Source of the DNA: Squalus acanthias
Taxonomy: Eukaryota
NCBI GenBank assembly: GCA_030390025.1
Contig: CM059431.1
Span: 124,932,001-124,996,000, forward strand
DNA length: 64,000 nucleotides
Direction of reading: 5' to 3'
Below are positions 1 through 64,000 of this stretch, in pieces. The position numbers were made by a program, and so were the translations under genes. Every line of letters starts with the position of its first letter. Within the stretch, counting starts at the first letter, position 1. The notes under the pieces were generated by a model. The model had not been told where the DNA came from. It was given only the letters and a program-made list of their open reading frames with translations, and made no database searches.

Positions 1-831
1 CGACACTCGGGATGGTGCACCCGGTTACTCGCCCTTCGTCGAGGCGGCTCGTCCCGATTGAGCTCCACCCAACATTCGAATAACCGTCCAGTGCGGCTAA
101 AAGTCCAGAGTCAACAGTCCAGAGAAACAAGAGCACGAATCAAGCGAATAAGAGTCGAATCAAGAGCATCAGCCGAGATAAGAGAAAAATAAGAGCGATG
201 CCAGCGAATAAGAGACCGATGGACATTTGTTGTCTATAGTTATAGTGCTGTGTTCCCTTATCTCCCACCCAAATCTTAATGTTTGTCCTTTGTGAAATAT
301 TGGCGCTCAAAACTCCCAGCATGGGGTAATTCTTGTCTTTAACGGGTTTCGGTAGCACCTGAGACTGGCCAACTACCCGTTAATGTTTTCCCCATTGTTG
401 AACCGGCTCGGAGCCTCCCTGGTTGGGTTTTGGGGGCCTCCGAATACTTGTTTAATCACCCGAAAATGGCTCTCTCATTGTAGAGCCGTGGGGGTATTTG
501 CGTGTTGATGTGTCTGGATGGGCCTTCGATTGCCCAGTACAATGGTCCTTACTTGTGCATGGAAAACGATTCCAGCACTCATATCTTTTCCTATTGTCAC
601 AAATGCAAACAGGTTGCATCCTGTCTTTATCAGTGCTTATCGAAAATGTTTATTCGAACGCCATCTTGTCTGCCCACTGTACTTCTGGAAACTTCTGCCA
701 CGATGCGCGGCGGCCATTTTACAGGCTTCTGTGTCCTGTTTAATCATGACAGCATTTTGTTTAAATAAACTGATCAAACGAATCTGCTTCTATCTCGTTA
801 TTTCGAATTGCGATAATTGCGAAACTTTACA
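1..831 (-). mobile_element. LTR, partial (runs off the window start); same family as solo LTR 52429-54068
   Basis: 1-831 aligns by eye to ~53228-54068 and ends at the same terminus (...CGAAACTTTACA). It is followed directly by Harbinger Myb-gene 3' sequence. Confidence 0.85.
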
Positions 832-1886
832 CCACACAGACACTCAGCAGCCTTCCACCCGCCATGCTGCAGCCTTTGGGCCAACACTTTGTAGGAGCAC
901 TAGAGCAGGAAAAGGCACAGTAACGACAGGCACTAAGGGATTGCAAAAGGGTGAAAAGTAAATATTTTTGGTGTAAATATGTGTCCATTACTTTTTGATA
1001 AATTTATTACTTCACTTATCATTCTTTTGTGGTATCTCTAATTTCAGCTTTGCGCTGTGATATGGGCTGTGAGAGGGATGGAATGATAGGGATGTGGTGA
1101 GCTAAGGGGATCTGGGGTTTAAGTCATCCTGGTGTGAGGCTGGAGTTCTGTTTGGTGAAGGTGGCAGAGTTCTGTGACCACCTCCTTGTTGAAGTGGAGC
1201 TGTCTAATACACAGCTTCTCAATTACTTGAAGGTAGGAGAAGTGCTCTTGGAATACCCTCAGAGGGTAAGGCCTCCTGGTGAGAGTCCCAATGTCCCTCC
1301 TCATCTCCCTGTGCACACGTTCCCATATTTCTCGCTGCCTACACTACCTCCGCCATAGATCCTGGAGGGCAAGGTGGCATGCCAATACAGCCGCCATTAA
1401 TGTTACCAAGTGTAGCAGTTTGAATCTTTGAACAATAAATGTAGCTACTTTTTAGTTGCCAGAAGATTCCTGATACAAAAGAAACTTGAAATTACTGAAT
1501 GAAACTGTTGCAGTGGGTGAAACTAACAAAAAAGCAATGAAACTGCACTAATTGATAGCGGCAAGTGATTACTGATGATCCCTTTAAATGACATCCCTGG
1601 AGATGGCTTCCTGGTTCTCCCTGTCGGTGTGTACTCCAGGTGGTGAGGTAAGTGACGAGAATCAACTTTGCAAATTGGGCAGTCAGTGAGCGTTACACAC
1701 TCACTGATGTCACGATCTAGCTGGTGTTGACGTTCCCGGCGATACCTCTTACCGGTGGCACTACGGGGGTGCCGGATTTGGTGTGCAGCGCTGTATTCGC
1801 CTCGCCCCGTGACACTGATCTAGCGCCCCATAAGCGCCATCTAATTGCACTAACAGGAGGCGCTAAGGGGTTGAATTTTTCCCCCC
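832..1886. mobile_element. PIF/Harbinger transposon remnant (Myb-gene 3' end on +, transposase 5' end on -, right terminus)
   Basis: + strand TQQPSTRHAAAFGPTLCRSTRAGKG..TKG resembles the Myb-protein C-terminus at 27606-27929. The - strand carries the transposase N-terminus. TIR-like GAATTTTTCCCCCC ends at 1886. Confidence 0.7.
1119..1316 (-). pseudogene. Harbinger transposase (HARBI1-like) N-terminal fragment
   Basis: RRPYPLRVFQEHFSYLQVIEKLCIRQLHFNKEVVTELCHLHQTELQP matches the typical N-terminus of vertebrate Harbinger transposases. Confidence 0.7.
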
Positions 1887-1916
1887 GAACTATTATATTG
1901 CCTAAATGGAAATCAT

Positions 1917-2746
1917 GGGGGCCGATTTTATTAATGGGGGAGCGTTGGAGGCGGGACTGCTGCTTGGCAGGGTCGATGTCCTGCCTCCATCGATTTGTGG
2001 CCAACCCACGCTATTTTCCCTTGATTGACCTTGTTAAGCCCGCCCAGCAGGCTTAGCAGGCCAATTAAGGGAAAGCCGATTGCAGAGAACGTCAACGTAT
2101 CACGTTTCATCTGTCAAAAACTTTTGACAGATGAATTGTTATCGTTTGACAGCTCTGTGAAGCTTTCAAACAGTGACATTCTCTGCAGTTTGATGAGGTC
2201 TTGCATCAAGACCTCACCAAAGTTCTTTGTTTTACAGAAATGAGATGGTTGTTGCATCTGAGAATGCAACGGCCATCTGTCATCTCCAACACGGACGTCC
2301 GAGACTCTCCGCATACAAACCGACTGAAGCCTGCAGGAAGAAACAAAGGTAAGTACACTTTTAAAAACACTTTGCACTTACCTCAGATACTCACCTCTAC
2401 ACTCTTGCACCCATCACTTACCTTCACAGCACACTTTTGCACCCCCCCCCCCCGACCCCCACGGACCCAGTACTCGCCTCACTGACCTGACAGGTTTTGG
2501 AGCCTTCGAGAAGCCCGCACTTGTGAGGGCAAAAAGGGGATAATCCTCTTTTCTGCCTGTTAACTAGCTTTAATCCCTTCCCGCCTCCAAGGAGACGGGA
2601 CCCGGCGTGGGATGGCTACCTGCCTCCTAGGAAGATGGCATGGAGGTGGATTGGGGGCGGGTTAGGCACCTGCTCCCAAATTCTGCCATTTTCCCGGCAG
2701 TCCCGCCTACATACCTGCCTCCCCTAGGCTGGCAAAATCGCCCCCC
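1917..2746 (+). mobile_element. Non-autonomous Harbinger (MITE-like), family A copy 1
   Basis: TIRs GGGGGCCGATTTT / AAAATCGCCCCCC and internal hairpin TCATCTGTCAAAAACTTTTGACAGATGA. Homologous in reverse orientation to 11582-12426 and 50361-51195. Confidence 0.8.
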
Positions 2747-5207
2747 ATAGTCCCTCTCAGTCTGTCAATGACCAGGTTTACAACATTGACCTAAGCTATG
2801 ACCTCCACTCTGCTTTCCCACTCTGAAACCTATTTTGACTTTCCAACCAGCACATTCATAGTGGTATTGAGTTCTGGGGGTGAAAACCAAGGAAAATGGT
2901 GGGTGTCAATCAAACCATGCCCATCCACCATCATTTACATATGGCAAGGCAAGCTCAGGGCAGGCATTCTCACTTACTGGTGACTTCCTCAGAAGAAAAT
3001 AATGACTGGCTCTTTTTTCTTAATTTACTGCCACTATACTTCCTGTTTCTGGGTAGGTGTAACAAGAAAAATCTAGCTCAATATTTCATATTGTTTGTAA
3101 TGTTCCGAAGGCCGTAGCACCAAAACATGCCAAAGTCCCTATTTTTAGCCATTCACTGAGATGTATGTATTCTCATACAGCCAAACACACTCTGCAACCA
3201 CGATGCAATATTAATATGTTTGTTCACATCAATCTTATTTTTGAGGCATGCTGTCTTGTTTTTGCAGTGAATTAAGGCAATGATTTGCTTATTCTGCATC
3301 ATGGATACAGAAGGAACTGGATTGAGATTGCCTGAGCATTTTTTTACATAGAGTGCTTACATCTGGGAGAAAAGAGACTTCAGTCTTGTCCATCTGTATA
3401 GCATTCAATCCCAGCTTCCTGAAGTAAAAGGATTGTCTGCTGCTTCCCATTTCCCCTGTAGTTCAATTTCTATTGTGCCATTATGATTCAGATATGTGCT
3501 TGTGTCAACTTATGTCAGGAAGTCAAAAATGACAAAATACTTCTCTCTGATCACTGTTACTGTGGTCAGAAGAGCTCCTCAATTCAATTGCTTCTCTTTG
3601 ACTCCATCAGACCCTGTACTCTGCATATTCACTGACTCATTCCTTAAGAAGTTCTGCTCGGTAGCTAATTGCTTACTAATTAATATTCCTTGACAGGTTT
3701 ATGTTCTGAGTGTGTATTCATGGCATCTTCCTCACTATTGACAGAATTAGTAACTTGAAGACCTGGCTTATGATGTGAACATTACTTTTTTCGAACATGC
3801 ACACAAAAGCAAAAAAGTCAAGCACATTAAGACACAACAAATGAATCAATAGAGTATACAATTAGGGTATTAAAGCTGGATTTAAATGAAACAAGTGACA
3901 ATTTACAGTACAGTCTAAAAGAGCTTTGTCAGTTATTCACTGATTATTTTCATTGCATATAACATTGCAAATATTGTGGAATTTGGCAAGAACTTTCAGA
4001 ATGATACATGAGTGCCGTTGGGGAAAACAATGCACAGAAAACAAGAAACTAGGTGGTTACTCATAAAGTTCTGATTGACCTATTTGGAATTAGTATGATT
4101 AATGTGAGATGATACTATGGAAGCCTTTGCACACACAATGCGATGTAAATAATCGTTTGGAAAGCACTTTTTTGCAGAATTAGTTCTGGTTTTGCTCAAC
4201 AGTTTCTGGATCAATATGGCTGCTTTTTGGTTCCTGTGACCATTTTTCCATCTATCTTTCTGCTGCATTGCTGAGATCTTTGAAAATCATTGAATATCAT
4301 TGGAATTAAAGCATAGAAGGAGGCCATTCAGCCCAGTAAATCTGTGCCAATGCTGGCATTTTAGCTAGAGCTATCTACTCTAATCCCATTTCCATATCTT
4401 TTCTCATATCCTTTCATATTCTTCCTATTCAAATACTTATCCAGTTCCCTATAAAATGATGTTATTGTCTCTACTTGAATAGTTATTTGTAGTAAAGCAT
4501 ACCATATTCTAATAAATCTGTGTGAAACAGTTTTTTCTTCTTTATTCTTTTAGTGATAAACCTGACTCTATGGGCTGGATTTTCTGGGGGGTCTGCGGGC
4601 GTGATTGGTGACAGGTTGGGTGGGAAAGTGTTTTTTCTCCCCAGTGGGTCGGAACCCCGCTGTGAACCCGCTGCCATGCGCCTTTACCAAATGATGGGTC
4701 TGTCAGAGCTGAGCAGATCTGACAGGCAGCGGCGGGGGAGGCAATTAAAATCATTAGTGGCTTGTTTACAGCCACTGATCAATGGTTTTTTCCCAGCTTT
4801 TTGGATTTGACAGGTTAACTACTGGTTTCCCGCTGTGCCTAGACCTCGTCTGTGAAGCTGAGGTGGGAGGTCAGTGGCCATTGAATCAGCTGATGAGTTG
4901 ACAGCTTCAAATGTCAAATCAAAGCTCCCAGCTGATTGAGATATGTTCCCTTAACCACTAGCTTCTCTAAACTGCATTTCCACTACAGATTCAGGATGCT
5001 GCAAGTCTTCACACAAGTCTCCATCCAGTCTGACCTCATTACCTCTCTCACCATTGACAGATCGCTTCCTTCATCTCTACTTCACCTGCCATCTATTCAA
5101 TCAGCATGGGTGCCCTTGATCCTCTCTGACCTTGGTCCTCAGAATCTCACCGCGATCAGCCCCAACACCAGCAGCACCAGGCACACCAGCAGCACCAATG
5201 ACAACAC

Positions 5208-5508
5208 GAGCAACACGGTGGCATAGTGGTTAGCACTGTTGCCTCACAGCGCCAGGGACCCGGGTGCGAATCCGGCCATGGGTGACTGTCTGTGTGGAGT
5301 TTGCACATTCTCCCCGTGTCTGCGTGGGTTTCCTCCGGGTGCTCCGGTTTCCTCCCACAGTCCAAAGATGTGTGGGTTAGGTTGATTTGGCTATGATAAA
5401 TTGACCCTTAGTGTAAGGGGGGATTAAATACGGGGATAGGGTAGGATATTTGTCGGTGCAGGCTCGATGGGCCGAAATGGCCTCTATCTGCATTGTGGGA
5501 ATTCTGTG
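5208..5508 (+). mobile_element. tRNA-derived V-SINE (HE1-like, elasmobranch)
   Basis: A box TGGCATAGTGG and B box GGTGCGAATCC, V-domain GTGGAGTTTGCACATTCTCCCCGTGTCTGCGTGGGTTTCCTCCGGGTGCTCCGGTTTCCTCCCAC, CR1-like 3' tail (GATGGGCCGAAATGGCCT), flanking AACAC direct repeats. Confidence 0.92.
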
Positions 5509-6108
5509 AACACCAACCGTCTCCACAATCAATTGATGCTGCACAGGACACAGGGCATCAGCACTTGACCACATTGCTGCCCGGGAGGCTAGGGATGGCC
5601 AGATTTACTTCACTTGATGCTGTACACCCACATGATGCGCCAGGTTGGCACCACCCCACACCAACAACATAAAGCACCCCTACAGTGCCCAAGCCATTCC
5701 TTTTACACTCATCACCATTGCGGGGAGTACTGTTATGTCTCACCATTCACTGCAACTCACTAAGCCACTTCCAAAGGTGCACACAAATCTGTCCAAGAAC
5801 ACAAAGTGTTGAAAATAAAGGTTTCAGTGTTTGGCACCACATTAACAGAAACTTTACATGAACATTGCAAAAACACCCAAGTATCTACCCTTGTGTGTTG
5901 TTAGTTGTTATGATTGCACTATAATGAGGGTGAGTGTGAGGGGTGGCTAGTGAGATGGGATGTGATAATGTAGATAGAGAGGGATATGTGGAGGTGCAAG
6001 GTAAGTTGGTGTGAGTAAGGATGTGCAGGAGTGGGATAGGGAAGGCAGAGTGATGGGGATGTGATGAGAGGCACAGTAGGATGAGGTTGAGTATGGCTTT
6101 GTACTAAC

Positions 6109-6348
6109 ATTTTGTGATCTACTGAGATAATTGAAATGTTTGCGGCACTGCAGCCTGGTCCTCCTGACCACATCCCTGTTTGTGCCCTCCTCGGCAATGT
6201 GCAACCAGACTGTGTTGATCTTCTGGGGAGGTCTCTTCCGCCCATTGGAAGGGAAGGGGACCCCCCTGTGTGCGGTGACTCCCTCCATAAGCATATGGAG
6301 GGAGTCATGGGAGAGACTGGGTGCAGCCCTGCACCTCTGTGCAGTGCT
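6109..6348 (-). pseudogene. Harbinger Myb/SANT-like protein exon 1 remnant
   Basis: AAPSLSHDSLHMLMEGV..FPSNGRKRPPQKINTVWLHIAEE..RTRLQCRKHFNYL followed by a GTTAGT donor. Confidence 0.75.
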
Positions 6349-7106
6349 TGTCAGTGTTTTCAGCACCTCAATGCTGTAGAACACTGACAGCACAAATGTC
6401 AAAGTAAAGTTGGCCATGGTCCCTTTAAGGAAACCGGCTGATGACGCATCATCAAATGACGTCACCAGACCTGCTTCCTCTAATTGTCCGGCAAATGCGC
6501 TGGGCGGGCTTAACAAGTCCAATCTGGGGAAATTCATTTCAGTGGCCCGGATGAGACAGCAGCGGGGTCGGGACCCACCACCGACATCGCCCGCCACAGA
6601 CCCGCCGAGGTTCGTAAAATCGCGGCAATTGAATTCTGGCTACTGACTTACTAACCAATGGAAAAACATTTGTAACTGTTCACCCTCTCAAAACCTTTCA
6701 TAATCTTGAAAACATTGATTGAATCTATTTAATCTACTATTTTCCAATAAAAAAAAACAAATTGGGGCAGAGGTCATTTCCACTGGTTTTTTGCCCCAAA
6801 ATTGATGTGCCCGTGTTTACGATTACATTTTGCACCTTCTCGTCATCCTCCACATGAGTCTCAACAGAGCTCATTTAAATAAACTAAAATGAGGACCAAT
6901 GGTGCTAGAAATTTCTGAGGTTATGCTCGCATTGCACTGGACTAACTTACAACACAACTTATAAGATGTATCTATTGGTGGTATCAAATGAGATAGGTGG
7001 AAGTGAGGAATTTCTGAGCCTGAAGAATACAGAAACTTTGAGAACAGATTACTAGAGATGGGAAAGAATTTTTGGAGCTTTTATTTTTGCTTTGGTACTG
7101 GATCTT

Positions 7107-7920
7107 TGTAAGAAATCGTGGATTGAAAGAAATAATAGTCTGTTAGGGGTTCCCTAGATCAGCAGTTTGCCTAATTTGATGACACAGAAAGATTCCAGTC
7201 ACGTCAGAAAAATAGCTGTACAGAGAGTTGAATTGCAAGGTCAGAACACAAAAAACAGGCCTTCGAGTGGGCATAACTAGGCCTGATATGGGATGTAGCA
7301 AGGATAAACAAGCTGTCTACAAAGAGGGCAACAAGACCTTTAGAACAGAGATAAGGAGGAAAATGACCTCATGAGGCTGGGAGGGGGCTGTCATAGTAGC
7401 CTCTCCCTTGTAATTGGACAATAGGATGGGGTACAAATGATTGACACCAGGTATCCACCAGCCCACCGAAATAACTATAAATATAGACCACCAAGAGAGG
7501 AAATCAGACAGCGAGGGGCGAAGGCTTCTTCGAGGTGGAAATCAATGCTGGCTCAGGCCTAACACCTTGACAAAGTTTAGCCTCTGAGGTGGATCAATGC
7601 TGGTTTATGCCGAACACCTCCAACAGCTCGAGGGACGAATCAACAGAAGTGACTGCTGTTACTGGCTGCAGAGACCCGCTGACCCGAGACCTCCACGCTG
7701 TCTCACCAGACATCTAACCAACCGTCCGTCCGGTCATGGCATTCCAATTCGGGAGTTGGAGATCGCTCTCTACTGTCACGGGTTGTATGTCTATTATACT
7801 CAGCTTAAACCATATGTAATATCTGATTATGCTTTAAAACTGTAGCTCTTTAATAAAATGCCTTGCAACTCCTAAGGCTCTTTGGGTAATCTGTGTGTGA
7901 CCTGTGATCCTAATTTTACA
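7107..7920 (+). repeat. 5' LTR (814 bp)
   Basis: TGTAAGAAATC...CCTAATTTTACA, with CTATAAATA TATA-like motif (~7477) and AATAAA (~7852). Direct repeat of 14395-15216. Confidence 0.95.
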
Positions 7921-7921
7921 G

Positions 7922-7939
7922 TGGTGTCAGAAGTGGGAT
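7922..7939 (+). promoter_or_regulatory. Primer binding site, tRNA-Leu
   Basis: TGGTGTCAGAAGTGGGAT one base after the LTR, complementary to the tRNA-Leu 3' end ...ATCCCACTTCTGACACCA. Confidence 0.9.
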
Positions 7940-8054
7940 CACAGAGTTAGGAGTTGTGAGGTTCTGGTTGGGGAGATCAGAGGGTGTTGTGTTTTTTTCT
8001 CTCTGATAGAAGGGAGCGGGAAAGAGCGTGTTGAAAGGTAAAACCAGAAATACA

Positions 8055-10448
8055 ATGGCGTTGGCATATCATCGAGAATTATTAATAGACAGTTTGGCAG
8101 AAAAAGTCGGTAAGGCTGCAGCCACGGGCGTTCAAGGAATTTTAGAAGATAGCAGCGGGCACTATGATTGCATTCTTGACAAGCTTTTGGCTGGCATCCA
8201 CCAAAACAAACTTAAGCTGAAAAAAGGCCGGGATCAGTTGGCGTACGGGGCACACTTATGTGCTGCGCAGCTAAATCAGGAGGTTAAAGGGTTAAGGGAG
8301 TCAATATGCCGGCTGCAGCAGGACACTCTGCGCTCCGCACCCAGCTGTCCCGGGAGCAAAGAGAACATGAGAAAACACAGCGTGCCCAAAGGAAGCTGGA
8401 CCAGATCCTAGACAACGACATTGAGTTACAGGCAGAGAACCGTAGGTTGAGAGAGGAGTTGGAAGATGCGAGGGGGCAGGAAGGGAACTGAATCGACAGC
8501 AAAGCACTGATTCCCCCGGGGCAGACCACGCCCTGTGCCTAGAAACAATCCTGCAGCTTCAGGCACAAATTGGCCAACAGCGAACAGTAGTGGCTGCTGT
8601 TTCCAAAATTAAACCGGCAGATCCCAACTCTTGTTGGGACGGTTTGGGACAGAGCCCTATTCCCACTGCTCCACCTTCGTTGTGCAGGGGGCTGAGGCAG
8701 GCAAGGTAGATGAGGCAATGCCAGTGTATGTGGTCATCCGATCAAAGGCAGAACCGGAGCCCAGGGAGGAAGCAGGCGAGGCGACCCCCTCAAGCACTAG
8801 TAGGATAGAAACAACTACCCGACGGCCCCTTACTGCGGTCAAGGTCGGGGCACTTAAAATTAACTTGGGAACGAAGGGAGTCCACACTGACCCCCTCGAG
8901 CTCAGGCAGCGGTGGAGGAATTTTAAAATTACACATCCAGAACTAGGAGGGAGCGACCTTAAACAGGTCCTCCTGGAGACATGTTCCATGGAACTGAAGC
9001 AAGACATGGGTCAGGGCATTTTAGAAGGGGGCGATATTGAGGCTATTGAGGCTGAACTATGCCGAGTGTTGGGGGAGGATAGCCTCGACTTCCACCAACT
9101 CCTCGCCAACACCAAACAGAGCCCTACTGAGAGCCCCAACACTTTCGGGCAGAAACTCCACAATATCTTTCAGCGCACCAGGGGGGGAACAGGGGAACAC
9201 ACGACAACCCGGGCTTCAAAACCCTCTTCCTTAATGGCCTCCAACCATTGGTCTGCAACGCGCCAGGCGTTTACGTCTTTAAAGACACCAGGTGCAGCAA
9301 GTGATTAAGAAGGCAAATGGAATGTTGGCTTTCATTGCTAGGGGGATAGAATATAAAAATAGGGAGGTATTGCTTCAGTTGTACAAGGTATTGGTGAGAC
9401 CGCACCTGGAATACTGCATACAGTTTTGGTGTCCTTACTTAAGGAAAGACATACTTGCTCTCGAGGCAGTGCAAAAAAGGTTCACTCGGTTAATCCCGGG
9501 GATGAGGGGATGGACATATGAGGAGAGGTTGGGTAGATTGGGACTCTACTCATTGGCGTTCAGAAGAATGAGAGGCGATCTTATTGAAACATATAAGATT
9601 GTGAAGGGGTTGGATCGGGTGGATGTGGGGAGGATGTTCCCGATGGCGGGTGAGACTAGAACTAGGGAACATAGTCTTAGAATAAGGGGCTGCTCTTTCA
9701 AAACTGAGATGAGGAGGAACTACTTCACTCAGAGGGTGGTAGGTCAATGGAATATGCTGCCACAAAAAGCTGTAGAAGCTACATCATTAAATAAATTTAA
9801 AACAGAAATAGACAGTTTCCTAGAAGTAAAGGGCATTAAGGGTTACGGGGAGCGGGCAGGAATTTGGACATGAGTCTAGGTTCGGATCGGTCATGGCCCT
9901 GTGGGTAGTGGAGCGGGCCCAGGGACCGTGTAGCCTGATTCTGCTCCTATTTCGTGTGTGCAATTCTGTTAGATGCAGGAGATGGTTCTGTGATAGTAGA
10001 TAGTAGATTGGCGGTTAGGATCAGATCAGCCATGATCTTATTGAATGGCGGAGCAGGCTCGAGGGGCCGATTGGCCTACTACTGCTCCTATTTCTTATGT
10101 TCTTATGTTAACTGGGAAAAATTGCAGACTCGCACCCAGGCTGCGTGGGACCAGACCCGTGCCAGTCTCCCCCAAGGCGCAGTAGCGGCCGTTGAAGGCC
10201 CGCTGCCTAACCAGAGGTCAGGGGAGCCCAGAACATCCGCGCCAGGGAAAAACCGCTCAATACGCTGCTATCTCTGCCACCGCCTAGGCCACTGTGCCCG
10301 TCAATGCTACAATTCCCCAAGGCAGACAGGCCCCGACCCAGTCGACCAGAGGCTTGAGAGTGTGGAGGTAGCCCCAGCCGCCCTAAGCACCAGTCAGAAA
10401 GGCCTACAACAGCAGAATGGGTCATTTCCATCGCCACCCGCGCTATGA
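8055..10448 (+). pseudogene. gag: gag (frameshifted, CR1-interrupted): N-terminal coiled coil, capsid-like region, CCHC zinc knuckle
   Basis: ORFs 8028-8411, 8306-8491, 8631-9308 and the 3' part of 9954-10448. CYLCHRLGHCARQC knuckle at ~10266-10308. Confidence 0.85.
9291..10108 (+). mobile_element. CR1 LINE 3' fragment inserted in gag
   Basis: LYKVLVRPHLEYCIQFW...RRMRGDLIETYKI...; tail TTCTTATGTTCTTATG; gag reading resumes afterwards (NWEKLQTRTQAAW). Confidence 0.95.
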
Positions 10449-11262
10449 CTCCCACAGGTAAAAAGGGGAGGGGCGGCTTCCCCTCTCCAACACAATGGTC
10501 ACGGGAGGCCGGTAGTCCGCACTGTTGATTCGGGAGGCCATCAACAACTAATGCTGGTCGACTCTGGGTCCTCTGTCACCATCATCCACGATCCCCACCC
10601 CGACCCCACAAAGGGTGTGCCCCAGCTTCTATCAGGTTTCTACAATTCAACCCAGGTGACCATACAAGGGACCCTTTCCATTGTATTGGACATAGCAGGG
10701 GCGCAGGTCGTGGTTCAAATCCCCATCTATATGTCTATGCATACCGGGCAGGGAATATTAGGTAGCGATGTGCTCAGCAGTCATCAGGCAGTGGCTGACT
10801 ATGCCAACAATTGTATCTGATGGAACCTTCAAAATGGACCCCCCACACACATTCGGTATTCGCGATTAAAAAATCAGAGGACTACGAACCAGCCACCTCT
10901 GCAGACCCGGAAGTCCGGGCGATCCTAGAATCAGTCCCGGGAGTATTCACAACCCACAAACATGATTGCGGAGGCATAACCGAACCCGAGGAGATTAACG
11001 GTCCGGCCCACGCCCCTGTAAAACAATACTCATACTCGGCCAAGAGTAGACCATACATTTGAACTACCATCGAGTCATTGTTAAAGCAGGATGTTGTCCG
11101 CAAAGGCACATGTACAACTAACTCCTCCGTCTGGCCAGTCAAGAAGCCAGATGACAGTTGACGGTTAACTATCGACTACCGCAAGCTCAACTCAGTCACC
11201 CCCGTGTGTGTTCCGGTGGTTCGGGAGACACCCACCCTACTCTCCCAGATTCCCAGTGGCAG
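10449..11262 (+). pseudogene. pol: Aspartic protease and 5' part of reverse transcriptase (pol truncated)
   Basis: LVDSGSSVTII and GILGSDVL protease motifs. RT start VFTTHKHDCG..VKQY..NSSVWPVKKPDDS*RLTIDYRKLNSVT. Similarity stops before the YxDD motif. Confidence 0.88.
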
Positions 11263-11581
11263 TAAATCAGTACAGAATGAGATTCAGTAGAAAACATCAG
11301 AAATTGAAAATTGGCTTAAGGGAGAAATGATAAAATAGTTATGATAGAATAAAGGAGAAAAGGGAAGATCATGTCTCTTTTCTGCTGTTCTGCAGGTTTT
11401 TATTTGTTTTCAGTGTGAATGTTAATGTCTTTTTACAAAGCCTCTATGAATGTTTAAGAAGAATGTGCGAATAAGATTGTGCACCCGGAATTGAAAAAAA
11501 AAAACTTTGAACGACAATTTAAGTTAAGCTGGTGTGGAAAAACTGAGAAAAACAAAAAAAGTTTGTTTAACAAAAGATTAA

Positions 11582-12426
11582 GGGCAGAATTTCCATTGAG
11601 CCGTGGAGACGGGTTTGGAGGCGGGACTGGATTGAAAATAGCTGAATCGGGGGTCCCAACCCCATCCCGCCCCCAACCCGCCTCCATGCCAGTTTCGCTG
11701 GAGACGGGTATCCGACCTGTGCTGGGACCCGCCTCCCTGAGGCGGGAAGGGGATTAGTGGCAATAAACTGCCTGTTAACAGGTAGTTAACAGGCAGTTTT
11801 TTGCCTAATCCCTATTTTTATGCCTGAAATGTGGGCTCTCCGACAGGTCCGAACCACGCTGTTTCAGCGAGGCAGACCGTGGGTCTGCAGGGGTTGGAGG
11901 GGTCGATATGTCCGGTGGGCAGGTGAGTGATGGGTGCATGTGTGCAGAGGTAAGTGTGTAAGGTAAGTGTAAAGTGTGGAAAAAAGGTTTTACTTACCTT
12001 AACTTCCTCCTGCAGGCGTCAGCCCTTCAGGTCTCGGGAGTCAGAAATCTCACCGGCACAGAAAGCAGAATGGCCGTTGAGCTGTCAAAAGCTGCAGCCT
12101 CTGCTTTTTGTTCTGCAGAGAGCTCTAAATCAGCCTGAGAGGAAGGAATTAACTTAGAGTACAGATTGTCAGTGTTTGACAGCTTCAAAGAGCTGTCAAA
12201 CGCTGATATTTCATCTGTCAAAAGCTCTTGACAGATGAAATGTCAATCTGTGATGTCACCTGTTGCCGGGTGGCCCTTAATTGGCCTGCTGAGCCCACTG
12301 GGCGGGCTCAACAAGGTCAATCAAGTGAAAATACAGTGGGTTGGCCACAAGTCGATGGAGGCGGGACTACAACCCAAAAAGTGGGAGTCCCGACTCCATC
12401 CCGTCCCCAGTTTCAAAATCCAGCCC
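11582..12426 (-). mobile_element. Non-autonomous Harbinger, family A copy 2, inserted in the provirus
   Basis: TIRs GGGCAGAATTT / AAAATCCAGCCC, perfect TAA TSD (11579-11581, 12427-12429) and the family hairpin TCATCTGTCAAAAGCTCTTGACAGATGA. Confidence 0.9.
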
Positions 12427-13539
12427 TAAGTTTCAGTCTAAGATGTAACCTTGGAGTCGCGGTTGGTATGGTGAAATTTTCCAAAGCAGTTTGATTTGTT
12501 TTGTTTAAATGTGAAAACTAATTTTTCTCCAGTTGTATTCAGTATTTTACAGTCATTTGAAAACGCATCTGAAGAAAGAACAAAGTGAAATATTACGTAA
12601 CTTATTGTGTTTTTTTTGTTTTATTTTCTGTTCTGTATCGTGTTTAGTTAATAAGAATATTTGCTCGCCGCATTATAAACCTGCAAAGGAGTTAACCCTT
12701 TCTGCTGGCAGCTGTTTTTTTTAAATTGGTTCACCAAACAACTTTGATCTAAGTTTTCTATCTTCAATATTGTATTGGACAGTAAAGTTTCTCCAGACGC
12801 TCATGAATGAGATAGAATCTGGTATTAATGGGAATTTTCATTCTAGTGAAAGTCAGGAAAGTGTAGTTACGAATAGTAAATTGATAGCTTTCTCTTGGAG
12901 ACATTTGTGACATTGCCTATAATGAACTTTTAAAGAAAATTGAATTTGATAGTCCGGCCACTACCAAAGACATCGGGACCATGCAGAGGAAGATGAGCAA
13001 AGATCTCCAGACAATCTTTTGATAGGATCACCTGAAAGCCCGAGAATGGCTTGTATCGGATGGCACGTGTGGCACGATATTGAGATACCGATATGAGTGT
13101 GCAAATGTGATTTGTTATGTATGAAGCAATTACCATCCACAAATGAAGAACGGCTCTCAGACATGCTCAGTTACTTGACAACAGCAAGACATGAAATGGT
13201 TAATGTGGCTCAGGAGAGCGAGACAACTTTTAAAGCATTGACACATACTCCATCGAGAAACTATCTAATTAATGAAACAATCAGAATAGAGTTAAACACA
13301 ATTAGAGGGATTGACATTGAAGTTGAAGTGGAGAGTTACATGGAATTTGGATTGGGACAATTGAGGGCCAAGGAGAAATTATGTTTAGTAAGAATTATCC
13401 ACAAGATGGATACGAGTAAAAGAGATCTGGAGAATCTTTGAAGTCCATGATTTGTTGATTAGATGTTAAACTGTAATGTCGCTTGAAATGATTGTAAGAC
13501 TGAATTTAACTGTGACTGTAATAATTGTATTTTGTTGGT

Positions 13540-14258
13540 AACAGAGCGTGGAAAAAACCAGTACAAATCCAGTATGAGGTGGTTTTGGTGATGCCTCCTG
13601 TGTCACTACTACTGCAACTACCATGCTTTATGGGTCTAACAGGACCTGTCCCATCAAACAACATATTTTACTCAATATCAAAACCTATGCGCAGGTGAAA
13701 CTGACAGTAAATGAGATACTTAAGTATGAGCTGCACAATTATGTGGCACAATTCGGATAATACATCCCCTTGTTGTCTAAGGGCTTCAGTGAGCTCTTGA
13801 GGTGACTGAACCCCTCCCTAAAGCATTTTTATGTTTTGGAGCAAGACAACTCGAGAATGGATATTGAAATTGACAGCATAGAGGACAACTCACACTGGTG
13901 GGATATTGGGCTTAATACATCAGCACACCCTTAGGTTTGTATTATTTCACACGCTCTGGTAGTTCTCCAACTTGTAATGATAGTGTATTTGATATATGTA
14001 ACCTGTGTAGTAAGACTTTGATGCATAAGCCAATTGGGTACTCATGCCTATGACTAACCAGCACCAACAAATTAATTGAGCACACCGAAAGAGAAGATCC
14101 GAAGCAATGTAGAGGAGACCCCAGGCGGGGTAAGATCAGGAAAGATAGAAGAAACAGAGGATACCCCAGGCGGGGCAGAATTGGAACACCGGAACAGTGA
14201 ATTGAATTTGATTAAGGGGTCAGAGGTTGCTCCTCCCCCTCAAAGGAATGGACTGTAA
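13540..14258 (+). pseudogene. env: env-like remnant: Cys-containing segment, heptad region, WWD, transmembrane helix, cytoplasmic tail
   Basis: Hand translation gives SCVTTTATTMLYGSNRTCPI, then from 13695 VKLTVNEILKYELHNY...DNSRMDIEIDSIEDNSHWWDIGLNTSAHP*VCIISHALVVLQLVMIVYLIYVTCVVRL*. ORF 14076-14258 is in the same frame. It lies just upstream of the PPT. Confidence 0.7.
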
Positions 14259-14382
14259 GAAAGGAGGACATCTTCATTTTCGAGACTCCCTACTAACTAA
14301 CGCCCAAGTTGAGAGAGCAAAAATAACTTGCTAGATTAGTCAAGAGCCGATTGTGAGAAGTCAATAAGGATATTTCCTTCTC

Positions 14383-14394
14383 AAGGTGGGGAGA
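14383..14394 (+). promoter_or_regulatory. Polypurine tract
   Basis: AAGGTGGGGAGA immediately before the 3' LTR TG. Confidence 0.8.
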
Positions 14395-15216
14395 TGTAAG
14401 AAATCGTGGATTGAAAGAAATAATAGTCTGTTAGGGGTTCCCTAGATCAGCAGTTTGCCTAATTTGATGACACAGAAAGATTCCAGTCATGTCAGAAAAA
14501 TAGCTGTACAGAGAGTTGAATTACAAGGTCAGAACACAAAAACAGGCCTTCAAGTGGCATAACTAGGCCTGATATGGGATGTAGGAAGGAGCTGTAGGAT
14601 AAACAAGCTGTCTACAAAGAGGGCAACAAGATCTTTAGAACAGAGATAAGGAGGAAAATGACCTCATGAGGCTGGGAGGGGCCCGTCATAGGTAGCCTCT
14701 CCCTTGTAATTGGACAATAGGATGGGGTACAAATGATTGACACCAGGTATCCACAAGCCCACCGAAATAACTATAAATATAGACCACCAAGAGAGGAAAT
14801 CAGACAGCGAGGGGCGAAGGCTTCTTCGAGATGGAAATCAATCCTGGCTCAGGCCTAACACCTTGACTAAGTTTAGCCTCTGAGGTGGATCAATGCTGGT
14901 TTATGCCGAACACCTCCAGCAGCTTGAGGGACAAATCAACAGAAGTGACTGCTGTTACTGACTGCAGAGACCCGCTGACCCAAGACCTCCATGCTGTCTC
15001 ATCAGACATCTAACCAACCGTCCGTCCGGTCATGGCATTCCGATTCGGGAGTTGGAGATCGCTCTCTACTGTCACAGGTTGTATGTCTATTATACTCAGC
15101 TTAAACCACATGTAATATCTGATTATGCTTTAAAACTGTAGCTCTTTAATAAAAAACCTTGCAACTCCTACGACCTTTTGGGTAATCTGTGTGTGACCTG
15201 TGATCCTAATCTTACA
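14395..15216 (+). repeat. 3' LTR (822 bp)
   Basis: Near-identical to 7107-7920 apart from scattered substitutions and small indels. Ends CCTAATCTTACA. Confidence 0.95.
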
Positions 15217-15339
15217 TATTGTTTCATTTGCCTTTGACTGTCTAATAGACAGTCACATCCCTGAGATATTTTGCTCCCACCCACAGTGAGGTTCTCACGA
15301 CCAGATCTGAGATTCCCAATGTGCATTCCTGTGTTTGGC

Positions 15340-15900
15340 ACTATAAACGTAGAGGAAGAGGAGCGGCAGAACAGAATGAAACAAAAAAGATAAAGGCAGT
15401 ATTTGAGAAAAATGTGTCTTTTAGGATATTCCCCATCCCCGCAAGAGGCAATAAGGGATCAGTTACTACATGAAGACCTGCAGCTGTGGTCATCTGCCTG
15501 CACAGTTCCGTATGTGGCTATGATGGTCACGATCGCACTCAACTTATCACAAATCATTTCAAGCAGCCACAAAGAATCTGTTCAATATCATGTAGACATC
15601 TTTTTGTCAGATAACTAAAGTACTTTTCAGGACAGCTGGAGAACCCATTCGGTTTGGCATCACAGTAAGACAGCAATGCAGTCCAGTTTCATAGCGTTGC
15701 TAGTTTTCCCAAGGTGCATCATTTAAGTTGCTTTGTGAGCTTCCATGACAACCCCTTCAACTTCTTGAACAGAAATGGCTGCCATTTATTTAATGTACAG
15801 AGAAAGTGCAAAGGATCCTGCATATCAACGTAAGATTTGCTGGATGACACATTTGTTCTTTGGAATTTGCCCCTCCCGGAGTAATCCGAGGGAGCAAAAC
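15340..15900 (+). pseudogene. Very degenerate Harbinger transposase fragment
   Basis: FHSVASFPKV...HDNPFNFLNRNGCHLFNVQ resembles the AGFPKV...FxNRKGxHSINVQ block. Confidence 0.45.
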
Positions 15901-16244
15901 ATGTAAACAGATGGCTTGTGGGTGACAAGGGTATCACTTGCTCCCATGGATAATGGGGTAGGTTTTTGTCTTCACCGCAACAACGATAATCTGGTGGAGT
16001 TGACTTTGGTCGTTTGTAGAACCTGCCTTTCTTACCCCCATGCCAACCTGTGTGCCTACAAGTACCTTTATTTTAACCTATTCTTGTGGTTCTTTTAGGT
16101 GCCAGCAGAGAGCCAGGATCACGGGAATAGATGCACTACAAAAGGCTCATGGGATTGAGGTAGCCCTCGTCTCATGGCGGCTGCTCCTGGCTGCATTTTT
16201 AAAGCTTGCTCCTGGACAACCTCAAAGGTTCCACTGGTGTGATG

Positions 16245-16366
16245 CTCTGAGGGAGAAGGCTATGGACTTGAAACGTTAACCCTGCTTTCTTCTCTCCAAA
16301 TATACTGCCTGACCCGTTGAGTGTTTCCAGCATTTTTTGTTTTTATCACAGATTTCCAGCATCTGT
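16245..16366 (+). mobile_element. Degenerate Penelope-like pLTR fragment (same family as 49900-50128)
   Basis: GACTTGAAACGTTAAC..CTTTCTTCTCTCCA..TGCCTGACCCGTTGAGTGTTTCCAGCATTTTTTG..GATTTCCAGCATCTG parallels 50047-50129. The hammerhead core is decayed. Confidence 0.7.
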
Positions 16367-17660
16367 TTACTGTCTCTTCTTTACCTGATTGTCTAGCAGA
16401 ATGCTGCTGAAGTGTATAGGCTAAACTGCCTTTCGAAAGGCTCCATTATAGTTTCCATGCATTCCATCTATTTGCACCAGAGTTTTGCACTAAGGACTAC
16501 TCCATTGGGTATCCAAATGAACTGATCCAGGAAGCCTTTGTGTGACTACCTCTCCAGACTATTAATGGGTGCAAATCTTTTTTCACTGGCATAACAGCAG
16601 TATAACTCACCATGTGGAAGTTTAGGGCCATGTCGTGCCACAGAGAAAGGACAACTGATGAGATGGTGACGTTGTTTAGATGTAGAATGGGCCAGAAATG
16701 CATGATTATAGTGTAATCACTGCATCTCTTGTGTGGTGCTATGGGTGAGCACACCTAATTTGGAGCAAAACCTTGTAGCTCTGGATCAAAATATTTTGTT
16801 TTAATATTTATAAGCCCACCTTCCCTCATAGCTTATTCAAGCAGAATGCTCATTGGTGACAATAAAGATAACTGAAAACTGTCTAATTCAGTACTTCTCA
16901 AACTTTTTTGGCCAAATCCCATCAAAAAACCCTCAGCAAGAGAAATTCAAAATTGATCCTCCCATTTTTCAGGCATTAAATTAAGGTTTAGGAGGCGCAT
17001 TTTGGTTCTGCGGTCCCCCGTGCCCGATCACCCCTAGAGGTGCCAAATTGGAAGCTGCTGACTTTGAGGTCTCCTAGGCAGCTTGCATATGCAAATTGGG
17101 GTCCTAAAACAAGATTTTTAATAATGTATAGATAAATATATAAATCATAGGTGGAAGAAACAAACATAATTCAAAACTCAAAATGACCCAAAATTGGATA
17201 ATTTCACATTATTTTGAATTTATAAATTCTGCTGAATTTTTATCACATTGTAAAGTTCCATCTTTAAGATAAATGGTAGTACAAGTACGGAAATTAAATA
17301 TATGTAACAGTGGATGTGTGCAACTGTACCCAACCTGCTGACAGATTCCTGCTATCATGTCAGGTTCTGTACTTGATCGGAGATACAATAACAATGTTTT
17401 CTCAATTTTTACACTATTGTAAATTACTTATCAAGTGGGGACCATCTCTGGCTCCCAGCAATGTTGTGCTGAGTATGGATTTGTTGTTATTTTTCAAACA
17501 GTGCTGAAAAAGAAAAAATTCTTAAAAGATGACTATACCTAATTCTTGGTGGTTGGAACTAAATGCATCTTTTCCCATCGACAAAATCTAGAAATTGTTC
17601 TGAAATTGCTGTTAGTGTGCTCCTAGCGGGGTTAGCTGTGGATTACAGAAAGTTTCTGGG

Positions 17661-17812
17661 AGAAATTATTCCTACTGGTGTGGGGGTAATGTTAACTTTT
17701 AACAGCGAGCAATAGTGAATCGGCCATCCGTTTTACAGAAATTATTCCTACTGGTGTGGGGGTAATGTTAACTTTTAACAGCGAGCAATAGTGAATCGGC
17801 CATCCGTTTTAC
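17661..17812. repeat. Perfect 76-bp tandem duplication
   Basis: AGAAATTATTCCTACTGG...CCGTTTTAC occurs twice (starts 17661 and 17737). Confidence 0.95.
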
Positions 17813-17932
17813 AGCCCGCCTGATTTTCTTTTCTTTTGACTTTGATGGTAAAGAAAATCAAGCAAGGTATAAAATAGATTAATGATTCGCTATTGCTCGT
17901 GTTTTGACCAGCGATAAAAGTTAAAATTACTC
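17758..17932. mobile_element. Short palindromic MITE (Harbinger-like ends)
   Basis: GGGTAATGTTAACTTTTA / TAAAAGTTAAAATTACTC ends and internal inverted arms (CGAGCAATAGTGAATC / GATTCGCTATTGCTCG). Related decayed sequences lie near 48240-48330 and 48660-48805. Confidence 0.55.
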
Positions 17933-18280
17933 ACATCTTCACTTAGAGGATATGATTGACACCTTTAAGAAATGTTGTAGCTGTGAGACCCATTGGAAGG
18001 CATCTGGGTTTAGTAGCTGCCATACCAGTCTTCCATGCTGCATTACTGGCACAGTTGCTAATTCTTTGTTGCAATTTTCAACTTCTTACTTTGTTATCCT
18101 GATCATGCCGAGAAGTCTTTTGTAAGACACAGACATGGAACATGCAGCAGTTAACTAAAATTATATTTGCTGCCTCTGATTGGTCAAAGATGTGAACCAA
18201 AAGCACTTTTGATCATTCTGGTTGTAGCATGAGCTTTGTTACACCTGGGCTCTGCTTCTGATCATGGTTGGTGCTTGATC

Positions 18281-20828
18281 AACAGTGAGAGGGAGATAGA
18301 AGAGCAAATATGTAGACAAATTTCTGAGAAGTGCAAAAACTATAGGGCAGTAATAGTAGGGGATTTCAACTACCCCAATATTAACTGGGATAAAATTAGT
18401 GTGAAGGGTATAGAGGGTACGGAATTCCTAAAATACATCCAGGAGAACTTTTTTAGCCAGTATGTAGCAAGCCCAACAAGGGAGGGGGCGGTTCTGGATT
18501 TAGTTTTAGGGAATGAAGCTGGGCAGGTAGAAGGCGTATCAGTGGGGGAGCATTTTGGTGCTAGTGACCATAATTCAGTTAGATTTAAGGTAGTTATGGA
18601 AAAGGACAAGGATAGACCAGGAATAAAAATTCTAAATTGGGGAAAAGCAAATTTTGCTAAGCTCAGAGGGGATTTAGCCATAGTGGACTGGAAACAGCTA
18701 CTTGAAGGTAAATCAGTGTCAGAGCGGTGGGAGGCATTCAAAGAGGAGATCCGGAGGGTTCAGACCAAATATGTGCCCTTAAAGAAAAAGGTGGGACTAA
18801 CAAATCTAGAGCCCCCTGGATGTCTAGGGACATACAGGGTAGGATAAAGAAAAAAAGGGAGGCGTATGACAGACACCGAGGGCTAAATACTCCAGAATCT
18901 GTAGAGGAGTACAGAAAGTGCAGGGTGCAATTAAAAAGGATATTAGGAAAGCAAAGATAGAGCATGAAAAATTATTGGCAAGTAAAATCAAGGAAAACCC
19001 AAAGATGTTTTATAAATATATTAAGAGTAAGAGGATAACTAAAGAAAGGGTAGGGCCTATTAGAGATCATGAGGTTTATCTGTGTGTGGAGGCGGGAGAC
19101 ATTGGTAGGGTTCTTAATGAATACTTTGCGTCTGTTTTCACAAAGGAGAGGGGCGAAGCAGACATTGCTATCAGGGAGGAGTGTGAAATATTAGATGAAA
19201 TAAACATAGTGAGAGAGGAAGTATTAAGGGGTTTAGCAGCTTTAAAAGTGGATAAATACCCAGGCCCGGATGAAATGTATCCCAGGATGTTAAGCGAAGC
19301 AAAAGAAGAAATAGCAGAGGCCCTGACCATCATTTTCCAATCCTCTCTGGCTTCAGGTGTGGTGCCGGAGGTCTGGAGGACTGCTAATGTGGTACCCTTG
19401 TTTAAAAAGGGAGCAAAGGATAGACCGAGTAATTACAGGCCAGTCAGCCTAACCTCGGTGGTGGGAAAATTATTGGAAAGAATTCTGAAGGACAGGATAA
19501 ATCTTCATTTAGAAAGACATGGATTAATCAAGGATAGTCAGCACAGATTTATTAAGGGAAGGTCGTGTCTGACAAATTTGATTGAATTTTTTGAGGAGGT
19601 AACAAGGAGGGGAGATGAGGTTAGTGCGTTTGATGTAATGTATATGGACTTTAGCAAGGCTTTTGATAAGGTTCCACATGGCAGACTGGTCACGAAGTTA
19701 AAAGCCCATGGGATCCAGGGCAAAGTGCCAAGTTGGATTCAAAACTGGCTCGGAGGCAGGAAGCAGAAGGTAATGGTTGATGGGTGTTTTTGTGACTGGA
19801 AGGCTGTTTCCAGTGGGGTTCCGCAGGGCTCAGTACTAGTTCCCTTGCTTTTTGTGGTATGTATCAATGATCTAGACTTGAATATAGGGGTATGATTAAG
19901 AAGTTTGCAGATGATACTAAAATTGGCTGTGTGGTTGATACTGAAGAAGGAAGCTGTAGACTGCAGGAAGATATCAATAAATTGGTCAGGTGGGCAGAAT
20001 AGTGGCAAATGGAATTCAATCCGGAGAAGTGTGAGGTAATGCATTTGGGGAGGGCTAACAAGGAAAGGGAATACACATTAAATGGCAGGACACTGAGTAG
20101 CGTAGAGGAACAAAGGGACCTTGGGGTGAATGTCCACAGATCCCTGAAAGTAGCAGGCCAGGTAGATAAGGTGGTTAAGAAGGCATACGGAATGCTTGCC
20201 TTTATTAGCCGTGGCATAGAATACAATAGCAGGGGGGTTATGCTTCAACTGTATAAAACACTAGTTAGGCCTCAGCTAGGGTACTGCATGCAGTTCTGGT
20301 CACCACATTACAGGAAAGATGTGATTGCACGAGAGAGGGTACAGAGGAGATTTACAAGGATGTTGCTGGAAGTAGAGAATCTTAGCTATGAGGAAAGACT
20401 GGATAGGCTCGGTTTGTTTTCCTTGGAACAGAGGAGGCTGAGGGGAGACCTTATTGAGGTGTATAAAATTATGAGTGGCCTAGATAAAGTGGATAGAAAG
20501 GACCTATTTCCCTTAGCAGAGGGGTCAAAAACCAGGGGGCACAGATTAAAAGTAATTAGTGGAAGGTTTATAGGGGATTTGAGGGGAAATTTCTTCACCC
20601 AGAGGGTTATGGGGGTCTGGAACTCACTGCCTGAAAGGGTGGTAGAGACAGAAACCCTAACCACATTTAAAACGTACTTGGATGTGCACTTGGGATGCTG
20701 TAACCTGCAGGGCTACGGACCAAGAGCTGGGAAGTAGGATTAGGCTGGATAGCTCTTTGTTGGCCGGCTTGGACACGATGGGCCGAAATGCCCTCCTTCT
20801 GTGCTGCAACTTTCTATGATTCTATGAT
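18281..20828 (+). mobile_element. 5'-truncated CR1 LINE (partial endonuclease + RT pseudogene)
   Basis: VGDFNYP, SDH, NYRPVSLTS, DFSKAFDKV, GVPQGSVL and FADD motifs over frameshifted ORFs. Tail TTCTATGATTCTATGA. Confidence 0.96.
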
Positions 20829-21561
20829 CATCTTGAGCCATGGTTACATGGTTGCCTTGATTTCCCTCACCCAATTTTCCATTATTTATTCCCTTTCAAC
20901 AAAAGGTGGCATAGATGATTCCCTTCCCATCGCTCAATTGCCATTAGTGTAATGCTTTACACTGACAGCAGGTTCCAGGCTATAGTGGTGGTATGTGTAT
21001 GGAGGGTACATTCATGTTCTCTTATGGTGTAGGGACACTTGCAGTAAATGGATCATGTTTTTGATGTTAGAGAGTTTTATGTTCTCTTAAGCCCTTTGCT
21101 CTTGGTGGCGGTCCCTGGCCGCCCGACATCGTGCTCTTGCCAGCCGGCTAGCAGCCACCTCCGGTCACCTGCTCAATTCCCGCTCTGAGTTGAAATCGGG
21201 GCTCATATTGCTCTAAACTAACGTGATGTAAAACTTTTTATTCATCTCTGATTTTGTGTAATCTTCAAAGCATGTGTATTCATTAATTAAATTATGTCAA
21301 TCCAATATCAGTGAAATTAAAACCTATGTATTAGGAAAAAACTTACAAACACTGCATTAGTGTAGAATAGTTGCAGGCATATGAATTAATTTTATATTTT
21401 CATATAATTAAGTGCTGGTTTATAAAATTACCCTGGCTTCTTAATTGCCGGCTAATGTTTGGATATTTATTATTTGAATCAAATTTGAATCATAGTTGCA
21501 TGCATGTCCATCTTGAAGAGTCAGAAATGCTGAAGGACAGCTCAAAATGCTAATTATCCCA

Positions 21562-22315
21562 GGGCTAGAAATTCAGGCGCTAACTTTTGAGAAGTCGGAA
21601 GTTTAGCGCCAGGCGCTAATCAATCTCGCTGCCTGCTAAATTCAGTCTCAGTGCTCAAAGAATGCAGGGGAGGGCTAAATCAGGCACTAATGGCGTAGGT
21701 GAGTGGCATTAGGCTCTAAGCGATAAGGAATATGAAGTGTTGTGTAATCGGGAGTGAGCATTGGCGAAGGCGCCTTCCAGCCATTAAAGGGAAGGGTCAT
21801 TGGAGTCTGCACACCAGCCCCCAATGATTCGGGGAGTGCAGAACGGCAATATGTTGTGGGATGAAATGCAGATTCCTTTGACGGCCTGTAACACTCCGGG
21901 GACTAAGCACCCTTTATTTGGCTGCAGATACATCCTGCGCTCTCTGCCACTCATAACTGACCTTTGGAACAGAATTTCCTTGACAGCTGGGGCGCATCCC
22001 TTTAAGTAGCGCCCCGCCAGCCGCCAGCCAGCTGGTTCACGCCTCCGCTCCCTGGCGCTGTCGGCGTGAGGCAGTAAGGCGGGGGGCGCTACTGAAGTTT
22101 GCAGATCGGGCGCCCAGCGAGCGTTGCACACTCGCTGGCATCACAAGCTGCACGGCGAAAGTTGCTGAGGCGCCAACTGTTATCGCCGATGCTACGGAGC
22201 CGGCGAATTTGTCGTGCGGCGCGGGATTCACCCCGCCGTGGCGCTACTGCCTGAGTGCCCCATTAGCGCCCGAGCCAGGCGCTAACTGGGGGCACTAGCG
22301 CACCAAATTGCTCCC
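21562..22315. mobile_element. Non-autonomous Harbinger-like element
   Basis: GGGCTAGAAATT left end, AAATTGCTCCC right end, and repeated GGCGCTA/TAGCGCC subterminal motifs as at 1740-1886. Confidence 0.65.
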
Positions 22316-22631
22316 TCGTTATGTTGCAAATATTGCACAATTGGATCCTAAGTAATTCTTTCTAGCCAATATTAATTCAAGTCTCTCACACACATATTTT
22401 GATCTCTCTTTTGGCTCAGTTCCACGAATAGGCCATGAGATTTCTCCCCTCCCCAATCTCAAATCAACAAGCTGCCTATCAGCACTCATTTAGTGCTTGC
22501 AGCTCGCTGATTCTGTTCAAATGAGGCCCAACTGTAAAAAAGGTTCAGGCCTTTGCTGAGCTTCATTGGACAGGCAATGAGCTCGATTTGCCCATTGCCT
22601 GACTGATGAATGGGGCCACTTGGAAATCACC

Positions 22632-22797
22632 ATAAGAAGATAAATAGGAGCAGGAGTGGGCCATTCGGCCCTTCGAGCCTGTTCCGCCATTCAACAAGAT
22701 CATGCCTGATCTTCTACCTCAATTCCACCTTCCTGCATTATCCCCATACACCTTGATTCCCTTAACATCCAAAAATCTATCGATCTCTGTCTTGAAT
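22632..22797 (-). mobile_element. CR1 3' end fragment
   Basis: ATAGGAGCAGGAGTGGGCCATTCGGCCCTTCGAGCCTG matches the CR1 3' UTR at ~30865. Confidence 0.85.
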
Positions 22798-23602
22798 TAT
22801 TGTTGGTAGTACTAGATTATTTTAGAATAAATGCCATCTGGAGTAAATTATGGACCTAAACTACATTTGATCACACCGAGGCATTCCTTTCTTAGAGCCT
22901 TAATTCTAACAACAGATTGATATTTTTTATCTCTCTGGGTGGCATATAAGTTTTTCGGATTGTGAGTATATTGTTAGGCATTCTTCTTCTGCCAAAATCA
23001 CAGTGTTAGATTTAAAACTAGCATAATTTTATCTGGCACAATCTATCCTTATCAAATCAGATATCATTGGTGCAGCACTCAAAGTTCTGTTCCTTCTATT
23101 TAGATGCCCTAAGGATAATTGCCAATATCTGCCAGCTTCTGAACAATAATGTCAAGTTCCTCACTCATACAGTGTGCCCAAACACACCAAACTAGCTGTT
23201 TCAAGCCATATTGTAAAGTTCTCCCAGCTGTGCTGCACAAACCATCTCTCATTTGTGTGCACAAAAATCCTTTTGTTTCCTCTCGAATAATCCAGGAACC
23301 AAGCCACAGATAAATCTTAAAGTTTTCAATCTACACATTTCTTACGCACAGACCCATCTCAATATGGGCACACATAAAGTTCCACTTAACCCAGTTACTG
23401 CAAATTAATGGGGAAAAAAACCCAATCAATTTTTTTCCCCCAACTCGAACAGTGACGTGGAAAAGAGAAAATATCACCCAGGCCCCAACCAGTAAATCAA
23501 GCCACTGAATTCCTGCTGCCAGCCCTCGTCCTTCAATCTTGTACCCAGTTAAGCAGAAACCCACATTGGAGGCACAAAAGACTAAAGAATGCATATGGAA
23601 TC

Positions 23603-26200
23603 AACAACAACAACAACAACGTGTATTTATATCGCACTTTTAATGTAGTAAAACGTCCAAAGCCACTTCTCAGGAGTGTTATAAGGCAAAAAATTGACGC
23701 CAAGCGACATAAGAAATTAGGGCAGGTGACCAAAAGCTTGGTCAAAGAGGTAAGTTTTAAGGAGTGTCTAATAGGAGGAAAGAGAGGAAGAGAGACGGAG
23801 AGGCTCAGGCAGAGAATTCCAGAGCTTAGGGCCCAGGCAACAGAAGGCACGGCCACCAATGGTTGAGCGATTATAATCAGGGATGCTCAAGAGGGCAGAA
23901 TTAGAGGAGCGCAGATATCTCCGGGGGTTGTGGGCTGGAGGAGATTACAGAGATAGGGAGGGGCGAGGCCATGGATGGATTTGAAAACAAGGATGAGAAT
24001 TTTGAAATCAAAGCGTTGCTTAACTGGGAACCAATGTAGGTCAGCGAGCACAGGGGTGATGGGTAAATGGGACTTGGTGCGAGTTAGGACATGGGCAGCC
24101 GAGTTTTGGATGACCTCAAGTTTACGTAGGATAGAATGTGGGAGGCCAGCCAGGAGTGCATTGGAATAGTCAAGTCTAGAGGTAACAAAGGCATGGATGA
24201 GGTTTTCAGCAGCGGATGAGCTGAGGCAGGGGCGGAGACGGGCAATGTTACGGAGGTGGAAATAGGCGGTCTTAGTTATGCCATGGAATGTGGTCGGAAG
24301 CTCATTTCAGGGTCAAATATGACACCATGGTTACGAACAGTCTGGTTCAGACTCAGACAGATGCTAGGGAGAGGGATGGAGTTGATGGCTAGGGAACGGA
24401 GTTTGTGGCAGGGGCCCAAATACAATGGCTTCGGTCTTCCCAATATTTAATTGGAGAAAATTTCTGCTCATCCAGTACTGGAAGCCGGACAAGCAGTGTG
24501 TCAACTTAGAGACTGTGGAGGGGTCGAGAGAAGTGGTGCTGAGATAGAGCTGGGTGTCGTCAGCGTACATGTGGAAACTGACGCTGTGTTTTCGGATGAT
24601 GTCGCCAAGGGGCAGCATATAGATGAGAAATAGGAGGGGCCCAAGGATAGATCCTTGGGGGACCCCAGAGGTAATGATGCAGAAGTGGGAAGAGAAGCCA
24701 TTGCAGGTGATTTTCTGGCTACGATTAGCTACATAAGAATGGAACCAGGCAAGTGCAGTCCCACCCAGCTGGACGGTGGTGGAGAGGCGTTGGAGGAGGA
24801 TGGAGTGGTCAGCCATGTCAAAGGCTGCAGACAGGTCGAGAAGGATGAGGAGGGTAGTTTACCTTTGTCACAGTCACAAAGGAAGTCATTTGTGACTTTG
24901 ATGAGAGCAGTTTCGGTACTGTGGTGGGGCGGAAACCGGATTGAAGGGATTCAAGCATGGTGTTCGGGGAAAGATGGGAGGCGACAACATGTTCGAGGAC
25001 TTTGGGAGGAAAGGGAGGTTGGAGATGGGGCAGTAGTTTGTAAGGACGGAGGGGTCAAGGGTTGTTTTTTTGAGGAGAGGGGTGATGACGGCAGATTTGA
25101 GGGAGAGGGGGACAGTACCTGAGGAGAGCGAACCGTTAAAAATGTCAGCTAACATGGGAGCCAAAAAGGAAATTGGGTGGTCAGCAGTTTAGTGGGAATA
25201 GGGTCGAGGGAGCAGAAAGTGGGTATCATGGACAGGATGAGCATGGAGAGGTCAAGAGGGGAGATCGGAGAGAAACTGGAGAAAGATGTGAGTTCAGGGC
25301 TAGGGCAGAGGTGAACCTTAGAGGAAGTTTGGCCCGGTGGGCTAGGGGAAGGAAGGGAAGTGGCAGAGACAGCTGATTGGATGGTCTCAATCTTAGAGAC
25401 AAAGAAGTCCATGAGCTCCTCGCACTTGTTGTTGGAGGTGAGGATGGAGCAGACTGGAGAGGGGTTTAAAAAGACGTTTAGCAGTAGAAAATAGTAGCCG
25501 GGGGTTATCTTTGCATTCCAGAATGATCCTGGAATAGCGAGCGGTTTTGGCAGACAAGACTAGGACCCGATAATGCTTTATTGGTCCAGCCAGATCTGGC
25601 GGTGAATGGCTAAACCAGTTGTCTGCCATATCTGTTCAAGTCTACGTTCCTTGGGCTTGAGGGAGCGAAGATGTGGACCGTACTGGGGTACGGCCATGGT
25701 GAGAGAGAGTAATTGTTTTAATAGGGACTAGGGCATCAAAGTTGGTGGTGAGCGTGTGGTTGAGCAGATCGGTAGCTGCAGAAATGTCGTGGTGAATGGA
25801 GGGCCAAAGGCTGGTAGTTGGGATTTCATAAGTGCAGTTGTAAGGGAGTTGGGAGAGAGTTTTTCCAGGGGTGGACACAGAAGGAAGTAGGTTTGGGTGG
25901 GGGAAGGGGGATGTGGTGGAAAGCGATACAAGGAAATGGTCAGAGATGGCCTTATCTTCGATTGACACGGTGGGAGTAGTGAGGCCACGAGAGATGGCAA
26001 ATTCAAGGGGGTGGCCGTGAATATGGGTTGGGGAGTTCACATGGAAGGAGAGCTTAAGGGAGTATAAGAGCCTAGTGAACTCAGAGTAGAGAAAGCATGA
26101 TGAATTGAGATGGAGGTTGAAATCACCGAAGATGAGAAGTCGCTCGGTGCAGAGGCTGAGGGAGGAAAGCAGTGAGGATATCTCGGTGATAACATTTTTA
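23603..26200 (-). mobile_element. L2 LINE, 5'-truncated
   Basis: GVPQGSILGPLLFLIYMLPLGDIIRKHSVSFHMYADDTQLY, LNIGKTEAI and ISDH motifs. (GTT)n tail at 23603-23620. Confidence 0.92.
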
Positions 26201-27605
26201 TCGTACTTGGGTATGCAGCAGCCACGACATTTTAAAATCTCTAGTCAGGCTTAAGATTTGTAGAAATTGACCTTCAGCTAAGTCATGTAACAAAGCATAA
26301 AGTGATATGGGTTCTAAAGAGGCATAACACAAACTGCAGACATAAAGTAAAATAGCCAGCATGCTATCTGCAAACATATACATTTCCTTACAATGAAACA
26401 ATTACTAGCATAGCTATTAAGGTAGCTCTGTCTGTGAGATTAGTGCTATCAAGGGACTCCTAGTGGGTGATTTTCCCCGGATACTTTAGGCACTGAAGAG
26501 TCTCCGAGTTGGCCAAGAGGTGTCTTGAGCTGCAATGCCTGGTTAGCCCGCCTTTATCGCAAGACGCCATCTTGGTAAAGGAGTTGAAGCGCACGCTAGG
26601 AACGGCTGCCCCAAGGATCATTGAGGCTCTGAGGACCAATTAAAGTGGCTCCTAATGCTCATTAAAGAGGCTGCATGCCATTTTGCTGGCTAGCACTGCA
26701 ATTAACAAACTCTCATAACAGCAATCAGCTGAGCAGAAGTAAAGAAGTCGTTGGTGAGGATTGTGAGCGTTACTTACAGCCATGCTCAGCTTTCACTGTT
26801 CCCTTGCTGCTGGAGATGGACTGATTACACTGCATTTGAAGAGGGCTTTTGATACACATCTGGAGACTTTCTGGGACACTTTGTCAAGAGTTCACCAACA
26901 TTCTATTAACATTTATTTCACAAATTCTCCAAGGACCTCACCTAAAGAGAGTGAGTGCTGTGCTACTGTACCCTTTTGGAAACTTTATAGGGGTCACCAA
27001 GAGAAAAGGAGTGCTTGGTCATGGTGACCTTATTAGGGGTCCCCCTTGATCAGGAGGAGAAATGGAAGGAGCAGATGAGGCCATGAAGGGCAGCGCCAAC
27101 TGCTGTAGGAGAGAGGGAGAGGAGGAACAAGGATGCGAGGAGGGCTGCAGATTCGTGGTGACTTGCTGCATGCTCCACAATATGGTGATCATGGGAGACC
27201 AACCATTACCATTAGCAATTGTGCCAGAGGGTCAAGCTCAGGATCCACAAGAGAAGGAGGAGGAAGAGGAGGAGGGGGAGGAGGAGGTTGAAGAGGAGGG
27301 GGAGGAAGATGGGTAGACAGCCTGCACCTGGGCAGGACGCTCGTCGCCATCTAATTGAAGACCGCTTTTGAGAGACATCCTCCACCATCAGACTTTGGAG
27401 CACTGTTGCCACATGCCTTAACCTCCAGGACTGAGAATCCATCAGGAAGTCCATCATCTGCACTCAATCCTTTCAACACCTTCCCCATGAAAAACACAAT
27501 TAAAAATTCCAGCACTACACTATTACCATAATCAGTCTTTATCTAGAGCAAACACAAACAATGAAAACATGACATAACCAACAGCACTTACAAATATTAA
27601 ACAAT

Positions 27606-30600
27606 TCAATTACCCTTAGTGGCTATCCTATAAGTGCTCTTGCTTACTCTGGTGCTTCTAAAAAGTGCAACCCAAGTGGCAGCAGCAGGCGAGGTGCATG
27701 GCTGCTGAGATAGTGAAGAAGGCAGTTCAGATGTCCTCTTGGGATGCCCGCGAGAGGCTGTCGGCCATGATTGCCCCGCCTCAGATTGCACCATCTGCAC
27801 ATGGGCTTGAGAAGTCTGGGCCGCCTGGCTGACAGGCAACTGCAAGGGCAATGGTGGAGTGGCGGGGGAGGGAGCAAGAATGCTGCCATCCGGATAGAGG
27901 CCAGTAGTTTCCTGCTCCATGATTTCCATGCTACTACCTCGGGGCGTCTTTTCAGCTGGAGGACAGATCTACGAGCAGCTGCGACCCTCTGCAAGCCCCT
28001 TTCAACCGAGGAGCCCAGAGTCACCATAGCAGTTGTTTGAGTTTCCATTGCAGCACCTTGCCGTTCCATGAAAGGTGTAAGTAGTGCAATGGAAGCTATT
28101 TGGGCTTCCATTGCAGCACCTTGTCTTTCCATGGAAGCTGCCATAACTGCAGTGGAAGCTGTGACCTCAGTCATCAGATGTTGCATGATGTTGGGCTCCA
28201 CAGGTTGCCGGATGGAATTGGCTAGCCTCTCCACGCTGGAGAGGATGGGTTCCAGGCTCTGCGTCAAGCCATGGCCAAGCTGGAGGTAGACTCCTCCATC
28301 CCCCTAGCCAAAACCCGTAAGCTTTCAAGCAGGCTGTCCATTGCACCAAGCATATGGTTTGTCAAACCCATCAGCCTTCTTCTGAAGCTTGGCCCTGTCA
28401 GGACCTCATCTGATTCCTCTACAGCAGAACTAGTATGCAAACTCAAGCGACACTTACTCACACATAACCTGTGCACCGATGCTCAGTTTGGGTTCCACCA
28501 GGAGCACTCGGCTCCAGACCTCATTACAGCCTTGGTCCAAACATGGACAAAAGAGCTGAATTCCAGATGTGAGGTGAGAGTAACTGTCCTTGACATAAGG
28601 CAGCATTTGACCGAGTGTGACATCAAGGAGCCCTAGTAAAATTGAAGTCATTTGGAATCATGAGGAAAACTCTCCACTGGCTGGAGTCATACCTAGCACA
28701 AAGTTGGATGGTTGTGGTTGTTGGAAGCCAATCATCTCAGCCCCAGGACATCGCTGCAGGAGTTCCTCAGGGCAGTGTCCTAGGCCCAACCATCTTCAGC
28801 TGTGTCATCAATGACGTTCCTCCCATCATAAGGTCAGAAATGGGGATGTTCGCTGATGATTGCACAGTGTTCAATTCCATTCGCAACTCTTCAGATAATG
28901 AAGCAGACCATGTACACAACAGCAAGACCTGGACAAAGTTCAGGCTTGAGCTGATAAGTGGCAAGTAACATTTGCGCCACAGAAGTCTAACCACCGTCCT
29001 TGAGGTTCAATGGCATTACCATCGCCAAATCCTCCACCATCAACATCCTGGGGGTCACCATTGACAGGAAACATAACTGGACCAGCCATATATATGCTGT
29101 GGCTACAAGAGCAGGTCAGAGGCTGGGCATTCTGCACCTGCTGACTCCCCAAAGCCTTTCCACCATCTACAAGGCACAAGTCAGGTGTGTGATGGATTAT
29201 TCTCCACTTGCCTGGATGAGTGCAGCTCCAGTAACACTCAAGTAGCTCGACAATATCCAGGACAAAGCAGCCCACTTGATTGGCATCCCATCCACCAGCT
29301 TAAACATTCACTTCCTCCACCACTGGCACACCGTGGCTGCAGTGTATACCATCCACAAGATGCACTGCAGCAACTCACCAAGGCTTCTTTGACAGCACCT
29401 CCCAAACCCGCAACCTCTACCACCTAGAAGAACAAGGGCAGCAGGCACATGGGAACACCATCACCTCCAAGTTTCCCTTCAAAGTCAACCATTCCTGATT
29501 TGGAGATATATTGCCGTTCTTTCATCGTTGCTGGTTCAAAATCCTGGATAACCCTCCATAACAGCACTGTGGGAGTATCTTCAGCACACGGACTGCAGTG
29601 GTTCAAGAAGGCGGCTCACCACCACCTTCTCAAGGGCAAGTAGGGATGGGCAATAAATGCTGGCCTTGCCAGCGGTGCTCACATCTCATGAACGAATAAA
29701 AAAAAAGGTGGCCCCTGTGGTGTCCCTTCCACCCGGTGTGGCTGCTACGCACTAGTGCCTGCTGCGTGCGACTGTGAGGATTCGTGTTCTACCCTAGCCT
29801 CTAAGTTACACGTGAGCCAGTCTCTGAGCTGGTGCCTGCAAGAGTGGTAGACATTGACGCAGTGCTATCTTCCTCGCTTTCCTCCACCTCCTCCTCCTCA
29901 TCCACTGAGGGGGGGGGGGTGGGGGGGGGCGAGGTGACTCCTCCTCCTCTTCCAGTTCCTCCAGGGGGCGAGGTAGATCTTGCGCCTGTGAGCCTGCAAT
30001 GATAAAGCTAGAAGGGTTATGGTTCAGCGAGTGTGGCCACCATAGGAGGATGTAGGTGATGAGACCATATGGAGCTTGTGATTGAGGATGGGCTTGGGGA
30101 TTAGGGATCAGGAATAGTTGTTCATATGTAAGGAAGCTTGAGTGCCCACATACCTCTATGCGAGATGTCCCTTGCTGTGCCTGTGACCACGACGTCTGCC
30201 ACTCCCCGTCTGATCGCCACCAGCACTGCCTCTTCAAGGGGTATGATCTCATGCAGTCATGCTTCCCCTCCCCCAGTCAGGTTTTGCTGGTGCCTGTTAT
30301 GTGCTATCTTGTCCTGGAAGAGAAAGAGTGGTGATTGTGAATGAGTGTAATGGCAGGTGTGTTTGTGTGTGATGCCTTAGATGGCTGAAGAGCTGTGAGA
30401 TGTGTCTGAAGTGTGAGTAGTGCCTGTGAAGGATGCAATAATGTGGAGTGCATGAATGTTAGATTGTAGATGGTGAATGCAGTGTGTTGAGCTTGTGATG
30501 CTGGTGGTGGTGATGCAGTTATTGAGAAGTGTGTTTCTGAGATGTGATCTTACCTTGACTGGACCACTTGTGTCAAATCATTAAATTTCCTGCAGTGCCA

Positions 30601-30841
30601 GAGCCAAGTCCTGGGGGCAGGGCTCCTGGCAGTGACCTCCTTGGCGATCTGCTGCCACATCCGCTGCATTATTTACCTCTGTGGCCTCCTTCTCCCCTAT
30701 GGGTACAGGGCCTCCCTCCTCCTCTGTACCTGCTCCACCAGGACCTCCAATGCCGTGTCCAAGACCTTTGAGCCCTCTCCCTTTGTTCCTGAGCCATCCT
30801 GATATTTGGCATTGTCCGTCACCCAGCGTACTCCACACCTT
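27606..30841 (-). pseudogene. Harbinger Myb/SANT gene, 3 exons (exon 1 ends 30554, exon 2 30313-30154, exon 3 from 29993), LINE-interrupted
   Basis: WQQIAKEVTARS..RTWLWHCRKFNDL in exon 1, a 160-nt exon 2 with AG/GT boundaries, and coiled-coil MERQGAAME repeats in exon 3. Confidence 0.75.
28432..29706 (+). mobile_element. CR1-group (Crack/Zenon-like) LINE 3' fragment with poly(A) tail
   Basis: DAQFGF, GVPQGSVLGPTIFSC and FADD motifs. Same family as 40877-43022. Ends AATAAAAAAAAA. Confidence 0.85.
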
Positions 30842-30940
30842 CATAGAAACATAGAACATAGAAGATAGGAGCAGGAGTAGGCCATTCGGCCCCTCGAGCC
30901 TGCTCCACCATTCGATGAGATCATGGCTGACCATCCAAAC

Positions 30941-33800
30941 TCAGTACCCTGTACCTGCCTTCTCCCCATATCCCTTGATACCTTTAGCTTTAAGAAATAT
31001 ATCTAACTCATTCTTGAATATATTTAATGACTTGGCCTCAACTACCTTTTGTGGTAGAGAATTCCACAGGTTCACCACTCTCTCAGTGAAGAAATTCCTC
31101 CTCATTTCTGTCCTAAATGGCTTACCCCTTATCCTTAGATTATGACCCCTGGTTCTGGACTCTCCGACCATCGGGAACATTCTTTCTGCATCTAGTTTGT
31201 CCAGACCTGTTCGAATTTTATATGTTTCGATGAGATCCCCTCTCATTCTTCTATATTCCAGCGAGTATAACCCAATCGACCCAATCTCTCCTCATATGTC
31301 ATTCCTGCCATCCCAGGTATCAGCCTTGTGAATCTTCGCTGAACTCCTCCATGGCAAGAACATCCTTCCTCAGATAAGGCGACCAAAACTGCACACAATA
31401 CTCAAGGTGTGGTCTCACCAAGGCCCTGTACAACTGCAGCAGGACATCCCTGTTCCTATACTCAAAACCTTTCGCTATGAAGGCCAACATACCATTGTCC
31501 TTCTTCATCACCTGCTGCACCTGCATGCTTACGTTCAGCGACTGGTGCACAAGGACACCCAGGTCTCGTTGCACTTCCCCTTCTCCCAATCTATTGCCAT
31601 TCAGATAATAGTCTGCCTTTCTGCTTTTGACGCCAAAGTGGATAACCTCGCATTTATCCACGTTATATTGCATCTGCCACGCTTCTGCCCACTCACCCAA
31701 CCTGTCCAAATCATGCTGGAGTTTCTCGGTATCCTCCTCGCAGCACACACTCCCACCCAGCTTTGTGTCATCTGCAAACTTGGAGATATTACATTTAGTT
31801 CCCTTATCTAGATCATTAATGTATATTGTGAATAGCTGGGGTCCAAGGACCGATCCCTGCGGTACCCCACTAGTCACTGCTTGCCACTCGGAAAAAGACC
31901 CATTCATTCCTACTCTTTGCTTTCTGTCCGCCAAACAGTTCTCTATCCAAGTCAATACCTTGCCCCCAATCCCATGTGCCTTAATTTTACACGCTAATCT
32001 CTTATGCGGGACCTTATCGAAAGCCTTTTGAAAGTCCAAATACACCACATCTACTGGTTCTCCCTTATCTATTTTCCCAGTTACATCCTCAAAAAATTCC
32101 AGTAGATTAGTCAAGCACGATTTACCTTTTGTAAATCCATGTTGACTTTGTCCGATCCTGTCACTGTTTTTCAAGTGCTCAGCTATTACATCCTTTATAA
32201 TGGACTCTAGCATTTTCCCCACTACCGATGTCAGGCTTACCAGTCTGTAATTCCCCGCTTTCTCTCTACCACCCTTTTTGAATAGTGGGGTAACATTAGC
32301 TACCCTCCAATCCATGGGTACAGTTCCAGATTCCATCGAATGTTGGAAGATGATCAGCAATGCATCTACTATTTCTAGGGCCACTTCCTTAAGTACCCTA
32401 GGATGTAGATTATCAGGCCGTGGGGATTTATCGGCCTTCAATCCCGTCAATTTCCCTAACACCATTTCCCTGCAAATACTGCTTTCTTTCAGTTCCTCCC
32501 TTTCATCAGACCGTATGTTCTCCAACATCTCTGGGAGGTTATTTGTGTCCTCCTTTGTGAAGACAGAACCAAAATATGCATTTAATTGGTCTGCCATTTC
32601 TTTGTTCCCCATTATAACTTCCCCCGCTTCTGACTGCAAGGGACCTACACTTGATTTCACTAATCTTTTTCTCTTCACATATCTATAAAAACTCTTACAG
32701 TCAGTTTTTATGTTCCCAGCAAGCTTACTTTCATATTCTATTTTCCCCTTCTTAATTAATCCCTTTGTCCTCCTTTGTTGAATCCTAAACTGCTCCCAAT
32801 CCTCAGGGTTACCGTTTTTTCTGGCCAATTTATATGCCCTCTCTTTGGATCTTATGCTATCCCTAATTTCCCTTGTTAGCCACGGTTGAGTCACCCTTTT
32901 TGTTTTATTCTTATGCCACACTGGGATAAACAAATTCTGTAGTTCATCCATGCAGTCTTTGAATGTTTGCCATTGCCTATCCACCGTCAACCCTTTGAGT
33001 GACATTCCCCAATCAATCCTACCCAATTCGCGCCTCATACCATCGTAGTTTCCTTTATTTAAATTCAGGACCCTAGTCTCTGATTCAACTACTTCACTCT
33101 CCATCCTAATGAAGAATTCTATCATATTATTGTCACTCTGACCCAAGGGGCCTCGTACAACAAGATTGTTAATTAATTCTTTCTCGTTACATAATACCCA
33201 GTCTAAGATGGCCTGATCTCTGGTTGGTTCCTCGACATATTGTTCCAGAAAACCATCCCGTAAACATTCTAGGAATTCGTCCTCCACTGTATTTTTACTA
33301 AGTTGGTTAGTCCAATTTATATGTAAATTAAAGTCACCCATGATGACTGCTGTGCCCTTACTGCATGCTTCTCTAATTTCCCTTTTAATGCCATCCCCAA
33401 CCTCCGTATTACTGTTTGGAGGTCTAAATACCACTCCCACTAATGTTTTCTGCCCCTTGTTATTTCTCAGTTCTACTCATACAGATTCCACATCATCAGA
33501 GCTAATATCCTTCCTTTCAATTGTGTTAATCCCCTCTTTAACCAGCAATGCTACCCCACGTCCCTTTCTTTTTTGCCTATCTTTCCTGAATATTGAATAC
33601 CCCTGGATGTTGAGTTCCCAGCCTTGGCCACCCTGGAGCCATGTTTCTGTAATCCCAATCAAATCGTATTCATTTACCTCTATTTGCACAGCTAATTCAT
33701 CCACCTTGTTCCGAATGCTCCTTGCATTGAGATACAAAGCCTTCAGGCTTGTTTTTTTAATGCTCTCAGACCTATATGAATTATTATTTACTGTGACCAT
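30941..33800 (-). pseudogene. CR1 ORF2 (APE endonuclease + RT), with few disablements
   Basis: ORFs 33477-33800, 31320-33440 (706 aa) and 30941-31246 carry YLNARS, ITETWL, GDFN, DFQKAFDKV and FADD. One stop at ~33477 and a frameshift near 31345. Confidence 0.93.
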
Positions 33801-33922
33801 GTTTGGTTTAAACCAATGAGTTCTTCGCCTTCTAATTTTGTTTTTCTCCTTCCTGTCTTTTGCTTTTATCCTTGTTTCCCTTTCCTCTGTCTGCCTGCTC
33901 AGGTTCCCAACCCCCTGCCACT

Positions 33923-34873
33923 TTAGTTTAAACCCTCCCCAACAGCACTAGCAAACACTCCCCCTAGGACATCGGTCCCGGCCCTGCCCAGGTGCAGTCC
34001 GTTCCGTTTGTACTGGTCCCACCTCCCCCAGAACCGGTGCCAATGTCCAAGGAATTTGAATCCCTCCCCCTTGCACCATTCCTCTAGCCATGTATTCATT
34101 TGAAATATCCTCCTATTTCTACTCTGACTAGCACGTGGCACTGGTAGCAATCCTGAGATTACTACCTTTGAGGTCCTATTTTTTAATTTACCTCCTAACT
34201 CCCTATATTCTGCTTTTAGGAACTCATCCCGTTTTTTACCTATATCGTTGATGCCTATGTGCACCACGACAACTGGCTGTTCGCCCTCCCCCTCCAGAAT
34301 GTTCTGTAGCCGCTCTGAGACATCATTGACCCTTGCACCAGGGAGGCAACACACCATCCTGGAGTCTCGTTGACGGCCGCAGAAACGCCTATCTATTCCC
34401 CTTACAATTGAATCCCCTATCACTATAGCTCTTCCACACTTTTTCCTCCCAGCCTGTGTAGCAGAGCCACCCATGGTGCCAGGAAGTTGGCTGCTGCTGC
34501 CTTCCCCTGATAAGTCATCCCCCCCAACAGCATCCAAAGTGGTATATCTGTTTGAGAGGGGGATGGCCACAGGGGACCCCTGCACTACCTGCCTGCACCT
34601 CTTACTCTGCCTGGTGGTCACCCATTCACTTCCTGCTTGTACACCCTTTACCTGCGGTGTGACCAACTCTCTAAACGTGCTATCCACGACGTCCTCAGCA
34701 TTGCAAATGCTCCAATATGCATCCATCCGCAGCTCCAGCGCCGCAATGTGGTCCATCAGTAGCTGCAGCTGGATACACTTCCCACACACATGATCGTCAG
34801 GGACACAGGAAGCGTCCCTGATTTCCCACATATAGCAGGAGGAGCATAACACAGGGCGGAGCTCTCCTGCCAT
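33923..34873 (-). CDS. CR1 ORF1p (zinc finger/leucine zipper + SGNH esterase-like domain), 316 aa
   Basis: CSSC..CGKC followed by a leucine zipper; esterase blocks VIGDSIVRG, CLPGA, VHIGINDI, NGLHLG. Confidence 0.92.
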   Translation of the reverse strand: MAGELRPVLCSSCYMWEIRDASCVPDDHVCGKCIQLQLLMDHIAALELRMDAYWSICNAEDVVDSTFRELVTPQVKGVQAGSEWVTTRQSKRCRQVVQGSPVAIPLSNRYTTLDAVGGDDLSGEGSSSQLPGTMGGSATQAGRKKCGRAIVIGDSIVRGIDRRFCGRQRDSRMVCCLPGARVNDVSERLQNILEGEGEQPVVVVHIGINDIGKKRDEFLKAEYRELGGKLKNRTSKVVISGLLPVPRASQSRNRRIFQMNTWLEEWCKGEGFKFLGHWHRFWGRWDQYKRNGLHLGRAGTDVLGGVFASAVGEGLN

Positions 34874-35135
34874 GACTTACCCTTTAATTAACTAATTAAA
34901 ATTAAATTAAATGAATCCCACCAATTCCACTTCAATTAAATGATATACTCAAGGGCCCTTGTTTAACAGCAGTCCCCGCTACACCACAGAGACTCGAGAA
35001 ACTATAAACCACAGAATTTAAGTAGGGAAAAAGGAGAAAGAGAGAAATACTCACCAACCAATCACTTACCTGCTTTCTGGTGACGTCACACTTCGATTAC
35101 TTTTTACTTCTGTCTCCCGTTCTGAGATTGGTAAA

Positions 35136-35305
35136 CCTACCTGCTCCTCGGGCTCACCTTTATACCCTGCCACCGCCGCTCCTCCTAGGTCCGCACCGCC
35201 GCTGCTGTGGGCCTACCTGCTCCTCGGGCTCGCCTTTATACCCTGCCACCGCCGCTCCTCCTAGGTCCGCACCGCCGCTGCTGTGGGCCTACCTGCTCCT
35301 CGGGC
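35136..35305 (-). repeat. 76-bp tandem monomers (2.2 copies) at the CR1 5' end
   Basis: Unit starts at 35136, 35212 and 35288. The unit is GC-rich, and each full unit has TATAAA on the - strand. Confidence 0.9.
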
Positions 35306-37426
35306 GCGCAGTGGAAGTGTTTGCGTGGAGGCTACATATACCACTCCACGAACATCAGTGAATGAATGCTAAACATGCAGTGTCCATTTCAACACCTCCA
35401 GGCATGTTTAAATCATGGCAATTACCGATTAGCACCAAAATTGAGGGCTGAAACCAGACTTTTAAACAGGCGCATCTTATTAGCACAGCACCCATCTAGC
35501 GCCTGTTTTCACCCTTTCCCCCAAATAACCCCCTTGGCCTTTTTTGGAGCTGCCTTGAGGAAAGCAAAATGATTTAAATTGGCTTTCCCCATCCTTTGTT
35601 AACTGCTAGGACAAGCTTGGGATGTGTTGTTGATTGAAGTCACTGCTAGAAAATTCAGTCTGAGCCACATAAATGATTCAACTACCTTGGGAGTAGCAAT
35701 GTTGAGCCTGTTTCCTCTGCTTGTTTCTGAAAGGAGACTAGCTACAACATTGAATAATGAATTCCTTGAGACCTAAGGAAGAGGCAAATCTTTTGTGACA
35801 CCTGAGTAAGTCACGAGAAATATTTAAGTGACCGGGATTCCTATTACCCTGCCAAGTGACTCCATCTTTGCAGCTCCTCCAGAACTCTTTAGTAACTTAA
35901 GTGCCAGCACTCGCGAATGGTTCCCCTCATGGAACTTTCTGCTCGGTATGTTCAGTGGCTAGCAGTGGTCTTCAAGCCTCAATGATTAAAACAAATTCCA
36001 CAAAGACAATGGCAACTTGTCCCTCTACCAATTTGGCATCATAAAGATGCATAGATTGTTGTATCAGGACCAGTTGCTCAGATCACCAAGGTGGGTGAGC
36101 AAACTTTCTCCTTTGATTGTTTAAGCTTTACTTTAGACTGCATTGCATGATTCTTGAGCTTTGTGATTCTTTATTGCATCCAATGAATTACAGAATGCCT
36201 TGCCAAGTATTTTGAATGATGCCACTGTGGGTCTCGGTAACATCAGCCAGGATTTTAAATCGTCTGTCAGCTCAGTTTAGCATTTGTTAGTTTCTGCCAA
36301 AATATAGTGCAAATTTGCATTTTGGGAATCTTTAACCACCCATAGAGCCAAGTGGGATGATGGGAGGTGGGGAAACTTTGCAAGCTGCTTTGTAAGATGG
36401 TGGAATCTTGTCATGGTACATGTTCCTTGTAGTTGGTTTGCTGACAAAACAGTAGCAGCTTGTGATAATTATGTGGAGATAATAGAAGAGACATTTTCAA
36501 TGGGTACAAAATGTGTAGTAATGGATTGGGTTTAATGGGATTAGGTTTGAAATTATGGAGCCCCAGTAAACACTATTGGCATGTATGATGATATCAAAAA
36601 TTTCTTGCTTTTAAATCACGCTATTATATTTTTATTTATAATCATATTTAACATTACACAATGATTACATTTTTTTGAATGACTTATGTCTTCAACAACT
36701 GAAGCATATCTATACAAGAAGGTAGAAATAGGTTCACAGTTCCGCCACCGGCTGACAGCAACAAACACTCCTCGAGCAATTTAGCTAAGCTAGGTGCAAA
36801 GTCAAGCCCCCTTTACTCTGTTCTAACCGTATGATTTCATGCAGCCTCCGAGAAAGTATCCACTTTACCTCACGAGTTTGAATTTTGCAGTATCCTGTAG
36901 CCGTCATTTTTATGGTCAGTTTAAGTGAGATTGACCATTTAATGCCAATTTTACTGAATTGTGGGCAATTTGTGCTGGCATATAGAATAAGGGACCAAGT
37001 GCAAAAAGATTGCAAAAATTTAGATGAGACTGGCATCATTCAGCCACACTATAGCAACAGCTAAGAAGACGAGTTCCTTTGGTAAAATGTGCGTGCAATC
37101 CAGTCCCAACTGGATATATTCCATTCTACAGACTAATTCCTACTACAGTGTCGTTTGGACAATCTAATCCTGTAAATTGTCTCTCTGTTTGATTGTTCAT
37201 CTACAACTTTGTAATCCAGAACCCTTCTCCCTCCTTCTCACAATACTTTGCGTAACCTTGCAACTTTAAATGTAGGCCCTCTTCAAGTACAAATATGACT
37301 AATGGAATTATTATGTAGTTTCAGCACCAACCACAATACAGCAGCTGTCCCTCAGTGTACGCAAGTACGGAATATTCTGTCTTTCCTTTAAGTGGGAGGA
37401 GATCAAGAAACATCCAAAAACCTAAT

Positions 37427-38169
37427 GGCCCAAAAATTCATGAGTGAGCCTTCGTGCGAGGGTATGGCCTTCCCGCGATCTCTCACTGCGCGCTGGCTTT
37501 TTCAGTCCGAGCTCGCACGAACTTGATGTTCTGGACAGCAGCTGTGCAGGGCTTTCGTATCCCACAGGCGTAGTTAATTCGTGCGAGCTGTGGGATCACG
37601 TGACTCAGTTAGAGCCAATGGCAGCACACCATCTTTCATTCATAGCTTTCACAGCACGGCTGTGAAAGCTATGAATACTATACCCCCCCAAAAGAACAGC
37701 TAAACCTCAATTAAATTAAAAAAAAAACCATCACATTAATAAAATAAGTATAGTTAAATAAATTAACCATTTTAAACAAAAAATTAAATTTTTGAAAAAA
37801 TTTAAAATCTTTTAAAAAGTTATAAAAATAAACTTACCTGTCTTTAAAGTCTCTAAAAAAGATATACCTGTTAAAAAAAATTGAAAATAATACTTAATTA
37901 AGTACTTACCTTGTTAAAAGAGGGTCTTACGCCTCCTTTCTTTATGTCTAAAATCTTCCATGCTTACCTGCGCGTCCAAAGCACTAAGTGCACTGCGTGC
38001 ACGCAGCCTGTAGCACGCACGCGGTTCACCTAGGAACTGCCCCCTTTTGAATTCACCAAGTGCCGGTTTTCAGCGCATGTGCAGTGCATGCAGAAAACCA
38101 GCAATTGGAGACAGAATACGCGAGAGTACACAGTGCGTACTCTCGCGTAGCGGCACTAATTTTTGGGCC
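37427..38169. mobile_element. Harbinger MITE
   Basis: TIR GGCCCAAAAATT / AATTTTTGGGCC, AAT TSD, AT-rich core. Confidence 0.88.
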
Positions 38170-38304
38170 AATATTAGCACTTTATCCTTGTACTATATTA
38201 ACACACAAAGGCCTAGGCTTTTCACTTTGCCATTGGGTCAAAAAGTTATGGGTGCAAAATTCACTCCAGGAGGTGAGCATGTAATCTAAACTGACACTTC
38301 TGTA

Positions 38305-38612
38305 CAGGACTGAGTGAGTGCTACATTGTCAACGATGCTGTCTTTTGCATGAGACTTTAAATCGAGGCCCTGTCGGCCTGTTCAGGTCGATGTAAAGGAT
38401 CCCATGGCAGGAAGAGCCAGAGAGGTGCCCGAGCAAACATTAATCCCTTAAACAACACCTCTTAAAGTACATTACCATGTCATTTATCTCATTGTTTGAA
38501 CAAATTGGCTGCAATGTGCTAAAATACAAACGTGACTACACTGCAATAATAATTCTTTGGCTATGATGTGCTTTGGGAATTCCTGAGGATGTGAAAGGTC
38601 AATATAAATAAA
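38305..38612 (+). mobile_element. DeuSINE (SacSINE1-like) fragment
   Basis: ATGAGACTTTAAATCGAGGCCCTGTC..CAGGTCGATGTAAAGGATCCCATGGCA Deu-domain-like sequence and an L2-like 3' tail (..TATAAAT). Confidence 0.75.
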
Positions 38613-38614
38613 AG

Positions 38615-38740
38615 GAGAAATTGGAAGGGCTATAGGGGAAGAGCAGGGGATTAGGACTAAATGGATAGCTCTATTAAAGAGCGGCAGAGGTACGATGGGA
38701 TGAATGGCCTCTTTCTGTGCTGTATGCATCTATGATTCTA
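38615..38740 (+). mobile_element. CR1 3' end fragment
   Basis: GGCTATAGGGGAAGAGCAGGG...GAATGGCCTCTTTCTGTGCTGT..TCTATGATTCTA. Confidence 0.75.
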
Positions 38741-39848
38741 AATGTAAATTCTTTTTTCCTTTGTGGAGAGAGCATTCATCAGGCCCCTTACCCCTTCCCC
38801 ACTGTGAGGACACGCTCAAGACTCTGGGGAGACCTAAGGAACAGGCAGTCAGAGATGGAGAAGTAGGAGGATTCATGGTAGTTGATGGTTAATCACCCAG
38901 TTGCAAAGTATCAGTCCTGGACATCACCAAGACCACAAACTTTGAAAAGCCCTTTACCTACAACTGGATTAAACCTCTTCAGCAACATGGTTATAGAATT
39001 ACCTAGCGCTCGATGTCAGGATGAGGGAGTCATGGAAGAAGAGGAGACTGTGGTTGTTGAACGAAGGGTCCGGTGATGCCTTCCCAGCTTGAGGAGTCAG
39101 TGAATCCTGATTTTGATAGCCCTGTATTTAAATGAAGGATGCAAGCAGAGCTTTAAACCTTTTAGGAAGCTCTGTGTTCAGCCTCCCATTAAGTGCAGCA
39201 ACTGTCAGGGCAGGTAAACAAATCCACTACTGATTTTTGGTCTGAAATAAGGGAAGGCTTTCAATCACTACAATGTAGCCATTGCAAGAAGGACTGCAGA
39301 CTATGTCCCTACAAAAGATGCTCCTGGGATAGATGTTGATTGCTGTCTGGGCTCTAACCTTAGGCAACCAAGGGGTTTCTTGTTGATTTAAGACAGAATA
39401 GAGAGTACATTTGACCATGGCTGAACTGACATCTCTCAGTGCCCTCAGTGATCTCATAGATGCAATGTCAGGAGCGAGTGGAAAGGAAGCAAGGTCCAGG
39501 GGTGAGACCTCTGTCTGCCTGGATAGCAGGAGACCCAAGAGTATAATCCTGTTCTTTCAAGGGTTATTATTACAAATTCAGGTTTGCCGTAGATACCTTT
39601 TCAGGTTCAGTGACATCAGCTGCTCCTGTAAGCAATCTGAGTGACTTATTTTTATGGGAGCTCACTCATACAGCTCTATATCTACTTCTACAATAGCATA
39701 ATCTGGGAGTGTGAAATTTGTACCCTCCTGTTACCTGAACTGGATATTCATGTCTTTCTCATGCGCACTTTTTCAATCTCTCTGCAGGCAGACTGAGCAG
39801 ACGCTTAGTGTAAGATTCTAAAAAAATGTAATAAAACCGATGCTACCA

Positions 39849-40768
39849 TGTGGAGATCGGAATTATGAAATGGTAAAGGAGGAACTCAAAATGTAGGAAG
39901 TCAGCATGTGTTCCTTTGTCTGTGAGGACACAAAATGGAGGAAGTCAGCAGGTGGTCCTTTGTTTGTGAAGACACAAAATGGAGGAAGTCAACATGTGTT
40001 CCTTTGTCTGTGAGGATACAAAATGGAGGAAGTCAGCAGGTGGTCCTTTGTCTGTGAGGACACAAAATGGAGGAAGTCAGCAGGTGGTCCTTTGCCTGTA
40101 AGGACTCAACATGGTCAGCATATGGTCCTTTGTTTGTGAGACCACATGGACAGGAAGGAGACACACTGGATGAAGAGGAAGTCCCGCCCCCACACACATC
40201 ACAGGAACATGAACGTGTCATGCAGAAGGAACTCCAATCAGGGAAGGTTGGGAGTGAAACTGATCTATCAGAGGGAGGCAGACGAAGAACTATGAGCGGG
40301 GCCAGCAGAAAGGCATTATAAAGGAATGACCCAGAAGTGGGAATTTCAGAAGAAGAAGAAGTGAGAGACAAAGAGGGACAAAGGAAGCGGTTTGACTGGC
40401 CAGTCTACATTTCCAACCTACTACTTTTTCCGGACTGATCACCCAGGGGGAACTGTATGTATGGAAGTCGGACACATTGCATAGATATTGCTAAAGAGTA
40501 CTTTTGTGTACGGTTGACTGTGGGCATATGGAGTGCCGAGCATTAGCATAAATTGTGGAGATGCTTTTATGTACGTTTAGCTAAACTGTGTAGCATATTG
40601 ATTGCGAGGGTGCTTCTATGTACTGCTTGAATAGTGGTTGGGGTTTTGAATCTGTCTTAGGAACAATAAAAGGTTAAAGACAGAACCCGTGTGTCTGGTG
40701 TAATTTCTCATAAGTCTCAAGTCCGAACTCTATAACCTGTTGGACGGGGCGAGGGATAATTCCGCACA
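39849..40768 (+). mobile_element. Probable solo LTR (~920 bp)
   Basis: TG..CA ends with imperfect inverted termini (TGTG..CGGAATTAT / ATAATTCCGCACA), TATAAA at ~40316 and AATAAA at ~40665. No clear TSD. Confidence 0.6.
39888..40150 (+). repeat. 44-bp tandem array (~6 copies) in the putative U3
   Basis: Unit AAAATGGAGGAAGTCAGCAGGTGGTCCTTTGTCTGTGAGGACAC at 39888, 39932, 39976, 40020, 40064, plus a degenerate sixth copy. Confidence 0.92.
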
Positions 40769-40876
40769 TTTTATATTTATATGAAGAGGCTCCATACAAT
40801 GAGCGGCTTTATTTCACAGTAAAGTAAATATACAGAACAGCAGATATGATCAGACTCATTTAACTCAACCCTGATA

Positions 40877-43022
40877 GATTCAGAACAGATCTAGCAGCTC
40901 AAAGCTGGGCATCCATGAGGCGCTGTGGGCCATCAGCAGCAGCAGAATTGTATTCCACCACAATCTGTAACCTCATGGCCCAGCATATTCCTCACTCAAC
41001 CATTACCATCATGCCAGGAGACCAACCCTGGTTCAATAAGGAGTGTAGAAGAGCATGCCAGGAGCAGCACCAGGCATATCTAAAAATGAGGCGCCAACCT
41101 GGGGAAGCTGCAACACAGGACTACAGGCATGCTAAAAAGCGGAAGCAGCATGCTATAGACAGAGCTAAGTGATCCCACCATCAACGGATCAGATCAAAGC
41201 TCTGCAGTCCTGCCACTTCCATTCGTGAATGGTGGTGGACCATTGAACAACTAACGGGAGGAGGAGGCTCCATGAATATCCCCATCCTCAATGATGGTGG
41301 AGCCCAGCACGTGAGTGCAAAAGACAAGACTGAAGCGTTTGCAACCATCTTCAGCCAGAAGTGCCGAGTGGATGATCCATCTCGGCCTCCTCCTGACGTC
41401 CCCACCATCACAGAAGCCAGTCTTCAGCCAATTCGATTCACTCCACGTGATATCAAGAAATAGCTGAGTGCACTGGATACAGCAAAGGCTATGGGCCCTG
41501 ACAACATCCCAGCTATCGTGCTGGAGACTTGTGCTCCAGAACTAGCTGCGCCTCTAGCCAAGCTGTTCCAGTACAGCTACAACACTGGCATCTATCCGAC
41601 AATGTGGAAAACTGCCCAGGTATGTCCTGTCCACAAAAAGCAGGACAAATCCAATCTGGACAATTACCGCCCCAACAGTCTACTCTCAATCATCAGCAAA
41701 GTGATGGAATGTGTCATCAACAGTGCTATCAAGCGGCACTTACTCACCAATAACCTGCTCACTGATGCCCAGTTTGGGTTCCGCCAAGACCACTCTGCTT
41801 CAGACCTCATTACAGCCTTGGTCCAAACATGGACAAAGGAGCTGAATTCCAGAGGTGAGGTGAGAGTGACTGCCCTTGACATCAAGGCAGCATTTGACCG
41901 ATTGTGGCATCAAGGAATCCTAGTAAAACTGAAGTCAATGGGAATCGGGGGGAAAACTGTCCACTGGCTGGAGTCATACCTAGCACAAAGGAAGATGGTT
42001 GTGGTGATTGAAGGTCAATCATCACATTCCCAGGACATCGCTGCAGGAGTTCCTCAGGGCAGTGTCCTAGGCCCAACCATCTTCAGCTGCTTCATCAATG
42101 ACCTTCCCTCCAACATAAAGTCAGAAATGGGGATGGTTGTTGATGAATGCACAGTGTTCAGTGCCATTCACAACTCCACAGATAATGAAGCAGTCCATGC
42201 CCACATGCAACAAGGCCTGGATGACGTTCAGGCTTGGGCTGATAAGTGGCAGGTAACATTCACGCCACAGATGTGCCAGGCAATGACTATCTCCAACAAG
42301 AGAGAGTCTAACCACCTCCCCTTGACATTCAATGGCATTATCATCACCGAATCCCCCACCATCAACATCCTGGGGGTCACCATTGACCAGAAACTTAACT
42401 GGACCAGCCACATAAATACTGTGGCAACAAGAGCAGGTCAGAGGCTAGGTATTCTGCAGCGAGTGTCTCACCTCCTGACTCCCCAAATCCTTTCTACCAT
42501 CTACAAGGCACAAGTCAGGAATGTGATAGAATACTCTCCACCTACCTGGATGGGTGCAGCTCCAACAACACTCAAGAAGCTTGGCACCATCCAGGACAAA
42601 GCAGCCCACTTGATTTGCACCCCATCTACCACCTTAAACATTCACTCCCTCCACCACCGGCATACCATGGCTGCAGTGTGTACCATCTACAAGATGCACT
42701 GCAGCAACTCACCAAGGCTTCTTCGGCAGCACTTCCCAAACCCACGACCTCTTCCACCTAGAAGGACAAGGGCAGCAGGTGCATGGGAACACCACCACCT
42801 CCAAGTTCCCCTCCATGTCACACACCATCCTGACTTAGAAGTATATTGCCGATCCTTCATCGTCGCTGGGTCAAAATCCTGGAACTCCCTACCTAACAGC
42901 ACTGTGGGAGTACCTTCACCACACGGACTGCAGCGGTTCAAGAAGGCGGCTCACCACCAACTTCTCAAGGGCAATTAGGGATGGGCAATAAATACTGGCC
43001 TTACCAGCGACGCCCACATCCC
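40877..43022 (+). mobile_element. CR1-group (Crack/Zenon-like) LINE, 5'-truncated, with a 495-aa open RT segment (41491-42978)
   Basis: GPDNIP, NYRP, QFGFR, ALDIKAAFDRLWH and GVPQGSVLGP motifs; the catalytic motif is degenerate (VVDE). Poly(A) tail. Confidence 0.9.
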
Positions 43023-43423
43023 ATAAAACGAATTAAAAAAAAATAAAACAAAATAATGAACACACCATACTGTCCCACAGCATCGAGCTTGACTTAAAGA
43101 AGATCCTTTCTGAATATTCTCTCTTGCGCTGCAACCTGCTTGCAATCTTTGTGGTCGAACTACCTTGCATCATTCTATTTCAAACACCTTCCTGCCTGCC
43201 TGTGTCTGATGTATATGTGTTTTATTTCTCACTGTGCACAGCCGGAAAAGAGATCGAAGACTTTCCAACACAATGGATGTGAGGTATCTTTCAGTTGCTG
43301 AGACAACTGAACAAATTGCATGTTATTTACAATCATTGAGAAAAAAAAACAATACCAGCTCATTAGCATATTCACTACCTATTGCCTCAGTGTCCATACT
43401 TTTTTAACTGGTGTGGATACATT

Positions 43424-44201
43424 GGGCCATAATTTTCTGTAACAGGGCATCGAATGGCATCTGCTGTTAAATAGATTTACCCTTGCATGTTTAGATTTTT
43501 AAAATTTTTCCTCACTAATTTGCTGAAAGTGCGAGCTGATAATGTCGCAGCGAGGGAAACAGGACATCTGGGACCTGAATGAACAGGGCAAGGAGCTGTG
43601 GATCTCCTTAACCAATCAGATTGAAGGATTATGAAATTTTCAGCGCAAGGACTGAAAAAGAATTTGAAGTTAGAATGGGTGAATTCAATGGTAAATCAGG
43701 TACAGAAAGAGAAATATAAAGAGAGGGAAAGAAAGACTGGATTAAGAGAGAAAGAGAACAAAGAGATAGTAAGGAAAAGTAAAAAAAAATACAATTTTAC
43801 ATTTTTAAAATCTCCAATGCAATTAAAACACAAATGAACGAGATTCCACGCTTGTAACAGTTAATTTTCAGTGCCAGAGAGGTCGACTGGCAGTAATCAA
43901 CACTTTCATGTCATTAAAAGTATACTTAGACTGAAATGGACAAAACTTAGCTTTCTGTGTCGAGTTTTGTTCGTATCTGTTGCGCAAATACAGTAACTTC
44001 ACGCCTTTCAAAGCATTTCAATGGTGAGGCAGACAGCGAGATGCCATTTTCACGAAACTAGTGGTGTCTCATGGATAACAACTTTTGGATTTCTGTGTTT
44101 AACCACACATCTGCCCTCGCTTGAAGTTGCTGTAGCTTCGGTGCATAAATAACGGCAAATGCAATTAGCCTCACCATTATTTTGACGGCAAATTATGGGC
44201 C
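43424..44201. mobile_element. Harbinger-like non-autonomous element
   Basis: TIR GGGCCATAATTT / AAATTATGGGCC; flanks ATT/AAT. Confidence 0.75.
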
Positions 44202-44219
44202 AATATGCTTTTAACAACT

Positions 44220-45572
44220 TCAGTGCAGTATTGAGGGAGTGCTGCACTGAAGAGGTGCTGTCTTTCAAACAAGATGATAAACTGAGGCCCCGTCTGCCGT
44301 CACAGGTGGCATAAAAGATCCCATGACACTATGTAGTATTCCACAGGGATCAGTGCTGGGACCACTGTTGTTCACCATTTACAAAATGATTTAGACTCAG
44401 GAATCAGAAGTACTATTTCAAAATTTGCAGACACCACCAAATCAGGGAGTATAGATAATACAGAGGAAGATTGTGACAAAATACAAGAAGATATTAACAA
44501 ACTTCCAGAATGGGTGTGTAAATGGCAAATTAATTTCAACATCAATAATTGTGAGATGTACATTTTGGTAGGAGGAATAAGGAAGCCACCTACTCCTTTG
44601 GAAAATAAGAGTCTAAATGGGGTAGAGGGGCAAAGGAATCTAGGGGTACAAATACACAAATCATTAGAAGTGGCAAGGCTAACAAAGCCATTCAAAATGC
44701 AAATAAAGCACTGGAGTTCATTTCTAGAGGAATAGAATTCAAAAGCAGAAAAGTTTTGTTAAGCATATATAGAACCTTGGTTGGACCACAGTTCTGGTCT
44801 CCATATTACAAAAAGGATATAGTAGCACTGGTGAAAGTGGGAAAAAGATTTACAAGGATGATACCCGAACTGAGATGGTACAACTGTCAGGAAAGACTGA
44901 ACAGGTTGAGGCTCTTTACTCGAGAAAAGAAAAGACTGAGAGATGACCTGATAGAGATCTTTAAAATTGTGAAGGGGTTTGATAGGGTAAACATACAGAA
45001 GATGTTTCCACTTGTGGGGGAGTCCAAAACTATGGGCCATAAATATAATATAGTTGCTAAGAAATCCAATGAGGAATTCAGGAGAAACTTCTTTACTCAG
45101 GGTGTGGTGAGAATGTGGAACTTGCCATCACATGAAGTGGCTGAGGCGAATAGCATAGATGCATTTAAAGGGAAGCTAGATAAGTGAATGAGGGAGAAAG
45201 AAATAGAAGGATATGGTGATAGAAAGAGATGATGTAACGAGGGAGGAGGCTCGTTTGGAGCATAAACACTGATATAGACCTGTTGGGCCGAATGGCCTGT
45301 TTCTGTGCTGTAAATTCTATGTAGTATTTGAAAAGGAGCAGAGAAGTTCTCGCTGATGTCCTAGACGATATTTATCACTCAACCAACATCAGTAAAACAG
45401 ATTATCTGGTCGATATCTCATTGCTGTTTGTTGGATGCTGCTCTGTGCAATTTGGCTGCCGAATTTCCCTTCATTACAGCAGTGACTGCACTTCAAAAGT
45501 ACTTCTTTTGCTGTAAAGCACTTTGGGGTGTTCTGCGGTCATGAGATGCATTATATAAATGCAGCTTCTTCT
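44220..45572 (+). mobile_element. DeuSINE (SacSINE1-like) split by a CR1 insertion
   Basis: Deu-domain GATAAACTGAGGCCCCGTCTGCC..AAAAGATCCCATGACACTAT stops at ~44340 and resumes after 45328 (GAAAAGGAGCAG..AAAACAGATTATCTGGTC..TATATAAATGCA). Confidence 0.8.
44341..45316 (+). mobile_element. CR1 3' fragment with a 12-bp flanking direct repeat
   Basis: PQGSVLGPLLF, FAD and RLRDDLIEIFKI motifs. CTATGTAGTATT at 44329-44340 and 45317-45328. Confidence 0.9.
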
Positions 45573-47724
45573 ACTTAAAAAAATATTAAAACTACCTTTT
45601 TGTCAAATCCTTTCTGTGGAAAATGATCAAAAAAATCCCAAAATGTAACAATTATCCTCACTTTCACTCAGATGGTAGTCAGGCATCCAGAGATGGGTCA
45701 CAGTTCAGCATGCAGCATTTATATTCAATGAGTTCCTTGGGGAACCAAAGGCTTCCAATGCCTTGCTCCCCAGTGAAACCTCTAAAGCTTCATCACCTTC
45801 AGAATACAAAGTACATGGATGAGATAGTCTCCTCCTAAGAAGTCTGATCCTTGTTCTTTCACTCTGATGCAACACTTTCTCATCCTCCATAGCAGCTAAG
45901 AACAGAATATGTCAAGTGGGGAAAGCAATGCTCTAAGGGCCGATGGGAGCTTTTGGGTGGGTGGGAGAGGGGGGAGAGAAGGGAGATATGGATGATGGAT
46001 GCTCAAAATAACTGCTCCTCTTGACCGAAGAATCCTAGTTAATTCTTTCAGAAATCTGTGAATTAAATAGCAGAACCAAAATACTTACTGCAACATAGCA
46101 ATTAAAGACCTTGGTAAGCACCTCCGCAATTCATTGCTTCCTGCCAATGGGGGAATGGTTGTTTTATACAGGTGAGGGCTGCATTTGGTGCCCAAAATGG
46201 TGGAGGGGAGGGGCAGAGAAATCCCAACAAGTTAGGCCATCATGATGCAGGTGCATCATTTGCATCTTTGCATTTATGAATGAGTGGGTACTTCTAGGAA
46301 ACCATGTTCCAGATGCCAAAAATACAAATACATACACTTGGGTTCTATCCTTGGTGCTGCATGAACCCATGCTCATTTCTGCCTCCTTCTTTTCAACTTA
46401 CCTTTCCGCCCCAGCAGACTCACAGCAGAAAGCGTAGGCCGACATATCAACCATGGTTTCTGCAATCCATTCTAGATAGGGTGATTACTACTACCCTTCA
46501 CTGTCTGGGTTGCATAGTGCCTTTATTCTTTAATGCTTGGAAGTTGTTCAAGCACTTATATTAGGTAAAGCACTGCTGAACTGAATTGGTTACAATGTCT
46601 AGACTCCTTCAGGGCCTTGCCTGGTATTATCAGAATGATATGTGTCCGCTACCTCCATCTTTAAGGTACAAAAGGGAAACAGCCATGATCCCTTGGCAGA
46701 TGGCAATGTTAAGCCAGCCAGTGCATGCCAAAAAAATACATGGCAGTCCTTCAGAGGTGCATATTATAATGCACTACCAGACAGATTGGAACATCTTCAA
46801 CATATATTTTTAATATCCCAACTGTCATCACAATTATAGAACATTTGTTTTGATGCACTTGGTTGTAACTCTCCTCTGCATGTATGTGTCGTTTTTGAAC
46901 AGATGGTATTAGCCATGGTTTCAGTCCATAGACACTGTTGTCCACCAACCAGCTTTGAAGGTGTTAGTTCCTATTGAGTGATGAGTTACAGCAGTATCTA
47001 GGCTAGTCCACAAATGCATTTGTGACATGTTTTATATTGCACTCCACCTATATGCTAATTCAGTGAAATCCTATTCAGCTTCACTAGAGAAGGTAACATA
47101 TGTGCCATCAATTATACTCAAGACCTGTGGGAATATAACAAGATTAGAAAAATATTATTGTGTATGATTTTGCTGCTTCTGATTTTAGAGAAATAGATAT
47201 CGTGAACCTCACTTCACCAAGACAGCTGTGACCTACTGAATACATGCATATGAAAGTTTGCAATAGCACAGGAATTGAGTACTTCTGTCACTGCTGCTAG
47301 CTAGTACTTATTAAAGGATATAATTGTAAATGCATCTGCAAATTGTGACAAGTCAGTATGATATACGTACTGACCCTAACGCACCTGTAACGTTGCTTCA
47401 TGAAAACATGAACATACAGGAACAAGAAAGACCATTCAGTTCGTGCAGCTAAATCTATCTTTTTGCTCTATGTACAGGACGGACTCAGGAAAATGTCACC
47501 TCCTCCTGCCTTTGTGGCAAACTCGTATCCTTCTCTTTCACATTGAGTTTAAAACATGTCCACTTTTCTCCTTCAGTGCTTCAACTGAGTTTGCATTCAC
47601 AGTTGACAATTGTATTCTATAAGGGCAATCTTACAAAATTGCACTCCCGGAATAGAGCCTTGTTTGCCAGAAATACATATCGAGATTCGGCACATGCCCC
47701 AATTCCAGAGATGTGATTCCAGCA

Positions 47725-48093
47725 GGTACCTAATAAAGGTATTCAAAATCATGAGGGGTTTTGATAGAGCAAGTAGGGAGAAACTATTTTCTCTGGAAAG
47801 AACGTCAGTAACCAGAGGTCATAGATTTAAAATAATTGGCAAAAGAACTAGAGGGAAAATGAGGAGAAATATCTTCACACAGAGGCTTGTTAAGATCTGG
47901 AACAAACTACCTGAAAGGGTGGTGGAATCAGATTTCATAGGAAATGAAAAAGGCAATTGAACAGGTATTTGAAGAGGATGAACTTGCAGGGTTATGGGGA
48001 AAAAGATGGGGTGTGGGACTATATTGGACAGCTCTTTCAAATGTCCGGCACAGGCATGATAGACCAAATGGCCTCCTTCTGTGCTAAGATTCT
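47725..48093 (+). mobile_element. CR1 3' fragment
   Basis: LIKVFKIMRGFDR..TRGHRFK..FTQRLVKIWNKLP and a CR1 3' UTR. Confidence 0.88.
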
Positions 48094-49899
48094 AGGTGAA
48101 GCTCCATTCCAGGAGCACAATTTTGTAAAATTACCCCTTATAAATGAACAACTCAGAAGTCTAAGGTAAAGTCTGAAGTTATGTGTAACTCAGGATTTCA
48201 TTAACTGACAACCGTGTCCTCCGATTCAGCTTAAAGATGGGCAGATTTTCAACTTGCTACCCATGCAAAAAACTGGCATTGCAGATCGGCCACCCATTAC
48301 AGAAACAGCCCAAATTTCATTTTCATTGAGTGAATCTTCACTTTCGTTCCAGTGACAACCTTAGACTATGTGCACTTAGTTTTCCTTTTATTATAAAAAT
48401 GATTTCTAATTCCTTAGTGACTCTTCATAGTTAATTGACTTAAGGCTCAGGGCCATTCTGGTTACCCTTAGTTGAGTCCTCTAGCTTTTTTATAAATAAA
48501 GTTTGAATTAAAGGGAAAAAATGTTCAGAGCGTATTGTGTGCTGCCCACAATTTTCTGGACATTAATTTACTGACTTCCTGCTAGTTCAAGTCAGCTTGA
48601 TTTTTATTTTAGACATTATGCATGAATTTGAAGGTTGTTGGCCATTCTCATTAAATGTAGGTGCGGTGAAATTGGTCTTGGGCGATAGCACAAAATGGGC
48701 GATAATGAATCGGCAGCCTGTTTAGACCCAACCTGAACTTTTAAAGTCAGGCAGGATGTAAAACGGGTTAGCAATTCGCTATCAACCGCTTTGTGCGATT
48801 GCCCCCAGTCTCTTGAAGGATATTACAGCTGATACCCAGCTATTCAAATAATTATTTACTTTTACTTACCCCATGGTGGGTGGGGGAGGGGGTTAAGCTT
48901 CCAAGTTAATTAAAACAAATCCACAGAGAATCATGGGCAGCATGCTCGTAATTTTCCAATATGCACTGAAAGTGGGAAAAGTTCTTCAATAGCAGTGCAA
49001 ACATGGAAAATGACCGCCTGCATGTTCAATGAGTTAAAACAGGCCCTGATCCACTGAATGAGAGATAGATAGATATTCATAACCTTTGTCTTATTAAAGA
49101 GGTTAAGGTCATTGATCAGGCTTTTTGTTTTCCAATATTCTATGCCTACTAATCTGGCTGTGTGACCTTGATCGCAACCAGGTAAAATGAATGGAGGTAT
49201 AAATTGTGAATGACCTATAATGTACCCAAATTGCAATGGATCAAGGAAGGATTAGAACTCATCAAACACACATTCACAGAAAAAAACCTTTGTATATTTC
49301 ACTACAGTATTAACAAAGACATGATGCACAAATCAGATCTGAGGTCTCTAGTGGCATCTCTTTAGAAACTAGGATGCCTTCTGCATTACATTAATAATCA
49401 GGAACATATCTTTCCACCACTGATCAAATAAATACTGAATATAAATAAAGAACAAGGAAAGAATTCTCTGATCCTCCTTCCATAACTATTTTGCGTTCCA
49501 TGAAGACCATATGATTTGTGTATTATAACTTTTATGGAGTTGGTAAAATTGGTTTCAGACTTAGCTACCAAGAAACATTTGGGTCATTCTAGCACACCCA
49601 GGAAATAATTATTCTAAGACCTTTGTTTTGTTACTTTCAAAACATGCTACCAAGGGTTTATTCAATCTGTTTACGATATTCCTATAGTACTTATAGGGGT
49701 TGATACAATGTTTTGTTCCTGTAGTGCTGATGTACATCAGATGCCAACTCCCATCAGCCTGCTTAGTGAACCATTCAGCTGGCATGGCCATAATTCACTC
49801 CAAAGTATCTGTGCTGCTTAAAGTCAGAAGCATCTCTCATGCTAAGCTTATTGTGGCCTCAGTTTTGATGTAATTTTGAGGGATCCTCATCATAATGCA

Positions 49900-50128
49900 A
49901 TAGCAAAATACTGCGGATGCTGGAAATCCGAAATAACAACAGAAAACGCTGGAAAAACTCAGCAGGCCAGGCAGCATCCGTGGAGAGAGAAAGAGAGTTA
50001 ACGTTTCAGGTCGATGACATTTCATCAGTTCTGATGAAAGGTCATCGACCTGAAACGTTAACTCTCTTTCTCTCTCCACGGATGCTGCCTGGCCTGCTGA
50101 GTTTTTCCAGCGTTTTCTGTTGTTATTT
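49900..50128. mobile_element. Penelope-like element derivative: inverted pLTR palindrome
   Basis: 99-bp arms 49930-50028 and 50031-50129 (1 mismatch, 2-nt loop). 14-bp TSD CTCATCATAATGCA at 49886-49899 and 50129-50142. Confidence 0.88.
50027..50063 (+). ncRNA. Minimal type I hammerhead ribozyme motif (a mirror copy lies on the - strand, 49996-50032)
   Basis: Stem I AGTT/AACT, core CTGATGA (50031-37), stem II AGGTC-atc-GACCT, GAAA (50052-55), palindromic stem III ACGT, GUU cleavage triplet ending at 50059. Confidence 0.8.
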
Positions 50129-50360
50129 CTCATCATAATGCAGCTGGAGTGCCTCAGCAGTGCTCCAGAAACATAGACCGGAATTTTAACATCAAAGGGT
50201 GAGTGGTTTTGGGAGCAGGTGGGTGGTTAAAAACGCATCAAGAAGCCAGCTTCAACAAGCCGGCTTCTGCATGTAACTCGAGTGCATGCGGCTGCGAGCG
50301 AGAAACCCCCTCGAGTTAGCGATTAAGAGCCTTTTTTACCGGGGTTTCAACTTTTACTGT

Positions 50361-51195
50361 GGGGGGGGATTTTCCCAGCCCTGAGGAGGCAGGTTTGGAG
50401 GCGGGACTGCCGGGAAAATGGCAGAAACTGGGAGCGGGTACCGACCCCGTTCCCAACCCGCCTCTGTGCCATCTCCCCGGGAGGCGGTTCCCCGAGTCGA
50501 GCAGGGATCCGTCTCCTCGAGGCGGGAAGGGGATTACAGCCAATTAACTGCCTGTTAACAGGCAGTTTTGAGGCTTATCCCCATTTTGCCCCTGCATGTG
50601 TGGGCTCCCCGACGGCTGCGAACCTCGCCAGGGTCAGCAAGGCGAGCAGTGGGTCTGCGGGGGTGAGAGGGATCGAAAAGTGCGCTGTGGAGGTGAGTGA
50701 TGGGTGCAAGTGTGGAGAAGTAAGTATGAGAGGTGAGTGTAAAGTGTTGGAAAAAGTTTCCTTACCTTTGCTTCTTTCTGCAGGCTTCAACCCTTGGGGA
50801 TCCGGATGTGCCTCATCTCACCGGCAGAGATGACAGAATGGCTGCTGCATTCTCAGATGCAGCAGCCATCTGATTTCTGCTGAGGAAAGAGGTTTTGGTG
50901 AGTCTTTGTGCAAGGACTCAACATAGAACAGAGATTGTCAGTGTATGACAGCTTCTCTAAGCTGTCAAACGCTGAAAATTTATCTGTCAAAAATTTTTGA
51001 CAGATGAAACGTCATACGCTGACGTCCTCTGTCACCGGCTTTCCCTTAATTGGCCGGCTAAACCCGCAGGGCAGGCTTAACAAGGTCACTCGAGGGAAAA
51101 GAGTGTGGGTTGGCCGGACGTCGTTGGGGGTGGGACTAAAACCTGACAACCAGCAGTCCCGCCCCCAATGTGCCCCCTTTGATAAAATCCAGCAC
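50361..51195 (-). mobile_element. Non-autonomous Harbinger, family A copy 3
   Basis: GGGGGGGGATTTT / AAAATCCAGCAC ends, TGT flanks, family hairpin ATCTGTCAAAAATTTTTGACAGAT. Confidence 0.85.
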
Positions 51196-51538
51196 TGTGT
51201 GTCCACAGGATTCCCGGGCTTCCTGAGTGGAAGCAAGGTGAGAGCAGAGCGGCAATTGAATGGGCTGAAAAAATAACAGTCAAAAAATCCCATAAGTACT
51301 GAGACCTCACACCTGCTTCCTTGCCGAAGGGAAAGGCTGTTGCTCACAGCACTTGTTCTGAGAGTTTGCGTTCAGGACTTTGCAGGTGATTTCTACAAAT
51401 TTGGAGGTCACTCGCAGTACACTGGAGGTCACTCTCAGTACACTGGAAAGCAGTCTCAGTACACTAGAGATCGCTCTCACTACATTGAAGGATTGTGTGT
51501 CTGATCTCCACTTTACATCTGTCAGATATCAGATCAGC

Positions 51539-54193
51539 ATTGGTGCTGCTTATGCTGTTTCACCTTGGATCTCAGATGAGGAACAAGATGAACACCAGCA
51601 GCAACACCAGCAGGAGCAGCAGGAGCATTCTCCGACTGACCTGCTGCTCCACAGGAGAAAGAGGATGAGCATAAGGTTGCAGTTTGCAGGAGGCGATACC
51701 CCCAACACAGGGTATACAGGCAGAGGATCAGCTTCCTGGACATGACTGAACACCAGTGCCTCAGGGGACTCAGGCTATCATGTCAGGTCACGGTAGACAT
51801 TTGTGGCTTGCTGGAAGAAGACCTGTTGCCAAATGGACCTGGAGGACTCGCGTTACCAGTGGTTGTCAAAGTGACTACCAATCTCAACTTCTTCCCTCAG
51901 GCTTTATCCAGGGATCTGCAGGAGATATTTGCAGGATTTTGCAGTCAGCCGCCCACAAATGCATCACCCAGGTGACCAATGCCATGTTTGCCGGGGCAGG
52001 CAGTTATGTGCACTTTGGCACTGGTGAAGCCAGTCAGAATGAGAGGGCGCTCGGCTTTGCGGATCTGGCTGGCTTCCCACAGGTGCAGGGTGTCATCGAC
52101 TGCACACATGTGGCCATCAAGGCTCCCCCAGATCACCCAGGCGTGTCGGGAACCATAAGGGCTTCCACTCCATCAATATGCAGTTCATCTGCAACCACAA
52201 AAAGATCATCATGCAGATGTGTGCCAGATTCCCAGGGAGCTGTCATGATTCATTCATCCTGCGCCAGTCCACATTCACTCAGCTCTTCGCACCTCCATCC
52301 AGGCTCACCGGCTGGCTGCTTGGAAACAAGGGGTATCCACTGAAGATGTGGCTGATGACACCCTTGAGGAGGCCAAGCAATGAGGCCGAAGAGGGCTACA
52401 ATCAAAGCCAACTGATGATGAGATGTGTTGTAAGGGTTTGTGCCTGTGTCTCAGACGGTGCTGGTGCGAGGTTAGGCCTTCATTGCCTAATACTATTGCT
52501 TGCTCTGGTCTCCGGCCAGCCTTTTTGCAATAAGCACCTGTGAGTGGTTCGACCCACTCACCCTTACAGTTCTAACACTGGACTTAGGTGCAGGAGCAGT
52601 AATGCAGCGAAAACTCAAATAGACCCGGTTGAATAGTACGAAATGGAAATCTTTATTGCATAGCGTCCAAAATCATGAAGTACATGTCATAGGCGCAAAT
52701 TAACGAGAGTACAAGTATACATACATTCATAAAGCTTGGTCTATGGAAATGAAGAACGCATGGCACATCGTAAAAAGGGGAACACATTATACTTTATCCT
52801 TAATAAAACCACCCTCCCTTATCAATACCTACACTACGTCTAGATTTGTCGGATCGGGAAACATGCTCATCACTCGTGTTAGTTCGGAGAATTTTAAAGT
52901 GAGGCACTCGGCTCGTTTCGCTGCAGCGCCTGACTGTCACGTGTTTGGAAGGGTCTCTGTACCCCACTTGTTTATCTTCGCTGCTGCAACAAGCAGGCCC
53001 GACTCCCTGTTGTCACGAAGAACTCGACAGAACTCGGACAAGGTTGTAGAACTCAAAGAAAAGTCTTCCTGTTCCCGACACCGGTTGTCGGTAGATTTCA
53101 ATGAAGAGTCTTTCTTGTATTTTCGGGCGCGGTCGGGGTTTACTGACCGTGGCGGCACGTGGATTCTTCTTCTTTTCTTGTCATTTCGTCTTGTCTTTTC
53201 GGGCCTTCGGGTCCAGACACCGTTTACCGACTCTCGGGATGGTGCACCCGGTCACTTGCCCCGTCGGGGCGGCTCGTTCCGTTTGAGCTCCACCCAACAT
53301 TCGAATAACCGTCCAGTGCGGCTAAAAGTCAAGAGTCAACAGAGTCCAGCCCTAAAGAAGAGCTTCAGCAGTCGGCAGTGAGTCGAATCAAGCGCATAAG
53401 AGGCCAGCTGGGAGAATAAGAGACCGATGGACATTTGTTCACTATAGTTATAGTGCTGTGTTCCCTTATCTCCCGCTCAAATCTTAATGTTTGTCTTTTG
53501 TGTAATATTGCCGCTCAAAACTCCCAGCATGGGGCGATTCTTCTCTTTAACGGGTTTCGGTAGCACCTGAAACTGGCCAACTACCCGTTAATGTTTTCCC
53601 CATTGTTGACCCAGCCAGGATTGTATGAACCGTCTACCTGACTTGTTTTGGGGGCCCCCGAATACTTGTTTAATCACTCGTCGATGTCTCTCTCATTGTA
53701 GAGCCGTGGGGGTATTTGTGTATTGATGTGTCTGGATGGGCCTTCGATTGCCCAGTACAATGGTCCTTACTTGTGCATGGAAAACGATTCCAGCACTTAT
53801 ATCTTTGCTATTGTTCCAAATGCAAACAGGTTGCATCCTGTCTTTATCAGTGTTTATCGAGTATGATCCAATCTTATATTGAAATGTTTATTCGAACGCC
53901 ATCTTGTCTGCCCACTGTAATTCTGGAAGCTTCTGCCACGATGCGCGGCGGCCATTTTACAGGCTTCTGTGTCCTTTATATCATGACAGCGTTTCGTTTA
54001 ATAAAACTGATCAAACGAATCTGCTTCTATCTTGTTATTTTGAATCGCGATAATTGCGAAACTTTACAGTGTAATAGAGCGAGCAATTGGGATGCTGAAG
54101 CTATGCTTCAGATGCCTGGACAAATCTGGACGAGCCCTTCATTATGCACCAGCCAGGGCCTCCAGAATAATTGTGGTATTCTACGCTCTGCAC
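51539..54193 (+). pseudogene. Harbinger DDE transposase (HARBI1-like), frameshifted and split by a solo LTR
   Basis: [40 protein letters not shown] (catalytic D to N), then MRC[LTR]VIERAIGMLKLCFRCLDKSGRALHY. Confidence 0.92.
52429..54068 (-). mobile_element. Solo LTR, 1640 bp
   Basis: TGTAA...TTACA termini and perfect GTGT TSD (52425-28, 54069-72). On the - strand: AATAAA (~52652-57), TATA-like motif (~53450), YY1-like AAAATGGCCGCC/AAGATGGCG in U3. Confidence 0.9.
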
Positions 54194-55304
54194 AGGTGGC
54201 ATTCAGAATGTGCAAGCTGTTGGTGAGAGCAAGCACACACTCGTTTGAATGCCACGTTTGATGCAACATACAGGTGGGCACCCTTTCCATGGATGAACAC
54301 ATCAAAGCCACGGCCTGCGACATCATGCCAGTCATGCTGGAGATGGACTCCTCCATTCTCTCTGCAAGTGAGCACATTGCGGCTGGAATAGCTGCCAGAG
54401 CCTCATGCATTTTCTGTTGCTCCTCCAGAATCATCCTCTTTGACAACGGCCCCCGAGGTTCAGCACATTCATCCAGCTGATCAGAGCTTGGAGCGTCCTG
54501 CACCCTCCAATGAGGACTCTACACTGCTGTCCTTGCCTGCACCATCTGTTCTTGCTCACATGTGATCTGTGGGACAACAGGTGACAACACAACTATCTGA
54601 CTTATTGGTCCCACCGACATGTGTGTATGTGCGCTGGTGCTTGCTGTGCATGTGTCCTTTTGACGGTGCACCCTCAGAGTCAGCAACTTCCTCTGAGGAG
54701 TCTTCCTCCTCTGACTGGACTGGCTGCAGGACACTTTATGGGCCTGTGGGAGAGTAAAGACATGAATTCATAGAATCATAGAATCATAGAATGGTTACAG
54801 CAGGGAAGGAGGCCATTCGGCCGTGAAGCCCGTGCCGGCTCTCTGCAAGAGCACTTCAGCTAATTCCACTCCCCTGCCCTTTCCCCACAGCCTTTCATTT
54901 TTTTTTCCTTCAGGTATTTATCGAATTCCCTTTTGAAAGCCACGATTGAATCTGCCTCCACCACCCTTTCAGGCAGTTCATTCCAGATCCTAACCACTCG
55001 CTGTGTAAAAAAGTTTTCCCTCATGTCACCTTTGGTTCTTTTGCCAATCACCATAAATCTGTGTCCTCTGGTTCTTGACCCTTCGCCAATGGGAACAGTT
55101 TCTCTCTATCTACTCTGTCCAGACCCCTTATGATTTTGACCAACTAAATCAAATCTCCTCTCAACCTTCTCAACCCCAGTTTCTCCAGTCTATCCATGTA
55201 ACTGAAGTCCCTCATCCCTGGAACCATTCCTGTAATTTTTTTCTGCACCCTCTCTAAGGCCTTCACATCCTTCCGAAAGTGCAGTGTCCAGAATTGGACA
55301 CAAT

Positions 55305-58300
55305 CGGCTCGATTTTGCCAGGCCCGAGGAGGCGGGATTGGAGGCGTCTGAGGTGGTAAAATCGCAAAAAATGGCAGACATCCTGATCCCGCCTCCATCC
55401 CGCCTCTGAGCAATTTTCCCAAATGCGTGTTTTCTGACCCCGTTTCCATCCCACCTCAAGAGGCGGGATAGGCCAGGCCCTTAACAACCAGTTAAGTGTC
55501 TCTATAATCTCATTTTGAGAGGCCTTTCTGATTTTACCACTTTTCCCACAACCTACACGTCTCCTCTGGAAGACGCCAGTGAATCCTGGCAGTCTCACAA
55601 GTGGGCTGCTTACTAACAGCTGCAGCTCCACCATTAAAAAGGAGTTTTCAGCAATCATCATTTGCAGGTGGCAAAACTTTGTTGTCTCAGGTCTGGGGGA
55701 ACTTTTGTAGAAGTTTGGAGCCTGAGACCCATTTCCAGTGTGACCTCCTGGGAAACCCCTCTCGCCTCCTTGACTGAGCGCATCCTCAACTGAGGCATAT
55801 ACCAGAAGCATCGGAACCATTTTTTTCCTTTCCTCCTGGACATCAGATTCGGACGAAGACCAGCCGTGGCAGCAGCAGAACCATGAACAACAGCACCACC
55901 AACAGCAGCAGCAACAACAGGAGCGCCAAGCTGCTGCTCACCCACCTGAAGCTGCACAGGCCAGAAGGCGCCAGCGCGCGACCACATTGCTGCCCGGGAT
56001 GCAAGGGACGCACTTATCTTGGCCAGATTTGCATAGCCTGCACAATCAAACACTTTTGCCTTACACCTTTATATCAGACCATCGACAATGGCCAAGAACC
56101 TGCGGATTCCTATCACTCTGACCATCATACTGACAATTGCAAGTCGCCCTAAGCCCTCAATGTGGAAGTTAGGCGAAATGACACATGCCACAACTTCAAC
56201 AGTTTGCCATCAGAATTTTTTATGACAATAAGCAACTGATGGCTTTTCAAAATTAAACGCATTACACCCAAGTGACTACCCTTGTGACTACTTGTGCATT
56301 ATCTTCCTCTTACGCGTGCTCCTACTTGGTGCTTCCCCTGTGGCTTCAGCAGGTGTGGAGGCTCCTTGCTCACTTTCTTGCTGCTCCTGTCTCAACACCT
56401 TTGGCAGGCGCCCTCTGGGGTTGTGAACCTGTGAGGGCTCGGCAACAGTCTGCTGCTCCTGCGGCTGTGCAGGGGTTGAGACGCCGATCTCAGTTGGGTG
56501 GGGACTCTGGTGGGGCTCTGACCGAGGGCTCTGCAGTGGCATGGTCGTGTGAGCGCTTGGAGAGGAGCCCCCACTTCCTTGTTGTCTGCCACCAACATCC
56601 CTCTCATGGGTCAACCCCACTTCAGAGCTAGCAAGTTGCTGGACAGCACCTTGCTGCACTTGAGGGGGGCCATGAGGACCCGTTTCTGCACTGGAAGTCC
56701 TACTCCAGAGGACTTACATGAAGGTCTGGTTTGTTTGCTCAATAGCTGACCATCGCTCCTCAAGAGATGTCAGTCTATTCTGAACCATTACCATGTTTTC
56801 CATACCCTGGCGACTCAGCTCCTCCATGGCCGTAACCATCCTCTCCTCTACAGAAGCCATCCTCTCCTCTACGGTAGCCAGCCTTACCATGGAGGTAGCC
56901 ATCCTTTCCAAGGAGGTTGCCATCCTTTCCGTGGTGATGCATTCATGCGCCAACGCCTCCACAAAGGCTCTGCTCATGTTAGCGATGGACTCCTCCATTC
57001 GCTCCACACTCGCAGCGACCCTGGAGACAAAACCTGCCAGAGACTCCTGCACCTGTTCCTGGAGTTCCAGCACCGCTCTCCTTCTGGATGGACCCGGAGG
57101 CAAAGGGTCGACATGCAGCGGAGCCGAGCTGGGAGCGTCCTCTCCACAGTGACGAGGACTCTCCACTGCTGTCCCTGTCTCCACCATCTGCTGATGCTCA
57201 CTTGTGAGCTGTAATACATCAGGTGACGACTCTACTCTATGTCCAGAAGGTCTCACCGAGGTGTGAGTGTCTGCGCTGGTGCAGGGTGCGCTTAATTCTG
57301 CTGACGGAGCACCCTCAGAGGTTGCAGCTTCCTCTGAGGAGTCTGGAAGCTCAGGCTCTTCCTCCTGGACAGTGGGGACGAGGGCTCTCGATGGTCCTGT
57401 GGGGGAGTAAAGGAAAGAGTTAGAGATGTGAGGTAAAGGTTGCATGCACATTGAATTGTGCAGATGATCATATGTCAATCTGTAAGAGCATCAGAATCAT
57501 TATCAGTCACTCATGCAATGTCAATGAGAGAGATGCCAAACTATTCTGTCACCAGCTTGCTGTGATGCGCCCGCATGTCCGTCCCCCATTTGGGAATCCT
57601 CCTCGATCCCGGCAATTTCCAGGGCCGCCTCCTCCGAGGTGGTGAGCTGGGCTACTGAGGGTGGCCCTCCTCCTGTCCTCACTCTTTCCCTCTTATTGTG
57701 GGCTCTCTTTTCCTGCAATGAGGGACACAAGTGGAGTTTGAGTGAGAATGAAGGAGTGAGTGTAGAGAATCCATAGCATAGATGCTTAGAAGGAGACAAA
57801 GGGCCCTCCCTGTGTGTTGTAAGTTGTTGTCATTGTGTCACAGTGATAGGGCGTGTGAGGGCTGCATGGTCGAATAGTTAAGTGAATGTGACCATAGAGA
57901 GAGAGGGAGTGGGTAAGGCTGCAGGGATGTCAGTGTCAAGTGGGATGTGGAGGAAGAGGTTGGCAAAGCTGAGTGCTGGTGATGAGAGGCGATGGGGATC
58001 AGATTGAGGGTGATGGGAAAGTCATACTCACTTTTCCTGTGCGGAGAAGGTCATGAAACCTCTTCCTGCACTGCAGCCAGGTTCTGCAGCACATAGAGAT
58101 GGCATTGACCTCCTGGGCCACTTGCAGCCACACAGCTTTAGTCTGTTGTGGTGGCTTTTTTCTCCCTGAGGAAGGGAAGAGAACCTCCTTATTAGATCTT
58201 GCTCCCTGCACCAGAGCTTGGAGGGAGGGCTCATCAAAGCGAGGTGCACACTTTTGCTTGCTGGTGGACATTGTCGATAAATGAAGTCGTTCATACAATG

Positions 58301-58550
58301 TCCAAAGCGTTTCCAGTCTCCAGAAGAATCAAGGCTGCTTGCAGGCCTTAAATCCAACAGCATTTTTGACGTCATCGGAGGCGACTTTTTGTATGAAAAG
58401 ACTCATTGGGCCAGGGGTTCCCACACGCAGGAAATCAATTGCCCAATTAGGGAAAATCCCACTTTTTCAACACATCACTTCGGAGTCGGGGTCCTGACAC
58501 GATTTCCACCTGACACGCCCCAGCTCGCCCACACTGACAAAATCAAGCCC
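55305..58550. mobile_element. Myb-only Harbinger derivative, copy 1 (3246 bp)
   Basis: TIR CGGCTCGATTTT / AAAATCAAGCCC and AAT TSD (55302-04, 58551-53). Confidence 0.92.
56288..58271 (-). pseudogene. Myb/SANT-like + coiled-coil protein, 3 exons (58271-58032, 57712-57553, 57396-56288), 502 codons with one premature TAA (56714-16)
   Basis: Canonical GT/AG sites with compatible phases (0, 1). APRFDEPSLQALV..WLQVAQEV..RTWLQCRKRFHDL; basic C-terminus RSTRKRK. Confidence 0.88.
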
Positions 58551-58620
58551 AATATTTCAGTTGAGATCGGACCAGTGTTATATAAAGGCTTATCATAACT
58601 TCCTTGCTTTTGTACTCTAT

Positions 58621-61600
58621 GGGCTCGATTTTGACAGGCCCGAGGATGCGGGATTGGAGGTGTGTGAGTTGTTAAAATCACCAAAAATGGCAGGTGGGCC
58701 CGATCCCGCCTCCGAGCAATTTTCCCAAAAGCGTGTTTTCTGACCCCCTTTCCATCCCGCCTCCAATAGGCGGGATAGGCCCTTAACAACCACTTAATTG
58801 CCTCTATAATCACATTTTGAGAGGCCTTTCCGATTTTTCCTCATTCCCCCCAAGCCTCACGCCTCCTCTGGAACACGCCAGGTAATGCTGACGGCCTCAC
58901 AAGTGGATTGCTTACGAACAGCTGCAGCTCCACCATTACAAAGGAGTTTTCACCAATGACCATTTGCAGGTGGCAGAACATTGTTGTCTCAGGTCTGGGG
59001 GAACTTTTAGCAGGCATACTCAGTGTTGTGGAAGTTTGGAGCCTGACACCCATCTCCAGTGTGACCTCCTGGGAAACCCCTCTCCCCACCTTGACTGTGC
59101 GCTTCCTCAACTGAGGCATATACCAGAAGCATGGCGACCATTTAATTCCTTTCCTCCTGGACATCAGATTCGGATGAAGACCAGCCGCAGCAGCAGCAGA
59201 ACCATGAGCAACAGCAGCACCAACAGCAGCAGCATCAACAGGAGCGCCAAACTGCTAGTCACCCACCTGAAGATGCACAGGCCAGAAGTCACCAGAGCGC
59301 GACCATATTGCTGCCCAGGATGCAAGGGACGCACTCATGTTGGTCACATTTGCTTAGCCTGAACTATCAAACACTTTTGCCTCGCACCGTCTTACCAGAG
59401 CATCGCCAATGGACAACAACCTACGGATTCCTATCACTCTGACCACCATACTGACAAATGCAAGTCGCTCTAAGCCCTCAATGTGGAAGTTCCATTTGCA
59501 AAATGACACAGGCCACAACTTCAACAGTTTGCAATCAGAATTTTTTTTATCACAACAAGCAACTGGTGGCATTTCAAAAATAAGCACAACATAACACCCA
59601 AGTGCCTACCCTTGTGACTACTTGTGCATTATCTTCCTCTTACGACTGCTCCTACGTGGTGCTTCCCCTGTGGCTTCAGCAGATGTGGAGGCCCCTTGCT
59701 CAATTTCTTGCTGCTCCTGTCTCGATACCTTTGGCGGCCGTCCTCTGGTGTTGCAAACCTGTGAGGGCTCGGCAACAGTCTGCTGCTCCTGTGGCTGTGC
59801 AGGGGATGAGACGTCCATCTCAGTTGGGTGAGGATTCTGGTGGGGCTCTGATTGAGGGCTTTGCAGTGGCATGGTCGTTTGAGTGCTTGGAGAGGAGCCC
59901 CCACTTCCTTGTTGTCTGTCACCAACATCCCTCTCATGGGTCAGCCCCACTTCAGAGCTAGTAAGTGGCTTGACAGCACCTTGCTGCACTTCAGGGGGGC
60001 CATGAGGACCCGTTACTGCACTGGAAGTCCTACTCCAGAGGACTTCCATGAAGGTCTGGTTTCTATGCTCAGTAGCTGACCATCGCTCTTCAAGAGATGC
60101 CAGTCTATTCTGAACAATGACCATGTTTTCTACACTCTGGCGACTTAGCTCCTCCATGGCCGTAGCCATCCTCTCCTCTACTGTAGACATCCTTTCCACG
60201 GTGGTTGCCATGCTTTCCGTGGTGATGCGTTCATGCGCCATTGCCTCCACAAAGGCTCTGCTCATGTTCGCGATGGACTCCACCATTCGCTCCACACTCG
60301 CAGCGACCCTGGAGACAAAACCTGCCAGAGACTCCTGCACCTGTTCCTGGAGTTCCAGCACCGCTCTCGTTCTGGATGGACCCGGAGGCACAGGGTCGAC
60401 ATGCAGCTGAACCGAGCTGGCAGAGTCCTGCGCCCTCCGACAAGGACTCTCCACTGCTGTCCCTGTCTCCACCATCTGCTGATGCTCACTTGTGAGCTGT
60501 GATACACCAGGTGCCAACACTACTCTATCTCGTGAAGGTCCCACCGAGGTGTGAGTGTCTGCGCTGGTGCTGGGTGCGCTGAATTCTGCTGTGGCTGCGC
60601 CCTCAGAGGTTGCAGCTTCCTCTGAGGAGTCTGGAAGCTCAGGCTCTTACTGGACAGTGGGGACGGGGGCTTTCAATGATCCTGTGGGGGAGTAAAGGAA
60701 CGAGTTAGAGATGTGAGGTCAAGTTTACATGAACATTGAATAGTCAATCTGTTAGAGCATCAGATTCATTATTAGTGACTCATGCAATGTCTATGAGAGA
60801 GATGGCAAACTATTCTGTCACCAGCTTGCTGCGATGAGCCCATCTGTCCGTCCCCCACTTGGGAATCCTCCTCGATCCTGACAATTTCCAGGGCTGCCTC
60901 CTCCCAGGCGGTGAGCTGGGTTACTGAGGGTGGCCCTCCTCCTGTCATGGCTCTTTCCCTCTTATTGTGGGCTCTCTTTTCCTGCAATGTGGGACACAAG
61001 TGCAGTTTGAGTGAGAATGAAGGAGTGAGTTTAGATAATCCATAGCATAGATGCTTAGAAGGATACAAAGGACCATCCCTGTGTGTTGAAAGTTGTTGTT
61101 GTCATGGTATCACAGTGATAGGGAGTGTGAGGGCTGCATGCTCGAATAGTTAAGTGAATGTGATCTTCGAGAGAGAGGGAATGGGTAAGGGTGCAGGCAT
61201 GTAAGTGTCAAGTGGCATGTGAAGGAAGAGGCTGGCAAAGCAGAGTGCTGGTGAGGAGAGGCGATGGGGATCAGATTGAGGGTGATGGGAAAGTTATACT
61301 CACTTTTCCTGTGCGGAGAAGATCATGGAACCTCTCCCTGCATTGCAGCCAGGTTCTGCGGCTCAGCAAAATGGAGTTGACCTCCTGGGCCACTTGCAAC
61401 CACTCTGCTTTTGTCTGCTGGGGTGGCTTTTTTCTCCCTGAGGAAGGGAACAGCACCTCCTTATTACATCTGGCTCCGTGCACCAGAGCTTGGAGGGAGG
61501 GCTCATCAAACCGAGGTGCACACTTTTGCTTCATCATGGACATTGTCGGGAAATCAACACCTTCATACAATTTGCAGAGCCTTTGCAGTCTCCAGAGGAA

Positions 61601-61823
61601 GCAAGGCGGCTTGCAGGTCTTAAATCCAGCAGCATGGATGATGTCATTGGAGGCGACTTTCTGTATGAAAAGACTCATTGGGCCAGGTGTTCCCACACGC
61701 AGGAAATCAATTGCCCAATTAGGGGAAAATCCCACTTTTTCAGCACTTCACTTCGGAGTCGGGGTCCTGACACGATTTCCACCTGACACGCCCCAGCCTG
61801 CCCACACTGACAAAATCCAGCCC
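58621..61823. mobile_element. Myb-only Harbinger derivative, copy 2 (3203 bp)
   Basis: TIR GGGCTCGATTTT / AAAATCCAGCCC and TAT/TCT flanks. Colinear with copy 1. Confidence 0.92.
59618..61543 (-). pseudogene. Myb/SANT-like + coiled-coil protein, 3 exons (61543-61304, 60981-60822, 60681-59618), 487 codons with one premature TAA (60647-49)
   Basis: Same 240- and 160-nt exons and splice sites as copy 1; frame conserved throughout. Confidence 0.88.
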
Positions 61824-61842
61824 TCTGCCTCTATTTATGAAA

Positions 61843-62104
61843 TGATGCGGAGATGCCGGTGTTGGACTGGGGTGGACAAAATTGAGAGTTCGCACAACAC
61901 CAGGTTATGCAGATAGTCAGGATGATATAATTTAGTTGTCTGCAATTGTAAGGTACACATGCATTGTTCTCTATCTATATATGCTTTGTCGAGTCTGTAT
62001 TTCTTTACTACTTCACCTGAGGAAGGGGCGATCGATAGCTCCGAAAGCTTGTGATTTCAAATAAAACTGTTGGACTATAACCTGGTGTTGTGCGACCTCT
62101 CAAT
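61843..62104 (+). mobile_element. Penelope-like element fragment with an inverted 5' piece
   Basis: 13-bp TSD TCTATTTATGAAA (61830-42, 62105-17) and a 29-bp inverted repeat at 61880-61908 / 62077-62105. Confidence 0.85.
62013..62054 (+). ncRNA. Minimal type I hammerhead ribozyme motif
   Basis: Stem I TCAC/GTGA, CTGAGGA (62017-23), stem II GGGGC/GCTCC, GAAA (62043-46), palindromic stem III AGCT, CUU triplet ending at 62050. Confidence 0.75.
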
Positions 62105-64000
62105 TCTATTTATGAAACCCAGGATCCCGTATGCTTTTTTAACCACTTTCTCAACCTGCCCTGCCGCCTTCAACGATTTGTGCACATACACCACCAGGTG
62201 TCTCTGTTCATGCACCCCCTTTAGAATTGTACCCTTTAGTTTATATTGCCTCTCTTCGTTCTTCCTACCAATATGTATCACTTCACACTTTTCTGCATTA
62301 AGTTTCATCTGCCACGTGTCCGCCCATTCCACCAGCCTGTCTATGTCCTCTTGAAGTCTATCACTATCATCCTCATTGTTCACTATACTTCCAAGTTTTG
62401 TGCCATCTGCAAATTTTGAAATAGTGCTCTGTACACCCAAGTCCAAGTCATTAATTAGAACTGTCACGATGAGACTGTTTTAAGTGAACATTGTGCACAT
62501 GATCATATTTCTCTTGCTGCTGACATCAAGTCAACATGAGTGACTGTCATATGCCAGGTGACCGTGTGATATTTAATTGTGTCACCGGGTAGCTGGGCGC
62601 TCCCCGTCTCTCCATCTCCCACCGCCATTAATGCGGATACTCAGTTATCTTGAGTGCCTCCTCCTCTGCTGCAGTCAGCGTGGCTATGACTGGAGGGACA
62701 CCTCCGGTTCTCTGGCTCTCCCAGGTGTTCTGTGCTCTCTTCTCCTGCAAGGAGGGAAACAAGAGACCTTTGAGTAAGAGCCATGGAATGAGTGGAACGG
62801 ATGGATGGGCAACATCTGTAGAGGGCGATTATGAGGGAGAGGCGTGATATTGCATTAAGATGAGGGGGAGTGTCAGTGATGGATGGTCAGATGAGGATGT
62901 GAGGAAGTGCATAGACAGAGAGGGATGGGTGCACCTGCAAGGTAGGTTGGTGTGAGGAGTGATGTGCAGGAGTAGGCTTGGGAAGGCAGAGTGAGGGGGT
63001 TGGGGTGACACACACATCAGGATGTAGTTGAATGTGGCATTGTACTCACCTTCCCTGACTTCATGAGGTCATTAAATCTCTTCCTGCACTGCATCCAGGA
63101 CCTCGTCACCACACTCCTGCTGCTCACTTCTGACGCTATCTCCAGCCATGCCTTATTGGTGTCTGAGGTTGTCCTCTTCCTCCTGTCAGCAGAGAATAGG
63201 ACCTCCCTGCGGGCCTTAACTCCTTGCACCAGGACTCCCAGGGAGGCATCACTAAATCGAGGGGCAGCTTTCAGATGCTGAGACTGCATTTTTTGTTCTG
63301 CAAACAAAACAAATTTCTCTCCAAACAAACTACTCTCTCTCACCAATGTCTCTCCACCTCCACCAACCTTCAACTGTCATCTGTGCATTGCTGCTTTAAA
63401 TACCTGAGCTGAATTGGACCCATGCGTGATGTCATCATGCCTGCTCCCGTTAATTGGTTGGGAAACCCGGAAGTCAGATGCAAATGCAGTGGCTTCATTA
63501 AAAAGCCACTGACAACACGCCACTTAAACGTCTGGATTCCCCATGCGATGAAGGGCTCCCCCGCTGCCAGCACCTCAGAAAGGTAAAAATCCCAGACATA
63601 GAACCCATTTAGAGTATGTGTTTCAGGGAAGCCCGCACCAAAAAAGAGCTGTTTGCCAGCAGGCTGGCCCTCTGCTTTTAATAAGGCCATCATTCTCTCT
63701 ACTATTTTTTGTCTTTGAGCTCCAATGGACAATCAATGAAAGCAGTTACTGTGTCCCGACCCACTTATTGTAGGAAAAAAATAATAGCACTATAGAAAAT
63801 TGTTTAATTGCTGCTGTTGCCCAACAATCTTGTGCCCAAACTTTGTGGCATTGCCAGCCTGTGATGCATCAGATTTGGGCAGGTATCCTTGCCACATACT
63901 CGGTAGAGCAGGTTAAAATTTCTGGAGTTTCTGGAGGCTTTCCGGTGAGCAAGTAACCTCGGCGATTTGACCTGCTCACCCACCCGCCCAGTTTCCACCA

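Follow-up and report, generated by a model that had tools for sequence, protein, structure and literature searches.

Endogenous retroviruses (ERVs) related to snakehead retrovirus (SnRV) have already been published from sharks (PMC4422223). The nearest described one, CmiERV lineage I from Callorhinchus milii scaffold 2, clusters with SnRV (Han 2015, PMC4422223), has a full-length pol and carries, as judged by eye, a gamma-type Env with an immunosuppressive-domain motif and CX6CC. SnRV itself, an exogenous virus, is intact and has accessory ORFs; its gag and pro-pol share one frame with a single stop between them, and its Gag has one CCHC box and a coiled-coil region. Lokiretroviruses (Wang and Han 2020, PMC7947760) have the order LTR-gag-pol-env, an F-glycoprotein-like Env and aquatic vertebrate hosts, and encode a tether, an RNase H, a CGIN1-like integrase and an optional smc; they were found in none of six chondrichthyan genomes (PMC7947760, Fig. 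S1). The Env of foamy viruses is also F-type or F-like (PMC11468914), and a foamy-like clade of shark and Xenopus tropicalis elements has been described (PMC5512871). Incongruence between Pol and Env in anamniote ERVs has likewise been reported (10.1101/2021.11.23.469661).

In a 64-kb stretch of Squalus acanthias DNA (64,000 nucleotides, the window), a preliminary description made from the letters alone had proposed a lokiretrovirus-like provirus. The proviral structure is real, with LTRs, PBS, gag, protease, partial RT, env remnant and PPT (Table 1). Its affiliation is another: the element is most likely a dead SnRV-like ERV ('clade Huo', class III-related) that lies near CmiERV lineage I and resides in the genome of a cartilaginous fish. 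Both LTRs carry the TGTAA...TTACA ends, and the tRNA-Leu PBS and the PPT directly 5' of the 3' LTR stand as described. The proposed 4-bp target-site duplication (TSD) is not an exact copy, three of its four bases agreeing (TCTT vs TATT). The LTRs differ by a K2P distance of 0.0355 (28 mismatches in 812 aligned columns, 4 indels), similar to the 0.033 of CmiERV-I; this corresponds to 8-81 Myr, depending on the rate (rates from PMC4422223). CmiERV-I and SnRV each use a PBS other than that of the query.

Table 1. Features of the provirus and its insertions (positions are those of the window)
Feature	Position	Strand	Remarks
Putative 4-bp TSD, left flank	7103..7106		TCTT
5' LTR	7107..7920	+	814 bp; TATA-like box near 7478, AATAAA near 7854
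PBS, tRNA-Leu(CAA)	7922..7939	+	18/18 bases match the complementary probe (probe start in PMC7997516)
gag 5' part	8055..9289	+	several frameshifted pieces; N-terminal stretches charged and coiled-coil-like
LINE 3' fragment inside gag	9290..10109	+	about 820 bp; 5'-truncated; RT C-terminus, 3' UTR, short-repeat tail
gag 3' part	10110..10448	+	one CX2CX4HX4C; single in-frame stop before pro
Aspartic protease	10449..10838	+	DSG at 10560; gag frame; one internal stop, then frameshift before RT
RT N-terminus	10850..11266	+	139 codons; two stops; similarity breaks off sharply at 11266
AT-rich non-coding stretch	11267..11581	+	31% GC; directly after pol break
MITE in 3' part	11582..12426		845 bp; GGGC...GCCC terminal repeats, TAA duplication
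Stop-broken stretch	12430..13586	+	AT-rich, then protein-like frames; possibly decayed upstream env
env remnant	13587..14015	+	3 stops in 143 codons; frame runs on with more stops to about 14255
PPT	14383..14394	+	purines at 11 of 12 positions
3' LTR	14395..15216	+	822 bp
Putative TSD, right flank	15217..15220		TATT

The coding remnants agree in layout with SnRV-like elements. The single CCHC knuckle assigned to gag was verified by direct reading of the sequence (10266-10307), and neither the knuckle nor the gag pieces gave a Pfam match at E<=1. The long coiled coil claimed for the Gag N-terminus is spread over several frames; as a putative feature it is plausible from composition and from likeness to SnRV Gag. 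SnRV Gag is weakly matched by the 5' part (9164-9262, E 0.048) and the SnRV knuckle region by the 3' part (E 0.058). As in SnRV, gag and pro lie in one frame split by a single stop (10446-10449). This one-frame arrangement of gag and pro-pol is common to gamma- and epsilonretroviruses and is not exclusive to SnRV-like ERVs. The DSG protease is borne out by a Pfam RVP match (E 0.00083, falling slightly short of the curated cut-off) and by 36% identity to the protease of a relative. The RT start is retrovirus-like, as had been said; it gave no Pfam match at E<=1, is 57% identical to an X. tropicalis Pol (P0004) and, by eye, is identical to CmiERV-I at 58 of 102 residues. CmiERV-I also shares a cartilaginous-fish host, a DSG protease, one CCHC and a charged Gag N-terminus, all noted by eye and not computed. 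Protease and RT are spaced by about 193 codons here, 197 in SnRV and 197-206 in five relatives.

The RT phylogeny points to a classical ERV class (SnRV-like/class III-related), the outcome that would speak against the preliminary proposal. The trees used 63, 29 and 36 reference proteins hand-picked to span the groups, with mammalian foamy viruses in place of fish or shark foamy-like ERVs and without CmiERV-I, CmiFLERV and XtrFLERV, and rest on 139-142 residues, or 30-41% of the tree columns. Loki references were identified through a match to Dataset S2 of PMC7947760, and the SnRV reference (L001) through a match to the paper's 'SnRV' RT and its 10,688-nt length. The query fell in a 3-row clade (100/98) and an 8-row clade (92/91). 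The latter is shared by the nearest database relatives, the amphibian and coelacanth ERV Pols P0004 (X. tropicalis), P0007, P0008 and P0020 (frogs) and P0021 (Latimeria), which are 39-57% identical and, unlike the query, full-length. The Gypsy references formed a separate 100/100 clade, leaving the query outside Metaviridae (Ty3/Gypsy). SnRV, 39% identical in RT, joined the query clade strongly in one of four trees (SH-aLRT 99, quick tree); in the other three its position was weak or unresolved (an open fork in one, support of 39/75 and 103 of 300 bootstraps in another, SH-aLRT 68 in a quick tree). The blastp bit scores of the fragment were 150 to P0004, 89.7 to SnRV, 57-73 to lokiretroviruses, 52-59 to foamy viruses, 51-55 to ERV-L-like and 32-37 to gamma proteins. 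Two identities considered for P0004 were rejected: Loki-Xtr, because two P0004 motifs are absent from the part of the supplement available and P0004 groups apart from the lokiretroviruses, and XtERV-S, for which PMC8278194 gives YIDD vs YVDD in P0004.

Two secondary insertions, a LINE fragment and a MITE, had gone unnoticed and make up 1.67 kb of the 8.1 kb. The LINE fragment, which we take to be CR1-type, is 73% identical to a LINE elsewhere in the window (30954-31523), whose ORF carries endonuclease and RT domains. The MITE, presumably PIF/Harbinger-like, has copies of 68-73% identity at 1924-2722 and 50385-51196 of the window. Both elements entered the provirus after its integration: the LINE-free joint (9289>10110) and the MITE-free joint (11578>12427) were each found in four of four runs of public contigs.

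This copy lacks about 85% of pol and has kept little of env. A tblastn search of the 64-kb window with 10 Pol relatives found no remainder of RT, no tether, no RNase H and no integrase, and GC falls from 55% to 31% across the pol break. The preliminary description had also suggested spread as a non-autonomous derivative; indels at a possibly shared break and a contrast in depth point the same way and leave this plausible, if unproven. A 1-nt indel at 11264, where RT breaks off, is carried by contigs of all four public runs (7, 3, 5 and 12 contigs) and hints that the break is shared, bridging of the break by at least 31 letters per side not being among the evidence for a shared junction. At most 0.26 of the words are present in these runs, so the contigs represent relatives and not the query locus. 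Summed contig depth, which does not equal copy number, is 8,136-82,185 in the bins of 12458-14394 and mostly 140-1,434 over gag-pro-RT, two protease-region bins in runs X6 and X7 reaching 13,000-56,000.

Stop codons bear on the same question. With half the LTR distance, a simulation that slightly underestimates the expected count gives 0.23 stops for env and 0.19 for RT; the observed numbers are 3 (P about 0.002) and 2 (P about 0.015). LTR gene conversion is a possible alternative cause of excess stops. The cis signals (LTRs, PBS, PPT) are kept. Under non-autonomous spread, the lineage would have lost pol and undergone much of its env decay before the last copying, and would have spread on its LTRs, PBS and PPT with RT and integrase supplied by relatives that still had pol; we consider such spread in trans moderately likely. 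Somewhat unlikely is the alternative that an SnRV-like provirus integrated intact and lost pol later at this locus, with no spread in trans. An LTR distance of 3.5% leaves time for a deletion and two insertions, the number of stops in the protease agrees with decay after insertion (P about 0.2), and in run X5 one contig (record 10) departs from the stretch at 11250; against these stand the several contigs per run with an indel at the break, the excess of env and RT stops and the far greater depth over the 3' part. Metagenome scans gave 0 matches, the second confirming none of 159 candidates, and Rfam gave 0 matches.

A further alternative, which we regard as unlikely, is that the element is a recombinant in which a low-copy SnRV-like gag-pro-RT and the 3' module of another, high-copy family of env remnants were joined by template switching, so that Pol and Env have no common ancestry. 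The tenfold to hundredfold rise in depth beyond about 11380, the drop in GC at the break and the other Env type of the closest published Pol relative are what it would explain. The LTRs, however, are a matched pair, and no joint between the leader and the 3' module is among the joints listed (332 further joints were unlisted).

The region before the PPT had been described as a TM-bearing ORF. It has no open frame (7 stops in 206 codons), and env similarity is confined to the remnant, in which a Cys-rich ectodomain end, a membrane-proximal helix, a WWD motif and a TM segment can be recognized. An exhaustive protein search with the remnant gave 6 matches at E<=3e-4, of which the five named are all chondrichthyan, whereas a word-indexed search confirmed 0 of 170 candidates; against the env family profile the remnant reached an hhalign probability of 99.2. 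The remnant itself has no Pfam match. Its relative P0014 matches Baculo_F (E 0.0011), and in a feature comparison the relative P0016 lies nearest the Baculo_F (0.94) and Fusion_gly (PF00523, 0.93) clusters, with a low recognition value (1641). As judged from these sequence comparisons, the remnant does belong to a chondrichthyan family of predicted F-glycoprotein type, the type of the measles virus and RSV fusion proteins. A single-sequence AlphaFold model of P0016 was unusable (pLDDT 34.7), and a search of PDB sequences with the env profile brought up no F protein, its 9 matches being antibody chains and a transporter (E 0.2-1.2). Neither the env profile (E 0.094 and 0.63) nor Pfam or PDB sequences matched the stretch at 12430-13586 significantly.

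The C-terminal half of SnRV Env likewise falls with Baculo_F (0.92) and Fusion_gly (0.90) in the feature comparison. Since SnRV Env is also F-type by features, an F-type Env is not diagnostic of lokiretroviruses. SnRV Env, of 1134 aa, is not confidently alignable to the shark env family (probability 2.7 against the shark profile). No statement of an F-type SnRV Env was found in the literature searched, though Calcraft et al. (2024) may cover it. CmiERV-I has a gamma-type env vs the F-type env of the query, implying env exchange within the clade.

Assignment to the foamy-like ERVs of the shark/frog CmiFLERV-XtrFLERV group is very unlikely. The best PDB sequence matches of the RT fragment are foamy RTs (E 8e-11); PDB matches include no SnRV-group RT, so foamy viruses may rank first by default. 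The foamy Env is F-like, and the shark and X. tropicalis hosts of the published foamy-like clade pair as do the query and P0004. On the other side, foamy viruses formed a clade of their own (100/100), and the AU test rejects a grouping of the query with six mammalian foamy viruses (p 0.0046). The CCHC in Gag and pro in the gag frame are both unlike foamy viruses as characterized in PMC8278194, and the close match to CmiERV-I also argues against this assignment.

That the element is a lokiretrovirus, which would be new for cartilaginous fishes given the previous 0 of 6 genomes (PMC7947760) and would extend the lineage to them, is largely refuted and extremely improbable: it shares the F-type env family, a hallmark reported for lokiretroviruses (PMC7947760), and general motifs of the RT start, but F-type Env occurs also in foamy viruses (PMC11468914) and, by features, SnRV; the query RT lies apart from the loki clade (100/100) in four of four trees and inside Retroviridae proper, the AU test rejects query plus loki (p 0.0046 and 0.0014 in two tree sets), none of 300 bootstrap trees joined the query with loki or foamy viruses, RT scores are below those to SnRV-group proteins, and the protease-RT spacer has roughly a third of the length of the 578-605 codons in lokiretroviruses. 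Spacing of about 600 residues was seen here in four of the seven loki references whose protease motif could be detected, and is not a published criterion. This copy has lost the regions that would correspond to the loki tether, RNase H, integrase and smc.

An F-like Env does not by itself make a fish provirus a lokiretrovirus, and the label is corrected here to a probable SnRV-like ERV. If the F-type Env of the shark family and SnRV holds structurally, it bears directly on the four scenarios of env origin that Wang and Han left open (PMC7947760), and it documents env exchange inside a single Pol clade of cartilaginous fishes. We tentatively entertain a wider possibility: an SnRV-like lineage of cartilaginous fishes would carry either gamma- or F-type Env, the F-type, common to foamy viruses, lokiretroviruses and the clade of SnRV, would be the ancestral retroviral Env later replaced by the gamma-type, and a pol-less module with the dead F-type env would have been multiplied in trans to very many copies in several species of shark or ray. 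Taken as a single locus, the provirus is an ordinary decayed ERV.

The element is a real, heavily decayed SnRV-like (snakehead retrovirus-like) shark endogenous retrovirus with an F-type env remnant, and not the lokiretrovirus that the preliminary description had proposed. In this defective provirus pol is truncated and env is broken, and two further elements inserted later; its cis signals (LTRs, PBS, PPT) are retained and look intact. Both LTRs (814 and 822 bp) start with TGTAA and finish with TTACA, the PPT lies directly upstream of the 3' LTR, and the PBS agrees at all 18 positions with a probe complementary to tRNA-Leu(CAA) (PMC7997516). The reported 4-bp target-site duplication is recognizable, with one mismatch (TCTT versus TATT). 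The LTR pair shows 28 mismatches over 812 aligned positions (21 transitions) and 4 indels (K2P 0.0355); two rates used in PMC4422223 convert this to 8 or 81 Myr, so the element is not demonstrably young.

The single CCHC knuckle described in gag was recovered (CX2CX4HX4C), in what proved to be a frameshifted gene. A single in-frame stop terminates gag ahead of the DSG protease, which was confirmed by Pfam (RVP, E 0.00083). Pol would be produced by read-through of this stop, as outlined for gamma-, epsilon- and class III elements in part of PMC8278194. RT similarity breaks off at 11266, and tblastn with 10 Pol relatives found no more pol in the window beyond this fragment.

Features of the provirus and other repeats (window coordinates)
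Feature	Position	Strand	Remarks
Provirus	7107-15216		LTR-bounded element
PBS	7922-7939		
LINE 3' fragment	9290-10109		nested in element
RT similarity	10850-11266		
MITE	11582-12426		nested in element; 845 bp, TAA duplication
env remnant	13587-14015		
MITE relatives	1924-2722, 50385-52343, 5947-6639		
CR1-type LINE copies	18233-20737, 44609-45187	+	
CR1-type LINE copy	31320-34876	-	RT/endonuclease ORF2 piece; ORF1 with GDSL-esterase domain
Another non-LTR retroelement	41464-42978, 28443-29706		two copies, 86-90% identical; 504-aa RT frame in the second
Tandem duplication	54387-61394		~3.3 kb, 87-92% identity; no assigned family
Charged, repetitive frames of the duplication	56714-57490, 59618-60646		similar frame at 27644-28303
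Tandem array	39843-40158		44 bp
Inverted repeat	49930-50129		99 bp, near-perfect, 2-base spacer
Dispersed repeat	206-588, 53414-53806		93-94% identical

The top database match of the RT fragment is a Xenopus tropicalis Pol (P0004, 57%). A search with the RT region of that protein returned 188 proteins, and references were drawn from the best 120 of them; 6 of 17 fetched foamy genomes were included. Four trees (64, 30, 37 and 37 rows) were built, in which the ERV-L-like, gamma and Gypsy labels are presumed, following database names. The query, P0004 and P0006 formed a small clade in every tree (support 98, 99/98, 100/98 and 98), which fell inside the retroviruses proper and outside the loki, Gypsy, gamma, ERV-L-like and foamy clades. 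Among the proteins listed, P0027 matches 'SnRV' and P0034/P0035 match 'Loki-Lca' of Dataset S2 (PMC7947760, in part), and P0037-P0043 cluster with the latter at support 100.

Grouping the query with the six mammalian foamy viruses was rejected (AU p 0.0046). Two tests likewise rejected a grouping with lokiretroviruses (AU p 0.0046 and 0.0014). The architecture agrees with a placement outside the latter: the distance between the protease motif and the RT WPVxK motif is ~193 codons, close to SnRV (197) and five relatives (197-206), whereas lokiretroviruses have 578-605 (motif found in 4 of 7 references). None of the 6 chondrichthyan genomes in PMC7947760 (Fig. S1) yielded a lokiretrovirus, a record that this locus leaves unchanged.

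SnRV attaches strongly to the query clade in one tree (SH-aLRT 99) and weakly in the other three (open; 39/75 with 103/300 bootstraps; 68). A further tie to the SnRV-like group of the literature comes from CmiERV scaffold 2 (Callorhinchus milii lineage I), which grouped with SnRV in PMC4422223 and whose RT, by manual count, shares 58 of 102 residues with the query. All major vertebrate lineages are known to harbour SnRV-like ERVs, and a chimaera is among the hosts (PMC6001957, PMC12193657).

The supposed TM-bearing ORF is interrupted by 7 stops in a frame of 206 codons. The residues encoded at 13587-14015 match a chondrichthyan env family (hhalign probability 99.2) with six relatives, of which the five named ones are all chondrichthyan (Heptranchias, Rhinoraja, Pristiophorus, Heterodontus, Chiloscyllium), so that a shark-type host, as first read, is a reasonable call; longer members have a furin-like site as well as a heptad region, Cys-rich domain and TM segment. 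By language-model features, the clusters closest to the relative P0016 are Baculo_F (0.94) and Fusion_gly PF00523 (0.93), and its 10 best family matches all share a family or clan, although the recognition value is low. A PDB sequence search with the env profile and a single-sequence model of P0016 gave no structural confirmation of an F fold. The C-terminal half of SnRV Env points to the same families (Baculo_F 0.92, Fusion_gly 0.90), and foamy Env is structurally F-like (PMC11468914, in part), so F-type Env is not specific to lokiretroviruses. An ancestor may have carried an F-type fusogen. In contrast to the element, CmiERV-I, which is the nearest relative of its Pol in the literature, shows a TM that on manual reading is of gamma type (immunosuppressive-domain motif, CX6CC), indicating that env types vary within the clade. 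Pol/Env incongruence is already known in anamniote ERVs (10.1101/2021.11.23.469661, in part). The novelty here lies in a CmiERV-I-like Pol occurring together with an F-type env and a tRNA-Leu PBS, and in the hint of an F-type SnRV Env, for which no statement was found in the literature searched.

In two database proteins, P0013 and P0014, pieces of the env family are embedded in shark gene predictions named cadherin-related 5-like and fbxo15, which reflects either fused annotation or exonisation of env. Contigs from four public sequencing runs of three coded organisms show further internal env-region deletions at 13489-14294, for example the joint 13489>14142 in 2 of 4 runs, which suggests sub-families.

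Non-autonomous spread, as first proposed, is on balance the somewhat likelier history of this lineage: it would have been copied in trans by RT and integrase from relatives. Besides the retained cis signals, contigs with a 1-nt indel at the RT break (11264) occur in all four runs (7, 3, 5 and 12), none with demonstrated bridging by 31 letters on each side; one contig, among the joints and loose ends listed, departs at 11250 instead. Summed depth, which is not a copy number, reaches 8,136-82,185 in nine bins over 12458-14394, against 140-1,434 across gag-pro-RT, where two bins of runs X6 and X7 are the exception. Stops exceed the numbers predicted from half the LTR distance in env (3 versus 0.23) and RT (2 versus 0.19), with no excess in the protease (1 versus 0.23), but LTR conversion could imitate such decay. 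No run shares more than 0.26 of the words, which also counts against spread in trans.

The X6/X7 exception is a depth spike of 13,000-56,000 at 10298-10729 (loose end 10502), confined to organisms B and C, where part of the protease region may have been captured in another repeat.

Both nested insertions had been overlooked. The LINE-free joint 9289>10110 and the MITE-free joint 11578>12427 occur in contigs of all four runs, so both insertions are secondary. We take the LINE to be a CR1 and the MITE, presumably, a PIF/Harbinger element. A frame adjoining one MITE relative resembles by eye a piece of Harbinger transposase, with no Pfam match, and a weak Myb-like match (E 0.0037) lies elsewhere.

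Follow-up and report, generated by a model that had tools for sequence, protein, structure and literature searches.

A near-perfect palindrome in a 64-kb window as a probable recent, head-to-head insertion of a Penelope-like element end

The palindromic insert and its boundaries

We analysed a 64-kb stretch of repeat-rich animal DNA with LINE-like frames (hereafter the window), in which an earlier note had pointed out a palindrome carrying hammerhead motifs. The palindrome is probably a recent, heavily 5′-truncated insertion of an abundant Penelope-like element (PLE), composed of two head-to-head copies of its hammerhead-bearing end and made via two cDNAs. Assignment of the family to PLEs is itself suggested by structural features of the sequence: a tail on one end only, an inverted 5′-truncated copy beside a direct copy, and a minimal hammerhead. 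Since the tail on one arm is combined with an inverted copy and a target site duplication (TSD), the insert matches the layout described in the available text of PMC3846280 and PMC8557442, as the earlier note had supposed for an inverted PLE end. The palindrome is thus a further, ordinary instance of an already described PLE layout.

Sequence self-comparison confirmed the anatomy initially reported: 229 nt enclosed by identical 14-nt direct repeats, with two inverted-repeat arms of 99 nt differing by a single mismatch (A50019/G50040) and separated by a TT loop at 50029-50030 (Table 1). An exact 14-mer repeat is expected by chance with p ~1e-5, even when 50x50 offsets are allowed. The centre, said to lie exactly at the CTGATGA core, is actually 1-2 nt upstream, within the 5′ strand of stem I. 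The two sides of the insert are unequal: 30 extra nucleotides extend the left arm only and the + arm ends 30 nt sooner, so that the left arm read on the - strand runs from the core through 99 nt into the 30-nt extension. Because C50129 is shared by the right arm and the right direct repeat, and the modal 3′ end of the family falls at 49898, TSD length is given as 12-14 nt. Folded as RNA, the palindrome reaches -196.2 kcal/mol (z -26.9), and none of 200 shuffled sequences was as stable.

Table 1. Features of the palindromic insert (positions in the window)
Feature	Position	Strand	Basis or remark
Left TSD copy; its last 2 nt also match the family's modal 3′ end	49886..49899	.	Loose ends before 49898 in 4/4 runs
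PLE-type 'tail', 30 nt, on this arm only	49900..49929	-	Size as in the available text of PMC3846280 (31 bp) and PMC8557442 (30-40 bp)
Inverted arm, tail-bearing copy, with defective hammerhead core	49930..50028	-	A50019 breaks stem II
Inversion joint CAG-TT-CTG	50026..50033	.	Loop letters native to the + copy
Predicted minimal type I hammerhead	50027..50063	+	Own descriptor; features as in the available text of PMC4209133
Direct arm, tail-less copy of the element's end	50031..50129	+	Loose ends behind 50130 (X6) and before mirror position 49930 (X13)
Right TSD copy, C50129 common to the arm	50129..50142	.	Sequence comparison

A short internal repeat is also present at 49916-49958, with ~30 nt spacing, just inside each of the two 3′ ends, and recurs at 16324/16353. 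It may set two priming sites.

Searches for a coding partner gave little. A 42-residue open frame running through arm and tail had 8 candidates and no match among longer proteins, which is weak evidence either way. Exact-pattern scans, two of metagenome contigs and one of viral contigs, returned 0 matches and linked no RT/GIY-YIG gene. Literature searches listed no shark description of such insertions.

Hammerhead cores

On the + strand the conserved core, helices I and II and the UH site are all present: stem I (4/4 pairs), CUGAUGA, one extra A, stem II (5/5 pairs), GAAA and a palindromic ACGU. It fits the PLE-type minimal type I hammerhead with palindromic stem III proposed earlier, and the cut proposed at 50059 is indeed the predicted one (after U50059, GUU triplet at 50057-50059). 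The closing pair of stem II is A10.1-U11.1 and not the conserved G10.1-C11.1; in public contigs, A>G at 50039 is a common variant among copies of the family. The idea that each strand encodes a hammerhead holds for the + core and fails structurally for the - core. In the latter, stem I has 2/4 pairs, with A.A at both core-proximal positions, and stem II has 4/5 pairs with a U.C mismatch; the mismatch had been correctly noticed, whereas a merely 'weaker' stem I understates the defect. The commonest alternative letter at 50019 is C in 4/4 runs.

With a hammerhead descriptor composed after the motif had been seen, only 50031 and 62017 matched within the window, and 0 matches were obtained in 200 shuffled windows. 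The suggested check with Infernal and Rfam gave no support: covariance models found no hammerhead at gathering score across the window, nor any hammerhead match with E values up to 10 in stretches of 701 nt and 56 nt. Rfam miRNA models produced sub-threshold matches only, below gathering score and of a generic hairpin type.

The suspicion that the long hairpin outcompetes the ribozyme fold was borne out by computation. With the + core constrained to fold, the full insert reaches -147.5 against -193.1 kcal/mol; at a cost of ~46 kcal/mol, the core would be buried in the hairpin in read-through RNA. In unconstrained folds of isolated cores the hammerhead was not favoured either (dimer -9.7 versus best co-fold -19.3 kcal/mol), energies which we set aside because the model ignores the hammerhead core. 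The two cores lie 2 nt apart on opposite strands, and therefore one transcript cannot supply a tandem dimer. Since, in addition, the - core fails and the + core is costly to fold within the insert, the locus is probably inert as a ribozyme. The available text of PMC4209133 (Cervera and de la Pena 2014), on PLE minimal hammerheads, reports that a monomer did not cleave and that dimers cleaved at a low level.

The family in public contigs

Contigs from 4 of 24 public runs were compared with the window. Organism A is represented by two individuals and organism B by one; the fourth run, X13, is guessed to be RNA. The family is very abundant in two species. In each of the three DNA-like runs 22,344 to 47,188 contigs align, and summed contig depth, which does not equal copy number, amounts to millions over the insert versus 8-16 over the left flank. 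X13 contigs barely cover the flanks. We did not accept the depth at 50019-50025 as a measure of palindrome number, as ordinary copies can align to the mirror arm.

Loose ends of these contigs, taken from the best 24 of 1,387 rows, delimit the inserts. Among the rows listed, a 3′ end at 49898 occurs in 4/4 runs (229, 152, 253 and 43 contigs), and the tail-less end is represented in X6 by 106 contigs behind 50130 and in X13 by 8 contigs before 49930, its mirror position. On the other side, upstream sequence before 50026 is shared (450, 369, 552 and 59 contigs, agreement 0.48-0.57, among the rows listed), while flanks before 50027-50029 are unrelated (128-238 contigs per row, agreement 0.33-0.36, again among the rows listed). 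This pattern therefore points to two preferred 3′ ends ~30 nt apart and to a hot spot of 5′ ends at the stem I edge. The hot spot sits 30 nt upstream of the predicted cut, and inserts are copied from RNA that has not been cut.

Just before CAG at 50026-50028, the upstream sequence common to the copies closes with a pyrimidine run and so resembles a splice acceptor; the inversion joint coincides with both the 5′-end hot spot (loose ends before 50026-50029) and this AG after a pyrimidine run. By analogy, 50026-50028 may be a splice acceptor: for D. virilis, the available text of PMC4209133 places the end of an intron at the 5′ end of helix I. No donor site or spliced read for the putative intron was seen in the aligned contigs. 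Despite low overall agreement, ACG closes the loose ends before 50028 in X3, X5 and X6; these may belong to a subfamily, or else a first exon of very few nucleotides may be spliced onto 50029.

Both arms carry the same minority variants (G49993/C50066 in the mirror map), as expected from a single template. Gene conversion, offered earlier as an alternative for the near-identical arms, is unnecessary and was dropped.

An older single copy of the palindrome's family lies at 16262-16363 (+). It is 81% identical, truncated inside stem II and retains part of the tail; no TSD of at least 6 nt was found at this copy.

Status of the insertion

In X3, X5 and X6 the match of the left-flank contigs ends at 49875, beyond which 44, 44 and 102 letters remain unaligned. 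In X6, another piece, with the depth of the flank (16.1), begins where the right TSD copy starts (50129), and the piece lengths add up with 8 letters between. The site appears to be empty in organism B and probably also in both other individuals of organism A, the empty-site joint itself being absent from the joints listed. Given a seemingly empty site in three DNA runs, the insertion is probably recent, in line with the earlier suggestion. The exact filled allele was not found in the runs compared, where the best share of words was 0.69.

Inversion joints and origin of the palindrome

Joints in the contigs indicate whether the palindrome moves as such. Fourteen of the best 15 of 185 joints are 'skip' joints. 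In 11 of these 14 listed skips the direct copy begins at 50027-50047 and the inverted arm ends variously from 49922 to 50015. The best 12 of 127 rows of a separate joint table all start at 50027-50047, four of them repeating joints already counted. As the reference is mirrored, joints inside the arms have a mirror reading, and which arm is shorter stays ambiguous. The proposed search for copies with the same inversion point had a mixed outcome: 3 of the 32 listed records (X3-12, X3-13 and X5-19) cross the centre gap-free with at least 31 letters on each side, while most listed joints are asymmetric. The three records show 15 differences in 107 each, and X3-13 and X5-19 look like one locus; X6-29 was not counted, with too few letters on one side. 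Symmetric centres thus recur, as one outcome among many. One X5 contig, a single case, joins the inverted arm (49944) to 50060, one base past the predicted cut.

That variable inverted arms are joined to a partner beginning at the 5′ edge of the hammerhead argues for a palindrome made anew at each insertion, and most likely it is not itself the mobile unit. The self-standing palindromic mini-retroelement with two ribozymes imagined at the outset is not supported, with one intact core, cores on opposite strands and variable inverted arms elsewhere. A non-autonomous palindrome copied whole via a hairpin RNA would account for the gap-free centre-crossing records in X3 and X5 (~86% identity, among the records listed) and for a palindromic unit bounded by TSD. 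We regard it as very improbable: inverted arms vary among copies, hundreds of loose ends fall at 50026-50029 in the rows listed, and a 99-bp hairpin would be expected to hide sequences needed by the protein and the ribozyme.

For the formation of the palindrome we favour a two-cDNA route, proposed by analogy. According to the available text of PMC11167929, the PLE protein of Anolis acts on both target strands, cutting and extending each; two RNA start sites bound the tail, and ribozyme cleavage is unnecessary. Here, a PLE protein supplied in trans would nick both target strands 12-14 nt apart. Two cDNAs would be primed with uncleaved RNA as template: on the + strand, priming would occur at the tail end, and on the - strand at the inner site, 30 nt further in. 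Both would end at the family's 5′-end hot spot, at hammerhead stem I, and their ends would be joined via a 3-nt CAG/CTG match. Fold-back products would then form a spectrum, with the near-perfect palindrome at its symmetric end. By analogy with L1, the route can be called 'twin priming'. No paper applying twin priming to PLEs was found, as judged by title or abstract.

The mirror arm could alternatively have arisen from the same PLE by self-priming, as proposed for palindromic head-to-head PLE joints in the available text of PMC3846280: antisense RNA or cDNA would fold back at a CAG-NN-CTG mini-hairpin and be extended, with one tail trimmed at integration. The joint by itself is compatible with antisense self-priming, the - strand has the order it predicts (an antisense arm without tail, the AA loop, then a sense arm carrying the tail), and the recurrence of symmetric centres in 3 of the 32 listed records fits as well. 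Fold-back yields symmetric joints only, however, and this is inconsistent with the listed joints, most of which are asymmetric, as is the second insertion at 61830-62117. Moreover, fold-back of a tail-bearing cDNA would leave AA, not TT, on the + strand; since the TT of the loop belongs to the copy without tail, this simple form is excluded. A 3-bp stem with a 2-nt loop is also a poor primer. Taken together, we consider self-priming unlikely, if less so than a mobile palindrome. An assembly fold-back at an ordinary single stump is the least credible reading, with only a slight chance of being right. The allele was not found in the runs compared and flank contigs stop matching at 49875, as an artefact would have it, but such an artefact would not produce a one-sided 30-nt tail, an exact 14-nt duplication and an inter-arm mismatch, and the same layout is seen at 61830-62117 and in short-read contigs of other loci.

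A second fold-back unit and other features of the window

The insertion at 61830-62117 is a second fold-back unit, from an unrelated hammerhead family. Its TSD is 13 nt long. A left-hand inverted tail of 37 nt and an inverted arm of 29 nt are joined asymmetrically to a direct copy of 196 nt, with the minimal hammerhead match at 62017. Upstream of this hammerhead lies a GT-led pyrimidine-rich stretch, possibly an intron. A window-wide scan found exactly two units combining TSD, tail and inverted arm, and they hold the only two minimal hammerhead matches.

Other repeats were noted in passing. A dispersed repeat with small internal palindromes has three copies (50356-51189, 11582-12399 and 1924-2751), the first of them just upstream of transposase-like frames at 51750-52543, which may be Harbinger-type. 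Tandem units of ~3.3 kb, 68-92% alike, occupy 54387-61400, and a tandem array with a 44-nt unit lies at 39843-40158.

Significance

The single locus is of little weight, since stumps of this known class are very numerous. Collectively, fresh fold-back stumps preserve, at single-base resolution, the two priming sites, the two stops and the joint, and a census of them could separate twin priming from self-priming in PLE integration. A genome-wide look is worthwhile only for the 5′-end hot spot and the statistics of the joints. Such hairpins can also be mistaken for microRNA precursors, as the sub-threshold matches obtained here illustrate.

A broader proposal is speculative and more probably wrong than right. 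The 5′ boundary of short inserts would be fixed at stem I, also the splice acceptor, the template being a discrete ~130-nt RNA or one with a hard RT stop, and twin priming at the two tail boundaries would mass-produce near-perfect 100-bp hairpins as a SINE-like by-product of the PLE. If true, these hairpins would be sources of dsRNA across the genome, able to silence the parent element, and would give a natural read-out of the unsolved second-strand step of PLEs.

Comparison with known systems

Several known elements share parts of this organization. The comparisons below refer to the available text of each source. Non-LTR retrozymes (bioRxiv 10.64898/2026.07.22.740005; PMC7229834) are likewise short, non-coding and PLE-derived, with a type I hammerhead. 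They are head-to-tail tandem repeats with two working cores, in contrast to the single head-to-head unit with TSD and one intact core found here; a retrozyme identity was therefore rejected.

The + core resembles the minimal hammerheads of metazoan PLEs described in PMC4209133 in its short helix I, the extra base between 9 and 10.1, the palindromic 15.2-16.2 and the lack of a helix III loop. It differs from them by A10.1-U11.1 instead of G-C. Opposite-strand pairs of PLE minimal hammerheads are reported there 100-700 bp apart, whereas the cores are 2 nt apart here and the second is defective. The accessible part of that paper names no cartilaginous fish.

In PAc, the Poseidon element of Anolis carolinensis (Frangieh et al. 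2024, PMC11167929), the hammerhead also lies ~100-130 nt upstream of two tail-bounding 3′ ends, and inserts also retain an uncleaved core. The available text of that paper shows priming on both strands in vitro and does not derive inverted copies from it.

There is also a likeness to Pen2a/Pen3a of Adineta vaga, for which the available text of PMC3846280 describes an inverted pLTR, a 31-bp tail, a TSD and joint palindromes, and to the general PLE insertion scheme of PMC8557442, with its 30-40-bp tail. Common to these and to the present insert are the head-to-head inverted end, the one-sided tail of ~30 nt, the TSD and the palindrome at the joint. Unlike Pen2a/Pen3a as described there, the insert has neither an ORF nor a full pLTR, its TSD is 12-14 nt versus 8-10 nt, its arms are only 99-129 nt long, and it is palindromic as a whole.

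Follow-up and report, generated by a model that had tools for sequence, protein, structure and literature searches.

A multi-copy Myb-only Harbinger family in Squalus acanthias with mosaic subfamilies and coeval two-gene relatives

Two Harbinger elements with a deletion in the transposase gene, E1 and E2, lie 70 bp apart and in the same orientation in the 64,000-nucleotide stretch of Squalus acanthias DNA that was analyzed (the window). Each has terminal inverted repeats (TIRs), remnants of the transposase and a Myb gene on the opposite strand, at the following positions of the window.

55305..58550, forward strand: E1, Harbinger with transposase deletion, subfamily A, 3,246 bp, triplet AAT on both flanks
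55305..55321, forward strand: left TIR of E1, with a mutation at its first base
55810..55977, forward strand: E1 transposase N-terminal remnant, Gln-rich, ~56 codons, aligned to two-gene relatives; the start codon is ATC here
55978..56036, forward strand: E1 transposase C-terminal scrap past the junction (~55977/55978), not in frame with the N-terminal remnant
56288..57396, reverse strand: E1 Myb exon 3 (acidic linker, 21-bp heptad repeats, basic tail), premature TAA at 56714-56716
57553..57712, reverse strand: E1 Myb exon 2
58032..58271, reverse strand: E1 Myb exon 1, Myb/SANT-like domain, 80 codons
58534..58550, reverse strand: right TIR of E1
58551..58620, reverse strand: spacer of host LINE separating E1 and E2, 70 bp; the LINE extends beyond both elements
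58621..61823, forward strand: E2, Harbinger with transposase deletion, subfamily B, 3,203 bp, flanked by TAT and TCT
58621..58637, forward strand: left TIR of E2
59131..59357, forward strand: E2 transposase remnants flanking the same junction (~59298/59299), with a stop at codon 5 that is fixed in subfamily B
59618..60681, reverse strand: E2 Myb exon 3, two heptads shorter than in A, premature TAA at 60647-60649 beside a 3-bp deletion
60822..60981, reverse strand: E2 Myb exon 2
61304..61543, reverse strand: E2 Myb exon 1
61807..61823, reverse strand: right TIR of E2

E1 and E2 agree at 2,860 out of 3,170 alignment columns (90.2% identity). Because the flanks and the 70-bp spacer belong to one LINE, which we take to be CR1-like, and because other copies of this LINE show the empty sites, the two elements represent separate insertions at different sites of a single LINE. 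In uninterrupted LINE copies the E1 empty site reads AAT in 11 of 14 matches, while the fit is less clean for E2 (TAT in four and AAT in four among 19). Empty sites for both elements are also visible in the loose ends of contigs from sequencing runs. An RVT_1 match near E2 (62078-62479, E = 9.7e-05) falls below the cut-off. Tandem duplication as the origin of the pair is ruled out, since the subfamilies and the insertion sites differ. Hence, the TIRs, triplets and LINE empty sites bear out a preliminary description of this DNA, which had recognized two independent ~3.2-kb TIR elements 70 bp apart.

Flanking triplets are identical in 58 and non-identical in 56 of 114 full-length relatives, and in 26 of the latter two or three bases are mismatched. 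In these 114 elements, the three outermost TIR bases differ in 10, always at one base. The empty site was readable for 40 of 162 elements; among these, the target triplet is present on both sides in 16, on one side in 14 and on neither in 10. Mismatched triplets may be donor bases carried over; flanks that were swapped, or re-insertion at old sites, could also produce them. In the parts of the literature drawn on here, for mPing the duplication is proposed to be cut in a staggered manner (PMC4561436), and asymmetric duplications of piggyBac are ascribed to mismatch repair (PMC8717057). Searches of the main texts of open-access articles listed no mismatched Harbinger target duplications in a vertebrate. 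If overhangs are carried over, mismatched duplications would provide genomic evidence on the cutting and joining of Harbinger ends.

Compared with two-gene relatives, E1 and E2 lack 1,021 bp (versus family P) or 1,018 bp (versus family Q) of the transposase gene. At the junction, ~56 N-terminal codons run into ~19 C-terminal ones in a different frame, and a DDE_Tnp_4 domain search of these remnants gave no match, in keeping with the earlier observation of a transposase cut down to a Gln-rich N-terminus and a C-terminal scrap without DDE motifs. The remnant has a fixed stop in subfamilies B and C. A genome search with Pfam DDE_Tnp_4 gave, among the 30 best loci looked at, members of a distant Harbinger family whose DNA could not usefully be matched to the present one. 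A two-gene relative (L091), which adjoins a fetched copy, is ~85% identical and colinear; it has an open transposase (DDE_Tnp_4, E = 5e-32), and its termini match the remnants. Closer two-gene relatives were found with a pattern on the C-terminal side and a DNA search. The DDE_Tnp_4 domain of L091, the Myb gene (PF13873 above the cut-off in both copies), the short TIRs and the 3-bp duplication place the elements in PIF/Harbinger. Moreover, because the sequence flanking the junction in subfamilies D and E is 0-2.6% from P, the deletion originated in a P-like element.

The Myb gene consists of three exons with intact GT-AG sites, amounting to 1,509 nt in E1 and 1,464 nt in E2, and matches Myb_DNA-bind_5 with E = 8.8e-11 and 6.2e-06, respectively. 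The consensus frames are open over 502 aa in subfamily A and 488 aa in B, as anticipated in the preliminary description (~490-500 aa). Its three-exon model, splice sites and single internal stop per copy also stand, but the GAA-to-TAA change given for E1 does not: relative to its own subfamily A the change is CAA to TAA. The gene had further been called almost intact; neutral decay at the age of E1 and E2 predicts as much (~1.2 stops and 1.0 frameshift per copy). A GT-AG joint that skips exactly intron 1 was seen in two of four runs that were guessed as RNA and came from two studies; its short sides, 20 and 28 bases in length, do not distinguish a deleted from a two-gene origin. This joint weakly supports the gene model, and a second search for intron joints gave none among 15 of 79 rows listed. 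Harbinger Myb genes have been domesticated as MSANTD and NAIF1. Such a gene would be single-copy, immobile and open, and this origin is ruled out here, as the Myb gene is multi-copy, flanked by TIRs and has a stop in both copies.

Counting the copies that share the deletion had been proposed as a check, and a 31-base pattern across the junction gave 956 exact matches genome-wide (3.7 Gb), with none for the reversed control. The pattern is present in 15 of 55 or 15 of 74 copies fetched by other means, which by rough extrapolation from these small samples gives a deleted family of roughly 3,500-4,700 copies. Full-length deleted copies are present at many loci. A pattern for the undeleted junction has 1,086 matches and is present in 23 of 27 a-type and six of 22 p-type copies, giving, by an equally rough extrapolation from small samples, roughly 2,400 two-gene copies; it supersedes an earlier pattern (238 matches) that was blind to P and Q by design. 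Deleted elements thus appear, on this rough calibration, to exceed two-gene elements by about 1.5-2 to 1. Multi-copy, with one gene deleted and the termini kept, the family constitutes a solo-ORF (Myb-only) Harbinger variant.

The subfamilies are star-like, with copies ~2% from the consensus (22 aligned copies in A and 23 in B; five of 58 other loci were partial and omitted). Non-CpG distances to the consensus are 1.4-1.8% in A and 1.5% in B, compared with 1.3% in a1, 1.6% in a2, 2.7% in P and 1.7% in Q, the last from five copies out of 20 sampled by the P-type junction. Q shares the left TIR of A, and the two are 1.9% apart over the first 256 bases and 12.9% at the right end. Open transposase frames are found in seven of 22 P, five of 15 a1 and four of 11 a2 copies, and one of the five Q copies has an open frame of 419 codons. 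The coeval family Q makes it less likely that A and B survived their parent and depended on the divergent transposase of a1 or a2. The deleted, P and a families have in common a target preference that is palindromic around an A/T-rich triplet.

Segment by segment, the subfamilies are mosaics. Among 40 copies fetched by the junction pattern, six differ in their termini (group G) and two share those of autonomous a1 (group H). The two H copies differ from a1 by 0-4% except around the junction, where two 80-bp windows differ by 14-16%. As H is a1-like everywhere else, the deletion would have been copied into an autonomous backbone, and the deletion scar appears to have passed by recombination to the backbones of other families. 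The autonomous families are uneven as well. The silent distance between P and a1 is 0.087 in the transposase core versus 0.75 in exon 1, and that between a1 and a2 is 0.004 versus 0.17; exon 1 and the termini are family-specific and the interiors are shared. Moreover, all six A-specific exon-1 changes match autonomous P and were thus imported. Template switching during the repair of excision gaps, as known from work on P elements, would yield such mosaics.

Inserted single copies of the Myb gene decay neutrally. The frame is open in eight of 55 single copies overall; of the 45 in A and B, four are open, where mutation rates in non-coding sequence predict 4.7. The consensus frames, on the other hand, are open in A, B, C, D, E, F and G. 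Among the subfamilies with at least three concordant copies, the one exception is C2, a four-copy mosaic group with a frameshifted consensus; that of the two H copies is ambiguous with a stop. This raises the possibility of a semi-autonomous adaptor lineage, in which Myb was selected after the loss of the transposase, favored its own element or subfamily and borrowed the transposase alone. We consider such a lineage unlikely, but several observations speak for it. In 84 copies of A-D (partial copies omitted beforehand), variants shared by at least four deleted copies and found in no more than one among 66 two-gene copies have a replacement:silent ratio in exon 1 of 12:11, compared with 56:11 for single-copy variants (odds ratio 0.21, p = 0.0045). 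In exon 1, the changes private to B comprise four replacement and six silent ones (p = 0.024), and part of the divergence of B postdates the loss of the transposase, since it includes differences just a few bases from the junction. Further support comes from the consensus Myb frames, which stay open while the transposase remnant has its fixed stop in B and C, and from the family-specific exon 1 and termini around shared interiors. In addition, no transposase core was found in 40 elements picked by an A-D type exon 1 (40 of 782 matches, on one contig; 32 span the junction, seven are cut short and one has a 68% match from a neighbor), and this exon-1 type is the best match of none of 20 undeleted-junction copies.

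However, the part of this signal that comes from A is the imported P patch. When the states shared with autonomous families are removed, the exon-1 changes of B and C/D are 5:5 (p = 0.09), and any signal beyond the patch is borderline. Silent divergence far greater in exon 1 than in the interior is also seen between autonomous families, and the exon-1 lineages may predate the deletion. Exon 3 has no replacement deficit in the same test (odds ratio 0.89, p = 0.72), though it is weakly constrained even between autonomous families (0.5-0.6). A ratio of 0.46-0.56 for dN/dS between A and B was dropped as proof of selection once the mosaicism was found, and dN/dS between subfamily consensuses may, by recombination, be inherited from autonomous relatives. 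The dN/dS check proposed in the preliminary description hence has a divided outcome: low values in exon 1, explained in part by recombination with autonomous families, and values near 1 both for exon 3 and for single copies. Together, these comparisons are suggestive, not decisive, of purifying selection on the kept Myb exon 1 after the loss of the transposase.

The adaptor lineage also implies that the element needs its own Myb protein. A further deletion, 593 bp long, takes away the end of exon 3, so that the Myb protein stops within the coiled coil; it has 118 exact matches and is present in seven of the 40 copies picked by exon 1. The subfamily that carries it is as old as A (2.2%, 11 copies). 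Since this Myb-truncated subfamily multiplied, full-length Myb in cis is not required; its exons 1 and 2 are intact, and a truncated protein is possible. Moreover, A, B, P and Q do not differ in the recognition-helix region, and a1 differs there by one residue, which argues against a private DNA specificity of the deleted lineage, even though the N-terminal residues are not the same. The earlier proposal that the lineage supplies its own specificity adaptor is therefore weakly supported at best, given this region, the coeval autonomous Q with the left TIR of A and the amplified Myb-truncated subfamily. A broader statement would be that purifying selection preserved the DNA-binding domain of a vertebrate Harbinger once the transposase was lost, most clearly on the B branch, while the deletion spread by recombination and turned autonomous sisters into Myb-only parasites that outnumber them; we hold this to be doubtful.

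We favor, as the probable explanation, a non-autonomous family moved by the proteins of coeval two-gene sisters, with the Myb frame of the master copies kept open by youth, recombination and perhaps mild selection. In this scenario, a single deletion, marked by the one shared junction and by flanks nearly identical to family P, was followed by amplification into several star-like subfamilies. Amplification after the loss of the transposase, an earlier proposal upheld by the copy counts, the subfamilies and their open Myb consensus frames, implies that transposase was used in trans. Two-gene relatives occur in similar numbers, one of them matching in termini and age, so that no foreign transposase and no transposase-only partner has to be invoked; the source may be the coeval families, Q with its same left TIR and possibly a1 and a2. 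Relatives would have recombined, probably by template switching at excision-gap repair, moving the deletion onto other backbones and carrying patches of Myb exons from autonomous lineages to deleted ones. The master copies probably continued to produce functional Myb protein, feeding a shared pool, and the element could move without a full-length Myb gene of its own; inserted copies decay neutrally. The exon-1 deficit, the changes in B, the absence of transposase contexts in 40 elements, the open consensus frames and the excess of deleted copies count against this trans-mobilized reading and leave room for real selection on Myb.

A Myb gene that was inert cargo from the start, with its frame open through the youth of the family and refreshment by recombination, would agree with the neutral decay of copies, the exon 3 ratio near 1 and the imported patches. 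However, B is 4-8% apart from its sister subfamilies in non-coding parts and yet has an open frame and intact splice sites, which together with the exon-1 replacement deficit makes inert cargo very improbable. Least credible of all is the two-component system suggested earlier, Myb-only elements paired with transposase-only elements of matching termini, which has a precedent in C. inopinata (part of PMC13668399) and one candidate here (L283, with a transposase core and no Myb exon 3, one of 20 undeleted-junction copies), but two-gene relatives are abundant, no Myb-side deletion or transposase-only structure recurs among these 20 of 1,086 copies, about half of which are full two-gene elements, and 66 further two-gene copies were aligned.

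The shark family can be compared with several known systems, here as described in the parts of the cited articles drawn on; its Myb-only architecture is already published and not new. Harbinger-Snek of Laticauda sea kraits includes solo-ORF variants, with 452 intact DNA-binding-only elements in L. colubrina (PMC8437027). As in that system, multi-copy DNA-binding-only variants of a vertebrate stand beside full two-gene elements. Unlike there, where transposase-only elements dominate (2,263), Myb-only elements are abundant here, and a transposase-only family was not seen. The description of Harbinger-Snek drawn on includes neither a test for selection nor an analysis of shared junctions. In Caenorhabditis inopinata, the MADF-only derivatives Harbinger-1M_cIno and Harbinger-2M_cIno have expanded, and a DDE transposase acting in trans is proposed (PMC13668399); in both cases, DNA-binding-only derivatives have multiplied. 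The part of that article drawn on gives 25 MADF loci, one intact DDE gene and no intact two-gene element, whereas the shark has thousands of copies beside abundant two-gene families, with one junction across backbones, and is known from sequence alone.

For Harbinger3_DR of zebrafish and Ping/Pong/mPing of rice, the Myb-like protein binds the ends and imports the transposase (PMC2836001, PMC9179366). Transposition of Harbinger3_DR and Ping requires both proteins, and those of Ping and Pong function in mixed pairs and in trans (PMC2836001). The shark elements resemble these systems in having two genes (in their relatives), a 3-bp target duplication and a Myb-like protein. They differ in that the non-autonomous partners there are non-coding, and in that the target triplet here is loose and A/T-rich within a longer palindromic preference rather than TAA/TTA. 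The two-protein model is also given in PMC9179366, which reports no Harbinger in the elephant shark. Searches of the main texts of open-access articles listed no description of the present shark family. To the known Myb-only Harbingers, the family adds scale, dated autonomous partners and a record of recombination, and it allows a test of whether selection can act on the helper gene of a two-gene DNA transposon once the transposase is gone.

Divergence between Harbinger families is distributed unevenly along the elements. Both the termini and the exon encoding the Myb domain differ several times more between families than do the transposase core and the adjacent intron, and the change is abrupt where exon 1 of the Myb gene meets intron 1. 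This pattern might mean that the DNA-binding domain is coupled to the element ends. Downstream in the same gene, coiled-coil heptads are encoded by 21-bp repeats whose number varies among families, and the Myb proteins are 474, 488, 495, or 502 aa long. In E1 and E2, the two transposase-deleted elements in the window, the features concerned are:

58032-58550, exon 1 and right end of E1, the strongly diverged region
56836-56934 and 60162-60230, 21-bp heptad repeats

The identical deletion junction is also present on backbones with the termini of other families, namely group G (L152, L162, L163, L170, and L186) and group H (L177 and L183; L-numbers denote loci fetched from the same genome). Group H corresponds throughout to the autonomous two-gene family a1, save for the region around the junction.

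Both E1 and E2 lie within a host LINE. Harbinger elements and their short derivatives are often no more than ~1 kb apart, many at identical LINE sites (L005, L011, L015, L027, L029, L043, and L050). The window also carries a degenerate copy of a two-gene Harbinger from a more distantly related family (51688-54760), additional Myb-like gene pieces with 29-47% identity to the subfamily A Myb protein, and an inverted repeat whose 29-bp arms are separated by a spacer of 168 bp, the last within another insertion in the host LINE:

51688-52432 and 54068-54199, transposase pieces of the degenerate Harbinger
54264-54638, its Myb exon 3 piece
62646-63289, 6115-6354, and 30460-30759, additional Myb-like Harbinger gene pieces
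61880-62105, inverted repeat with spacer

Elsewhere in the genome, loci L061-L090 form a separate, apparently very young Harbinger family with numerous near-identical open transposase frames of ~385-391 codons.

Among the 114 full-length relatives at fetched loci, counted before the undeleted-junction copy L283 was sampled, the 3-bp target duplication is mismatched in 56 insertions, at two or more bases in 26; for comparison, the outer TIR triplets show single mismatches in 10 of the 114. E2 provides an example:

58618-58620 and 61824-61826, triplets flanking E2

Such mismatches could reflect donor overhangs brought along to new sites. A doubly deleted subfamily, with 118 exact matches, lacks an additional 593 bp of Myb exon 3 (L154, L156, L165, L188, L251, L252, L257, L262, L263, L269, and L274). 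In contrast to its transposase-deleted, Myb-keeping parent family, its target duplications match in nine of ten measurable copies.
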